Positions 1 to 40,548 of a DNA stretch of 40,548 nucleotides are shown in pieces. The translations under genes were made by a program, and so were the position numbers. The DNA is taken from the IMG/VR virus record IMGVR_UViG_3300050162_000081, positions 1-40,548 of that record. One strand, written 5' to 3'. The notes beneath the pieces are model-generated. The model ran no database searches. It had not been told where the DNA came from and saw only the letters and a list, made by a program, of their open reading frames with translations. The DNA is from a virus (lineage: Duplodnaviria > Caudoviricetes). Numbering within the stretch: position 1 is the first letter of the stretch; every line of letters begins with the position of its first letter.

Positions 1-2
1 TA

Positions 3-2900
3 TGTCTATATGATCCTGATCTCAGATATGTAGATGTCCACAGTCTGAATGATCCTACTCCAGAGAACAGAAACCTTCGTATTAAAGTACAGATCGAGTC
101 TAGGCGGAATGTTTGGTACTTTCTACGTGAGGTATTACGCATCTATGAGCAGGGCGGCGATCCTGTGCCATTCAGACTAGATCGTGGTAGTATGGCCATG
201 ACATGGTGCTTTTTAAATGGCATCGACTATGCTGGTATGCAGCCTCGTCAGGCCCAACCTTATGATGCTAGGATACTGACACCATCTGGATGGTCTACCA
301 TGGGTGATATGGTGGTGGGTAAAGACATCACTGCTCCAGATGGTACGACTATCAAAGTCAAAGGCGTGTACCCACAGGGTGTTAAAGATGTCTATAAGGT
401 AACTCTTTCAGATGGTCGTAGTACCGAGTGTTGCGATGATCATCTCTGGAAAATAAGAGTGTCTATATTAGGTCATGATCCTGATAAGTGGATAGTGACT
501 TCACTCAAGCAGATATTCGCTTGGAGAGAAAAACTAGCTTATATCTACATCCCAGTGGTGGATCCAGCTATCGGTGAGGAAGTATCTAGACTAATCACTA
601 ATATTGAGTATGTAGGCAAAAAAGAAGTCCAATGTATTATGGTAGATCATCCTGATCATCTCTATATCACAGATGACTATATGGTATCTCATAACACAGG
701 AAAAGCCACCCCTTTTTATTCATCTATTAAGACACCATCTGGTCATACCACTATGGGTGATTTAAAGCTCGGTGAGCTCGTATCCACCCCAGATGGTGGT
801 AATGCCCCAGTGGTGGGTATATACCCTCAGGGAGAGCTCGATACGTACCGTATAGTACTAGAAGATGGTAGGACTACTGAATGCGCGCTGGAACATCTTT
901 GGAGTATCACCACTCCCGATAATCCTAATCCATTTGTGATTACATTAAATGACATTATTTCATCATATCCGCATGCTCTTATTCCAGTGTACGACGAGTC
1001 TACTAACTCTAAGATATATAAAGCTATATCGAGTATCGAACATATCGGTAAGAAAGAATCTCAGTGTATAGAGATAGGTCACCAAGACTGTCTATACATC
1101 ACTGATGATAACATCATTACTCACAATACGGTATGTGCATTATCGCTCACCGCTTGGATCTTATATATCTCTGGTCAGACTTTCCAAATAGGTCTGTTTA
1201 CTAAAGACAATAAACTCAGAGAAGACAACGTTAAGCGTGTCCGAGATCTCAGTGAAAGTCTCCCATCGTGGTGGTTAGCTGAGGATAAATTCAAAGATAA
1301 GAAGAATGCTACTGAACTATATTACAAAGCTCTCAATACGCAGTACAGTACATTCGTAGCTAACCCATCTCCTACTACTGCCGATAAACAAGCCCGTGGT
1401 GCGTCATCGCCTATGTTCCATTTCGACGAAATGGAGTTCTGTGATAACATCCATATCTCTTACCCCACGATTCTAGCTTCGACTGGTACGGCCCGTCAAA
1501 ATGCTAAGAAGAATGGTAAGCCACACTCAAATATCATCACTACGACTGCTGGTGATCCTAGTAAACCTGAGTGTCGGGAGTCTGCTAAGATCCTAGCAGG
1601 GGCTATGCCCTTCACAGAGCTCCTGTACGACCTGGAGAACAGCGAAAAGCTCCATGAGGTAGTCGAGGCAGCCAGTCCTCAAAAGATGATCCTAGGAGTC
1701 TTCTCACACCTCCAATTAGGTTATGACAATGAGTGGCTTCGAGAGAAGATCGTCCGTAACCGAGGTACTAGAGATACCATACTCAGAGACTACCTTAATA
1801 GACGAGTCTCCATTCAAGAACAACCTATCATACCTGAAGCTGTATTAAACACGATCAATAGCTCACAAAGAGATCCATCTTACATCCAAATGCTGGCTTC
1901 TAAATTTGTACTCTACTGGTATCTACCAAAAGAAACAGTAGAGTCTCAAGCTTTTAAGAATAGGCCTATAGTCGTAGGATGTGACTCTTCTGAAATGATT
2001 GGTCGAGATTCTACTACCTTGGTGGGGATAGATCCTAGTGACTTCTCTGTGGTATTTACGTTCAAATGTAATGAAGGTAATATCAACGTAGTAGGTGTGA
2101 TGATAGCTCAGCTATTACTCATGTATCCAAAGATGTTATTTGTCCCTGAGAATAAAAGCTCTGGTACATCACTTATCGATATCGTGATTATGATGCTGCG
2201 AAAAGAGAATCATAACCCATTCCTTCGTATCTTTAACTGGGTAGTCAATAATAAGAATGAGAAAGAATTCTCATCTATCAATATACGAGACACTACTCTT
2301 CTAGATACATCGGTTAAGAAGTACTTTGGGATTAAGACCGATAAGAGTAAACGAGATGAGCTGTATTCTAGTGTACTGCTAGAATCTACAGCTATGGCTG
2401 CATCACGCATTAGAGATCAGAGTCTTATACGGGAACTTAACTCGCTCACTGTCAGGAATGGTCGCGTAGACCATGCAACTGATGGTAATGACGATGTCAC
2501 GATCGCATTCCTTATGGGCTCGTTTGTGATATTGAATGGTAAACACTTAGATGTATATGGTCTATCTCCTGGATCAGTATTGCGTAATGTGGATAAAGTA
2601 GTGTCCGACAAGTCTAGGATACTTTCTGAAAAGCAGAATCAAATTAGAGATAAACTAGAAGAACTAGAGACCACTCTGAAACATCAGAGAGATCCTAGTC
2701 TGCGTAGGATGATATCTGGTGATATCGACATCCTAAAGGGTATGCTCGATAATGCTGCTATACTGACTCCTCAAAACGCCGATGAGCTCAATCGTGATCC
2801 TAGGAAGTTTACAGATACCAAAGCTGTAGAAGAGGCTCGTAAGGTCGTTAAAAGCGATGATGTCGAACGTTCATTGAAAATGCTCATGGGACTGAGCTGA
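3..2900 (+). CDS. terL: Terminase large subunit, phiKZ-like, 5' end outside window, with two inteins
   Basis: Frame is open from position 3 (…RRNVWYFLREVLRI…), upstream of the called GTG. Removing the inteins restores Walker A PRQTGKT. Also Walker B FHFDE, motif III ITTTAG and nuclease acidic residues (GCDSSE…D, DHATDGNDD). Confidence 0.9.
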   Translation, partial: CLYDPDLRYVDVHSLNDPTPENRNLRIKVQIESRRNVWYFLREVLRIYEQGGDPVPFRLDRGSMAMTWCFLNGIDYAGMQPRQAQPYDARILTPSGWSTMGDMVVGKDITAPDGTTIKVKGVYPQGVKDVYKVTLSDGRSTECCDDHLWKIRVSILGHDPDKWIVTSLKQIFAWREKLAYIYIPVVDPAIGEEVSRLITNIEYVGKKEVQCIMVDHPDHLYITDDYMVSHNTGKATPFYSSIKTPSGHTTMGDLKLGELVSTPDGGNAPVVGIYPQGELDTYRIVLEDGRTTECALEHLWSITTPDNPNPFVITLNDIISSYPHALIPVYDESTNSKIYKAISSIEHIGKKESQCIEIGHQDCLYITDDNIITHNTVCALSLTAWILYISGQTFQIGLFTKDNKLREDNVKRVRDLSESLPSWWLAEDKFKDKKNATELYYKALNTQYSTFVANPSPTTADKQARGASSPMFHFDEMEFCDNIHISYPTILASTGTARQNAKKNGKPHSNIITTTAGDPSKPECRESAKILAGAMPFTELLYDLENSEKLHEVVEAASPQKMILGVFSHLQLGYDNEWLREKIVRNRGTRDTILRDYLNRRVSIQEQPIIPEAVLNTINSSQRDPSYIQMLASKFVLYWYLPKETVESQAFKNRPIVVGCDSSEMIGRDSTTLVGIDPSDFSVVFTFKCNEGNINVVGVMIAQLLLMYPKMLFVPENKSSGTSLIDIVIMMLRKENHNPFLRIFNWVVNNKNEKEFSSINIRDTTLLDTSVKKYFGIKTDKSKRDELYSSVLLESTAMAASRIRDQSLIRELNSLTVRNGRVDHATDGNDDVTIAFLMGSFVILNGKHLDVYGLSPGSVLRNVDKVVSDKSRILSEKQNQIRDKLEELETTLKHQRDPSLRRMISGDIDILKGMLDNAAILTPQNADELNRDPRKFTDTKAVEEARKVVKSDDVERSLKMLMGLS
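252..695 (+). mobile_element. Mini-intein 1 in terminase, Ala-start, class 3-like, 148 aa
   Basis: Starts AQPYDARILTPSGW; block B CCDDHLW; block F VQCIMVD; ends SHN before Thr; no endonuclease domain. Confidence 0.9.
705..1127 (+). mobile_element. Mini-intein 2 in terminase, Ala-start, class 3-like, 141 aa
   Basis: Starts ATPFYSSIKTPSG; block B CALEHLW; block F SQCIEIG; ends THN before Thr. Confidence 0.9.
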
Positions 2901-2908
2901 CACATGAT

Positions 2909-2948
2909 GTATCTAGTCACATACACTGACCATTGTGTGACTAGATAC
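2909..2948. terminator. Intergenic inverted repeat after terL
   Basis: GTATCTAGTCACAT…GTGTGACTAGATAC. Confidence 0.5.
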
Positions 2949-2972
2949 TATCTAATTAACGAGGATTGATCC

Positions 2973-4220
2973 ATGAGTAATCTAATATCCACTAACTTTG
3001 GTGAGCTAGGTATTACTATCACTAATCAGCAGATACTAGCTGTAGAAAAGATGATAGTATCATTCCTATTGCGTAAGACTCATCCACTGACTTTTGATGG
3101 TCCCTATCTAGGTGTCGATCCGGTAGTCTTTACAAAATCGGATTACACAGCTTTATTCGATGTGTTCAAAATACACGAGAAAGATTTCGAACAAGTCATT
3201 CGAAATACCCCATCGATTAATAGAAATTTTATCGTATCATCTGATCCGTATAATCTACTTTGTGTATGGTTGGTACACTTAGCTCCTATTTACATAAAAG
3301 ATAAACAGGTCCGGCATGCATTCATGACGAATGTGTTGTTTCTATTTAACACCAAGATCTTCACCTCAGTGGTAAATAATACTTTTAGGCATGGCGCTAA
3401 TAGAGGTGTGATGGAAGCTACCATCGCCACACTCACTAAGAAATCTGATATCATTAAATACGAAAGCTGGAAGCGAGTCATCGAATCACATTGTGAAAAG
3501 ATACTCGATCCAACTGATCGGTTTTATGACATTCTAGTAAATGGTGGTCCAGATGAAGCCTTCTTAGGAGTGGTAGCTGAGATCCAGACTATGCTCAGAG
3601 CTAAGATCGTGACATTCGCTAGAGTGTATTACGACATACATGCTAGTGGAGAGAGCGTAGGTTTTAAATCAGCTATCAGTGAAGGCGATGAGGGCGAAAA
3701 GATTATAGCTCAAACAGCCTCTGTCATAAACTCAGCTACATCAGCTATGGTCATCGAGGTTTTAAATCCTAATGTATTTGTAAGCGATACATTAGTGGAT
3801 GACATAGCTAATGAGTTTAGCACTATATCCCCAAGGATGTTAAAGACAGCTCTACTCAAGATAAACGAAACTGCTGTGATACAGCAATCCTCTAGGACAT
3901 TCGATAAGGTAACCACTGATAAAGATGGTCCTTTGTATATCGGAGTGAGATCTCTAATCGTAGAGATTATCAGATCTATGATTAGTCTGGTGAGATCTAA
4001 GAATATAAACATGGCTAACCACGCTAAGGTCTTTAAACAGCTTAGAGACTCCTACAGTGCATCCAGACAGCTGGATAAAGATATCCTCGCTGTAAAGCGC
4101 TCTGTAGCCGAATTAGTGGACCCTTTTAACATCACCACGAACGTAGCTAGTCAGTCCACATTAAGATTAGCTGTAATTTACTATATACTCTATCGCACAA
4201 TTCTAAAAATGAAGACATGA
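2973..4220 (+). CDS. Conserved phiKZ-like jumbo phage protein (possibly virion-associated)
   Basis: 415 aa, RBS GAGG. The motifs YLGVDPVVF and INRNFIVSSDPYNLLCVWLVH resemble a phiKZ-like core family as I recall it; exact orthologue not assigned. Confidence 0.6.
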   Translation: MSNLISTNFGELGITITNQQILAVEKMIVSFLLRKTHPLTFDGPYLGVDPVVFTKSDYTALFDVFKIHEKDFEQVIRNTPSINRNFIVSSDPYNLLCVWLVHLAPIYIKDKQVRHAFMTNVLFLFNTKIFTSVVNNTFRHGANRGVMEATIATLTKKSDIIKYESWKRVIESHCEKILDPTDRFYDILVNGGPDEAFLGVVAEIQTMLRAKIVTFARVYYDIHASGESVGFKSAISEGDEGEKIIAQTASVINSATSAMVIEVLNPNVFVSDTLVDDIANEFSTISPRMLKTALLKINETAVIQQSSRTFDKVTTDKDGPLYIGVRSLIVEIIRSMISLVRSKNINMANHAKVFKQLRDSYSASRQLDKDILAVKRSVAELVDPFNITTNVASQSTLRLAVIYYILYRTILKMKT

Positions 4221-4224
4221 CTGG

Positions 4225-4254
4225 AGATAGAGAGGGCGTGAGCCCTCTCTATCT
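4225..4254 (+). terminator. Stem-loop terminator
   Basis: AGATAGAGAGGGC-GTGA-GCCCTCTCTATCT, followed by TTCT. Confidence 0.7.
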
Positions 4255-4433
4255 TTCTAAATACATCAATGACTAATGGATACTAAAAATACGAAAATTA
4301 TTATGTATTTTCCACCTGTAATGACATGACGAATTTCTGACATATAGATATATCAAAAATGAAATCGAATCACCCTAGATGATATACACACTGTACTTTT
4401 TATACACATCGATTTCATCTTTGACTCTAACCC

Positions 4434-7310
4434 ATGAATGGAAGTATGACCATGATCGAAGCTCAGACTAAGACCACTGAGAGACTAGCTATTACCATCA
4501 AAAATACTCCTCCTAGGAGTATGCCAGTACCAGATGTGGTAGTAGATGATTCTCGAGATGACTATCTGACCGCTTTTGGTAAATCTACTTTAAAGGATCG
4601 ATATCTTACTGAGGACGAGAGCTTCCAAGATCGATTCGCTAACTGCGTGAGATATTACGCGGATGATAAAGATCATGCGCAGCGCATGTATGATTATATT
4701 TCTAATCTATGGTGCATTCCTTCTACACCAGTCTTGGCCAACGGCGGGACACTCAAAGGAAATCTCATATCGTGTTTTGTCAATGAGGTAGAGGATTCAT
4801 TAGATGGTATTCAGGACGTCTGGGAGGAGAATGTTTGGCTGGGATCCAGAGGAGGTGGGTTAGGTACTTATTATAGTAATGTTAGATCGCTTGGTGAGAT
4901 AGCTGGACTCAACGGAAAAACATCGGGGGCGATGAGTTTTATTAAGGTAAATGACTCACTAGTTTCATGCATAAGTCAAGGCCTTAATCGTAGAGGGGCT
5001 GGGGCAATCTACATGGATGTGTCTCATCCTGAAATTGAGACATTCATTGAGATGCGCAAAACCGCAGGAGGGGATCCTAACCGTAAGGCTCCTAACCTAC
5101 ACCACGGAGTATGTATCTCCGATGCTTTTATGGAAGCAGTCGAGAATGGAGATGAATGGGCTCTGATCTCCCCTAAAACGGGTATAGAGATCGAGCGAGT
5201 GGATGCGCAAGGGCTAATGGCCAAGATACTCATGACTCGCGTAGAAACTGGGGAACCTTACTTGTTGTTTAGTGATACTATTCGGCGTTCCACACCAGAA
5301 CATCATCGTCGATCTGGCCTTCATCCTAAGACGTCAAATTTGTGCGTTGCTCCAGAGACGCGTATTCTGACTCACAACGGTTACGTCCGTATTGAAGACG
5401 TAGCCGGTACGGAGCAGGAAGTCTGGAATGGTAAACAGTGGTCGGTAGCTCAAGTTGCCAAGACTGGTGAAAATCAAAAACTAGTAGAAGTACATCTATC
5501 CAATGGTGTTGTATTAAGTGTTACTGAATACCATAAATGGAAAATCCAGATTGGTTATGGTAACTGGGCTACCAATTCAAAAATGGTCGCCACCCATGAA
5601 CTTCAGATTGGGGATAAGTTGGTAAAGCCGAACTTCGCCGTAGTAGAAGGCGGAATTGAGGGTGATCTGGATTTTGCATATCGCAATGGTTTCTATACTG
5701 CAGATGGTACCTCACAATCAAATGGTACTCATGAGCGTATCTATCTTTATGGAGAAAAGCGAGACCTTCTTCCTATTTTCCAAGAAATGGATCACCGGAG
5801 AATTAGTGAATTTGAGAATGGTGGTAAACGGCACGCTATCTATTACAATCCAGGCGAGTTACTTCCTAAGTTCACAGTCCCCATGGATTGCGATGTGTCC
5901 ACAAAGCTAGCATGGTTCGCTGGATTCCTAGATGGCGATGGTACCATCGCCCGCAATGGTGACACTGAAAGTATTCAGTGTTCATCTGTTAATCTCGAAT
6001 TCCTTCGTGAAGTACGCTTGATGCTCACCACGCTGGGGGTAGATGCTAAAATCGGTCTCATGAAAGAAGCCGGAAACTATATGCTACCCGATGGAAAAGG
6101 AGGTGATGCGAGCTATTACTGTCAAGCAACATATCGACTATTTCTTACGGCAGGAGACTCTCAGCGATTGCTGCAGTTGGGGCTCAGGCTCAATCGTCTA
6201 AAAATCGCTATGCGAGATACGCAGCGCGATGCGGGTGGGTTTGTGACAGTGATTGATATCATCGACAACGGTCGTTTCGATGATACTTATTGTTTCAACG
6301 AACCTCTCGAGCACATGGGCGTGTTTGAAGGTATACTCACTGGAAATTGTTGTGAAATAACACTACCCACAGGCCCCGATCATCACGGAATTGATCGTAC
6401 TGCGCTGTGCTGTCTATTTCAGCTTAACCTAGAAATGTGGGATGCTTGGAATAAACATCCCACATTCATATCGGATGTCGCTAGATATATGGATAATGTC
6501 CTACAAGACTTTATCGACAATGCGGGTGAGAAATTCGTCAAATCTAGATATTCGGCTTCAAGAGAACGGTCGATTGGTATTGGCACTATGGGATTTCATA
6601 GCTTTCTCCAGTCCAAAAATATTTCATTCGAATCGGCTATGGCTAAAGTGTGGAACTTGAAGTTCTTTAGTCACATCCGTGGTAAGCTCGACGATGCCTC
6701 TGTGGAGCTCGCTCATGAGCGCGGGGCCTGTCCTGATGCTGCAGAGCACGGGATCATGGAACGCTTCTCATACAAGATGGCTCAGGCTCCTACTGCATCT
6801 GTATCAATCATCTGTGGTACAACGTCTCCCGGTATCGACCCCATCACAGCTAATATATTCACACAGAAGACATTGGATGGATCATTCGAAGTAAAGAATA
6901 GACATCTAGTCGAACTACTTACTAAACTAGGTAAGAATACAAAAGAAGTCTGGAACAGTATCAATGACAATGACGGTAGTGTCTATCATCTAGATTTTCT
7001 GACAGATCAAGAGAAAGACGTCTACAAAACGGCATTTGAAATTAACCCAAGATGGCTCATTGATTTTGCAGCAGACCGAGCTCCATTTATTTGCCAAGCT
7101 CAATCACTTAACCTTTGGGTGGAGCCTGATATTCATAAACGCGATCTATGGAAACTACATCAGTTGATCTGGAAGAGTGGTATTAAGACCGCCTATTATT
7201 TGCGTTCTAAATCTATTCAGCGAGCTGATAGTACTACTAGTAATGGTACAAGCTTCCTCACTAGGACATATGTCAAAGTGGATTACGAGGTCTGCGTCGC
7301 TTGCGAATAG
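4434..7310 (+). CDS. nrdA: Class Ia ribonucleotide reductase alpha subunit with intein
   Basis: PSTPVLAN, ISCF, GGGLG, spliced SNLCCEI, APTASVS, QAQSLN, KTAYYLRS and C-terminal CVAC. No N-terminal ATP cone; the N-terminus resembles the alphaproteobacterial short type. Confidence 0.95.
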   Translation: MNGSMTMIEAQTKTTERLAITIKNTPPRSMPVPDVVVDDSRDDYLTAFGKSTLKDRYLTEDESFQDRFANCVRYYADDKDHAQRMYDYISNLWCIPSTPVLANGGTLKGNLISCFVNEVEDSLDGIQDVWEENVWLGSRGGGLGTYYSNVRSLGEIAGLNGKTSGAMSFIKVNDSLVSCISQGLNRRGAGAIYMDVSHPEIETFIEMRKTAGGDPNRKAPNLHHGVCISDAFMEAVENGDEWALISPKTGIEIERVDAQGLMAKILMTRVETGEPYLLFSDTIRRSTPEHHRRSGLHPKTSNLCVAPETRILTHNGYVRIEDVAGTEQEVWNGKQWSVAQVAKTGENQKLVEVHLSNGVVLSVTEYHKWKIQIGYGNWATNSKMVATHELQIGDKLVKPNFAVVEGGIEGDLDFAYRNGFYTADGTSQSNGTHERIYLYGEKRDLLPIFQEMDHRRISEFENGGKRHAIYYNPGELLPKFTVPMDCDVSTKLAWFAGFLDGDGTIARNGDTESIQCSSVNLEFLREVRLMLTTLGVDAKIGLMKEAGNYMLPDGKGGDASYYCQATYRLFLTAGDSQRLLQLGLRLNRLKIAMRDTQRDAGGFVTVIDIIDNGRFDDTYCFNEPLEHMGVFEGILTGNCCEITLPTGPDHHGIDRTALCCLFQLNLEMWDAWNKHPTFISDVARYMDNVLQDFIDNAGEKFVKSRYSASRERSIGIGTMGFHSFLQSKNISFESAMAKVWNLKFFSHIRGKLDDASVELAHERGACPDAAEHGIMERFSYKMAQAPTASVSIICGTTSPGIDPITANIFTQKTLDGSFEVKNRHLVELLTKLGKNTKEVWNSINDNDGSVYHLDFLTDQEKDVYKTAFEINPRWLIDFAADRAPFICQAQSLNLWVEPDIHKRDLWKLHQLIWKSGIKTAYYLRSKSIQRADSTTSNGTSFLTRTYVKVDYEVCVACE
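5343..6347 (+). mobile_element. Intein with LAGLIDADG homing endonuclease in nrdA, 335 aa
   Basis: CVAPETRILT…TEYHKW…GFYTADG…AGFLDGDG…GILTGN, followed by Cys, the catalytic Cys of the NLCxE motif. Confidence 0.93.
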
Positions 7311-7374
7311 CGTAAGTAGTTACTTACTATCATACATTTTTCATAATCTAAATGAATTAGTCTTACCAGACTAG

Positions 7375-7406
7375 ATAGAGGAGAGGTGTTTCCACCTCTC
7401 CTCTAT
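7375..7406 (+). terminator. Stem-loop between nrdA and nrdB
   Basis: ATAGAGGAGAGGTG-TTTC-CACCTCTCCTCTAT. Confidence 0.55.
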
Positions 7407-7437
7407 TACTCCTATCCACACAGAAGGCACTGCCACA

Positions 7438-8583
7438 ATGCACTCAGTTACTTTTAATAAACTAGCCCATTACGACCAAAAGGCTAAGTTGGACTTTGAT
7501 GATGCTAAAAAAACAGCGATGTCCGATATCGCCTCCGGACTTATTACTAAAGAAGAAATCTGTCATATCCCTATTAAGTATCTCGATCTCACTAATATCC
7601 CTGGAGTAGCAGAACAAAATGTGATGACTGCTTCCAAAGTATACAAGCCTTTCCGATATGGATTTGCATATGACTATTGGTTGCGGCAGAATCAAGTCCA
7701 TTGGTTACACGAAGAAGTACCACTTATCAATGACGTGCGTGATTGGAAAGTGAAACTAACCGATGCTGAACGTAATCTAATTACTCACATCTTTCGGTTA
7801 TTTGTGCAAAATGATCTATTGATCAATAATGCATACATTCATCAGTATGCCCCTATCTTCAAGCCCAATGAACTACAACTTACCTTCTCGGCGATTGCCA
7901 ACATGGAGTCGATCCATGAGGTAGCTTACTCATATCTACTAACTGAGCTTGGTATACCAGATACAGAATATTCGGCATTTCTAGAATATAAGGAAATGAC
8001 TGATAAGTATAACTTCACAGCCGGTCATCGCATGGATAGTCTCATGGGCATTGCTCTGGCAATGGTCGTGTTCGGTGGTCTCACAGAAGGACTACAGCTA
8101 TTTGCTTCATTTGCAGTACTTCTCAACTACCCTAGGTTTAATAAACTAAAGGGTATGGGTCAGATTGTCGCATTCTCAGTGAGAGATGAGACTCTGCATG
8201 TATCGTTTGTCGCTGAATTGTTTAAATCATTTATGTCCGAGTTTGGCCATCTAATCGACATAGATGAGCTAACTAAGTTGGTACACGAGGCTACTCGTAC
8301 GATTGTCAATGGCGAATATTTGTTTACAGACCTGGCGTTTGAGATGGGTCCTGTAGAAGGAATGACTGCTGAAGATCTTAAGAAATATCTTCGTAACATT
8401 GCCGATATGCGGCTCGAACAATTCGGGTTCCCAAAGATTTATAATGAACCAGAAAATCCATTTGACGAGTGGATTAATAGGATCATGCGTGGCATAGAAC
8501 ATGCAAACTTCTTTGAGGCAAAAGGAAGTGACTACAGCAAGGCTACTACCACTGGAACATGGTCAGAGGCGTTTGCCGACTAA
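7438..8583 (+). CDS. nrdB: Ribonucleotide reductase beta subunit
   Basis: HWLHEEV, ESIHEVAYS, EGLQLFASF, RDETLH, NFFE. Confidence 0.95.
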   Translation: MHSVTFNKLAHYDQKAKLDFDDAKKTAMSDIASGLITKEEICHIPIKYLDLTNIPGVAEQNVMTASKVYKPFRYGFAYDYWLRQNQVHWLHEEVPLINDVRDWKVKLTDAERNLITHIFRLFVQNDLLINNAYIHQYAPIFKPNELQLTFSAIANMESIHEVAYSYLLTELGIPDTEYSAFLEYKEMTDKYNFTAGHRMDSLMGIALAMVVFGGLTEGLQLFASFAVLLNYPRFNKLKGMGQIVAFSVRDETLHVSFVAELFKSFMSEFGHLIDIDELTKLVHEATRTIVNGEYLFTDLAFEMGPVEGMTAEDLKKYLRNIADMRLEQFGFPKIYNEPENPFDEWINRIMRGIEHANFFEAKGSDYSKATTTGTWSEAFAD

Positions 8584-8609
8584 ATAGTACTGTATATCCA
8601 TAATAAAAT

Positions 8610-8640
8610 ATAGATAGGAGCCTAAATGGCTCCTATCTAT
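8610..8640 (+). terminator. Stem-loop after nrdB
   Basis: ATAGATAGGAGCC-TAAAT-GGCTCCTATCTAT. Confidence 0.65.
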
Positions 8641-8704
8641 TATATGACGATTTAATATTACTTAATAAAATACAAAGAAATTAGTCATATAAAGGAATGT
8701 ACAA

Positions 8705-9706
8705 ATGAGCCCTTCTCCATGTAGAGTATGTAAGTCTGAAAGATTCGTTAGTCCCAAAGGACATGTTTATTGTAAGACATGTCGTAATAACTATCTATCT
8801 AAGAATAAAGAAAACACATCGCGGCAGCAGAGTGAATACAAAGAAGTACGTAGAGATAATCTACTGACCAAAGAAATAACTCCCTGCGTCAAATGTGGAT
8901 CAGAAAGATCTATCACCAAGAAAGGTGACGTGTATTGTAAACCCTGCGTCAAGCGATATCGAGACGCTAATAAAGAAAAGATTAAATCATACCTAAATGA
9001 ATATCGATCCGAAAATAGAGAATCAAATATAGAGTACCAGAAAGAATACCGTAGACAAGGTAGAGATAAAGAATTAACAAAATACATCGAGAAGTATCCT
9101 ACTAGATATGTACCTAGTAAATACGGTATCGTAAATGATCATCCGGACTATGGTGTTTGGAGAAATATGAAAAGACGTTGTTACACTGAGGACTATGAAA
9201 ACTATTCATCATACGGTGGGCGGGGCGTCATTGTATGCGACAGATGGTTAGAGTCGTTTGATAACTTCATGGATGACATGGGCGAACGGCCTGAGCCGAA
9301 AAATCTATATTCCATTGATCGCATCGATAACAATGGTAATTACACGCCAGTAAATTGTAGATGGGCTACGATTGATGAACAGAATAACAATAAAAGGAGC
9401 AATGTCGAATACCGTCTCAGTATTAGAGCAAAAGAACTATTAGTATATCAAGGAAAGGAACTTACGCTACATGCATTCAGTGCTTTAACGGGACTACATA
9501 TCGATGCGGTCAAATATAGATATGCACTATCGTCAAATGCGGATAATATACTAGACAATACTCATCCTAGACGAGCTTACCGTTGGAGAGGCTTTAATTA
9601 CACCATGACTGAATTATCTATTATCTCGAAGCTCGATTTCAGTAAACTCAGTTATCGGATCAATAACTCTGGTTGGGATATAGAAAGAGCTATGACTACT
9701 CTTTAA
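8705..9706 (+). CDS. Free-standing HNH homing endonuclease with two N-terminal zinc-ribbon repeats
   Basis: CxxC…CxxC twice; YGGRGVIVCDRW; SIDRIDNNGNYTPVNCRWAT. Confidence 0.85.
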   Translation: MSPSPCRVCKSERFVSPKGHVYCKTCRNNYLSKNKENTSRQQSEYKEVRRDNLLTKEITPCVKCGSERSITKKGDVYCKPCVKRYRDANKEKIKSYLNEYRSENRESNIEYQKEYRRQGRDKELTKYIEKYPTRYVPSKYGIVNDHPDYGVWRNMKRRCYTEDYENYSSYGGRGVIVCDRWLESFDNFMDDMGERPEPKNLYSIDRIDNNGNYTPVNCRWATIDEQNNNKRSNVEYRLSIRAKELLVYQGKELTLHAFSALTGLHIDAVKYRYALSSNADNILDNTHPRRAYRWRGFNYTMTELSIISKLDFSKLSYRINNSGWDIERAMTTL

Positions 9707-9764
9707 TATTTATTATAATTCCACTACTCAAAATGGTATAATAATCTTAGATAGGAATAGTCTC

Positions 9765-10253
9765 ATGAGTACTGTATCACTAGAAGACTTCGTAGAATCT
9801 CTGTTACCAGATATTGATGATGGTATCGCTAATAGCTATCTACTAAAGAATCGATTACTCAAGTCTCCCACTCTCCTTAAACACTTTAAGTTTAAGACTG
9901 ATATGGATCACTTTAGTTTTAGTGATGCGCTTGCGTATCTAAAACAGGGTAGATGTGTGGGTAGATCATCGTGGAATAACACTCCAGAAAATGGGTCATA
10001 TTTGTACCTAGAAAAAGGATCGTTTGATGGGCACTACTTGGGCTTTACAAATGGATCACAGCCATCTCTAGATCACAAATCCACTATAGATGCAATCTCA
10101 CTGGGTCTATTTGAGGCACGGTATGAAGGAGATAAAACAATTTTACCTAGTATCTATAAATTAACCACTGTCGATATGTTAGTACAGGATATCCCAGCTT
10201 GGGTACCGAGTACTAATGATCTATTAGCCATCGATTGGTATATTGTTTCATAA
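9765..10253 (+). CDS. DUF2829 / Tad2-like protein with N-terminal extension
   Basis: FSFSDALAYLKQGRCVGRSSWN…WVPSTNDLLAIDWYIV is the DUF2829 signature. Confidence 0.75.
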   Translation: MSTVSLEDFVESLLPDIDDGIANSYLLKNRLLKSPTLLKHFKFKTDMDHFSFSDALAYLKQGRCVGRSSWNNTPENGSYLYLEKGSFDGHYLGFTNGSQPSLDHKSTIDAISLGLFEARYEGDKTILPSIYKLTTVDMLVQDIPAWVPSTNDLLAIDWYIVS

Positions 10254-10266
10254 AGGAGTATTTACA

Positions 10267-10677
10267 ATGGATATATTTAGAACAATCCCATTCAACAAAG
10301 ACAGTAGGTATACTGACACCAATGTATGTCTCTCTATGGACATAGAGTTTTCCGACGCGGTCGTAACAAAAGCTTTCGATATAAAATTATCAACCGCTGC
10401 CCCCTTGATCCAATCAGATGAATTTAATTCATCTGACGACTTATTAGTTATTAAGTTTGAAGTTTCAGATGTATCTCTGTATTCGGAACGCGCATATATG
10501 ACTCTTAGAGAGGCTGGTAATATAGCATCAGCCAATTATATTGTCAAGAGCGCTCAAATACAGAGTCACTGGCAACTATTAGGTCCTTGGTCTAGTACTC
10601 TATTGCTACCTGGAGAGACGATATATGTTTCGATGACACTAAGACCACAACTGGATATGATTAGAGGGGTGGCGTGA
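10267..10677 (+). CDS. Hypothetical protein
   Basis: RBS AAAGGAG before ATG 10267; start moved from the track call. Confidence 0.6.
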   Translation: MDIFRTIPFNKDSRYTDTNVCLSMDIEFSDAVVTKAFDIKLSTAAPLIQSDEFNSSDDLLVIKFEVSDVSLYSERAYMTLREAGNIASANYIVKSAQIQSHWQLLGPWSSTLLLPGETIYVSMTLRPQLDMIRGVA

Positions 10678-10689
10678 GCCACCCCTCTA
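10662..10689 (+). terminator. Stem-loop with GTGA loop
   Basis: TAGAGGGGTGGC-GTGA-GCCACCCCTCTA. Confidence 0.6.
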
Positions 10690-10713
10690 TCCAAGCTCAA
10701 AAAAATGAAAACC

Positions 10714-10721
10714 TATATTAC
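10714..10721 (+). promoter_or_regulatory. phiKZ-type early promoter motif TATATTAC
   Basis: Exact TATATTAC upstream of an RBS; recurs in the window. Confidence 0.65.
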
Positions 10722-10746
10722 TGATTTGATAACTAGGAGTTTGATT

Positions 10747-11019
10747 ATGTCTGAGACAGCTAAAAAACGCATCTTAAACAAATGGATCCCTATCGAATAC
10801 TTCGTATATGATCGAGATTCACCAAATAAAATCCTACTATGGGGATATGATTATCATAGGTCACATAGTGATATGCAGATCTACCCTCTGGCTTTTGTAA
10901 TCGGGGGCGGTGGGGATGATGGTATCCATTACATCACCGATATTCAGTCTGGTGTCAGTGCACATGAGTGCGTCCCATCCATGTACATGGAAATAGCTCC
11001 TCCAACATCAGTCGGTTGA
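10747..11019 (+). CDS. Hypothetical protein (MSETAKK…)
   Basis: RBS TAGGAG before ATG 10747. Confidence 0.6.
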   Translation: MSETAKKRILNKWIPIEYFVYDRDSPNKILLWGYDYHRSHSDMQIYPLAFVIGGGGDDGIHYITDIQSGVSAHECVPSMYMEIAPPTSVG

Positions 11020-11024
11020 ATCGC

Positions 11025-11032
11025 TATATTCT
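11025..11032 (+). promoter_or_regulatory. Early promoter-like variant TATATTCT
   Basis: Intergenic, followed by …ATGAA and an RBS. Confidence 0.45.
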
Positions 11033-11061
11033 ACATATGAAGTCGTATTTAGGAGTCTCTC

Positions 11062-11304
11062 ATGAATATTAACAACACGCCACTCAGTAGTGTTCAGATG
11101 ACAAAGGCCAAAAAGTTTGCATCGGAGGTCACAGAAATACTCACCTACTTAGATGATCGATCTGATCTATCTGAGATTCGCTATGCTCTGATTATAATCA
11201 GAGATGAGTTTCTTAGAAGTGATCTCACTGTAGGAGACTTGGATGCTATCCGACTTAAGCTGTACGAAACAGCAGATGAACTAACTAAGTACATTATCCA
11301 ATAA
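11062..11304 (+). CDS. Hypothetical protein
   Basis: 80 aa, RBS AGGAG. Confidence 0.6.
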   Translation: MNINNTPLSSVQMTKAKKFASEVTEILTYLDDRSDLSEIRYALIIIRDEFLRSDLTVGDLDAIRLKLYETADELTKYIIQ

Positions 11305-11346
11305 CTCCGATCCTAACTTTTCATTCTATTTAAAAGGATTTACATC

Positions 11347-11886
11347 ATGAACAAATACATCGAAATCACCAAAGAATTTACTCGTATCACCAAGGTGGTG
11401 TTTTCTCGCGAGTATTTCAAAGTGCTCAAACATATTTACGGGGTAACAAATTTCCATGGAAAACCTTCAGTTCGAGTTATCGAATATGGGAAGTTTCCGT
11501 ATATCACTCGATTGGAGATGAAGCGAGATTATCTCGACTTCATCATCGACTCAATCAAAGGTGTGGCTCATACATACGGTAGGTGTCTCAGTGAGGCAAG
11601 CTGCACACACCCGAAAGAATCGGTCTATGCCTCTATCGAAGGCGATGATGATTATGGTTTTTGTACACAACATCTCTGTAACCAATGCGGAGGATATCTC
11701 GATCGAGATGATGTCACTGACCGGTATACGGGAGGGACAAATATCGTACGTGAATTTGCAAAACCTTACTATATCCCCAAGGGATTCTATCCTTCCAAAG
11801 AACAACAGAAGGTGTGGGGATTAGAAGATATGGAATTTCCACTCGACCGTGGAGTGTACTACGAGACTCTAGAATCGAGTAAGTAA
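11347..11886 (+). CDS. Hypothetical protein with CxxC
   Basis: 179 aa, RBS AAAGGA. Confidence 0.65.
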   Translation: MNKYIEITKEFTRITKVVFSREYFKVLKHIYGVTNFHGKPSVRVIEYGKFPYITRLEMKRDYLDFIIDSIKGVAHTYGRCLSEASCTHPKESVYASIEGDDDYGFCTQHLCNQCGGYLDRDDVTDRYTGGTNIVREFAKPYYIPKGFYPSKEQQKVWGLEDMEFPLDRGVYYETLESSK

Positions 11887-11897
11887 CAAGCTATATC

Positions 11898-11936
11898 CTT
11901 ACATGCTCTGGGACAATGTCCCAGAGCATCATTGGA
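11898..11936 (+). promoter_or_regulatory. Flanked hairpin element, copy 1
   Basis: CTTAC-ATGCTCTGGGAC-AAT-GTCCCAGAGCAT-CATTGGA. Confidence 0.55.
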
Positions 11937-11960
11937 AGTAGTATTTGAAGGGATCTCAGT

Positions 11961-12371
11961 ATGCTGGTTGGAAGATTCTCTGACTATGGATTCACTCCTC
12001 TTTTTCAAAATCATCTCAAACAACAAGTCGATTGGATGAAATCATTTGATGAACGAGAAGTAGGGTTATCTGGTCATGCTTTGGAGATGGTTAAACTTGG
12101 AGTAACTTCTCGGTTAGCTGATCTCAATCCGGATTTTACTTTCTGGGGAATTCATATATTCTTTCTTCCTCTTAGAGAAGAGGATATGAGGTTTTTCATG
12201 AATCATGCGAAATCAATCCCAGGCTATCATGAACAATTTATAGACGATTCTACTCTAGGACACGTTCTGGATGATCCATTTAATAAGCCTCTTATCACAC
12301 TCAGAGAGCTTTTTGATAAGGGTTATGTTGGTGCATACGTCTCAAGAGAAAGTTTTATAGGTGGGCAGTGA
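11961..12371 (+). CDS. Hypothetical protein
   Basis: 136 aa, RBS AAGGGA. Confidence 0.6.
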   Translation: MLVGRFSDYGFTPLFQNHLKQQVDWMKSFDEREVGLSGHALEMVKLGVTSRLADLNPDFTFWGIHIFFLPLREEDMRFFMNHAKSIPGYHEQFIDDSTLGHVLDDPFNKPLITLRELFDKGYVGAYVSRESFIGGQ

Positions 12372-12372
12372 T

Positions 12373-12410
12373 CTTACATGGGTAGGTCGTTAGACCTACC
12401 CATCATTGAA
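12373..12410 (+). promoter_or_regulatory. Flanked hairpin element, copy 2
   Basis: CTTAC-ATGGGTAGGTC-GTTA-GACCTACCCAT-CATTGAA. Confidence 0.55.
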
Positions 12411-12443
12411 TACTGTAAACACTATTTAGTAAGGACGATTCAC

Positions 12444-13013
12444 ATGCGTTTTATAGGTGACGTACATGGTAAGTTTGATCAGTATCTTAAACTGATTGAG
12501 TCGGTACCAGAAAGCATTCAAGTTGGAGATTTTGGAGCTGGGTTCAAACCTATTCCATATATAGGTATCAACCACAGGTGGATTCGGGGTAATCACGATA
12601 ACCCAGAGATATCCAAGGGTCATCCCAATTGGATTCCCGATGGTCACTATGAAAATGGAATGTTTTTCACCGGAGGTGCTCTTTCAGTCGATGCCCATTC
12701 TAGAACGGAAGGGGTGGATTGGTGGAGAGATGAGGAGTTGTCGTATGACGAGTGTTTTTCCTTCATGGATAAATATGAATCCATTCATCCTGAAATCATG
12801 GTGACTCACGATCTTCCACAAACTGTGGCTATGCAGATTTTTGGTAATCATAAATCAAGTATTCGCAGCCGGACGAGAAATTTTCTGGACTCTCTATTCT
12901 TCAGTCATAAACCAAAACTATGGATCTGTGGTCACTGGCATGTCAGAGAGGATGTGACTATTGACGGAACCCGATTCATTGTTTTGGGTGAACTAGACCA
13001 TATTGATATTTAA
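12444..13013 (+). CDS. Calcineurin-like metallophosphoesterase
   Basis: GDVHG, QVGDFG, RGNHD, VTHD, GHWH; RBS AAGGA before ATG 12444. Confidence 0.9.
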   Translation: MRFIGDVHGKFDQYLKLIESVPESIQVGDFGAGFKPIPYIGINHRWIRGNHDNPEISKGHPNWIPDGHYENGMFFTGGALSVDAHSRTEGVDWWRDEELSYDECFSFMDKYESIHPEIMVTHDLPQTVAMQIFGNHKSSIRSRTRNFLDSLFFSHKPKLWICGHWHVREDVTIDGTRFIVLGELDHIDI

Positions 13014-13027
13014 CAAAGGGAATCACC

Positions 13028-13237
13028 ATGAAGAAACTCATTGCTGCACTCACTCTTCTTTTGATTGCTACTCCAGCCTATGCTGGAGATATCCACGGAG
13101 GTAAGAATCCCAACTCCGATCCGATCGGTGTTATCATCGACCATGCTCATTCTGAGTCATCGACTACGAAGATCTATCAGAATGCGCTACTCGCCGCGCT
13201 CGATGTGCGTAAAGCGATTCATATCGCTAATCGTTAA
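13028..13237 (+). CDS. Small secreted protein
   Basis: Signal peptide MKKLIAALTLLLIATPAYA. Confidence 0.65.
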   Translation: MKKLIAALTLLLIATPAYAGDIHGGKNPNSDPIGVIIDHAHSESSTTKIYQNALLAALDVRKAIHIANR

Positions 13238-13262
13238 TCGTCCTTTGTTTAGGAGTAATCAC

Positions 13263-13622
13263 ATGTCGAATTATATCACTCTTCATAAGAAGTTCATTCA
13301 GGCTCAGAGCAAGGATTTTCTTGAATTATCTTTGATTATCGATGCATCATTTTACGGATGTCGATCCGGAAACATTCTTCAACTCACGTATCTCGAATAT
13401 GATTCTGGATACGACGATGAGCCGGAACACTATAACGTCATACGCACTGAGTTCTTTGCTTCAAATGACGTCGAAACTGCGATGACTGCCTTCAACTATC
13501 GGTATAATAATCCGATGGGGGCAGATACCGCATCGGACCTCGGTCAGTCAGTCGAAGACATCCTCGGTGCTGTTGTGTGTAAGGCATGCGGAGATACCAA
13601 GACCGTCGAGGATCGTGTATGA
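13263..13622 (+). CDS. Hypothetical protein
   Basis: RBS AGGAG before ATG 13263. Confidence 0.6.
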   Translation: MSNYITLHKKFIQAQSKDFLELSLIIDASFYGCRSGNILQLTYLEYDSGYDDEPEHYNVIRTEFFASNDVETAMTAFNYRYNNPMGADTASDLGQSVEDILGAVVCKACGDTKTVEDRV

Positions 13623-14209
13623 TAAAACTATCGTTTAAAGAGTTAGAAGTAAAATTATTAGCTCCACTAAAAGGTCAGTATAGCGCACTGTATTTGTCGT
13701 TCAACGAAAGTGCCGCAGCGAATAAAATGACCGTCAAAGAGTATTACGAACACATTGACGAAACTGATTTTTACCCAGTCAGTGAGGAAGATAATAAAAT
13801 ATGCGTCTCCGCTAACTCACTATGGGTACTGCAGTGGTTTCCAAACTCTCCAGTGGGATCACATAGCGTGGGGGCATCGTCTCTGTCCATACTACTGTCA
13901 TATGTTTTTGAGCAAGATGTGGATGCGCTATACATCGAAACTCTACTCAAGTCAAAAATGACTGGGGAATATCCTACTGTAGAGATCAGGTACAATGATC
14001 ATTCGTGTAGTTATCGATCCACAAAAGACACTATCGAAAATTCTAAGATAAGCGATATGTGTAAATATGAGTTTACTTGGGTCACTCCTGAGGAAGAACA
14101 ACTCGCTATCGATAAGAATGCGTTGTGGGCTTATAATCAGTTCCCCAGAGGACCAGGTGACATACGACTCAATGCTTCTAGTCTAGAAGTGATTTTAGAT
14201 CATCTTTAA
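13619..14209 (+). CDS. Hypothetical protein with two tandem homologous domains
   Basis: ATGA overlap with upstream gene; NSLWVLQWFP…ASSLSIL and NALWAYNQFP…ASSLEVI. Confidence 0.65.
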   Translation: MIKLSFKELEVKLLAPLKGQYSALYLSFNESAAANKMTVKEYYEHIDETDFYPVSEEDNKICVSANSLWVLQWFPNSPVGSHSVGASSLSILLSYVFEQDVDALYIETLLKSKMTGEYPTVEIRYNDHSCSYRSTKDTIENSKISDMCKYEFTWVTPEEEQLAIDKNALWAYNQFPRGPGDIRLNASSLEVILDHL

Positions 14210-14234
14210 AATTCATACCTGAAGGAGAAATATC

Positions 14235-14528
14235 ATGAATGGTAGACTAATGGGAATGGCTTTTGCGCTTACAATTGCTTTGTTTGTAGGAGGCATCGCG
14301 ATTATCTTTTCGACTGGAGGGATGTCTATTTCCGATACCCGAAAAGCCGAACTACTGCTCAACACTCAAGGTTTCACAGACGTAACTTTCGAAGGTCCTG
14401 CTCCATGGCGATGCGGGGACGGAGACACGTTCTCGCGATCGTTCACTGCTACCGCAAAAGATGGGGCTCCTATCAGCGGTACTATCTGCGAAGGTCTTCT
14501 GAAAGGCAGTACTATTCGTTTTAACTAA
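14235..14528 (+). CDS. Membrane-anchored phage protein
   Basis: N-terminal TM; CGDGDTF…SGTICEGLLKGSTIRF. Confidence 0.7.
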   Translation: MNGRLMGMAFALTIALFVGGIAIIFSTGGMSISDTRKAELLLNTQGFTDVTFEGPAPWRCGDGDTFSRSFTATAKDGAPISGTICEGLLKGSTIRFN

Positions 14529-14578
14529 TTTTAATCTGAATAGTTGTAGTAGCGGAATCATATTCTAGGAGAAACAAA

Positions 14579-14953
14579 ATGGGCTATATTCTCAATTCCA
14601 AAGCTAATCAAAATCGTCGGTTTCGTTCGATTCGTCCCAAGCAGCATCTCGGCTTCTCAGTCGGTATGCAGTTGGGTGCACAGAGCGCCGCTCTCGACGA
14701 TGCTGTTACTACAAGTACTCCTGTGCAGCGAGTACTCGCTGCACATGGCGACCTAAAGATGCTTCGTGAAGAGTTTGGAATCACATCCATGGAGGTAGTC
14801 CAAAAGACCAAGTTCAGGATTGTGCTATCGACCTATCGGAACATCGAATCTGGGAAGACAAAGTCTCCTCAGCTCTTCACAATTCGAGCGATCGCGATCG
14901 CGTTCGGTATCACGCTCGATGAGTTGAGTCAGTTGATTTCGAATATTCGATAA
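14579..14953 (+). CDS. XRE/Cro-like HTH protein
   Basis: LKMLREEFGIT…STYRNIESGKTKSPQLFTIRAIAIAFGITLDEL. Confidence 0.8.
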   Translation: MGYILNSKANQNRRFRSIRPKQHLGFSVGMQLGAQSAALDDAVTTSTPVQRVLAAHGDLKMLREEFGITSMEVVQKTKFRIVLSTYRNIESGKTKSPQLFTIRAIAIAFGITLDELSQLISNIR

Positions 14954-14970
14954 CTCTTCATTCTAATTCT

Positions 14971-15000
14971 AACCCCATCTATGTAGTAGTAGGTGGGGTT
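14971..15000 (+). terminator. Stem-loop
   Basis: AACCCCATCTA…TAGGTGGGGTT. Confidence 0.5.
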
Positions 15001-15036
15001 ATTAATAAAATGGTATTTTAAAAAGGAGTTTTTATT

Positions 15037-15249
15037 ATGTCACATCTAACATCGCGAATGAAAAATGAAGCTGAAAATAAACCATCTAAGGTGGCTTTTG
15101 AAAAAATTCCTACCGGTGACTACATCAGTGTAAGGTACTATCATGAAGATTGTGTGGGTAGTAGCTATGAGTGGATTTTATCCGATGTTCGGGGTAACCA
15201 AGTACGTATTTCGGAACACGAAGCAGCTACTCTTCTCAATCAATTATAA
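15037..15249 (+). CDS. Hypothetical protein
   Basis: RBS AAGGAG. Confidence 0.6.
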   Translation: MSHLTSRMKNEAENKPSKVAFEKIPTGDYISVRYYHEDCVGSSYEWILSDVRGNQVRISEHEAATLLNQL

Positions 15250-15260
15250 GGTTAATTAAG

Positions 15261-15473
15261 ATGTCAAAATACCCTAACATGACTATTCGTGGTATCAACG
15301 ACTGTCGGAACCACCCTACTGAGCGTTGGGGTCAGGCTGTCTGTAATACCTTCGGTTTCAAAGACAATGGTAGTCTTTCGAGTTATGTCGAAACCCTTTG
15401 GGAAGCAGATGATAAGCAGACTGAATCGGTGGCGCGGTCTATGATAATCGATCTTAGTATCCCCGATAGGTAA
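15261..15473 (+). CDS. Hypothetical protein
   Basis: RBS AAGGT; tight packing. Confidence 0.6.
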   Translation: MSKYPNMTIRGINDCRNHPTERWGQAVCNTFGFKDNGSLSSYVETLWEADDKQTESVARSMIIDLSIPDR

Positions 15474-15497
15474 GTGTAGTCCAATTAGGAGGCTGAT

Positions 15498-15755
15498 ATG
15501 TCAAACAATCTAAAAGTAGGTGAATCATGCATTGTTCCAAGATGGAATAGTGTTAAGTGCCGAATCGTTGCGGAGACAGATGGAGAATTCATTATCGCTG
15601 TCCCTGAAAAAGGAAATCAAACTATTTACAAGGCTCTCTGTTTTCCACTCCACCCGAGGGAACGAATTAAGGAACTTCGTGATATACGACAGACCAAAGT
15701 TACTCAAGCTCAGATGATTGGGCGTATCGAACATCCTAAGAATAAGAGGAAGTAA
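15498..15755 (+). CDS. Hypothetical protein
   Basis: RBS AGGAGG. Confidence 0.6.
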   Translation: MSNNLKVGESCIVPRWNSVKCRIVAETDGEFIIAVPEKGNQTIYKALCFPLHPRERIKELRDIRQTKVTQAQMIGRIEHPKNKRK

Positions 15756-15766
15756 TATACTGACTT

Positions 15767-15804
15767 CTTACATGGGTAGGGTATCCACCCTACCCATCAT
15801 TGAA
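15767..15804 (+). promoter_or_regulatory. Flanked hairpin element, copy 3
   Basis: CTTAC-ATGGGTAGGGT-ATCC-ACCCTACCCAT-CATTGAA. Confidence 0.55.
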
Positions 15805-15830
15805 TTCAGCTATCAAATAGGAGTACTACA

Positions 15831-16253
15831 ATGATTATTGAAACAACAACGAATCCTTATTGTAAGAATTCTTATTTTATCGAATTCGATGATGACTATC
15901 GTAAATATATAATTCAGAACGATCAGAAATGGTTACCGAAATCTGTCGATTGTACTTTTCATCCGGCCAAAGTTGGGGATATAGTGACCCTTTCCAAGTG
16001 GGCAGTAGGAGAGTGCGGGGTTAAGATTGGTATTGTGGGCGATATTCGTAAGCACAAACAATCTCGATCTTCGGATTGCGACACTTACTACCAAGTAGAG
16101 ATTCTGGGAGCATCCCGCAGATGGATCGACACTGGTCATTGTCTCGAATACCAACAAAAAGAAAATGAGAAATACGATTATCATCGGCATGGATGTCGAA
16201 CGTACAAATCGGGCCGCATGATATATAGTAAACTCAGTCTTTCTGATTTTTGA
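15831..16253 (+). CDS. Hypothetical protein
   Basis: RBS AGGAG. Confidence 0.6.
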   Translation: MIIETTTNPYCKNSYFIEFDDDYRKYIIQNDQKWLPKSVDCTFHPAKVGDIVTLSKWAVGECGVKIGIVGDIRKHKQSRSSDCDTYYQVEILGASRRWIDTGHCLEYQQKENEKYDYHRHGCRTYKSGRMIYSKLSLSDF

Positions 16254-16271
16254 TATAATAAGGAGATTAGT

Positions 16272-16466
16272 GTGACTGATAAAGAACAAGAAAAGGTCGA
16301 TTTCAATATTCGTAAGCTGGAATTTGGCATTGACGGTCTTCCCTATGCGATCTTTCGCTGGGAAGACGATGCTGTCATGTATCTAGAATCAGTGGGTGGT
16401 ATTCATACCAGCTGTTTTGATGGGTACCACAATGCGGTGCTTCTGCAATGTACGCTGGGTATGTGA
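16272..16466 (+). CDS. Hypothetical protein
   Basis: RBS AAGGAG, GTG start. Confidence 0.55.
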   Translation: MTDKEQEKVDFNIRKLEFGIDGLPYAIFRWEDDAVMYLESVGGIHTSCFDGYHNAVLLQCTLGM

Positions 16467-16489
16467 TTAAATCAGAAAGGAGTTACTTG

Positions 16490-16852
16490 ATGTCCAACTC
16501 GAACAAATACGGGGTAGTTCTGAACGAACCTATTCTTCCCGACGAGTACCTGCTTTGCCAGGGTCACCTCTATGTAGTCAATGGCAAAGTACGTGAGTTT
16601 ATCGATGGTGAAAATGTCACTGTAGGTCGTTATAAGACCATGAGTATCCCTGGTGTACCTCAAGCTACTGAAGTTCGTCGATGTGACGTCGTAGGACGTC
16701 AAGTCATTCGAGCCTATGAACATCAAGAAGAAGTCCAAGCTAAGATGGTGGCTCAGTGGGGCAGAGATCTTAATGGTCCTCCACTAGAAAACAAAAAGAA
16801 TAAACATAAGAAACCTAAGAGATCTTATCGGATTAAGAAATCAGGTTTCTGA
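16490..16852 (+). CDS. Hypothetical protein with basic C-terminal tail
   Basis: RBS AAAGGAG before ATG 16490. Confidence 0.6.
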   Translation: MSNSNKYGVVLNEPILPDEYLLCQGHLYVVNGKVREFIDGENVTVGRYKTMSIPGVPQATEVRRCDVVGRQVIRAYEHQEEVQAKMVAQWGRDLNGPPLENKKNKHKKPKRSYRIKKSGF

Positions 16853-16866
16853 CTTTTCACATAAGG

Positions 16867-17136
16867 ATGAATAGCGTGACTAATATTTCTCATAGCGATG
16901 AATTTATTGAAGCATCTAATTTATTCAACCGGATGGTAAATGAAGCTAAGATTACATCACCCTCCGCTCGAGATATTTCCGAGACACATCGCGCGAACGT
17001 GTACACCAACGATGGTATCTCATACCTCTTCCTGATTGAACACAGAATTGACGTTGCTGACGTGGTTGAAATGCGTCCTAATCAGTTCCGAGATGAGCTA
17101 ATGCTTCATTTGGAGTATATTTCTCATCATCGATGA
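16867..17136 (+). CDS. Hypothetical protein
   Basis: ORF fills the gap; RBS AAGGA. Confidence 0.55.
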   Translation: MNSVTNISHSDEFIEASNLFNRMVNEAKITSPSARDISETHRANVYTNDGISYLFLIEHRIDVADVVEMRPNQFRDELMLHLEYISHHR

Positions 17137-17141
17137 AACAC

Positions 17142-17149
17142 TATATCAT
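17142..17149 (+). promoter_or_regulatory. Early promoter-like variant TATATCAT
   Basis: Intergenic, before RBS AGGAG. Confidence 0.5.
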
Positions 17150-17177
17150 TAATTTGACATCAACAGGAGCGATCTAG

Positions 17178-18233
17178 ATGTACGATGAAAATAACAAATT
17201 GGAATCACTCACCCCTGAGCAAGAGGCTCGTTTTCCTGAATTTGTAAAATTCGGATTATCCATCGGATTATCGACAGAGCGATCAGATCGTGTAGCTGGT
17301 GAGAAGGCATTACGAGATCATTATCTCGCATGCGGTCTGGATGCTCCTACATCGATACAGTGGTTCGACAGTCCTCTCCATGCAACATTGGCATACGTAA
17401 ATGAAGAAGTCAGGAACAAAGTCTGGAACAAAGTCTGGAACAAAGTCTGGAACGAAGTCGGGATCAAAGTCTGGAACAAAGTCGGGAACGAAGTCAGGAG
17501 CGAAGTCTGGAACGAAGTCAGGAGCGAAGTCGGGAACAAAGTCTGGAACAAAGTCGGGAACAAAGTCTGGAACAAAGTCGGGAACAAAGTCTGGAACGAA
17601 GTCGGGAACAAAGTCTGGAATGTTCTTGGTGCATTACTCGATGCTGATTACGCTTCTCTTATTTTAGCGTATGATCAGTATGGGATTGGTTTTCCAACAA
17701 AATGTATTACATTCTTAGAAGTAAATAAACATATATGGTGGTATTATGCTACAGACACCACAGTATACGTTAGTGACCGACCAGTCTTTATAAAGACCAA
17801 CAACGAAGGACATCTGCACTGTGAAAATGGTAAAGCCATTGAATTTGCGGATGGTTTTGGTATTAGCTCATGGCATGGTCAAACTATCCCAAATGAATGG
17901 GTCACTGGTAATCTCCCCACACCAAGTGAAGCTCTCAATTGGGAGAATATGGACCAACGATCGGTTGTATGTGAACTAATCGGATGGGCTAATTTGCGTG
18001 AACACTGTAACTCAACCACCATCGACATCGATGACGACCCTATGTGGGGTGAGTTGGTGGAAATGGATCTTCCGGATAGCCCTGGAGAACGATTTCTATT
18101 TGTGACATGTGGTACTGGTAGACCATTTGCATTATTGGTTCCTAAAGAGACTCAGACTGTGGATGAAGCACAATCAGTCCTCCATGGAGGACTTCCTGTA
18201 GAAATACTCAAGAATTGTATCGAAAGGACGTGA
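17178..18233 (+). CDS. DUF6745-like protein with tetrapeptide repeat
   Basis: LTPEQEARFP…, V(W/G/R)N(K/E) repeats, SDRP…LHCENGKAIEFADGF…WHG, VTCGTGRPFAL. Confidence 0.8.
   Translation: MYDENNKLESLTPEQEARFPEFVKFGLSIGLSTERSDRVAGEKALRDHYLACGLDAPTSIQWFDSPLHATLAYVNEEVRNKVWNKVWNKVWNEVGIKVWNKVGNEVRSEVWNEVRSEVGNKVWNKVGNKVWNKVGNKVWNEVGNKVWNVLGALLDADYASLILAYDQYGIGFPTKCITFLEVNKHIWWYYATDTTVYVSDRPVFIKTNNEGHLHCENGKAIEFADGFGISSWHGQTIPNEWVTGNLPTPSEALNWENMDQRSVVCELIGWANLREHCNSTTIDIDDDPMWGELVEMDLPDSPGERFLFVTCGTGRPFALLVPKETQTVDEAQSVLHGGLPVEILKNCIERT
17409..17620 (+). repeat. 12-nt tandem repeat GTC(T/G/A)GGA(A/G/T)C(A/G)AA, 17 full units plus one partial
   Basis: Read directly from the sequence. Confidence 0.95.
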
Positions 18234-18234
18234 C

Positions 18235-18387
18235 ATGACATTTGAATTTGATATGACTCGTAAGACTATCCCTCAGGGCGATGTACTGTTGGTACCTATT
18301 GTTAAGATCCCAGAAGGGGTAGTTCAAGTATCACCAGAAAATGGTCAGTACATTATCACACATAGTGAGTCGGGGCACAATCGGTGA
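18235..18387 (+). pseudogene. Truncated 5' copy (50 aa) of the 18933 gene
   Basis: MTFEFDMTRKTIPQGDVLLVP…THSESGHNR*; 31/50 identical, ungapped, to the N-terminus of the 18933 ORF. Its TGA overlaps the HNH GTG. Confidence 0.85.
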
Positions 18388-18890
18388 AACCACTGGATTT
18401 GAATGGTGGTATATTTGGTCGACTGAGAGTTCTTAGTAAAGCAAGTTCAAAATCCGATGGAGCCATTTGGTGGATATGTCGGTGTGATTGCGGAAATATA
18501 AAAGAAGCTCGAGGCTCAGACCTAAAACGTGGGTTTATATCAAGTTGCGGGTGTTGGAAAAGGGATGCTCCAAAACTAAGAACAACTCATGGTGGTTCGG
18601 ACACCAGATTGTATCATATATGGCAGGCGATGCGTAATAGAACTGGCAATCAAAATGCTTCCAAATTTCACTACTACGGTGGTAGAGGTATCACTGTTTG
18701 TGATGAATGGATAAATTCCGATAGTTTTCCAGAATTCTACAGTTGGGCTATGAGTAATGGTTATCAGGCACATCTGACCATCGATCGCATCGATAATTAC
18801 AAAGGTTATAGTCCTGATAACTGCAGGTGGGCCACCTGGACGGAACAAATGAATAATAAACGGCCAAGAAATGAAATAGAAGACAAATAA
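18384..18890 (+). CDS. HNH homing endonuclease inserted in the QGDV-motif gene
   Basis: WICRCDCGN, SCGC, YGGRGITVCDEW, TIDRIDNYKGYSPDNCRWAT. Confidence 0.88.
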   Translation: MKPLDLNGGIFGRLRVLSKASSKSDGAIWWICRCDCGNIKEARGSDLKRGFISSCGCWKRDAPKLRTTHGGSDTRLYHIWQAMRNRTGNQNASKFHYYGGRGITVCDEWINSDSFPEFYSWAMSNGYQAHLTIDRIDNYKGYSPDNCRWATWTEQMNNKRPRNEIEDK

Positions 18891-18932
18891 TCCAGATATC
18901 GATAGCCGGTATTTCACAGGAGATATATACTA

Positions 18933-19289
18933 ATGAAATTCGAGTTTGACATGACGAGAAAATCAATTCCTCAGGGAGATGTTTATTTAATTCCTATAAA
19001 GATGATTCCAGAAGAAGCAGTCATTATCGATCCGACGGATGGTGTGTTTATTATCGCTCATTCCGAAACAGGCCATTCGCATGTAATCAAGGAACGGCCT
19101 GATATCAAACAGTTCTCAGGTATGGATATGTTCCAGGGTTTCCTGGAGATCGGTTCAGATGAGCTAACTGAATTGATCCACCTTCGTTCTCATCATACAC
19201 ACCGGGCCCAGCCTATTCTTCCTGGCGCCTATCTCATTCAGCGACAAGGTCGTCCGACACCGGAAGGTTGGAAGCGAGCTGTAGACTAA
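18933..19289 (+). CDS. Small QGDV/ETGHxH His-motif protein, usual partner of DUF6745 proteins
   Basis: PQGDV…HSETGHSH…HHTH…PGAYLIQRQ…AVD; RBS AGGAG. Confidence 0.75.
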   Translation: MKFEFDMTRKSIPQGDVYLIPIKMIPEEAVIIDPTDGVFIIAHSETGHSHVIKERPDIKQFSGMDMFQGFLEIGSDELTELIHLRSHHTHRAQPILPGAYLIQRQGRPTPEGWKRAVD

Positions 19290-19299
19290 TAGTGTACTC

Positions 19300-19343
19300 A
19301 TGGGTAGGAGGCATATGCCTCCTACCCATACTCTTTTATTTTT
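19300..19343 (+). terminator. Rho-independent terminator
   Basis: ATGGGTAGGAGGC-ATAT-GCCTCCTACCCAT, followed by a T-rich tract. Confidence 0.75.
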
Positions 19344-19410
19344 GTAAACTTTGTTAATATCACAAATACAACTATCAGATGATCAGTGTAAATCAGATGC
19401 ATCGAATCAC

Positions 19411-19418
19411 TATATTAC
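19411..19418 (+). promoter_or_regulatory. phiKZ-type early promoter motif TATATTAC
   Basis: Exact match before RBS AAGGAG. Confidence 0.65.
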
Positions 19419-19441
19419 TGATATGAAATAAGGAGATTTGT

Positions 19442-19774
19442 ATGCGTAGACAAGACTACCTCAATAGAGCTCAAGTTATCCTCGATGAGGCGCAGAGGCG
19501 CATAGATGAAGAAATTCATCCATGTAATAAGTGTAAATTTTATAAACATGGTAGTCGGACGTTGCTGATAGATAGCGAGTGTACTCACCCAATCGTACAA
19601 GTACTCATTAATAATACTACCAATGGTAGTGCCAAACGAGATTTACAAAGATGTGATACACAAAGGTCGACTCATAGCACGTGGGGATCAACTGTATGCG
19701 GTCCAGATGGTGAGCTATTCGAAATGGAAACTAGATCGATATTTCGTCAATTTATAGATTGGATGTTTAAATGA
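19442..19774 (+). CDS. Cys-rich protein (CxxC…C…C…CGPDG..FE)
   Basis: Paralogue of the 35736 ORF. Confidence 0.65.
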   Translation: MRRQDYLNRAQVILDEAQRRIDEEIHPCNKCKFYKHGSRTLLIDSECTHPIVQVLINNTTNGSAKRDLQRCDTQRSTHSTWGSTVCGPDGELFEMETRSIFRQFIDWMFK

Positions 19775-20427
19775 GTAATATCGTAAGTTATGATAAATAT
19801 CATACTCTAAAAAATTATGGGTACTCCATTGATGCCAATGGCGAATGTCCTTATTGGTTGACCAAAGAATATACCCCCAATATCGTATACGATAGCGAAA
19901 ATGAACATGGATTCGTTGTCGGGTGGCCTAACGACTGGTCTCTTGTGCGAGTGATCAGACTACCCTACGATCACACTTGGTATACGTATGATTTGTTCGT
20001 GGCTAAGTATTGTGAGATTCTTATCTACTGGCCTGGATTTGGTGTAGTATCAGATGACTGGGATGGCGAAGAAGTCCTACTCCGAAATGGTTCATACGCG
20101 ACAGCATCTCGCTGGGATCATCTAGGTAAGCCAGATGATGTAATCGGATTACGCTTCAAACCAGAAGTGGAGCTCACTCCGATGAATGAGACCTCAACTA
20201 TCGCTGAGACGTTTAAATTGACCTCTGAGGATATGAGTAAACTTAACGATATCATTAAAAGTGAATCCTCGGATGATTTCAAATATGCGATCGCTGAGCT
20301 ATTGGTACATAGGCGAATCCTGGTAAATACTTTTAAGAGGATCCTCAGACTAAATGATGAGTATGATGTACGACTCATAAAAAGTATGGCTTATTTCGAT
20401 CTACATATAGTAGGAGAATCTTTATGA
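19771..20427 (+). CDS. Hypothetical protein
   Basis: 218 aa, overlapping start. Confidence 0.65.
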   Translation: MSNIVSYDKYHTLKNYGYSIDANGECPYWLTKEYTPNIVYDSENEHGFVVGWPNDWSLVRVIRLPYDHTWYTYDLFVAKYCEILIYWPGFGVVSDDWDGEEVLLRNGSYATASRWDHLGKPDDVIGLRFKPEVELTPMNETSTIAETFKLTSEDMSKLNDIIKSESSDDFKYAIAELLVHRRILVNTFKRILRLNDEYDVRLIKSMAYFDLHIVGESL

Positions 20428-21089
20428 GTAATATCAAACACATAGTCCTTATGAAACATAGATCTACTCCATTGGATCGCAAATTGCGAGATATACTGGA
20501 TAATCGAGATAAAGTACTAACAGATTTTATTAAGACATATGAGTCATCTAGTGTACATGTACCTAAACGATTATCTTATAACTTTAGTTCTACTAACACT
20601 GGTCCGACTAGTGTGGGTATTACTGACATCAGAGTGAGTTATACCCTACCGATTCTCGAGTATCCTATTCTTCAGGATGAGTTGGAGATATATGATTTCT
20701 TCTTTGATGTCTACATAAAGTATAGAAATCTACTACTATCTAAGATAGCTGATGAGATAGAACATCGAAGAGTCTCTGTTTGGCGACGCCCTGATGACGT
20801 AGTGAACACGATAATTATGTTACTACATCACATGGTATTTCGTATGTCAGAAGGTACGCTCACTAGATCAGAGCTAAGTGAGCTACATCTACTATACCGA
20901 GATCATCTGGGATCAGCGCCCCCGCCAGCTTATGCATACAACGCATTAATGATTCTGTGGTCACACCTACGGGATAATAACCCACTGTGGCTGAGTACAA
21001 TAGTGAATTCGTCAGTAGTGGGTAGTTGGTATAATTATGTATACAATGAGAAAGGGTATCGTAATACTCCTAGACCATCACAAATATAG
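20424..21089 (+). CDS. Hypothetical protein
   Basis: 221 aa, RBS AGGAG, ATGA overlap. Confidence 0.65.
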   Translation: MSNIKHIVLMKHRSTPLDRKLRDILDNRDKVLTDFIKTYESSSVHVPKRLSYNFSSTNTGPTSVGITDIRVSYTLPILEYPILQDELEIYDFFFDVYIKYRNLLLSKIADEIEHRRVSVWRRPDDVVNTIIMLLHHMVFRMSEGTLTRSELSELHLLYRDHLGSAPPPAYAYNALMILWSHLRDNNPLWLSTIVNSSVVGSWYNYVYNEKGYRNTPRPSQI

Positions 21090-21120
21090 TACGATATTAG
21101 GAAAGATAGGATATGAACTT

Positions 21121-21441
21121 ATGACAACCGTTAATCAAAATGACTCTTCTGAACACTGCAAGATCACGAATCAATCTTCGTATGGTAGAATGGGTGCGGA
21201 TGTATTTCTTCAGTTACCCAAAACACTACCTTACAATGATTTTCCAATTGATCGAGAACTGGCCGAGCTGTCTCTTACTTATCTAGAAAATATAGATGAT
21301 ACAGAATCTGGAGAATGTATCATAATTGATAGTTTGACTGAATATCAAGAATATATGCAGAGTGGTTTGAATTATAGCGGTAGAGGGTTGCTACAACAAA
21401 CTGGAGCCGAACGACATCTACCGAGATTAATAAAATTATAG
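21121..21441 (+). CDS. Hypothetical protein
   Basis: RBS AGGA before ATG 21121. Confidence 0.5.
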   Translation: MTTVNQNDSSEHCKITNQSSYGRMGADVFLQLPKTLPYNDFPIDRELAELSLTYLENIDDTESGECIIIDSLTEYQEYMQSGLNYSGRGLLQQTGAERHLPRLIKL

Positions 21442-21493
21442 CTACTCGCAGTAAAAATAGAGCTAAAAATAAAAGAGCTCGAAAGGCTAGGCG

Positions 21494-22207
21494 ATGCAAG
21501 TCTTAAACACTCATCATGTCGGCGGGGTAGATCATCTACCTCCAAATAGTGTGTATGTGGGTAGACCCAGCCCTTATGGGAATGAATACAGTTCTAAGAG
21601 TGGTAAGTACTCTAAAGAAGAATCTGTGGCTATGCACCGCATATCTCTCTATAAACGACTGATCGAAGATAAGTCTTATTTTGACACATTGAAAAATGGA
21701 CTACTGGGTAAAGATCTAGCATGTTGGTGCAAACATCCCAAGAGATTCTTTCCATGCCATGCCGATAACTACGTCCATCTATTCTTACCTGAGTTTATCA
21801 CTAGGCCGTATAATAAGAGTGTCCTCTACTATTTAGTAGAAGATCTTAAACACACTCTTAAAATACTCAGTACCAAACTAATGGTAGAAGTATCCGATGA
21901 CTATTGGGTGAGACTCTATGCTAGCTCACAGGACATCAAAATCGATCTAGGTGAAGTACTACGTGAATACAAAGAGGAAAAGATAGAAGCTTATCCATTA
22001 TGTATCATGCTAGCATTTATCCTAGTGGATTTAGAAGCCTGTGAGAATGAAACTGATCCTGATATATTAGACTATCGCTTACTACATGTAGAATGGAATG
22101 TATATCGTAATACTACCGAGACAGATGATAGAGCCAATGAGCCTATCCATCCAGCCGTAACTATTAAGAAGCCTAAGAAATTACCTAAAGTATCGGATGA
22201 ATCATGA
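21494..22207 (+). CDS. DUF4326-domain protein with C-terminal extension
   Basis: VYVGRPSPYGN…GKDLACWC…PCHAD. Confidence 0.8.
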   Translation: MQVLNTHHVGGVDHLPPNSVYVGRPSPYGNEYSSKSGKYSKEESVAMHRISLYKRLIEDKSYFDTLKNGLLGKDLACWCKHPKRFFPCHADNYVHLFLPEFITRPYNKSVLYYLVEDLKHTLKILSTKLMVEVSDDYWVRLYASSQDIKIDLGEVLREYKEEKIEAYPLCIMLAFILVDLEACENETDPDILDYRLLHVEWNVYRNTTETDDRANEPIHPAVTIKKPKKLPKVSDES

Positions 22208-22230
22208 GAGGTGCGTGAGCACCTCTCATG
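22203..22230 (+). terminator. Stem-loop with GTGA loop
   Basis: CATGAGAGGTGC-GTGA-GCACCTCTCATG. Confidence 0.6.
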
Positions 22231-22322
22231 TCTAAAAAGATCATCTTTTAATTACTAATCATGTTAGGGAGCTTTGTATCTGACACTATCAAAATGGAGT
22301 GTCTAAACAGGAGTAATGTGAC

Positions 22323-22658
22323 ATGATTAATACCACTCGTTTGTTTTTAGATTGCCAGAAAGTCATAGATGGCTATACCGCCACAGGTGATACTGAGTCG
22401 GTAGAGATATTCACCAGAATCAGAGATCAGATAGCTCAAGTCACACATGAAAACATCAGACTGAAAGCTATCCATAACTCTCCTGTGTATCCAGAAATGT
22501 TACTGTATAAGACTAGATCAGAAAAATATGAAAAAAGAATAACTGCTTTAGAAAATATCACTAACCAATTCATCAGCACATTCGCCGATCACACTGAGGA
22601 TCCTGAGATCAATGACCTTATTACTTTGGCCAGTGAATTGGTAGGACTACCTAATTAG
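22323..22658 (+). CDS. Hypothetical protein
   Basis: RBS AGGAG. Confidence 0.6.
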   Translation: MINTTRLFLDCQKVIDGYTATGDTESVEIFTRIRDQIAQVTHENIRLKAIHNSPVYPEMLLYKTRSEKYEKRITALENITNQFISTFADHTEDPEINDLITLASELVGLPN

Positions 22659-22667
22659 GAGACAATT

Positions 22668-22832
22668 ATGTTTCGTATTCTTTATAGAGTGGTACTCTTT
22701 ACTCTAATTTGTCTTGTAGGGGCCATCACAGCCTGTTCGATGGGTTATGTGATAGTGGGTATAGTACTGTGGATGTTTGTAGCTGCAGGCGTCTTAGACA
22801 CTATCTCTACCTATATGAAGAACCAGGATTAA
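22668..22832 (+). CDS. Small two-TM membrane protein (54 aa, not in track)
   Basis: RBS AGGAG; MFRILYRVVLFTLICLVG…. Confidence 0.6.
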   Translation: MFRILYRVVLFTLICLVGAITACSMGYVIVGIVLWMFVAAGVLDTISTYMKNQD

Positions 22833-22872
22833 TAACCCCCAGCTAGATACTAGAACAAAAGGTACCAAGTAG

Positions 22873-23388
22873 ATGATACATGACGAAATACGGAACTTAA
22901 CAAATACAATCACGACTACATTGGGTAAATCCACTCCAGAAGAATTCAAAGCGCATATAACCGCTAAGAACAATCTACATGCATTACTCATGAATAATGC
23001 TTCTAAGATAGCTGATCTATTCGAAAAAGAAGATACTGTCGCAAAGCCAGTAAATACCTGGCGCGAAGCTGTGATAGGCGAGCTATGCGTATGGAATTGT
23101 CTACCGGACAATGTAGTGGATGATCCACAGGCTGCATTACAGTTACTACTGAAATTAGAGCGTGAGATGGCTTTAGATCCTAAAGTATCTGAGGATGCTG
23201 ATACGCTACTCAATAGAGGGCACACAGAAGGTGCTCAGGCCATGAAGATTAAAGCTGGAGTAGTAATCCTCCAGACAGATAGTAAGCCTCTTAATAACCG
23301 AGGCGCCGCCGCTATGGACATATCCAGAATAAATGTCGCTGAAGTAGTTGACAAGCTAAAGGGACAGGTGTTCTCATATGAAATATAA
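22873..23388 (+). CDS. Hypothetical protein
   Basis: 171 aa, RBS AAGGT. Confidence 0.65.
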   Translation: MIHDEIRNLTNTITTTLGKSTPEEFKAHITAKNNLHALLMNNASKIADLFEKEDTVAKPVNTWREAVIGELCVWNCLPDNVVDDPQAALQLLLKLEREMALDPKVSEDADTLLNRGHTEGAQAMKIKAGVVILQTDSKPLNNRGAAAMDISRINVAEVVDKLKGQVFSYEI

Positions 23389-23977
23389 AATATATCATTC
23401 AGTATTAGTCGGCTATCTAGTATTCAGCATAGCCTTACTTTGCGGCATTCCTGTCTGGAATCATGGGTTTGCATTAAGTAATCCAGATGCCAGTGATTTA
23501 GGGGCTATGGTAACTATACTTAACTACATCACATTGGATATGATCGAATCGTATCTTTCTTCTAAAGAACCGAAAAAAGAAGTCATCCCCACAGAACAGA
23601 CTAGATCGACCGACTATGTGACTTTACTAAATAGACTAGAAAACAGTGATGATGAAAAAATCAACACATTACTCACTGATTGGTTTTATTTCATAGCAGG
23701 TTATCCCAATCGGGGATCCTCCATATTACCAGATGGTAGGTCGTGGTCTCAGGTCAATGGTTGTTTCACTAAGCTCATCACTGAGGGGAGCTATGTTAGT
23801 GCTGTATTACTCATGCTACCTGACGAGTATGAAGTAAAGTTAGAGGTGAATCCAGACGATCCTTCTGATAGAAAATTTTATCTCAAAAACAAGATTAATG
23901 GTGAGATAATCAATAGTGATATCGAATCAGGATCACTGTCACTTGCAGAATGTATCTTAAAGATAAAGGGGGCTTAG
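23378..23977 (+). CDS. Membrane-anchored hypothetical protein
   Basis: N-terminal TM; RBS AGGTG. Confidence 0.6.
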   Translation: MKYKIYHSVLVGYLVFSIALLCGIPVWNHGFALSNPDASDLGAMVTILNYITLDMIESYLSSKEPKKEVIPTEQTRSTDYVTLLNRLENSDDEKINTLLTDWFYFIAGYPNRGSSILPDGRSWSQVNGCFTKLITEGSYVSAVLLMLPDEYEVKLEVNPDDPSDRKFYLKNKINGEIINSDIESGSLSLAECILKIKGA

Positions 23978-23978
23978 T

Positions 23979-24518
23979 ATGACTAAAAATACAACCGAAG
24001 AAGAAGCTCCAGAATATGCGATTGGATTACTCACTGAGGAAGCTGGTGAGATTAATCAGATGGTCGGCAAATGGATTAGGTTTGGTCCTGATCACGCTCG
24101 CGCAAAAGACGGACTCACTTCTCGCAAAGGATTGTCTCTAGAAGTTGGCGATATCTTAGCTGCTATCGAGTATGGTCTATCTGCTGGGATACTGGATAAG
24201 GACATCGTCGCTACTCAGCATGTAGCTAAGCTTACTAAGCTACTGGATGAGAATTCCAAGGATGACCAAGGTAATAGACTAGCTCCACCAGTCAATCTAC
24301 TGAGATACCAACCAACTCACGATACTGAAACACTCATGTATCTGAGTAAGTGGGTAGAACGTGGTTTATTCGATTCTCGGGTGACTCCTACAGAAGCAAT
24401 GTCTGTGATCGCTTACTATCCCAGTATGCCTTGGAAGACAGGGGTTTGGGATGTAAATCACAAACCATATGCCGAAGAGTTCTATACGAAGTTTCCGAAA
24501 GCTAGACCTAAGGATTAG
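23979..24518 (+). CDS. MazG-like NTP pyrophosphohydrolase-domain protein
   Basis: LTEEAGE…KWIRFG…LEVGDILA. Confidence 0.7.
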   Translation: MTKNTTEEEAPEYAIGLLTEEAGEINQMVGKWIRFGPDHARAKDGLTSRKGLSLEVGDILAAIEYGLSAGILDKDIVATQHVAKLTKLLDENSKDDQGNRLAPPVNLLRYQPTHDTETLMYLSKWVERGLFDSRVTPTEAMSVIAYYPSMPWKTGVWDVNHKPYAEEFYTKFPKARPKD

Positions 24519-24522
24519 TATT

Positions 24523-24675
24523 ATGATCATTGAACTGTTAGGTTTACTACTCGTACTACTGATACTACCTGTAGTGGTAGTATGTATAGTGATCTTCTAT
24601 CTCGTGTTGGTGGGGGTATACATTATACTAACCCCTGTGTTCTGGATCGTGGATAGGATCTATTGTAATGATTGA
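24523..24675 (+). CDS. Small hydrophobic membrane protein
   Basis: RBS AAGGA; almost fully hydrophobic. Confidence 0.55.
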   Translation: MIIELLGLLLVLLILPVVVVCIVIFYLVLVGVYIILTPVFWIVDRIYCND

Positions 24676-25261
24676 TTATTTGGACATAAGTGTTGACTTA
24701 GAGACGTGGGGTAAGCGAGCCGGATTTGATCTGCGATCTATAGGCGCTGCTCCCTTCGATATAAATGGTATTGTGGACTATAGCGCAGACGATTACTTCT
24801 ATACCGCGGTAGACAATCCGATCGTCAATGAAGAAACTCAAGAACGTATGTGGGCGCTCAAGCGTGATCCAGAAACTGTACAGTGGTGGTCAGAACAATC
24901 ACAAGAAGCTAGAGCTGCATTTATTAATCCAGTGAGATTAGATGTAGGTCTACAACTATTTGTGGATTGGTTAGATAAACTAGTTAAAATTCATAATAGA
25001 CCTATACGAATGTGGGCGCACGGAGCCGCTTTTGACCCACCTATCCTCGCGGAAGCCTTTGAGGTAGTCTTAGGATATACTCCATGGTTCTACAGAGCCC
25101 CTAGAGACACTAGGACCGCATTCGACTTTGCAGACATCGATGATCATACTGGACTACTCAAACGATTTAATGCTGGTGTACAACATCATGCGCTTTATGA
25201 TGCAATTACGCAAGCTAGAGCCATTACCTATTCGTATAGTATCCGAAAGAGAGTCATATGA
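24668..25261 (+). CDS. DEDDh 3'-5' exonuclease (Rv2179c / exonuclease VIII-like)
   Basis: VDLET, WAHGAAFD, RDTRT, HHALYDA. Confidence 0.85.
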   Translation: MIDYLDISVDLETWGKRAGFDLRSIGAAPFDINGIVDYSADDYFYTAVDNPIVNEETQERMWALKRDPETVQWWSEQSQEARAAFINPVRLDVGLQLFVDWLDKLVKIHNRPIRMWAHGAAFDPPILAEAFEVVLGYTPWFYRAPRDTRTAFDFADIDDHTGLLKRFNAGVQHHALYDAITQARAITYSYSIRKRVI

Positions 25262-25638
25262 CAGATAAACCAACATGTAATATTTTAGGTAGTACTATTA
25301 ATCCTGGCATGAGTCCTGAGCTAGTGGAGCTACTAGAAAAAGCTAGACACATTAAGATTACTCCCACTATGCGTTTTGATCAGAAAGTATCATTCGTATC
25401 ATCTGGACTATCTGACTATTCGCCAGAGAAAAAAGCTGAATTACGAAAACGCTTAGTAGAAGAAGCCTCAGTGCCTCAAGAATTACTGGATGAAGCAGTA
25501 GCTAAGTATAAACTATCTCTCATAAACCGACTCGAGAAAATTAAAGATAGTTATGATAGTACCCCAGGGATGTCTTCTACATATGCATCAACTACTATCT
25601 CCAAAGTAATTGAGTCGATAAAAGATGACTCGCTTTAA
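25258..25638 (+). CDS. Hypothetical protein
   Basis: ATGA overlap. Confidence 0.6.
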   Translation: MTDKPTCNILGSTINPGMSPELVELLEKARHIKITPTMRFDQKVSFVSSGLSDYSPEKKAELRKRLVEEASVPQELLDEAVAKYKLSLINRLEKIKDSYDSTPGMSSTYASTTISKVIESIKDDSL

Positions 25639-25897
25639 CACTGGTCCTATACTACCATGGCAAGAATATCCAGGACAGATACCATCGAGTATGAAACTAC
25701 TTACTAGACTATATAGATCCGGTCAGTACGGATTACCTGTGGGTGCTGGTTCTAGACATCTAGGTGGTATCAAATTAGATGTAGCACATAAGCTAGTCCG
25801 TAATGGACTAGCTTATGTCTCTAGAAACAATAAAGGCGAGATAGTTAGAATCTATCCCTGTCAGTATTCATTTAATTTTTATAATTTAAGGCACTGA
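25625..25897 (+). CDS. Hypothetical protein
   Basis: Overlapping ORF in the operon. Confidence 0.5.
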   Translation: MTRFNTGPILPWQEYPGQIPSSMKLLTRLYRSGQYGLPVGAGSRHLGGIKLDVAHKLVRNGLAYVSRNNKGEIVRIYPCQYSFNFYNLRH

Positions 25898-25952
25898 CAA
25901 TCTTGGTCGATCAGATACGATCTATGATACCAATTTCGGAAATTTAAATCGC

Positions 25953-25960
25953 TATATTAC
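25953..25960 (+). promoter_or_regulatory. phiKZ-type early promoter motif TATATTAC
   Basis: Exact match, intergenic. Confidence 0.65.
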
Positions 25961-26008
25961 TTTCATGAAGAATGATCTTCAATTTATAGGTATACAGGAT
26001 ATTAGATC

Positions 26009-26128
26009 ATGCTTATCAAAGTTAAGAATCCCGAAGTCTACAAAGCTCGAATCGACCATTATCTCAGTATGGGATTTGAGCCATGCATGGCTAGACTAAA
26101 AGCTTTTAAGGATAGCCAGAGCTCATAG
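26009..26128 (+). CDS. Small protein (39 aa, not in track)
   Basis: RBS AGGA; MLIKVKNPEVYKARIDHY…. Confidence 0.5.
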   Translation: MLIKVKNPEVYKARIDHYLSMGFEPCMARLKAFKDSQSS

Positions 26129-26138
26129 GAGTTTGATT

Positions 26139-26306
26139 ATGTCTGAGACATCTCCGCCCATCAAATCCGCAACGGAACATGAAAAATGCGACTGCGGTAA
26201 TAACCTCCGCACTCGATGGGAGAAGTTTAGTACTACGTGCTCGAAGTGTTCGCCTATCGACAGGCCTCCTTCGAAAGACAAATACAGTAATCTATTTGAC
26301 TACTGA
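26139..26306 (+). CDS. Small zinc-ribbon-like protein (55 aa, not in track)
   Basis: RBS TAGGAG; CDCG…CSKC. Confidence 0.55.
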   Translation: MSETSPPIKSATEHEKCDCGNNLRTRWEKFSTTCSKCSPIDRPPSKDKYSNLFDY

Positions 26307-26330
26307 TATATCATTAATGAAGAGATTGTC

Positions 26331-27071
26331 ATGACTAGATCAGTTCCTACAAAATACTTCCGGGAAAAGAAAAGTCCTCGTGGTGAATTCCCATTCCAAG
26401 ACTACCACTGCTATGGAGGTTTTGGTAGTGATGGGGTATACCGTTACCAACTCGTCCATAAGGACACTTATGAAAAGCTCTACCTCAGTCGAGCTCGATA
26501 CAACATGTGTGTCCATCTCAAACGTATCCTCACTAAGGATGAGCGAGTAGAGAAGATCGATGGCCCTAGTGATGAACTGGATAATCTAAAACTCATCACA
26601 CCTCAGATCAGAGCAGAGATACAGAAGGCTAACTTAACTAAACACTGTGTCATCTGCGATAGTGAATTCGTAGCGATCCGCGATCGTACTAAGACATGTT
26701 CACTAGAGTGTAAGAACGCGCTCAAGCGTCAATCGATGACAGGAACTACTGCGGCTACACTAGCGGCCAAATGCGTCGAGTGCGGTAGTCGATTTATAGC
26801 TCAGTCGCCTAGAGCTATCACATGTAGTGATCGGTGTCGTTATACTAGAAAGAGGAAACTTGGCGGCCATATGGCTAGCGATGGTAGTTATATCTCCAAA
26901 CCTAGTACCAATCGTGTGCGTAAACCTAAAGTCATAAAACCAAAAGAGACGTTTCGTAATAAATGTGAAATTTGTGAACATTATTTCACCGCTAAAACCC
27001 CTGAGCAGGACGTATGCTTCAGCCATCATTGTCAAACTGTATTAGTAGAACTAGGGAACTTGGATATATGA
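26331..27071 (+). CDS. Zinc-finger repeat protein with degenerate HNH-like segment
   Basis: Three CxxC…F…C..(.)C repeats; RARYNMCVHLKRILTKDERVEKIDG…DELDNL. Confidence 0.65.
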   Translation: MTRSVPTKYFREKKSPRGEFPFQDYHCYGGFGSDGVYRYQLVHKDTYEKLYLSRARYNMCVHLKRILTKDERVEKIDGPSDELDNLKLITPQIRAEIQKANLTKHCVICDSEFVAIRDRTKTCSLECKNALKRQSMTGTTAATLAAKCVECGSRFIAQSPRAITCSDRCRYTRKRKLGGHMASDGSYISKPSTNRVRKPKVIKPKETFRNKCEICEHYFTAKTPEQDVCFSHHCQTVLVELGNLDI

Positions 27072-27370
27072 CATATGAGTCGGAGAGTATGGATTATCTG
27101 GAGATCCTCAGGATAGATTTAGCTGCTTCTAGGATAAGAGCTAATCGAGGAGATCTGGATAACAACATCCCGATGGGTGTGCAGATCACCGAGGACGACA
27201 TCAAAGCAGCTATACTCGAGTTCTACGGCAATGAACCTGAGTATGCGCCATGGATGATCAATGTACTACTCAGGATATATAAGACATCCAAAGAAGAACA
27301 TGATTCAGTCTCACAGATGATGACTGAAGTTTTCACACCATTATTTCCTAATTTAGGGAGGTTTATATGA
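27068..27370 (+). CDS. Hypothetical protein
   Basis: ATGA overlap. Confidence 0.6.
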   Translation: MTYESESMDYLEILRIDLAASRIRANRGDLDNNIPMGVQITEDDIKAAILEFYGNEPEYAPWMINVLLRIYKTSKEEHDSVSQMMTEVFTPLFPNLGRFI

Positions 27371-27816
27371 CGGATGTCAAAACTAACAGAATGATATATC
27401 GTGGATATGACGTATGGTCGGATTCGTCAAATACTGTGCGCGTAAAGCGTGTCGAAGTGGGTGGTAACAACCACTATGATGTCTCCGAATATAATAGTTC
27501 TGGAGGCTTAATTAATCGCTGGGGTCACTGGTCCAATCCGAAACCAGCGCTCCATCTCGCAGATATATTAGTAGAACTGACCGCACTGCGAAGGGATCAT
27601 GAATACCTAAAGCAGATATGCGGTATTGTAGATAATCCTACGGGAATGGTCGGTAAAGCTCTTTCGGAAAATACTCTAGTACTGACCCCATCCGGGCCCA
27701 AACGACTGGTTGATCTTAAACCTGGAGATACAGTGTTGGAACGACCGGGATCGCCCTCTCTCACTACTGCCGAGTTTTCGGAGAAGTCTGATGACTTCTT
27801 TGTTCGACCTATCTAA
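27367..27816 (+). CDS. Hypothetical protein ending in an intein N-terminal fragment
   Basis: RBS GGAGG; C-terminal GK-ALSENTLVLTPSGPKRLVDLKPGDTV. Confidence 0.7.
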   Translation: MTDVKTNRMIYRGYDVWSDSSNTVRVKRVEVGGNNHYDVSEYNSSGGLINRWGHWSNPKPALHLADILVELTALRRDHEYLKQICGIVDNPTGMVGKALSENTLVLTPSGPKRLVDLKPGDTVLERPGSPSLTTAEFSEKSDDFFVRPI

Positions 27817-27842
27817 TAACTAATCTCATCCCAGTGAATCGA

Positions 27843-27850
27843 TATATTAT
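27843..27850 (+). promoter_or_regulatory. Early promoter-like variant TATATTAT
   Basis: Intergenic, before RBS AAAGGT. Confidence 0.45.
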
Positions 27851-27879
27851 TCACTGATCAAACTAAGAAAGGTAGAAAT

Positions 27880-27969
27880 ATGTTATTCTGGATATTCATC
27901 ACGTGGGTGCTCGTATCGATCCCCGCCGGTATCATTGTGGGTAAAACTATCAAACATTTAAATAATTGA
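27880..27969 (+). CDS. 29-aa single-TM peptide (not in track)
   Basis: RBS AAAGGT; MLFWIFITWVLVSIPAGIIVGK…. Confidence 0.55.
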   Translation: MLFWIFITWVLVSIPAGIIVGKTIKHLNN

Positions 27970-27979
27970 TAGGACCCCC

Positions 27980-28087
27980 GTGTACGACATTTTGTACTAT
28001 ATCGTGATCGTACTACTAGTACTATTCTCGATTCTCAGTGTAACGTTCTGCATCGCTCTTTATAAAATTTGGAAATGGATGAGCTAG
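27980..28087 (+). CDS. 35-aa single-TM peptide (not in track)
   Basis: RBS AGGA, GTG start; hydrophobic. Confidence 0.5.
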   Translation: MYDILYYIVIVLLVLFSILSVTFCIALYKIWKWMS

Positions 28088-28140
28088 CGAATTACCGCTA
28101 GCTCATATCCAAATATACACTCTTTTGTAAATAGGTATTT

Positions 28141-29337
28141 ATGAAAATAATTCTCAATCGAAATCATCATTTCACCCACAATTCTCGCTACCGAGTGAGT
28201 AAATTCATTCATGATCACATGCGTGCGCTTGCATTAGCTATCGTACTCTTGTTGAGCATGATCTTTCTTTTCGAAGGGGATCATAAAGCTAAGGGTGCTG
28301 TGGGATTCCATCTCAATCCTACACAGAAACATGAGCAGGAGCCTGTGAATCCTAAGCTCTTGGGAAATTATACCATGCTGGTAGACATGTCGTCTATCAG
28401 GGGTAGCACCAAACATCCCTCGAAGAAGATTGGTCATGCCTATGCTCATCTGGCTGGTATCAAACCAGTGGGACTGCGTCCATCGTTTGTCCCACAGAGT
28501 CATCAGATCAACTGGGCAGTGACTCTGGCCGAGGCATGGGATCGCAAGCTGGCCCGACCCAATGTTAGTCCTGCGGCGCGTAAATGGGCTGGTAAGATCG
28601 TCGCTAAGTACAGTGATAGTAAACGCGATACGAAATCAGCTGAGCAATATATTGCTCAGGTAGACAATATCGTCAAGCAGACTCATAATGAAATTAATTA
28701 TGGAGCGCTATGTACTACATTTAAGATCACTGAGTGTACTGCACTCTATACCACCATGGGACGGATTCGTGGTCGCAGTATCGCGGCCTATGGACTCAGC
28801 GAGAATTTTCCAAGTGATGATGGACAATTCAACTATCGCATGTTCGATATGATTCTCCAAAATGCGGGAGAAAATTATCTTCATTCCATCCCATCACAGG
28901 GTGATGATCTCTTGTCAACTGGACTGTTTCAATTCACAAGTCTAGCCATCAGGCGCGATAATTCTGGTAAATTGGGTGGGGCCAATATCGTTGATAACTT
29001 CGCTGGTAGGCGTCTACCTGGATCGGTTGTCAGACTGAGTACTCGGCAGGCTCACAAAGCAGCATTCGAATTGGCGACTTACAACATCGCTATGACCATG
29101 CGTGGACTCAATCACGTGGAAGCTGATAGACTGGCTCACAAATGCCCTGTGAGTGGTCTTACCGAAGTAATCGCAATCGGCCATCATCAACCGGCTCCCA
29201 CATGGGTGGCGGCTCGTAGGTGGGTTAAGAGTGGATGTAATAAGCCTCTCCAAAGCTTCTTGAATCCACATCTCAAAATTTACGCTCACAAGTCCGCAAG
29301 TAACTACACCGCTCTGGTTAACAACACATCTATCTGA
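28141..29337 (+). CDS. Membrane-anchored protein, possible lysozyme/transglycosylase-like fold
   Basis: TM near the N-terminus; STGLFQFT resembles the GL(M/F)Q motif. Function uncertain. Confidence 0.55.
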   Translation: MKIILNRNHHFTHNSRYRVSKFIHDHMRALALAIVLLLSMIFLFEGDHKAKGAVGFHLNPTQKHEQEPVNPKLLGNYTMLVDMSSIRGSTKHPSKKIGHAYAHLAGIKPVGLRPSFVPQSHQINWAVTLAEAWDRKLARPNVSPAARKWAGKIVAKYSDSKRDTKSAEQYIAQVDNIVKQTHNEINYGALCTTFKITECTALYTTMGRIRGRSIAAYGLSENFPSDDGQFNYRMFDMILQNAGENYLHSIPSQGDDLLSTGLFQFTSLAIRRDNSGKLGGANIVDNFAGRRLPGSVVRLSTRQAHKAAFELATYNIAMTMRGLNHVEADRLAHKCPVSGLTEVIAIGHHQPAPTWVAARRWVKSGCNKPLQSFLNPHLKIYAHKSASNYTALVNNTSI

Positions 29338-29348
29338 AGGTTCAGATT

Positions 29349-29966
29349 ATGAAAAACAAAACTCTCAAATTCATCCTCATTGTGATCCCAGCTCTTATCG
29401 TGGGTATCTTTGTGGGGTATGAATCTTTCAAAGTAGTCTCAGGAGTGGCCAAGATGATCACTCCTACTTTCGACACCAAATCATCCGACCCCATCGCCAA
29501 TGCGGTACTATCTATCTCGCACAAACAGAAAATAGTCGTCACTGACGTCAACATCCGAGCTGAGACTAAGTCTCAGCTCGCCTCCGATGTATGGGATGCT
29601 GCTGTAACGAGCTATACTACTGCCCGCGTTCAGATCTGGTTCGACCTTAGTAAGTTTAACCAATCGATGATCATCCGTGATGGTAAACACATTACCATCA
29701 GCATCCCTCATTCAGCGATCGAGAGTGAAGTAATCGTCACCGAAGAAAAACACACTCCCAATGGGAGCTGGTTGTTCTCGATGCGTCCTTCTGAAGCTAC
29801 CAAACTCGAAGATGTAAATCACACTCAGCTGACTAAGCAGCTCAATGATGACAAATCTAATTACATCACAGATGGGCATGTGCTGGTGGAATCTCGTGTC
29901 AAGGATATATTCGAAACTATCCTCAATGATCCGAGCTACACAGTAGTCGTAAACCACCAAGATTAA
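29349..29966 (+). CDS. DUF4230-like membrane-anchored protein
   Basis: N-terminal TM; ARVQIWFDLSK…ITISIPHSAI. Confidence 0.6.
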   Translation: MKNKTLKFILIVIPALIVGIFVGYESFKVVSGVAKMITPTFDTKSSDPIANAVLSISHKQKIVVTDVNIRAETKSQLASDVWDAAVTSYTTARVQIWFDLSKFNQSMIIRDGKHITISIPHSAIESEVIVTEEKHTPNGSWLFSMRPSEATKLEDVNHTQLTKQLNDDKSNYITDGHVLVESRVKDIFETILNDPSYTVVVNHQD

Positions 29967-29983
29967 TTTCCCTCATATGAAGC

Positions 29984-30009
29984 ATGGTAGGGGATCACTC
30001 CCCTACCAT
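29984..30009. terminator. Stem-loop (TCAC loop, GTGA on the minus strand)
   Basis: ATGGTAGGGGA-TCAC-TCCCCTACCAT. Confidence 0.5.
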
Positions 30010-30026
30010 CGATACGGAGATCACAT

Positions 30027-30224
30027 ATGACGCATCAAGACATTCTGATACTAACCCTTGCAGTTCTCGAATTCATCACTGGTTTTATGACATGTAAGCT
30101 CATGTACCGAAAGCGTGATAAACAAAAGAACATGACTACTCGGGTGAAACATTATTCGCCAGAGCAGGAACGACTCCACAATGAGCGCATGTTGATGCGC
30201 GCTAATGACCTAACACACTACTAA
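30027..30224 (+). CDS. Small single-TM protein
   Basis: RBS GGAG. Confidence 0.6.
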   Translation: MTHQDILILTLAVLEFITGFMTCKLMYRKRDKQKNMTTRVKHYSPEQERLHNERMLMRANDLTHY

Positions 30225-30236
30225 GGATATCTGATC

Positions 30237-30422
30237 ATGGCAAAACGGGTCAGAATCGTTAAAGGTCAACGGTGGCAATCTCGAACTGAGGATAAATCAG
30301 TTACTGTGGATGACGTCATGAGTAGCCGAGTCCATTTCCGAAAGGACTCTACTATCAACACAATAGAGCAACTCAATATTTCTATATTCGTATCTATGTA
30401 CGAATACTTACCTCACACATAA
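30237..30422 (+). CDS. Hypothetical protein
   Basis: RBS AAGGA. Confidence 0.6.
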   Translation: MAKRVRIVKGQRWQSRTEDKSVTVDDVMSSRVHFRKDSTINTIEQLNISIFVSMYEYLPHT

Positions 30423-30433
30423 ATAGGTGATTT

Positions 30434-30757
30434 ATGCAAATCAGTTTCAGGAATATTCTCTTGGTGTCTTGCGCCGCTATTTCCGTAGTGACGATCGGAC
30501 CACTAGTCACTGTGTTTGTGATGGGTAGTATCATCGCGGTCTACGTGATGGTGCCCAGCCGCACTGTGAAATGGTGTTGTGCTGGACTAGCAGCATCTAT
30601 CGTGGGACTACCAGCTCTGATGCTTTCTGGGGTCATCTGGGGAACTCTTAAAGCGCTGGAACGTCCTAAGGCTGTACCAGCGCCAGCTCCCACTCCGACT
30701 CATCGAGCTCGTGGTAACGGGGTGATCATCGAGGCCGAATGGGTAGAAATCAGGTAA
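30434..30757 (+). CDS. Membrane protein
   Basis: RBS AGGTG; hydrophobic segments. Confidence 0.6.
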   Translation: MQISFRNILLVSCAAISVVTIGPLVTVFVMGSIIAVYVMVPSRTVKWCCAGLAASIVGLPALMLSGVIWGTLKALERPKAVPAPAPTPTHRARGNGVIIEAEWVEIR

Positions 30758-30760
30758 CGA

Positions 30761-30810
30761 GATGGGGGCATGTGCCCCCATCCCTTATCTACTTTATTTT
30801 TTCTTTTTTT
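30761..30810 (+). terminator. Rho-independent terminator
   Basis: GATGGGGGC-ATGT-GCCCCCATC with a downstream T tract. Confidence 0.65.
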
Positions 30811-30862
30811 ACATAAAACCATAATACGATTATCATTCCTGATAGGAAGAAAGGTAAGTAAT

Positions 30863-31456
30863 GTGACTGAGCAGCCTACTGAAACAAAGACTATCGTCGA
30901 TTCCAAACTATTCGAGTTAGCTAGTACTACTCGACTACTAGAACATCTCACTCCCAACTTTGACACACTACTTAAGACGGAAGTGTTCTTGGATAACGAA
31001 TATCCTAGGACTACTGAAGATAGCGATGATACTCGTATCTTCATGGTCTATACTTCAGCTAAAGGTAATCCTATCTTCACGCTCATGCGAGATAAGACGA
31101 GACTAGCTTCTACCTTCGATGTCGATAGCCAGCTAGCTGCTTATCAGGAGGCTGTCTTTGATCCAGAGACCCTACCTACCGCTGACCCAGTAGAACTCAT
31201 CAATGGTACGCTCATAGCGTCTCTGGAGTATCTCTCACTGGTAGTCTTGGGTATCGAAGAAGAAGGTGGTGACAATCTCACCATCGCTAAACATCTCATC
31301 CCAGCCATCACATCGATTGTGTTTAATGATCCACTTGATGTCTTTATGAATGTGAGTGAAGTGGTTAATCAGGACACTGGTGAATCATATCCTCATCTCA
31401 CTGCTGTATGGGCCGTTAAATCCAGGCCAGTCACTGAAGTGTCAGATGAATCCTGA
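30863..31456 (+). CDS. Acidic hypothetical protein
   Basis: RBS AAAGGT before GTG 30863; the track start runs through the terminator. Confidence 0.65.
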   Translation: MTEQPTETKTIVDSKLFELASTTRLLEHLTPNFDTLLKTEVFLDNEYPRTTEDSDDTRIFMVYTSAKGNPIFTLMRDKTRLASTFDVDSQLAAYQEAVFDPETLPTADPVELINGTLIASLEYLSLVVLGIEEEGGDNLTIAKHLIPAITSIVFNDPLDVFMNVSEVVNQDTGESYPHLTAVWAVKSRPVTEVSDES

Positions 31457-31790
31457 AGATGCTAAAGTAGGTCTAGTAGTATCGGCTATAGCAGTAGGAG
31501 CATATGTTCTAGGATGGTTAATTAGTAGTGTCTGTAAAACCGTTATTACAAAGACTATTCATAATAACAATGTCGCTGATCTTACTGAACAAGGTTATGA
31601 GATATCAAAAGGCGAATGTCAGGGCAAAGAATACTTTGACGTGGGGATATTAAAACCAGTCAATGCGCACAGAAGAGTGGGATATCTCAATCCAGACGGG
31701 AAACAATTGGATAGTCCTTTTTACTTTTCCAATATAGAAGATGCTCGACGAGCTGTTTGGTGCGCTAGAAAACAAAAACTTAAAACGTGA
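31446..31790 (+). CDS. Membrane-anchored hypothetical protein
   Basis: ATG 31446 overlaps the upstream gene; TM segment. Confidence 0.6.
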   Translation: MNPEDAKVGLVVSAIAVGAYVLGWLISSVCKTVITKTIHNNNVADLTEQGYEISKGECQGKEYFDVGILKPVNAHRRVGYLNPDGKQLDSPFYFSNIEDARRAVWCARKQKLKT

Positions 31791-31798
31791 GTGATAAG

Positions 31799-31822
31799 GA
31801 TAGGGGGCGTATGCCCCCTATC
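31799..31822. terminator. Stem-loop between convergent genes
   Basis: GATAGGGGGC-GTAT-GCCCCCTATC. Confidence 0.65.
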
Positions 31823-31832
31823 ACATCTGTGA

Positions 31833-32636
31833 TTATAATGCGTGATAAATGAGTTTACTAATCGTCCTAGGATCATATCGTAAAGCGCCAGTCAGTCTGC
31901 GCAGACAGTCGTCATACTGCTCCGCCTTTTGAGTATAGTCGTTTACGATATCCTTGATGACGCCGATCTCTAGTCCAGCTACGACTTCAGTCTCATCGAT
32001 AGGTACCCGTAACTTAGTAGCGATATAGCGCTGTGTCGCACATAGACATAATCTACGTAGTGCTAGAATACCAGACTGATTCATATTTAGGAATTCAGAA
32101 TCATACTCTAACATTACGCTCACAGCGACAGCGCTGACTATCTGTCTAGGATAGAACCTAATGATGTTTGTGCCCTCTAGTGTAACTTGAGGGGTGAGAT
32201 AGGTCTGACTCATCGAATGCGTATTAAGCATCTGAGATAGCATCCCAGTGGCGTTATTACCGAATGATCCATCGAAGCCAGTACCTGGTGAGTTTATACC
32301 TACAGATGGTACTATTCCGATCACGGATGAGATGTTTCTACCTTCTCTAGCTTCAGGAGGTACCTTGTAGAATGATCCCTGGATACCAGTACCTACTAGG
32401 TCATATTGATTCTCGTCGTCCAGCTGCATTTCCCAGTTAGAGTTGATAAAGATATCGCGTCGTTTACCACCCACTAGGTTAGTATCTAAGAGGATGGGTC
32501 CTTCGATGATCTCTGAGATAATACGTTGTTCTACAGTGGTATTGTATTTATTTGGTTGGAAGCTGAGCTCCAAAATTTCTCTAGGTACGCTAGATTTTAT
32601 AAATGAGATAATGTAAGACATAGTCGATTGAGGCAT
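31833..32636 (-). CDS. Conserved phiKZ-like protein, probable virion structural protein
   Basis: VPREILELSF…EQRIISEIIEGPILLDTNLVGG resembles a phiKZ-like core family as I recall it. Only convincing minus-strand gene. Confidence 0.65.
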   Translation of the reverse strand: MPQSTMSYIISFIKSSVPREILELSFQPNKYNTTVEQRIISEIIEGPILLDTNLVGGKRRDIFINSNWEMQLDDENQYDLVGTGIQGSFYKVPPEAREGRNISSVIGIVPSVGINSPGTGFDGSFGNNATGMLSQMLNTHSMSQTYLTPQVTLEGTNIIRFYPRQIVSAVAVSVMLEYDSEFLNMNQSGILALRRLCLCATQRYIATKLRVPIDETEVVAGLEIGVIKDIVNDYTQKAEQYDDCLRRLTGALRYDPRTISKLIYHAL

Positions 32637-32715
32637 GTTAAAAGCCTTTCTAAATACAGAGTTCAATTGATCATACGATTGGATAGGGGTGCTTCGATCA
32701 TTAAAATCGAAACCC

Positions 32716-32723
32716 TATATTAC
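32716..32723 (+). promoter_or_regulatory. phiKZ-type early promoter motif TATATTAC
   Basis: Exact match in the divergent intergenic region. Confidence 0.65.
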
Positions 32724-32754
32724 TAGTTCGAATTAACGATATGAGGATTTCAAC

Positions 32755-33333
32755 ATGGTAGATATGGTTGAAACTAAATTTAAATTACAAAACACAATCA
32801 ATCCTAATAAGTTTATTGATTTATCTGGACTAGTAACCGGACTTAGTATGGACTATCAGCGCTCCACCAGTGAGGCTTCGCTTAATATAAGTATATACGC
32901 TAAGATACCAGATGAGTTGATTAATGTATTCAGGCATATCAATCGTGATCCGAATCCATGGGTTATTATTTCTGAAGACTTCGAACTTGGTCCAAATTGT
33001 TTTGTGCGGAAAATAGGTCCAGATTCACTGTTTGTAAAACCACTCAGTATGAATTTAATGAGTACTTTATATAGACAATGTGCTTCTTACGATACCGTGT
33101 CATTTGAGATAGCCTCATGGGATGGTATCAATCAGTCTTACAGACTACTACATGATCACATCCGAACACTGGATGGAAGTTACGACGATGATGTTCGTAT
33201 AACCTCTCTTACAGATGGTAAGAGTGCAGAAATTCATCCTGATGGATCGGTGATTATTTTCACCAAAGATAAAAGTAGTTCATACCGCACCAATGTGAAT
33301 GAAATTATCGAACTTTTAGCTAAGGGGATATGA
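32755..33333 (+). CDS. Hypothetical protein
   Basis: RBS GAGGA; 192 aa. Confidence 0.65.
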   Translation: MVDMVETKFKLQNTINPNKFIDLSGLVTGLSMDYQRSTSEASLNISIYAKIPDELINVFRHINRDPNPWVIISEDFELGPNCFVRKIGPDSLFVKPLSMNLMSTLYRQCASYDTVSFEIASWDGINQSYRLLHDHIRTLDGSYDDDVRITSLTDGKSAEIHPDGSVIIFTKDKSSSYRTNVNEIIELLAKGI

Positions 33334-33334
33334 G

Positions 33335-33433
33335 TTGCCGTTAATAGAATTAGTGACGCATGACATGTTCGTCCTCGAGAATTTGGTAGACTATTACGTA
33401 AATCCCGTAATAGTTGACATAGTTTATTTATGA
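33335..33433 (+). pseudogene. Truncated 5' copy (32 aa) of the macrodomain gene at 34289
   Basis: TTG start after AAGGGGA; (M)PLIELVTHDMFVLENLVDYYVNPV-IVDIVYL*; 14/25 identical, ungapped, to MPLFEIITSDMFQCSDVVDLYINPV. Its TGA overlaps the HNH ATG. Confidence 0.8.
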
Positions 33434-34302
33434 CCGAAGAACAACGTTGTCTAACATGTAGTAGTGAGAAGATAAGATATTCATCAGGTAGATTACGATG
33501 TCGAATATGTGAGCGCAGGTACGATCGCTTATCATACGTAAGAAACCGAGAACAGCGGCTTATAAAACGTAAAAAAGAATACGACAAAGCCGATAAATCT
33601 AGACTACTTGAGTTAAAAAGAAATTGGTACAAAAGACAGCATTACCTAAGAAATACCTGGGTGGGTATAAATAATAGGTGTTATAACCCATCTAACGAAA
33701 GTTATAATTTTTATGGTGGACGAGGTATTGCCGTACACGAACCATGGATAATGAAACGAGGTAAGACTCACGATATAAGAGACCAGAATATAGTAATACT
33801 TGATAGGTTTGTTTCGTGGGTAGAAGAGAATTTAGGAGATAGACCGGCAGCATGCTCTTTGGATCGTATAAACAACAGTGGTAATTATGAACCTGGAAAT
33901 TTACGTTGGGCAACTGCTGAGCAGCAGGCCAATAACACTAGGAGAAATGTGAAATATAAGAAATCTATATCGGAATACCAATTAATTGATACTCCGACTG
34001 GAACATGTGCTATATTGAGTTTAGCAGAAAAAACAGGTATATTTACAAAAGTCTTAACTTCTAGAGCCGCTAGATTTTCAGATTACAATTATCTTGTAAA
34101 CGATCCAAAAATACTCTCACGAAAACATCTCTATAAAAACAATCTATACTCCACAGATGAAATCTGTTATATAAATGGATGTTCATATGACGTGGTAAGA
34201 AGCAGATTTCGATACGGATGGACCGTTGAAGAAGTAATCGAAACTAATCTAATGCCGAGAGGCAATAATACTAATTGGAGAAATACCAATGCCTCTATTT
34301 GA
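33430..34302 (+). CDS. HNH homing endonuclease inserted in the macrodomain gene
   Basis: N-terminal CxxC…CxxC; YGGRGI; SLDRINNSGNYEPGNLRWAT. Confidence 0.88.
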   Translation: MTEEQRCLTCSSEKIRYSSGRLRCRICERRYDRLSYVRNREQRLIKRKKEYDKADKSRLLELKRNWYKRQHYLRNTWVGINNRCYNPSNESYNFYGGRGIAVHEPWIMKRGKTHDIRDQNIVILDRFVSWVEENLGDRPAACSLDRINNSGNYEPGNLRWATAEQQANNTRRNVKYKKSISEYQLIDTPTGTCAILSLAEKTGIFTKVLTSRAARFSDYNYLVNDPKILSRKHLYKNNLYSTDEICYINGCSYDVVRSRFRYGWTVEEVIETNLMPRGNNTNWRNTNASI

Positions 34303-35263
34303 GATAATAACAAGTGATATGTTTCAGTGCTCAGATGTCGTAGATTTATATATTAACCCCGTAAACACGATGTCTACCCCAGGGTCAGTGGGCCTCGCTA
34401 CAGTATTCCGAGATAAAGTACCTAGTTACATTCCACAATACAAAGAGGCCTGTCGTACTAAAGAATTACGGATGGGTACTCTACAGGTCATCGAAGATAC
34501 CAATCAGTCTTGGGGTATGGTGAATCTACCTGTTAAAGAACACTATGGTAATCACTCCGAACCTAGTGATATCAGTAGGAGTTTAGAAGCACTTAGAAAT
34601 CTACTCAAAGAAACCACATATCGATATAGTACTATCTGTCTACCCATGTTGACAGTAGGTATGGGACCAAAAGATTATGAGATAGTTTACCCTCCCATGA
34701 TAGATCATCTCAGTGACTTAGATGCGACGGTGTTTCTATCTATGCACCCTGACAAGACTGAATCTAGACCTAAATATCTGACTATTATCGGTCCCGAAGA
34801 TTATGGGTTAAATAAGATCGAAACTGATAGTATCGATTGGGTAATCGATAAAGCTATGGAGTCTTGGGGGACTAGTCTATCAGACTACACTGGAATCATC
34901 TCAGGAGGTCATACCGGAGTCGATCGGTATATCGGCGGTAATGATTACCTAAAAGATATCGAAGCCACGTACGTCTATCGTAAGACGAATAAACCATGCT
35001 TAGTAATTAAACCTAATGAAATCAGAAATGGCTCTAGAGCTAATGTCACACATGGTGAGTTACTCTGTGAAATCGCTAGCGACATCATTATGTTTAAACC
35101 GAACAATCACAATAACAATCGCATGACCGCAATGCAGCTGTATATCGAAGAGCAAAAAGAAAAGAGAGAGGCGCTGGGACTACCTCCTAGACGAGTAGCT
35201 ATCTTCGGTGATAAATCCACCAGTCTGTATAACACTAATATCAAGATATCTGTAAGGGAATAA
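34289..35263 (+). CDS. Macrodomain (DarG/Poa1p-like) fused to a SLOG/YspA-like domain
   Basis: DMF…INPVNT…GLATVF…NLPVKEHY…LPMLTVGMG; C-terminal IISGGHTGVD…EIASDIIMF. Confidence 0.7.
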   Translation: MPLFEIITSDMFQCSDVVDLYINPVNTMSTPGSVGLATVFRDKVPSYIPQYKEACRTKELRMGTLQVIEDTNQSWGMVNLPVKEHYGNHSEPSDISRSLEALRNLLKETTYRYSTICLPMLTVGMGPKDYEIVYPPMIDHLSDLDATVFLSMHPDKTESRPKYLTIIGPEDYGLNKIETDSIDWVIDKAMESWGTSLSDYTGIISGGHTGVDRYIGGNDYLKDIEATYVYRKTNKPCLVIKPNEIRNGSRANVTHGELLCEIASDIIMFKPNNHNNNRMTAMQLYIEEQKEKREALGLPPRRVAIFGDKSTSLYNTNIKISVRE

Positions 35264-35739
35264 TGACTATGTCGATTCCTAATTATAGCTTAGTGATTAT
35301 TAAACACTTATCGATAGGTAGAGGACATGGACCATTTATCTTATCTGATATACTGCGTAAGGCTCCTGTGTCCCTCAGGATGTTTCGTCACTGGAAGATA
35401 TGTGATACATCCTTAAAAGCTTTGTGTACAAATACTAGAGCATGTGATACTTACTTGAGCTACAATCTAGAATCAGATAGTGGTATGAGTCTTAGACCCA
35501 GTTGGATATGTTTGTTTACACACTTAGATAGGTCATCCGATCCACATCCTATTTTGGATGATGTATTGGGTAGATATGACGGTTATCACCCTCGATCCGC
35601 TTTTGGGATCAGGCACAACTACTGTCCTACTACCAACACTGTACACAACTGCGATACAGTGGTACATCTCACTGATCCACTCAGAAATGAATATGAAGCT
35701 AGTATTTTATTCAAAGACTTTAAGGAGGCGGATATATGA
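35263..35739 (+). CDS. Hypothetical protein
   Basis: TAATG overlap. Confidence 0.6.
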   Translation: MTMSIPNYSLVIIKHLSIGRGHGPFILSDILRKAPVSLRMFRHWKICDTSLKALCTNTRACDTYLSYNLESDSGMSLRPSWICLFTHLDRSSDPHPILDDVLGRYDGYHPRSAFGIRHNYCPTTNTVHNCDTVVHLTDPLRNEYEASILFKDFKEADI

Positions 35740-36008
35740 CTACTCGATTATGCATAGATTGCAAATACTCAGATGCATCGCTGAAATGCAATAGACCTTT
35801 GACTGACCACATATCTCCAGTGACTGGGTCCCTAGATCAGCTAGTGAATACATGGTGTGTCAAAGAGCGTAGTAGTACTCATACATTATTCAGAACCAGA
35901 GAACGTTGTGGGCCAGATGGAATCTTCTTTGAAAAAGCAGATCATCGAATCGTATCTGAGTCCAAGCCATCGATAATTACTCATATACTAAAAAGTCTAG
36001 TATCATGA
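35736..36008 (+). CDS. Cys-rich protein (CxxC…C…C…CGPDG..FE)
   Basis: RBS AAGGAGG; paralogue of the 19442 ORF. Confidence 0.65.
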   Translation: MTTRLCIDCKYSDASLKCNRPLTDHISPVTGSLDQLVNTWCVKERSSTHTLFRTRERCGPDGIFFEKADHRIVSESKPSIITHILKSLVS

Positions 36009-36193
36009 GACGCTGGTATCTTAGTAAATGGTTCTTTGTTGGATTGGCTAGCGTGGTGATGATAGTACTAGTGTATATAACCAACGCATTCAAAGAGCAT
36101 TATCGATACGACATAGCTAGTATACTGGATATATTCACATATACTCTAGTATTCAGTGTGATGGCTATACTAGTCATATGGGATGATTTATAA
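36005..36193 (+). CDS. Small two-TM membrane protein
   Basis: ATGA overlap; hydrophobic. Confidence 0.6.
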   Translation: MRRWYLSKWFFVGLASVVMIVLVYITNAFKEHYRYDIASILDIFTYTLVFSVMAILVIWDDL

Positions 36194-36202
36194 GGAGGTC
36201 GT

Positions 36203-36382
36203 ATGACTAGGTCATTAATTATCATGTGGTTTGTATTTAGCGCGTTCTTTGCTTTTTCAGCTATGACTGGTATGTTGTTTTTATATACTCAACCCAGTGT
36301 GTTTAAATTCACAATTGTGTCCTTAATATCTATTACATTTGGTTTTATCAGCACATATGTACTCAATAGGAAACACAGATGA
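36203..36382 (+). CDS. Small two-TM membrane protein (59 aa, not in track)
   Basis: RBS AAGGAGG; MTRSLIIMWFVFSAFF…. Confidence 0.6.
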   Translation: MTRSLIIMWFVFSAFFAFSAMTGMLFLYTQPSVFKFTIVSLISITFGFISTYVLNRKHR

Positions 36383-36771
36383 CCAAACGCGAAGAAGTAG
36401 TGGCGCTTATCATCAATGCTAAGTGTGTCACAAAAGAACTCATGAACGAAGCTTACTTCCAGATATATGGTGATAAGTGGACTACAAAGACCCTTATGTC
36501 TCCAGATGAGTTTACTAGTAAGTGGGATAGATATCAACATCTGTTGGCTAATCACTGTTATGAACAAGCAGCATTGTCAGTACTACCCATAAATGAATAT
36601 ATGGACGGTATACGTGAAAAAGTACATTTTGGTATCAGATATACCGATGATAAATATACTGTAATGATCGGGTCAGGTAGGGTAGTGGTTGCAAGCCATT
36701 CTGATCTTACTTGTGCTATTCTTCTAGGTACACTAAGTTATCTTGATGCGTCGACTATGAGACATGTATGA
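36379..36771 (+). CDS. Hypothetical protein
   Basis: ATGA overlap. Confidence 0.6.
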   Translation: MTKREEVVALIINAKCVTKELMNEAYFQIYGDKWTTKTLMSPDEFTSKWDRYQHLLANHCYEQAALSVLPINEYMDGIREKVHFGIRYTDDKYTVMIGSGRVVVASHSDLTCAILLGTLSYLDASTMRHV

Positions 36772-36928
36772 ACCTACTAGATGATCAGATAGAGATGGAT
36801 TCTTCGAGTGAGCTGATGCATCAAATAAAGCAATAGGACAATATCATCTCGACGATGACCCTGAGCTATCAGATGAAGAATATGATAGACTCATTCTAGG
36901 ACTATTCATGAAATGCGCTATGCATTGA
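36768..36928 (+). pseudogene. Frameshifted remnant resembling NAD-dependent DNA ligase domain Ia
   Basis: MNLLDDQIEMDSSSELMHQIKQ* then, in another frame, QYHLDDDPELSDEEYDRL. Confidence 0.55.
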
Positions 36929-36942
36929 CTAGGAGATAATAG

Positions 36943-37260
36943 ATGGCTGTTGCTATAGAGTATGGATTACTGACTGGTCTTATTGCAGTAGTATTCGTTG
37001 CAGGTGCGTCCTATATGAATGATAAAAAACATGATCCCCACAAGACATCTGCCCCTACTATAAGCTCAGCTCAGCAGGTGATTAACAATTCAGTATTAGT
37101 GGATAAGATTCCAGATAATACAGTAGGCACACATTCACATGTCGCTATAGATAAAGAAACTGGGTGTAGATATATAATCATAGGTCCTGGAATCACTGTC
37201 AGGTACACTACAGATGGTAAAGTAGATTGTCCTTATGCATCCATACCAAAAGGGAGATAA
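36943..37260 (+). CDS. Protein with Flp-pilin-like N-terminus and DUF6440-like C-terminus
   Basis: RBS AGGAG; MAVAIEYGLLTGLIAVVFVAG; IDKETGCRY…GITVRYTTDGKVDC. Confidence 0.65.
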   Translation: MAVAIEYGLLTGLIAVVFVAGASYMNDKKHDPHKTSAPTISSAQQVINNSVLVDKIPDNTVGTHSHVAIDKETGCRYIIIGPGITVRYTTDGKVDCPYASIPKGR

Positions 37261-37261
37261 C

Positions 37262-37708
37262 ATGAGTACTGAACCACAAGAAAAAGAACATGCAGTAGAA
37301 GCGCTTATCGCTACTATCAAAGGTCGTCTTTGGACAGCATATGCATATAGGCTGAATGAAGGGTATACCACTCAGGAGCTGGCTGCTGTCATCTATATGA
37401 CTCCTGAGGCATTTGTAAAAGCATTGGATGTCAAACCTAACGGTCATATGGGGACTGTTGGCCTACTAGGTCATGCGTTGGGATTTGAGTTTGATCTTTC
37501 CTTGAAACCCTCGTCACCTATCGTCGATGAAGAAAAATCTACTGATACTCCGATGCAGAGCATAGACTCGATCATGGAGTCTTTACACATGCATGAACTC
37601 AACGAAGAAGTGGTTCCTGAAGACGAGACTTACGAGTATCATAAACAACGTCAAGAGTCATTTAAGATGGCCATCGAGAACCTTAAGAATATAGTCAATA
37701 AACAATAG
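37262..37708 (+). CDS. Possible HTH-like protein
   Basis: RBS GGGAG; GYTTQELAAVIY…LGHALGFEF. Confidence 0.5.
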   Translation: MSTEPQEKEHAVEALIATIKGRLWTAYAYRLNEGYTTQELAAVIYMTPEAFVKALDVKPNGHMGTVGLLGHALGFEFDLSLKPSSPIVDEEKSTDTPMQSIDSIMESLHMHELNEEVVPEDETYEYHKQRQESFKMAIENLKNIVNKQ

Positions 37709-37863
37709 TAGATATAATACCCTCTATAAAAAACTCAACACTGAATATGATCTTGTGAATGAGCTTTTGTAATATCTGATAAGTTTGTTCAGTCCACCAA
37801 CATTAATCATCCAGTCATTCGTTAGGTGAGTACATCCACTCATCATAGAGGGATTTGAGTAGT

Positions 37864-38655
37864 ATGGCAAGATCCAATCGTTCTGCTAATCGTATTCAGC
37901 AACGTGGAGAAGATCAGAAGATACGAGGTAAGTTTAGTAAACCTCGCGAAGGTTATGGTGAGTATCAAATTAGGAATCAGAATAATCCTAGAAACCATAA
38001 ATTTCAACCTCTGACTAAAAACCAAGCTGTACTATATTCTACTATAATGGCGAACACACTGACGTTTGCTATGGGTCCTCCAGGCACTGGTAAATCCAGG
38101 TGTGCGATAGAAGCGGGCTGCGAACTACTATTATCCGGACAGATTGAACAACTTATTCTAACCACCTCGGACTTTTCACTAGAAAAGGAGTTGGGAGCCG
38201 TTCCGGGCGATGTGAATGACAAAATAGCTCCAAGAATGAGACCTATGAAACAACTTCTAGAAAAGATTCTAGGAAAGTCTCATTTAGAGAATCTAGAAAG
38301 AAATGGAAAAGTAGTATTTGAAGCACTCGGACTTATTCTTGGGTTAACATTTGATAATGCATTTGTTGTGGTGGACGAAGCTCAGACTATGACCCCTATC
38401 CAAATGAAAGCGTTGTTAACTAGAACTGGTCAGAGGACAAAGGTGGTACTAGCCGGTGACGCACTTGATCAAGCCTATATGAATGAATATAGTGGATTGG
38501 AAGACGCATTTTTACGAATGCTTCCTTATCCAGATGTCGGCCATGTTACATTTACATTAGCTGACATTGTTAGATCTGATTTTGTACGACATGTCACTGA
38601 AGCTTATCGTACTAAACCATCTAGTGCTAGTCAATATGAAGAAGCGCAAAATTAA
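37864..38655 (+). CDS. phoH: PhoH-family ATPase
   Basis: GPPGTGKS, LGAVPGD..DKI.P, VVDEAQ, LTRTG..TK, GD..Q, DIVRS. Confidence 0.92.
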   Translation: MARSNRSANRIQQRGEDQKIRGKFSKPREGYGEYQIRNQNNPRNHKFQPLTKNQAVLYSTIMANTLTFAMGPPGTGKSRCAIEAGCELLLSGQIEQLILTTSDFSLEKELGAVPGDVNDKIAPRMRPMKQLLEKILGKSHLENLERNGKVVFEALGLILGLTFDNAFVVVDEAQTMTPIQMKALLTRTGQRTKVVLAGDALDQAYMNEYSGLEDAFLRMLPYPDVGHVTFTLADIVRSDFVRHVTEAYRTKPSSASQYEEAQN

Positions 38656-38660
38656 TCAAT

Positions 38661-38712
38661 AGTAGGTAGAGGCTCACGCCTCTACCTACTCACCTATATT
38701 TTATTTTTATTC
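38661..38712 (+). terminator. Stem-loop terminator
   Basis: AGTAGGTAGAGGC-TCAC-GCCTCTACCTACT with a downstream T tract. Confidence 0.65.
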
Positions 38713-38752
38713 TCATATATCCGACCGTATGAAGCTTATATAGGAGTATGTC

Positions 38753-39184
38753 ATGAATATCACAAAATGGATCAGTGAACTTTCACTAATGCTGTACAAA
38801 CATATCAAACGAGGTACTGTGTACACAGTTATTGGCACTGGAGAAGTCCAAGACGCATCTGGATTGGGTATACAAGAAGGAGATAAGGCATCCATCTATT
38901 TCGGCTCTGATGGTAAGATGTGGATTAGGAAAACATCTGAATTCTTAGATGGTAGGTTTGAATCACTAGGTCAAATTACACAGAAAGAGATTAAGATTCA
39001 CTACAGGATAGATTTCTTTGCTGATGATCAATGGCATCATTCGGATCATGAGTGGTATGATATCTCTGAAACTGAAGCAATTCATCGTTATAATAAGATA
39101 TGTGATGAGGGAGGTAAGAATTATCAAGGCTGTAGCTACAAGCTAGTAGAGGTAGTAGAGAAGACATTGAGGATACTCATATGA
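38753..39184 (+). CDS. DUF1653-like domain protein
   Basis: YKHIKRGTVYTVIG…GKMWIRKTSEFLDGRFE. Confidence 0.65.
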   Translation: MNITKWISELSLMLYKHIKRGTVYTVIGTGEVQDASGLGIQEGDKASIYFGSDGKMWIRKTSEFLDGRFESLGQITQKEIKIHYRIDFFADDQWHHSDHEWYDISETEAIHRYNKICDEGGKNYQGCSYKLVEVVEKTLRILI

Positions 39185-39405
39185 GTAAATCTCCAGATCA
39201 AGTAATCGATGATATCATCAAACTCATAGAAGACATGCCGCATTTTATACAGGAACCTGATACTGTCATACCCACATATGAGGAATATGATGAGTATGGG
39301 CTACCTACTGGGTACACAGTACCTTCACGCGTAGATTCATCTAAACGACTGAGTACCAGACAGGATATCGTGGATGCCATCAACTCTTATAGGAAAACAT
39401 TATGA
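39181..39405 (+). CDS. Hypothetical protein
   Basis: ATGA overlap. Confidence 0.55.
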   Translation: MSKSPDQVIDDIIKLIEDMPHFIQEPDTVIPTYEEYDEYGLPTGYTVPSRVDSSKRLSTRQDIVDAINSYRKTL

Positions 39406-40034
39406 TCGATCCAATGGATAATGCTTCCATCCTTAATTGGTTAGATGAGCCTACTAAGATCAGTGTATTTGAGGGAGCTGATTGCACAGGGAAATCAACT
39501 CTAGTCAATAGAGTCATCACTGAACTCAGTAGTGATTATAACGTAGTCAAACTAAGGTTTCCAGATAATCGAGGTGATGTGGGATTACGAGATAAGATCT
39601 TATCATCGGATATGAGTATTAATCGACTAGGATCTGTATTCTTATTCCTAGCAGATTTTGCTCATGGATTCGAGACTCAGATTAAACCTTATCTCTATGA
39701 TAACGACACTATATTTATATGTGATCGGCTATATCCTAGTACGTGTTTATACCAAAATGTATCACCTGTATGGCTATCTCAGGTGTTTGACCAGGAGTGT
39801 TTCAGAGAGTTTCTAAACACCATGATGAGTGTGAAGTACTTCTATCTCATTCCAGAAAATATGGATGATCATTTAATCCGTATGAACAACCGCCCAGACT
39901 CTGATAAGAACAGTTATGATCCAGAGTCTATGAGTGAAGTACAAGCTCAACTACTCAAGTATCGTAACTTTTATGAAGAACATTATACGAAGGGTCTATT
40001 AGGATCTTTTGATGCAGTGAAGATAACTGTGTGA
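39402..40034 (+). CDS. tmk: Thymidylate (dTMP) kinase
   Basis: FEGADCTGKST, LRFP, LFLAD, ICDR…ST..YQ. Confidence 0.8.
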   Translation: MIDPMDNASILNWLDEPTKISVFEGADCTGKSTLVNRVITELSSDYNVVKLRFPDNRGDVGLRDKILSSDMSINRLGSVFLFLADFAHGFETQIKPYLYDNDTIFICDRLYPSTCLYQNVSPVWLSQVFDQECFREFLNTMMSVKYFYLIPENMDDHLIRMNNRPDSDKNSYDPESMSEVQAQLLKYRNFYEEHYTKGLLGSFDAVKITV

Positions 40035-40067
40035 GAAATAATTAAATTGGTATTTATTAGGTGCTCC

Positions 40068-40105
40068 TAGAGGATACTGAGCCGACATCGGCTCAGTATC
40101 CTCTA
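40068..40105. terminator. Long inverted repeat
   Basis: TAGAGGATACTGAGCCGA-CA-TCGGCTCAGTATCCTCTA. Confidence 0.6.
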
Positions 40106-40186
40106 TGTAAATAAACAATATTAATTTAATAGCGAATAAAAAATTACTATGTATTATTAATGCTGAATAGTACTTGTGGAGACAGA

Positions 40187-40468
40187 ATGATGACCAGCTA
40201 CCGTATCATCCAAGACGACCAGCCCGTAGCATGGGCGGGTATCCTGCGCGAGGTCATACATTATGTCGCAGTTTACGCGCAGGATTGGGCTTTATACTAT
40301 ACGTCGATGTATACGAATTTGCACATCCTGGCCACGCAGGCCCAAATATGCGTGACCATGCGGCTATCCGTGAATGGCTATTTTTCTCGCCGCAAGAAGA
40401 TCGACAAGATGTTCACCACGACAAACTTCGCCGCCTTGCTGGCGATTTTTAGGAATATCGACGTGTAA
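40187..40468 (+). CDS. Hypothetical protein, GC-richer than the rest of the window
   Basis: RBS GGAG before ATG 40187; many G/C-ending codons. Confidence 0.5.
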   Translation: MMTSYRIIQDDQPVAWAGILREVIHYVAVYAQDWALYYTSMYTNLHILATQAQICVTMRLSVNGYFSRRKKIDKMFTTTNFAALLAIFRNIDV

Positions 40469-40548
40469 AGTGGGGCCAGTTGTTACGCTGGCCCCAAGGC
40501 AATACCGGGGTTTAGCCCGGCGGGCGCAATCACCCAGACCAATTACCC

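Follow-up and report, generated by a model that had tools for sequence, protein, structure and literature searches.

A 698-nt insertion polymorphism joining a PacI-like HNH nuclease gene to a foreign 5' gene half in a leaf-litter phage, and its probable spread by splicing-free homing

The window described here is the whole 40,548-nt stretch of the IMG/VR virus record IMGVR_UViG_3300050162_000081 (Duplodnaviria; Caudoviricetes), and the sequencing runs that contain it are leaf-litter metagenomes in 23 of 24 rows. An open reading frame (ORF) at 2973-4220 has matches of 24-27% in phages of 200-305 kb, those of Ralstonia, Burkholderia and Pseudomonas among them, so that the window belongs to a jumbo phage that is distantly phiKZ-like. 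Elsewhere in the window there are a terminase-like ORF with two repeated intein-like segments (165-2900), an nrdA gene with a LAGLIDADG-containing insert (4434-7310) and two further HNH-type genes that carry no flanking duplication, one a third PacI-like family member after nrdB (8705-9706) and the other a phrog_1271 match (26331-27071). The locus of interest is laid out as follows, where 'QGD gene' is a working name for the target gene, taken from its N-terminal motif.

17178..18233, + strand: DUF6745 gene (PF20530, E=3.5e-14), the upstream partner of the target gene; its stop lies 1 nt before the old start
18235..18381, + strand: native 5' half of the target QGD gene (codons 1-49), left stranded; the same as the N-terminal half of the empty-allele protein P0002
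18382..19079, + strand: putatively mobile cassette, 698 nt, defined by the joint of 18381 to 19080 in runs X11 and X10; the ends may shift by 1 nt
18384..18890, + strand: gene for a PacI-like His-Me finger (HNH) nuclease, 168 aa, GTG start (phrog_374, E=2e-64)
18891..18932, + strand: 42-nt spacer with the Shine-Dalgarno sequence AGGAG of the replacement gene at 18918-18922 (from the sequence)
18933..19079, + strand: foreign 5' half of the QGD gene carried by the cassette (codons 1-49), with H-S-E-T-G-H-S at its end; 31/49 identical to the stub
19080..19289, + strand: resident 3' half (codons 50-118) of the QGD gene, common to both alleles; 69/69 identical to P0002
19300..19329, + strand: terminator-like hairpin with a 13-bp stem at the end of the DUF6745-stub-HNH-QGD unit (consensus match only)

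A preliminary description of this DNA had proposed that an HNH gene splits a target gene and supplies it with a new 5' end, and most of the layout on which it drew is confirmed. A 50-aa ORF (18235-18387) does begin 1 nt past the DUF6745 stop (ORF and PF20530 match), and it aligns without gaps to residues 1-49 of the ORF at 18933-19289 (31/49 identical, E=2e-22); its frame continues into the cassette as far as a TGA at 18385-18387, which overlaps the GTG of the nuclease ORF (18384-18890) in the tetranucleotide GTGA. Equally as described, the stub breaks inside the conserved motif H-S-E-(S/T)-G-H-x-H, in which H43, S44 and H48 do not vary across 60 aligned rows, and the nuclease gene is followed by a 42-nt spacer with a ribosome-binding site (AGGAG) and then by a complete gene. 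The ORF at 18933-19289 is full length (118 aa, as in homologues), so that the target is not split into two complementary polypeptides, and the nuclease ORF has its own start and stop and lies out of frame with the target. The layout is no assembly artefact, since contigs of other runs cross both junctions, the left at 17907-18527 (X14) and 18102-18421 (X12) and the right at 18843-19457 (X12) and 18978-19128 (X14).

Calculated anti-Shine-Dalgarno pairing is -7.4 kcal/mol at the start of the replacement gene versus -5.2 at the nuclease start, where the Shine-Dalgarno is weak. RNA folds at the three gene starts were not above those of shuffled sequences, and sigma-70 sites were fewer than chance. 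A 7-bp hairpin (18389-18410) lies directly 3' of the nuclease start codon, with a terminator-like score not above chance, and could damp nuclease expression. Of 153 family loci, 125 have a DUF6745 match upstream of QGD; the DUF6745 gene of the window holds a 12-nt tandem repeat tract at 17400-17620, of which run X10 has a variant 108 nt shorter.

The nuclease gene is present or absent at one locus between otherwise near-identical alleles. Contigs of X11 and X10 join 18381 to 19080 with 698 nt absent and an ambiguity of 1 nt; the X11 contig (4546 nt) shows no other letter over 17568-18381 (814 nt) and 19080-19500 (421 nt) and extends beyond the terminator-like hairpin, and the short side of the X10 joint measures only 29 letters. 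The same join is found in protein P0002 (JGI, 2 contigs), in which the 49 residues of the stub run seamlessly into 69/69 identical C-terminal residues. HNH-less alleles in which the upstream fragment meets the gene's 3' part had been expected, and these contigs and P0002 are such alleles. The empty joint occurs in two of eight runs examined, labelled DNA (a guessed label), both of which also have cassette pieces; the six others (X12-X16 and X20) have cassette pieces and no joint, in contigs, which drop rare variants. The depth of the empty contig in X11 is 11.7, as against 2.1-6.1 for the cassette pieces, depth not being equivalent to share of genomes. The cassette begins 2 nt before the nuclease start codon and ends with codon 49 of the replacement, and it neither duplicates nor deletes target DNA. 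The 698-nt segment is thus an insertion polymorphism that comprises the nuclease gene, a ribosome-binding site and a foreign set of the first 49 codons of the target. Single-base population variants are also present, at 18245 and 18272, two amino-acid-changing sites in the stub region, and at 18481, where the nuclease change R33Q is shared with P0180.

By comparison with homologues, the stub is the native 5' half and the replacement is a foreign homologue that has diverged throughout. The closest other homologue, P0003, a full-length 118-aa protein of the stub's type, shares 59/69 residues with the resident C-terminal half, 36/49 with the stub and 30/49 with the replacement, and this affinity to the stub marks the replacement half as foreign; at 18 positions that differ between the two halves P0003 sides nine times with the stub and three times with the replacement, and T11 and L18, common to the stub and P0003, are seen in 0/56 other homologues. 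An ancestry of the new 5' half distinct from that of the 3' half, as had been anticipated, is therefore indicated by the P0003 comparison. The proposal that the replacement was recoded near the break did not survive: stub and replacement use different codons at 18 of their 31 identical residues, distributed along all 147 nt, and the 11 differences in the last 21 nt are no significant excess over the 48 in the first 126 nt (p=0.24). No donor of the replacement half was found, and a tree of the 49-aa N-terminal halves gave no resolution.

The nuclease consists of an SH3-like N-terminal barrel, a Cys-rich segment and the constellation D134-R135...Y142...N146/N158; its frame and motif are intact and homologues start at the same residue. 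D134-R135 align to D74-H75 of I-HmuI (E=0.0013), for which the residue roles are given in the accessible part of PMC12724721, and this alignment places Arg at the position usually held by the general-base His. The D/E-R...Y...N-C motif recurs in 118 of 120 homologues, and Y142 is invariant in 19 rows. The top Foldseek match was PacI (3ldy), a weak one (E=0.14), and in VIA another PacI structure (3m7k) ranked third (Z 5.2, rmsd 3.3, 80 aligned), likewise weak and tied with unrelated chains; no residue-level correspondence of Y142 to the catalytic Tyr of PacI was seen in these matches. PacI is described, in the portions of PMC5714182 and PMC3384342 available, as having no general-base His and using a loop Tyr instead. 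The window nuclease resembles PacI-like His-Me finger nucleases in lacking this His, in its conserved loop Tyr and in a helix-plus-finger region that aligns to PacI 3m7k; it differs from PacI, a restriction enzyme, in its extra SH3-like N-terminal barrel, and the structural match is weak. For the one PacI-like phage enzyme that was tested, in Skunavirus, the accessible text of PMC12724721 reports no significant exclusion, which counts against activity here, and the literature search found no active PacI-like phage homing enzyme.

The closest relatives of this nuclease whose context is known share one genomic setting. Among 115 HNH loci with DNA, DUF6745 and QGD flank the nuclease in each of the five best-scoring (L247, L251, L271, L275 and L381; 55-60% identity), and the remaining 110 have neither gene as a neighbour. 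The twelve clade rows with known context, the window included, are all directly 5' of QGD, and a branch with SH-aLRT 98 (no bootstrap) separates these 12 operon-linked rows from 27 rows found elsewhere; 18 further proteins, whose context is not known, fall inside the operon-linked side. In L251, L271, L275 and L381 the nuclease is a plain intergenic gene and there is no stub, and in-frame HNH::QGD fusions number seven, L247 plus six of 124 homologous proteins. The start of the nuclease and the stop of DUF6745 overlap (ATGA) in L247 and L251, just as the nuclease overlaps the stub stop in the window. Across these sequences, then, the nuclease clade is tied to the DUF6745-QGD gene pair in three layouts: intergenic, fused, and with a stub. 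The stub arrangement that the preliminary description took as the design of the element is present, but within the DUF6745-QGD clade it is seen in the window alone, the nuclease usually lying between DUF6745 and an intact QGD gene or being fused to it. Fusions directly after DUF6745 with a complete QGD protein were noted at L247:1773-2615 and in P0067, P0069, P0072, P0073, P0084, P0099 and L422.

The nuclease is optional, because no copy stands beside QGD in 153 family loci. Other nucleases share the DUF6745/QGD slot, namely an HNH_3 gene in L397 and two related HNHs outside the clade in L421/L429 and L422, and to judge from these sequences the slot is a hotspot for selfish nucleases; in L414 the same slot holds a short remnant resembling the C-terminus of the L397 HNH_3 gene. 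Two samples of 401 genomes, taken from the order and the class of G001, yielded no further clade member, scans of viral contigs with single proteins returned one spurious target locus and six distant nuclease loci, GenBank phages gave only one distant target homologue, and with the first DNA pattern 120 of 150 loci were without an HNH match. A flank-duplication test, run on 87 of 90 and 26 of 33 HNH ORFs with the rest skipped for short flanks, found the stub layout only in the two cases of the window, which indicates that it is rare in the nuclease family. Two candidates were rejected on inspection: L079/L080, in which 140-aa paralogues flank the gene on both sides, and L091, in which the repeat is a regulator gene.

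The target itself shows where the nuclease may act. Forty-four QGD loci were collected by a C-terminal pattern, which limits motif bias, and the distinct ones were aligned with the linked alleles and P0001-P0003, the set for the residue-49 count having been fetched mostly, not wholly, by that pattern. Residue 49 is His in 40 of 41 alleles unlinked to the clade versus one of 11 linked alleles, in which it is replaced by D six times and by S, N, T and V; the sole linked allele with His49 is changed at residue 48. The canonical motif is kept in 31/41 unlinked and 0/11 linked alleles, and at none of 21 other conserved columns do more than three of the 11 linked alleles deviate. These 11 alleles do not count as independent (they show 8 distinct motif forms), and p-values, inflated because they ignore relatedness, are not relied on. 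The identity gap between N- and C-terminal halves to the nearest unlinked relative is 0.24 in linked alleles versus 0.12 in 21 controls, and L421 and L422, with their related nucleases outside the clade, keep the canonical motif. All residue-49 substitutions in linked alleles, as in the empty allele, alter the first base of the codon. Among the unlinked alleles His49 is missing only from the empty allele of this very phage, which has Asn49; Asn49 also occurs in the clade-linked P0069 and in 3/56 other close homologues. Residue 49 is also the last codon of the cassette, a result reached by a separate route, and the loss of His49 in clade-linked alleles makes this junction codon the likely target of the nuclease.

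Several further features of the QGD protein were observed. In L251, L271 and L275 QGD alleles of two subfamilies have a common motif, K/Q-S-E-T-H-H-D-H, with three changes in the otherwise invariant His cluster. Six close QGD homologues (P0012, P0021, P0034, P0043, P0045 and P0055) have N, S or D at position 49, and these are predicted from their sequence to be nuclease-linked. The target protein has a confidently predicted all-beta fold (pLDDT 90); in PDB searches Foldseek gave no match at E<=0.001 and the best Z was 3.4, there was no Pfam or PHROG match, and its Atlas clusters are unnamed. Its conserved histidines suggest metal binding.

Taken together, these results make it probable that the 698-nt segment spreads by homing, with no splicing involved, and that its site of entry is codons 47-50 of QGD. 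The proposal of a splicing-free homing element made in the preliminary description is to this extent supported as a reading, with the amendment that its replacement half is a foreign homologue and not a locally recoded one. The nuclease would nick or cut the G-H-H-H codons of the QGD gene. In the usual layouts, intergenic or fused, repair would copy the nuclease together with the donor QGD 5' half that lies between the nuclease gene and the cut; in intronless homing in T4, as far as the available text of PMC2988022 goes, the cut likewise lies away from the nuclease gene, and the DNA that separates the two is inherited along with it. In this phage the donor, about 60% identical, may have been too diverged for a crossover in DUF6745, so that the left end would have been joined at the break and the old 5' half left behind as the stub. 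The stub would then offer perfect homology up to the break, and later homing among sibling phages could proceed like that of a mirror-image WHO element, the target gene staying whole from its new start. The nuclease would probably be made by re-initiation at the GTGA overlap of the stub, in the way that its relatives overlap the DUF6745 stop; translational coupling has been proposed for T4 mobE in the part of the T4 review consulted. The replacement half, with its 11 differences in the last 21 nt, may be resistant to the nuclease, as the preliminary description proposed. A point against the homing reading is that element-borne polymorphisms alone did not block nicking in the case of MobA, according to the accessible text of bioRxiv 2022.08.31.505936.

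It is unlikely, although conceivable, that the cassette is instead a dead end, the nuclease targeting canonical H-H-H alleles of other phages and the cassette no longer spreading here. The Asn49 empty allele may, from its sequence, already be resistant: its substitution hits the first base of the codon, as every residue-49 substitution in linked alleles does, the two alleles coexist with the empty contig the deeper one in X11 (within the stated limit on depth), and WHO targets evolve resistance (10.64898/2026.08.13.744650, accessible part). The Asn49 empty allele may even be the product of aborted homing in which three bases were copied from the stub. The stub, however, has the same codon and is broken directly after it, which is most simply understood if that allele was cut; Asn49 is not peculiar to this phage, as the three other homologues show, and the nuclease has kept its frame and motif. 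Much less probable is a domesticated, optional partner of the DUF6745-QGD module that arrived by ordinary recombination and whose own cutting is irrelevant. Strict linkage to one operon, the seven in-frame fusions and the altered His cluster would fit such a partner, but the nuclease is absent beside QGD in the 153 loci, the same slot is used by unrelated nucleases, the replacements at residue 49 are varied and not convergent, and both cassette ends meet at one bond in the same codon.

A group I intron with an HNH frame, whose splicing would restore the P0002 protein, is a highly improbable reading of the 698 nt. Of two registers, one gives a U at the end of the upstream part and a G at the end of the insert, the usual boundaries of group I introns; against this, a scan of 17900-19500 against Rfam, with E up to 10, found no group I match, the final 147 nt form a homologue codon for codon and have a Shine-Dalgarno of their own, and relatives carry the nuclease outside the gene. 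The earlier judgement that there is no room for an intron core stands, only 44 nt being non-coding and no intron family appearing in the Rfam scan, as does the exclusion of an intein, there being stops after the stub and after the nuclease and no Pfam match. It is scarcely credible that the filled state is an old partial duplication followed by a chance deletion in the empty allele, or that one allele is artefactual: the direction is deduced and the X10 joint is short on one side (29 letters), but the joint has only 1 nt of common sequence, the X11 contig spans it with identical letters on both sides (814 and 421), the same join appears independently in a JGI protein, and P0003, the nearest relative, is full length at 118 aa and of the stub type.

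The probable homing cassette finds its closest functional parallels among eukaryotes. According to the accessible text of PMC7282813, WHO elements of Torulaspora and Lachancea yeasts, which target FBA1, also act without splicing, as units of a nuclease and a diverged gene half, and leave the displaced half as a fragment (of FBA1) able to serve as a homology arm; that text and the available part of 10.64898/2026.08.13.744650 also describe gene halves of two different histories and target codons that diversify. The window differs in its host, a phage and not a yeast, and in the half replaced, the 5' half with a new translation start and not the 3' half. Its nuclease is a PacI-like HNH versus a LAGLIDADG-zinc finger enzyme, it is single-copy with no clusters seen, and cleavage, shown for WHO, is inferred here. 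The mORF hybrids of fungal mitochondria (Allomyces atp6; Glomus atp6, atp9, cox2 and nad3) similarly combine a nuclease ORF with a foreign gene end, the displaced native end matching an element-free relative; as described in the consulted part of PMC3630166 they swap C-termini and use LAGLIDADG or GIY-YIG nucleases, in contrast to an N-terminal half with its own Shine-Dalgarno. By analogy, the cassette would in its working be a 5' mirror image of WHO elements and mORF hybrids, while belonging to neither by nuclease family or host.

Among phages, the free-standing T4 seg/mob endonucleases similarly lie beside the target gene with a start that overlaps an upstream stop, and are inherited with the DNA between gene and cut (PMC2988022, accessible text); the relatives L251, L271, L275 and L381 have this T4-type layout. 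In the T4 systems the cut is far from the insertion and the old sequence is cleanly replaced (same source and extent), unlike the window, where the insertion point is the inferred target and the old half remains as a stub. MobA (T4 genes 39/60) and MobE (Aeh1 nrdA) are phage HNH nucleases inside a gene that has neither intron nor intein (bioRxiv 10.1101/2022.08.31.505936; PMC2988022), and with MobA comes a short stretch of homologous replacement DNA in which its nick site lies (bioRxiv 10.1101/2022.08.31.505936). In the available portions of these papers both split the protein in two with insert-borne tails and delete 55-75 nt; here a single-chain gene is rebuilt and nothing is deleted. On that partial record MobA is the nearest phage precedent found, but one that splits its target. 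The layout is not described in the accessible parts of the ICP1 survey (PMC10448857) or the T4 review, and in a literature search covering few subscription papers no paper was found on replacement of a 5' half by a phage homing nuclease, nor anything combining DUF6745 and phage.

The architecture that the preliminary description had also placed at 33335 is present there. In this second case (33335-35263, + strand) a 32-codon stub with a TTG start matches the first 25 residues of a macro-domain gene (13/25 identical), and between the two lies an HNH gene of the same family, outside the DUF6745 clade; no empty allele was found among 16 proteins, and no viral locus by pattern.

Gene-end replacement has been described as a third class of homing element, in yeasts and fungal mitochondria, for which there is no clear route of origin. 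What the present comparison of sequences would add is a co-occurring empty allele, a locus-bound clade with three layouts and a pinpointed candidate target. The phage case offers both natural alleles, base-exact boundaries and a candidate target codon at which two independent lines of evidence converge, and its relatives show plausible ancestral (intergenic) and alternative (fused) layouts. A broader reading is put forward tentatively, at somewhat less than even chances: a Tyr-type HNH lineage may have specialised on the DUF6745-QGD pair of many unrelated phages and driven the His change from three splicing-free layouts, and the window may capture the birth of a WHO-like element, still segregating, its join possibly made via a covalent tyrosine-DNA intermediate. 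The origin of such elements from free-standing nucleases, homing by Tyr-type HNH enzymes and an arms race over the target codon are opened to test, and a 168-aa protein with short DNA substrates suffices for those questions. For annotators, a short stub before an HNH gene marks a chimeric gene. If the homing reading is true, this phage carries a selfish element that needs no splicing, and previous descriptions of its type come from yeasts and fungal mitochondria.

Follow-up and report, generated by a model that had tools for sequence, protein, structure and literature searches.

A putative homing cassette joining an HNH endonuclease to a foreign gene start in a macrodomain gene of a phiKZ-related jumbo phage

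Layout of the macrodomain locus

The DNA analysed, referred to here as the window, is the whole of the 40,548-bp record G000. Its source is a jumbo phage related to phiKZ, as indicated by the DUF7484 gene adjoining the locus under study. This gene matched 119 phage records with identities of about 25%, and the 40 matches listed of these 119 were all phages of 200–323 kb. Near-identical DNA was present in 24 listed sequencing runs, 23 of which are leaf-litter metagenomes. The phage clade is rare in IMG/VR, where two contigs were found by means of DUF7484. An HNH profile search of these two contigs, run without a positive control, gave no candidate. A scan for the clade-specific C-terminal HNH domain found nothing, a viral-contig scan with the single macrodomain protein returned no relative, and a scan with the target of a second insertion (case 1, described below) produced one 10-aa match. 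A related phage of 308 kb encodes, at L001:1681–2124, a protein that resembles a Ros/MucR regulator in its motif, a hint that the hosts of the clade may be alphaproteobacteria.

All features of the locus lie on the plus strand. A 32-aa ORF with a TTG start (33335–33433), further called the stub, begins one base past the stop of a 192-aa gene (32755–33333), and its Shine-Dalgarno sequence AAGGGG (33322–33327) is located within the last codons of that gene. Codons 1–25 of the stub (33335–33410) are likely the native 5' end of a macrodomain gene, its last seven codons being derived from the insert. The gene of an HNH-superfamily endonuclease of 290 aa follows (HNH 33430, 33430–34302), the ATG of which overlaps the TGA of the stub in an ATGA (33430–33433). 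The intact macrodomain gene of 324 aa (34289–35263) has both its ATG and its ribosome binding site (RBS) GGAGA (34277–34281, duplex −6.4) inside the HNH coding region, which stops at 34302. Upstream of the 192-aa gene, a 34-bp intergenic stretch (32694–32727) was also found on other contigs of runs X1, X9, X10, X13 and X16, followed there by unrelated DNA, and is possibly a repeated phage promoter. At the locus itself, a sigma-70 scan gave background level only and a terminator scan found none.

The first 25 residues of the stub could be aligned without gaps to the start of the 34289 protein, with 14 identities. This local score of 79 was reached by none of 20,000 codon shuffles (shuffle maximum 50), and among the 65 plus-strand ORFs of the window an upstream copy of the N-terminus was found for only two, both behind HNH genes (scores 167 and 79, next best 36). 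In the DNA, 44 of 76 positions are identical, with 13, 20 and 10 of 25 conserved at codon positions 1, 2 and 3 respectively, a pattern typical of two coding sequences that diverged long ago and not of a gene and its decayed copy. Both copies close with CCCGTAA (33404–33410 and 34358–34364), a 7-nt junction sequence covering the P-V-N codons of the NPVN motif, and the similarity ends there. The insertion point corresponds to codon 25/26 of the native frame of the target, at NPV/N, and the asparagine just past the break (N26) is invariant in 15 of 15 proteins.

From the duplication geometry and from the empty allele of case 1, the segment 33411–34364 is likely a mobile cassette. With a length of 954 bp, it would comprise a 19-nt spacer, the HNH gene, the new RBS and the replacement 5' end, which consists of codons 1–25 plus one base (34289–34364) and ends in the right CCCGTAA copy. 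Its borders may slide up to 7 nt to the left. The intact gene is atypical of the family in codons 25–40 as well (0.41 and 0.48, versus 0.70 and 0.73), so that the true right border perhaps lies further in. To the left of the junction, 7 of 24 nt differ in the rebuilt site, and the stub frame meets 26 stops across the insert. A 10-bp hairpin was predicted across the junction of stub and insert (33389–33415; z −2.8, in a window picked post hoc). The anti-SD duplex of the stub (−8.2 kcal/mol) was the strongest of ten starts tested, with a median of −4.2 for the ORFs of the window; the HNH start, with a value of +0.7, is without a Shine-Dalgarno sequence.

The initial annotation had reported the uncalled TTG ORF one nucleotide past the upstream stop with its 14/25 match, the end of the match at NPV-N with the shared CCCGTAA, the overlap of the stub TGA with the HNH ATG, and the RBS and start of the intact gene within the last HNH codons; all of these were recovered in the sequence, and the codon shuffles bear out the significance of the peptide match. 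It had also proposed a break in a conserved motif, a replacement 5' end and a diverged rebuilt site, which agree with the invariant N26, with the two diverged coding starts ahead of an intact host gene and with the 7 of 24 changed nucleotides.

The target is a conserved gene, as seen from 15 homologues and from nine loci; Pfam Macro was matched by all 15 aligned proteins. Profile matches were obtained to 5m3i (E 2e-20), 5m31, 7omu and OARD1, with the N-x-V-N loop and the PxK motif aligned; the first three are presumably DarG proteins. The N-terminal domain is of the TARG1/DarG type and the product is a probable ADP-ribose-removing enzyme. Unlike TARG1/OARD1 and the DarG-type macrodomains, it has some 170 further residues forming a C-terminal domain for which Pfam gave no match. 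The DUF7484 neighbour is present in five of the nine orthologous loci. A tblastn search for HNH was negative for eight of the nine loci, including all five with DUF7484, and positive for L009 alone. There (L009:3–1272), a related HNH gene ends 16 nt upstream of the macrodomain orthologue; the contig end falls inside this HNH gene and hides its upstream side. The start of this orthologue shares F4 and I7 with the replacement start of the window (7/12, its best match among 23 rows), although few homologues have a more distant body.

The best PHROG for HNH 33430 was phrog_3377 (E 4e-31), with matches to PHROG HNH families ranging from E 4e-31 to 3e-4, and 661 phage records were matched, many of them annotated as HNH. 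No match was found in Pfam, nor any sequence match in the PDB. The protein consists of N-terminal CxxC pairs, a YGGRGI / DRI.N..NY core and C-terminal helical modules. All family-invariant core residues are kept; in place of the first His in the HNH motif stands an Arg, which is itself invariant in 16 of 16 family members. Its structure model (pLDDT 84) had I-HmuI as top Foldseek match (E 0.2), which is no clear fold match, and a second look at the model returned no nuclease. By its PHROG and phage-record matches, the protein is classified as an HNH-superfamily nuclease domain combined with DNA-binding modules. Its closest paralogue in the window, HNH 8705 (27% identity), has no flank duplication. 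This gene (8705–9706) and another at 26331–27071 are two further HNH genes of the window, one of them directly after nrdB, and neither shows a flank duplication. In addition, the terminase large subunit appears to contain two short intein-like inserts, and a LAGLIDADG domain inside the barrel of NrdA is likely an intein (window positions 165–2900 and 4434–7310).

A twin cassette and the native start

A second insertion of this kind, case 1, is present at 18235–19079, also on the plus strand. Its stub (18235–18387) contains, in codons 1–49 (to 18381), the native start of a 118-aa gene. The 698-bp insert (18382–19079) carries an HNH gene (18384–18890) and replacement codons 1–49 (18933–19079), and is absent from one allele in two runs. 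Among contigs aligned on 17100–35800, the empty-allele joint 18381→19080 was found in X10 (depth 11.8) and X12 (depth 7.4), where the filled allele was present as well. The short sides of this joint are 30 and 29 letters, weak if taken alone. Protein P0138, encoded on two JGI contigs, consists of residues 1–49 of the stub and residues 50–118 of the body, letter-exact. In the phage population, the 698-bp unit is thus either present or absent, with exact borders between codons. The resident start is the stub, since the empty allele, by both joint and P0138, carries the stub and not the replacement. In the rebuilt site of case 1, 13 of 24 nt differ. The HNH proteins of the two sites are 35% identical over 99 aa and have the core alone in common, which points to two independent invasions and confirms the earlier claim that different HNH genes are involved. 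The same layout had been proposed for both sites; this holds for the stub, the stop/start overlap and the replacement start, but the new RBS and start of case 1 lie 42 nt past the HNH stop and not inside the HNH gene.

Other variation was recorded in the same contigs. One filled contig, from X1, has an E4A change in the stranded case-1 stub. Two more joints in X1, 22499–22687 (187 bp skipped) and 25961–26128 (166 bp skipped), suggest replaced intergenic stretches. A degenerate 18-nt tandem repeat within the DUF6745 gene (17410–17620) varies among strains.

At the macrodomain site, no joint 33410/34365 of an empty allele was seen in eight of the 24 listed runs, which had been chosen by the filled stretch and four of which were patchy. 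Runs with a partial word share had thin coverage and contained parts of the HNH gene. The P0001 (macrodomain) cluster, with one member on 12 contigs, held no empty-allele variant. The cassette 33411–34364 appears to have reached fixation in the population sampled and is perhaps ageing: four protein variants of HNH 33430 were found on 11 contigs versus one of the macrodomain protein on 12 contigs, an excess that would fit relaxed selection after fixation.

Which of the two macrodomain starts is native was assessed by comparison with the homologues. Of 14 of these, 10 are closer to the stub and one to the replacement, with three ties. P0004, whose body is the most similar (59%), shares 18 of 25 residues with the stub and 14 of 25 with the replacement. 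The TTG codon is no sign of decay, as two of the nine orthologous loci (L004 and L006) also start with TTG and one (L007) with GTG. The stub is most likely the native macrodomain start by these comparisons, a statistical assignment here, since no relative falls between 58% and 100% identity. Closeness to the family is by itself an unreliable guide to nativeness: of 57 more distant homologues of the case-1 gene, 41 were nearer to the replacement than to the resident stub, while the nearest homologue, P0139, was nearer to the stub (36 versus 30).

Occurrence of the layout among HNH loci

A set of 249 loci of the HNH family was taken (80 and 79 viral, 80 from bacterial genomes and ten from named phages), a sample not drawn from jumbo phages. 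With three window controls added and 18 loci with open or short flanks and five duplicates removed, the flanks of 226 non-window loci were screened for duplications, with one HNH gene scored in each. The screen used per-locus shuffles with a threshold of z≥5 followed by inspection, and misses duplications shorter than about 12 codons. In an earlier version of the screen, low-complexity frames from GC-rich loci had dominated the output.

The threshold was passed by eight of the 226 loci: two with the 5' layout, three with a mirror-image 3' layout and three that were rejected on inspection. The first 5' case is the single-stranded DNA-binding protein (SSB) gene of the cultured Lactobacillus phage Lb (NC_047983; L099:730–1866), in which the stop of an unannotated 18-aa stub abuts the HNH start, and the new RBS and ATG sit inside the HNH end. 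No empty allele of this SSB gene was found among phage records, and one SSB relative is nearly equally close to stub and replacement (14 versus 13 of 18). In the second (L128:1345–2300), a terminase stub and an HNH gene are followed by a replacement start that contains a TAG codon in frame, within a GGRGSTKS-type motif, this copy being either broken or recoded. In the mirror 3' cases (L225:954–2225, L067:2109–2923 and L094:12–1650), a second copy of the C-terminus of the upstream gene lies at the HNH end or beyond it. Further likely 3' cases are L023:2280–2905, a second HNH gene in its locus, and L103:155–2030 (z 2.8); in L067 and L023 the HNH ORF reads into the second C-terminus copy. The rejected loci were L204, with two small paralogues off the junctions, L055, which is of low complexity, and L246, with 14 aa off the junctions.

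In a start-anchored test of 203 loci, only the two window cases and L099 scored above the null maximum. The layout is recurrent across unrelated phages, yet confined to a small minority (about 1% for the 5' and 1–2% for the 3' form), and is not the general habit of the HNH family. The search across the family for upstream peptides matching the downstream N-terminus, which the initial annotation had advised for jumbo phages, was borne out in so far as such cases exist elsewhere (L099 and L128), but they are rare (2/226) in a sample from other sources. Its view of a general gene-repairing strategy of this HNH family goes further than is supported by the counts of 2/226 and 3/226 for the 5' and 3' layouts, and by HNH 8705, which lacks the duplication.

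A homing model and its relation to known systems

It is quite probable that the 954-bp combination of HNH gene and foreign start at NPV/N is a homing element that keeps its host gene whole without splicing. Observed directly at this locus are the arrangement itself, a downstream gene that is intact, two starts with a coding-type divergence, the strong RBS of the stub and an HNH gene without one; a precise empty allele, composed of stub plus body, was observed for the twin cassette only. The cassette would spread by cutting cassette-free alleles and then being copied into them. It may have originated as a free-standing HNH gene that lay just upstream of its target in the genome of a distant phage and was joined, in a single event, to a recipient allele that had been cut, with short homology at the right side and a non-homologous join at the left. 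In later rounds, two homology arms would be provided, one by the native start left stranded and one by the body of the gene. The cassette would thereby occupy its own cut site, and the recoded replacement start would render the rebuilt site resistant to recutting. Translation would begin from the old RBS, run through the stub and start anew at the ATGA overlap, a re-initiation like that put forward for T4 mobE (PMC2988022), by which the stub would act as the translation leader of the nuclease.

The locus could also be read as a one-off recombination scar, for which an intergenic free-standing HNH gene arrived with a donor macrodomain allele and the old start was left by accident, without a role in spread. 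The rarity of the layout in the HNH family (two of 226 loci) would fit such an event, as would the lack of an empty allele at the macrodomain site in the runs examined and in the P0001 cluster, and the L009 arrangement of HNH gene and orthologue, cut by the contig end. A scar is nonetheless unlikely: the layout occurs twice in 40 kb, both times at a conserved motif and with a stop/start overlap, the twin is precisely present in some alleles and absent from others, and the stub is still open with its RBS kept. The reverse polarity, with the downstream gene as the native one and the stub as a leader captured by the HNH element for HNH expression only, is very improbable. The case-1 empty allele has the stub and not the replacement, and the macrodomain stub is the more family-like start, in operon position one nucleotide past the upstream stop; these points stand against an HNH gene that, without an RBS, relies on the stub by geometry, and against the lack of a close empty allele to fix the direction at the macrodomain site.

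An even smaller chance is given to a self-splicing intron or ribosomal bypass that would link the stub to the gene body. In group I introns, the 5' exon ends in U and the intron ends in G, and no cut within CCCGTAA yields both ends. Moreover, no Rfam intron model was matched at E≤1 (three weak, unrelated matches were returned), and there is no room for an intron core, as the gap between stub and HNH gene is just 19 nt and the 62 nt past the HNH stop belong to a coding sequence. A complete start with its RBS is already present at the downstream gene, and 26 stops occur in the stub frame across the insert. Set against this are the hairpin spanning the left junction and the frequent location of jumbo-phage HNH genes in group I introns, as stated in the available part of PMC12908238. 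The probability of an assembly chimera of two related phages, conceivable for a metagenome source with strain variation, is negligible, as contigs from three runs not flagged as source (X9, X10 and X12) cross both junctions of the 33411–34364 insert with 0–1 differences; the X1 contig covers 22692–35800.

Terminus replacement gives rise to chimeric genes, the two ends of which have different histories. Uncalled stubs hide the cassettes, and both start-site annotation and gene trees can be misled. As both an empty and a filled allele of the twin occur in nature, the model and the activity of the widespread Arg-for-His 'DRI.N' HNH family are open to direct test. The chances are about even for the broader proposal that phages carry a distinct, splicing-free class of homing element, which invades conserved coding motifs near either gene end and swaps in a foreign terminus, the stranded start serving as homology arm and as a leader metering the nuclease. 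Under this proposal, such cassettes would keep shuffling gene termini among distant phages, the start of a probable ADP-ribose-removing enzyme would have been swapped up to its conserved NPVN loop, and the twin cassette would be in mid-spread, with natural sensitive and resistant alleles.

In phage reviews, introns, inteins and intergenic gaps are given as the safe homes of homing nucleases; terminus replacement would be a fourth, proven so far at 3' ends in yeast and in fungal mitochondria. A full-text search, with subscription papers and supplements outside its reach, returned no phage description of a terminus-replacing layout, and the available parts of PMC10448857, PMC12908238, PMC12724721 and PMC2248197 contain none. 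Among phage systems, the 'intronless homing' of the T4 seg and mob genes is similar, according to the accessible text of PMC2988022, in its intron-free HNH genes, stop/start overlap and host signals inside the nuclease gene; for mobE, the overlap is said there to suggest translational coupling. The seg and mob genes are described as intergenic and as cutting at a distance of hundreds to thousands of bp, whereas the cassette lies inside a coding sequence, part of which is duplicated. It shares with the T4 mob type a nuclease domain free of intron and intein, but not the intergenic insertion distant from the target. HNH genes within phage coding sequences and without known intron or intein are also described, in the portions available, for actinophage methylases (ShiLan, PMC11855218) and for a nucleotide reductase gene split by a homing endonuclease gene (cited in PMC10448857). 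The ShiLan insert is open in the host frame, while the present cassette closes that frame with its 26 stops and restores the gene by the replacement start; the split reductase works as two peptides, while the target of the cassette is restored whole.

The closest parallels are found in fungi. In the WHO elements at FBA1 of Torulaspora and Lachancea yeasts, a homing nuclease lies beside a duplicated gene fragment, with the mechanism shown at the 3' end (PMC7282813, as far as available). As proposed for the phage, no RNA or protein splicing is involved, the host gene end is swapped for a resistant version and the leftover fragment forms the second homology arm. The WHO protein is intein-derived with a zinc finger, and acts at the 3' end of a eukaryotic gene with independent transcription; the cassette contains an HNH gene, acts at the 5' end in a phage, must bring a new RBS and start, and is apparently translated from the old start. 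Cleavage has been demonstrated for WHO and is predicted for the cassette. In the fungal mitochondrial mORFs (PMC3630166 and PMC7487136, in the parts available), an endonuclease ORF with a foreign terminus keeps the target whole and displaces the native terminus, as is proposed for the cassette. These are of the LAGLIDADG or GIY-YIG type, mitochondrial and nearly always at the C-terminus, N-terminal replacement being covered in those parts by one clause that gives no mechanism. Diverged terminus copies flanking a nuclease and an intact host gene are common to the cassette and to the WHO and mORF elements, but nuclease type and 3' position differ: the phage cassette works like these elements without being a member of their class.
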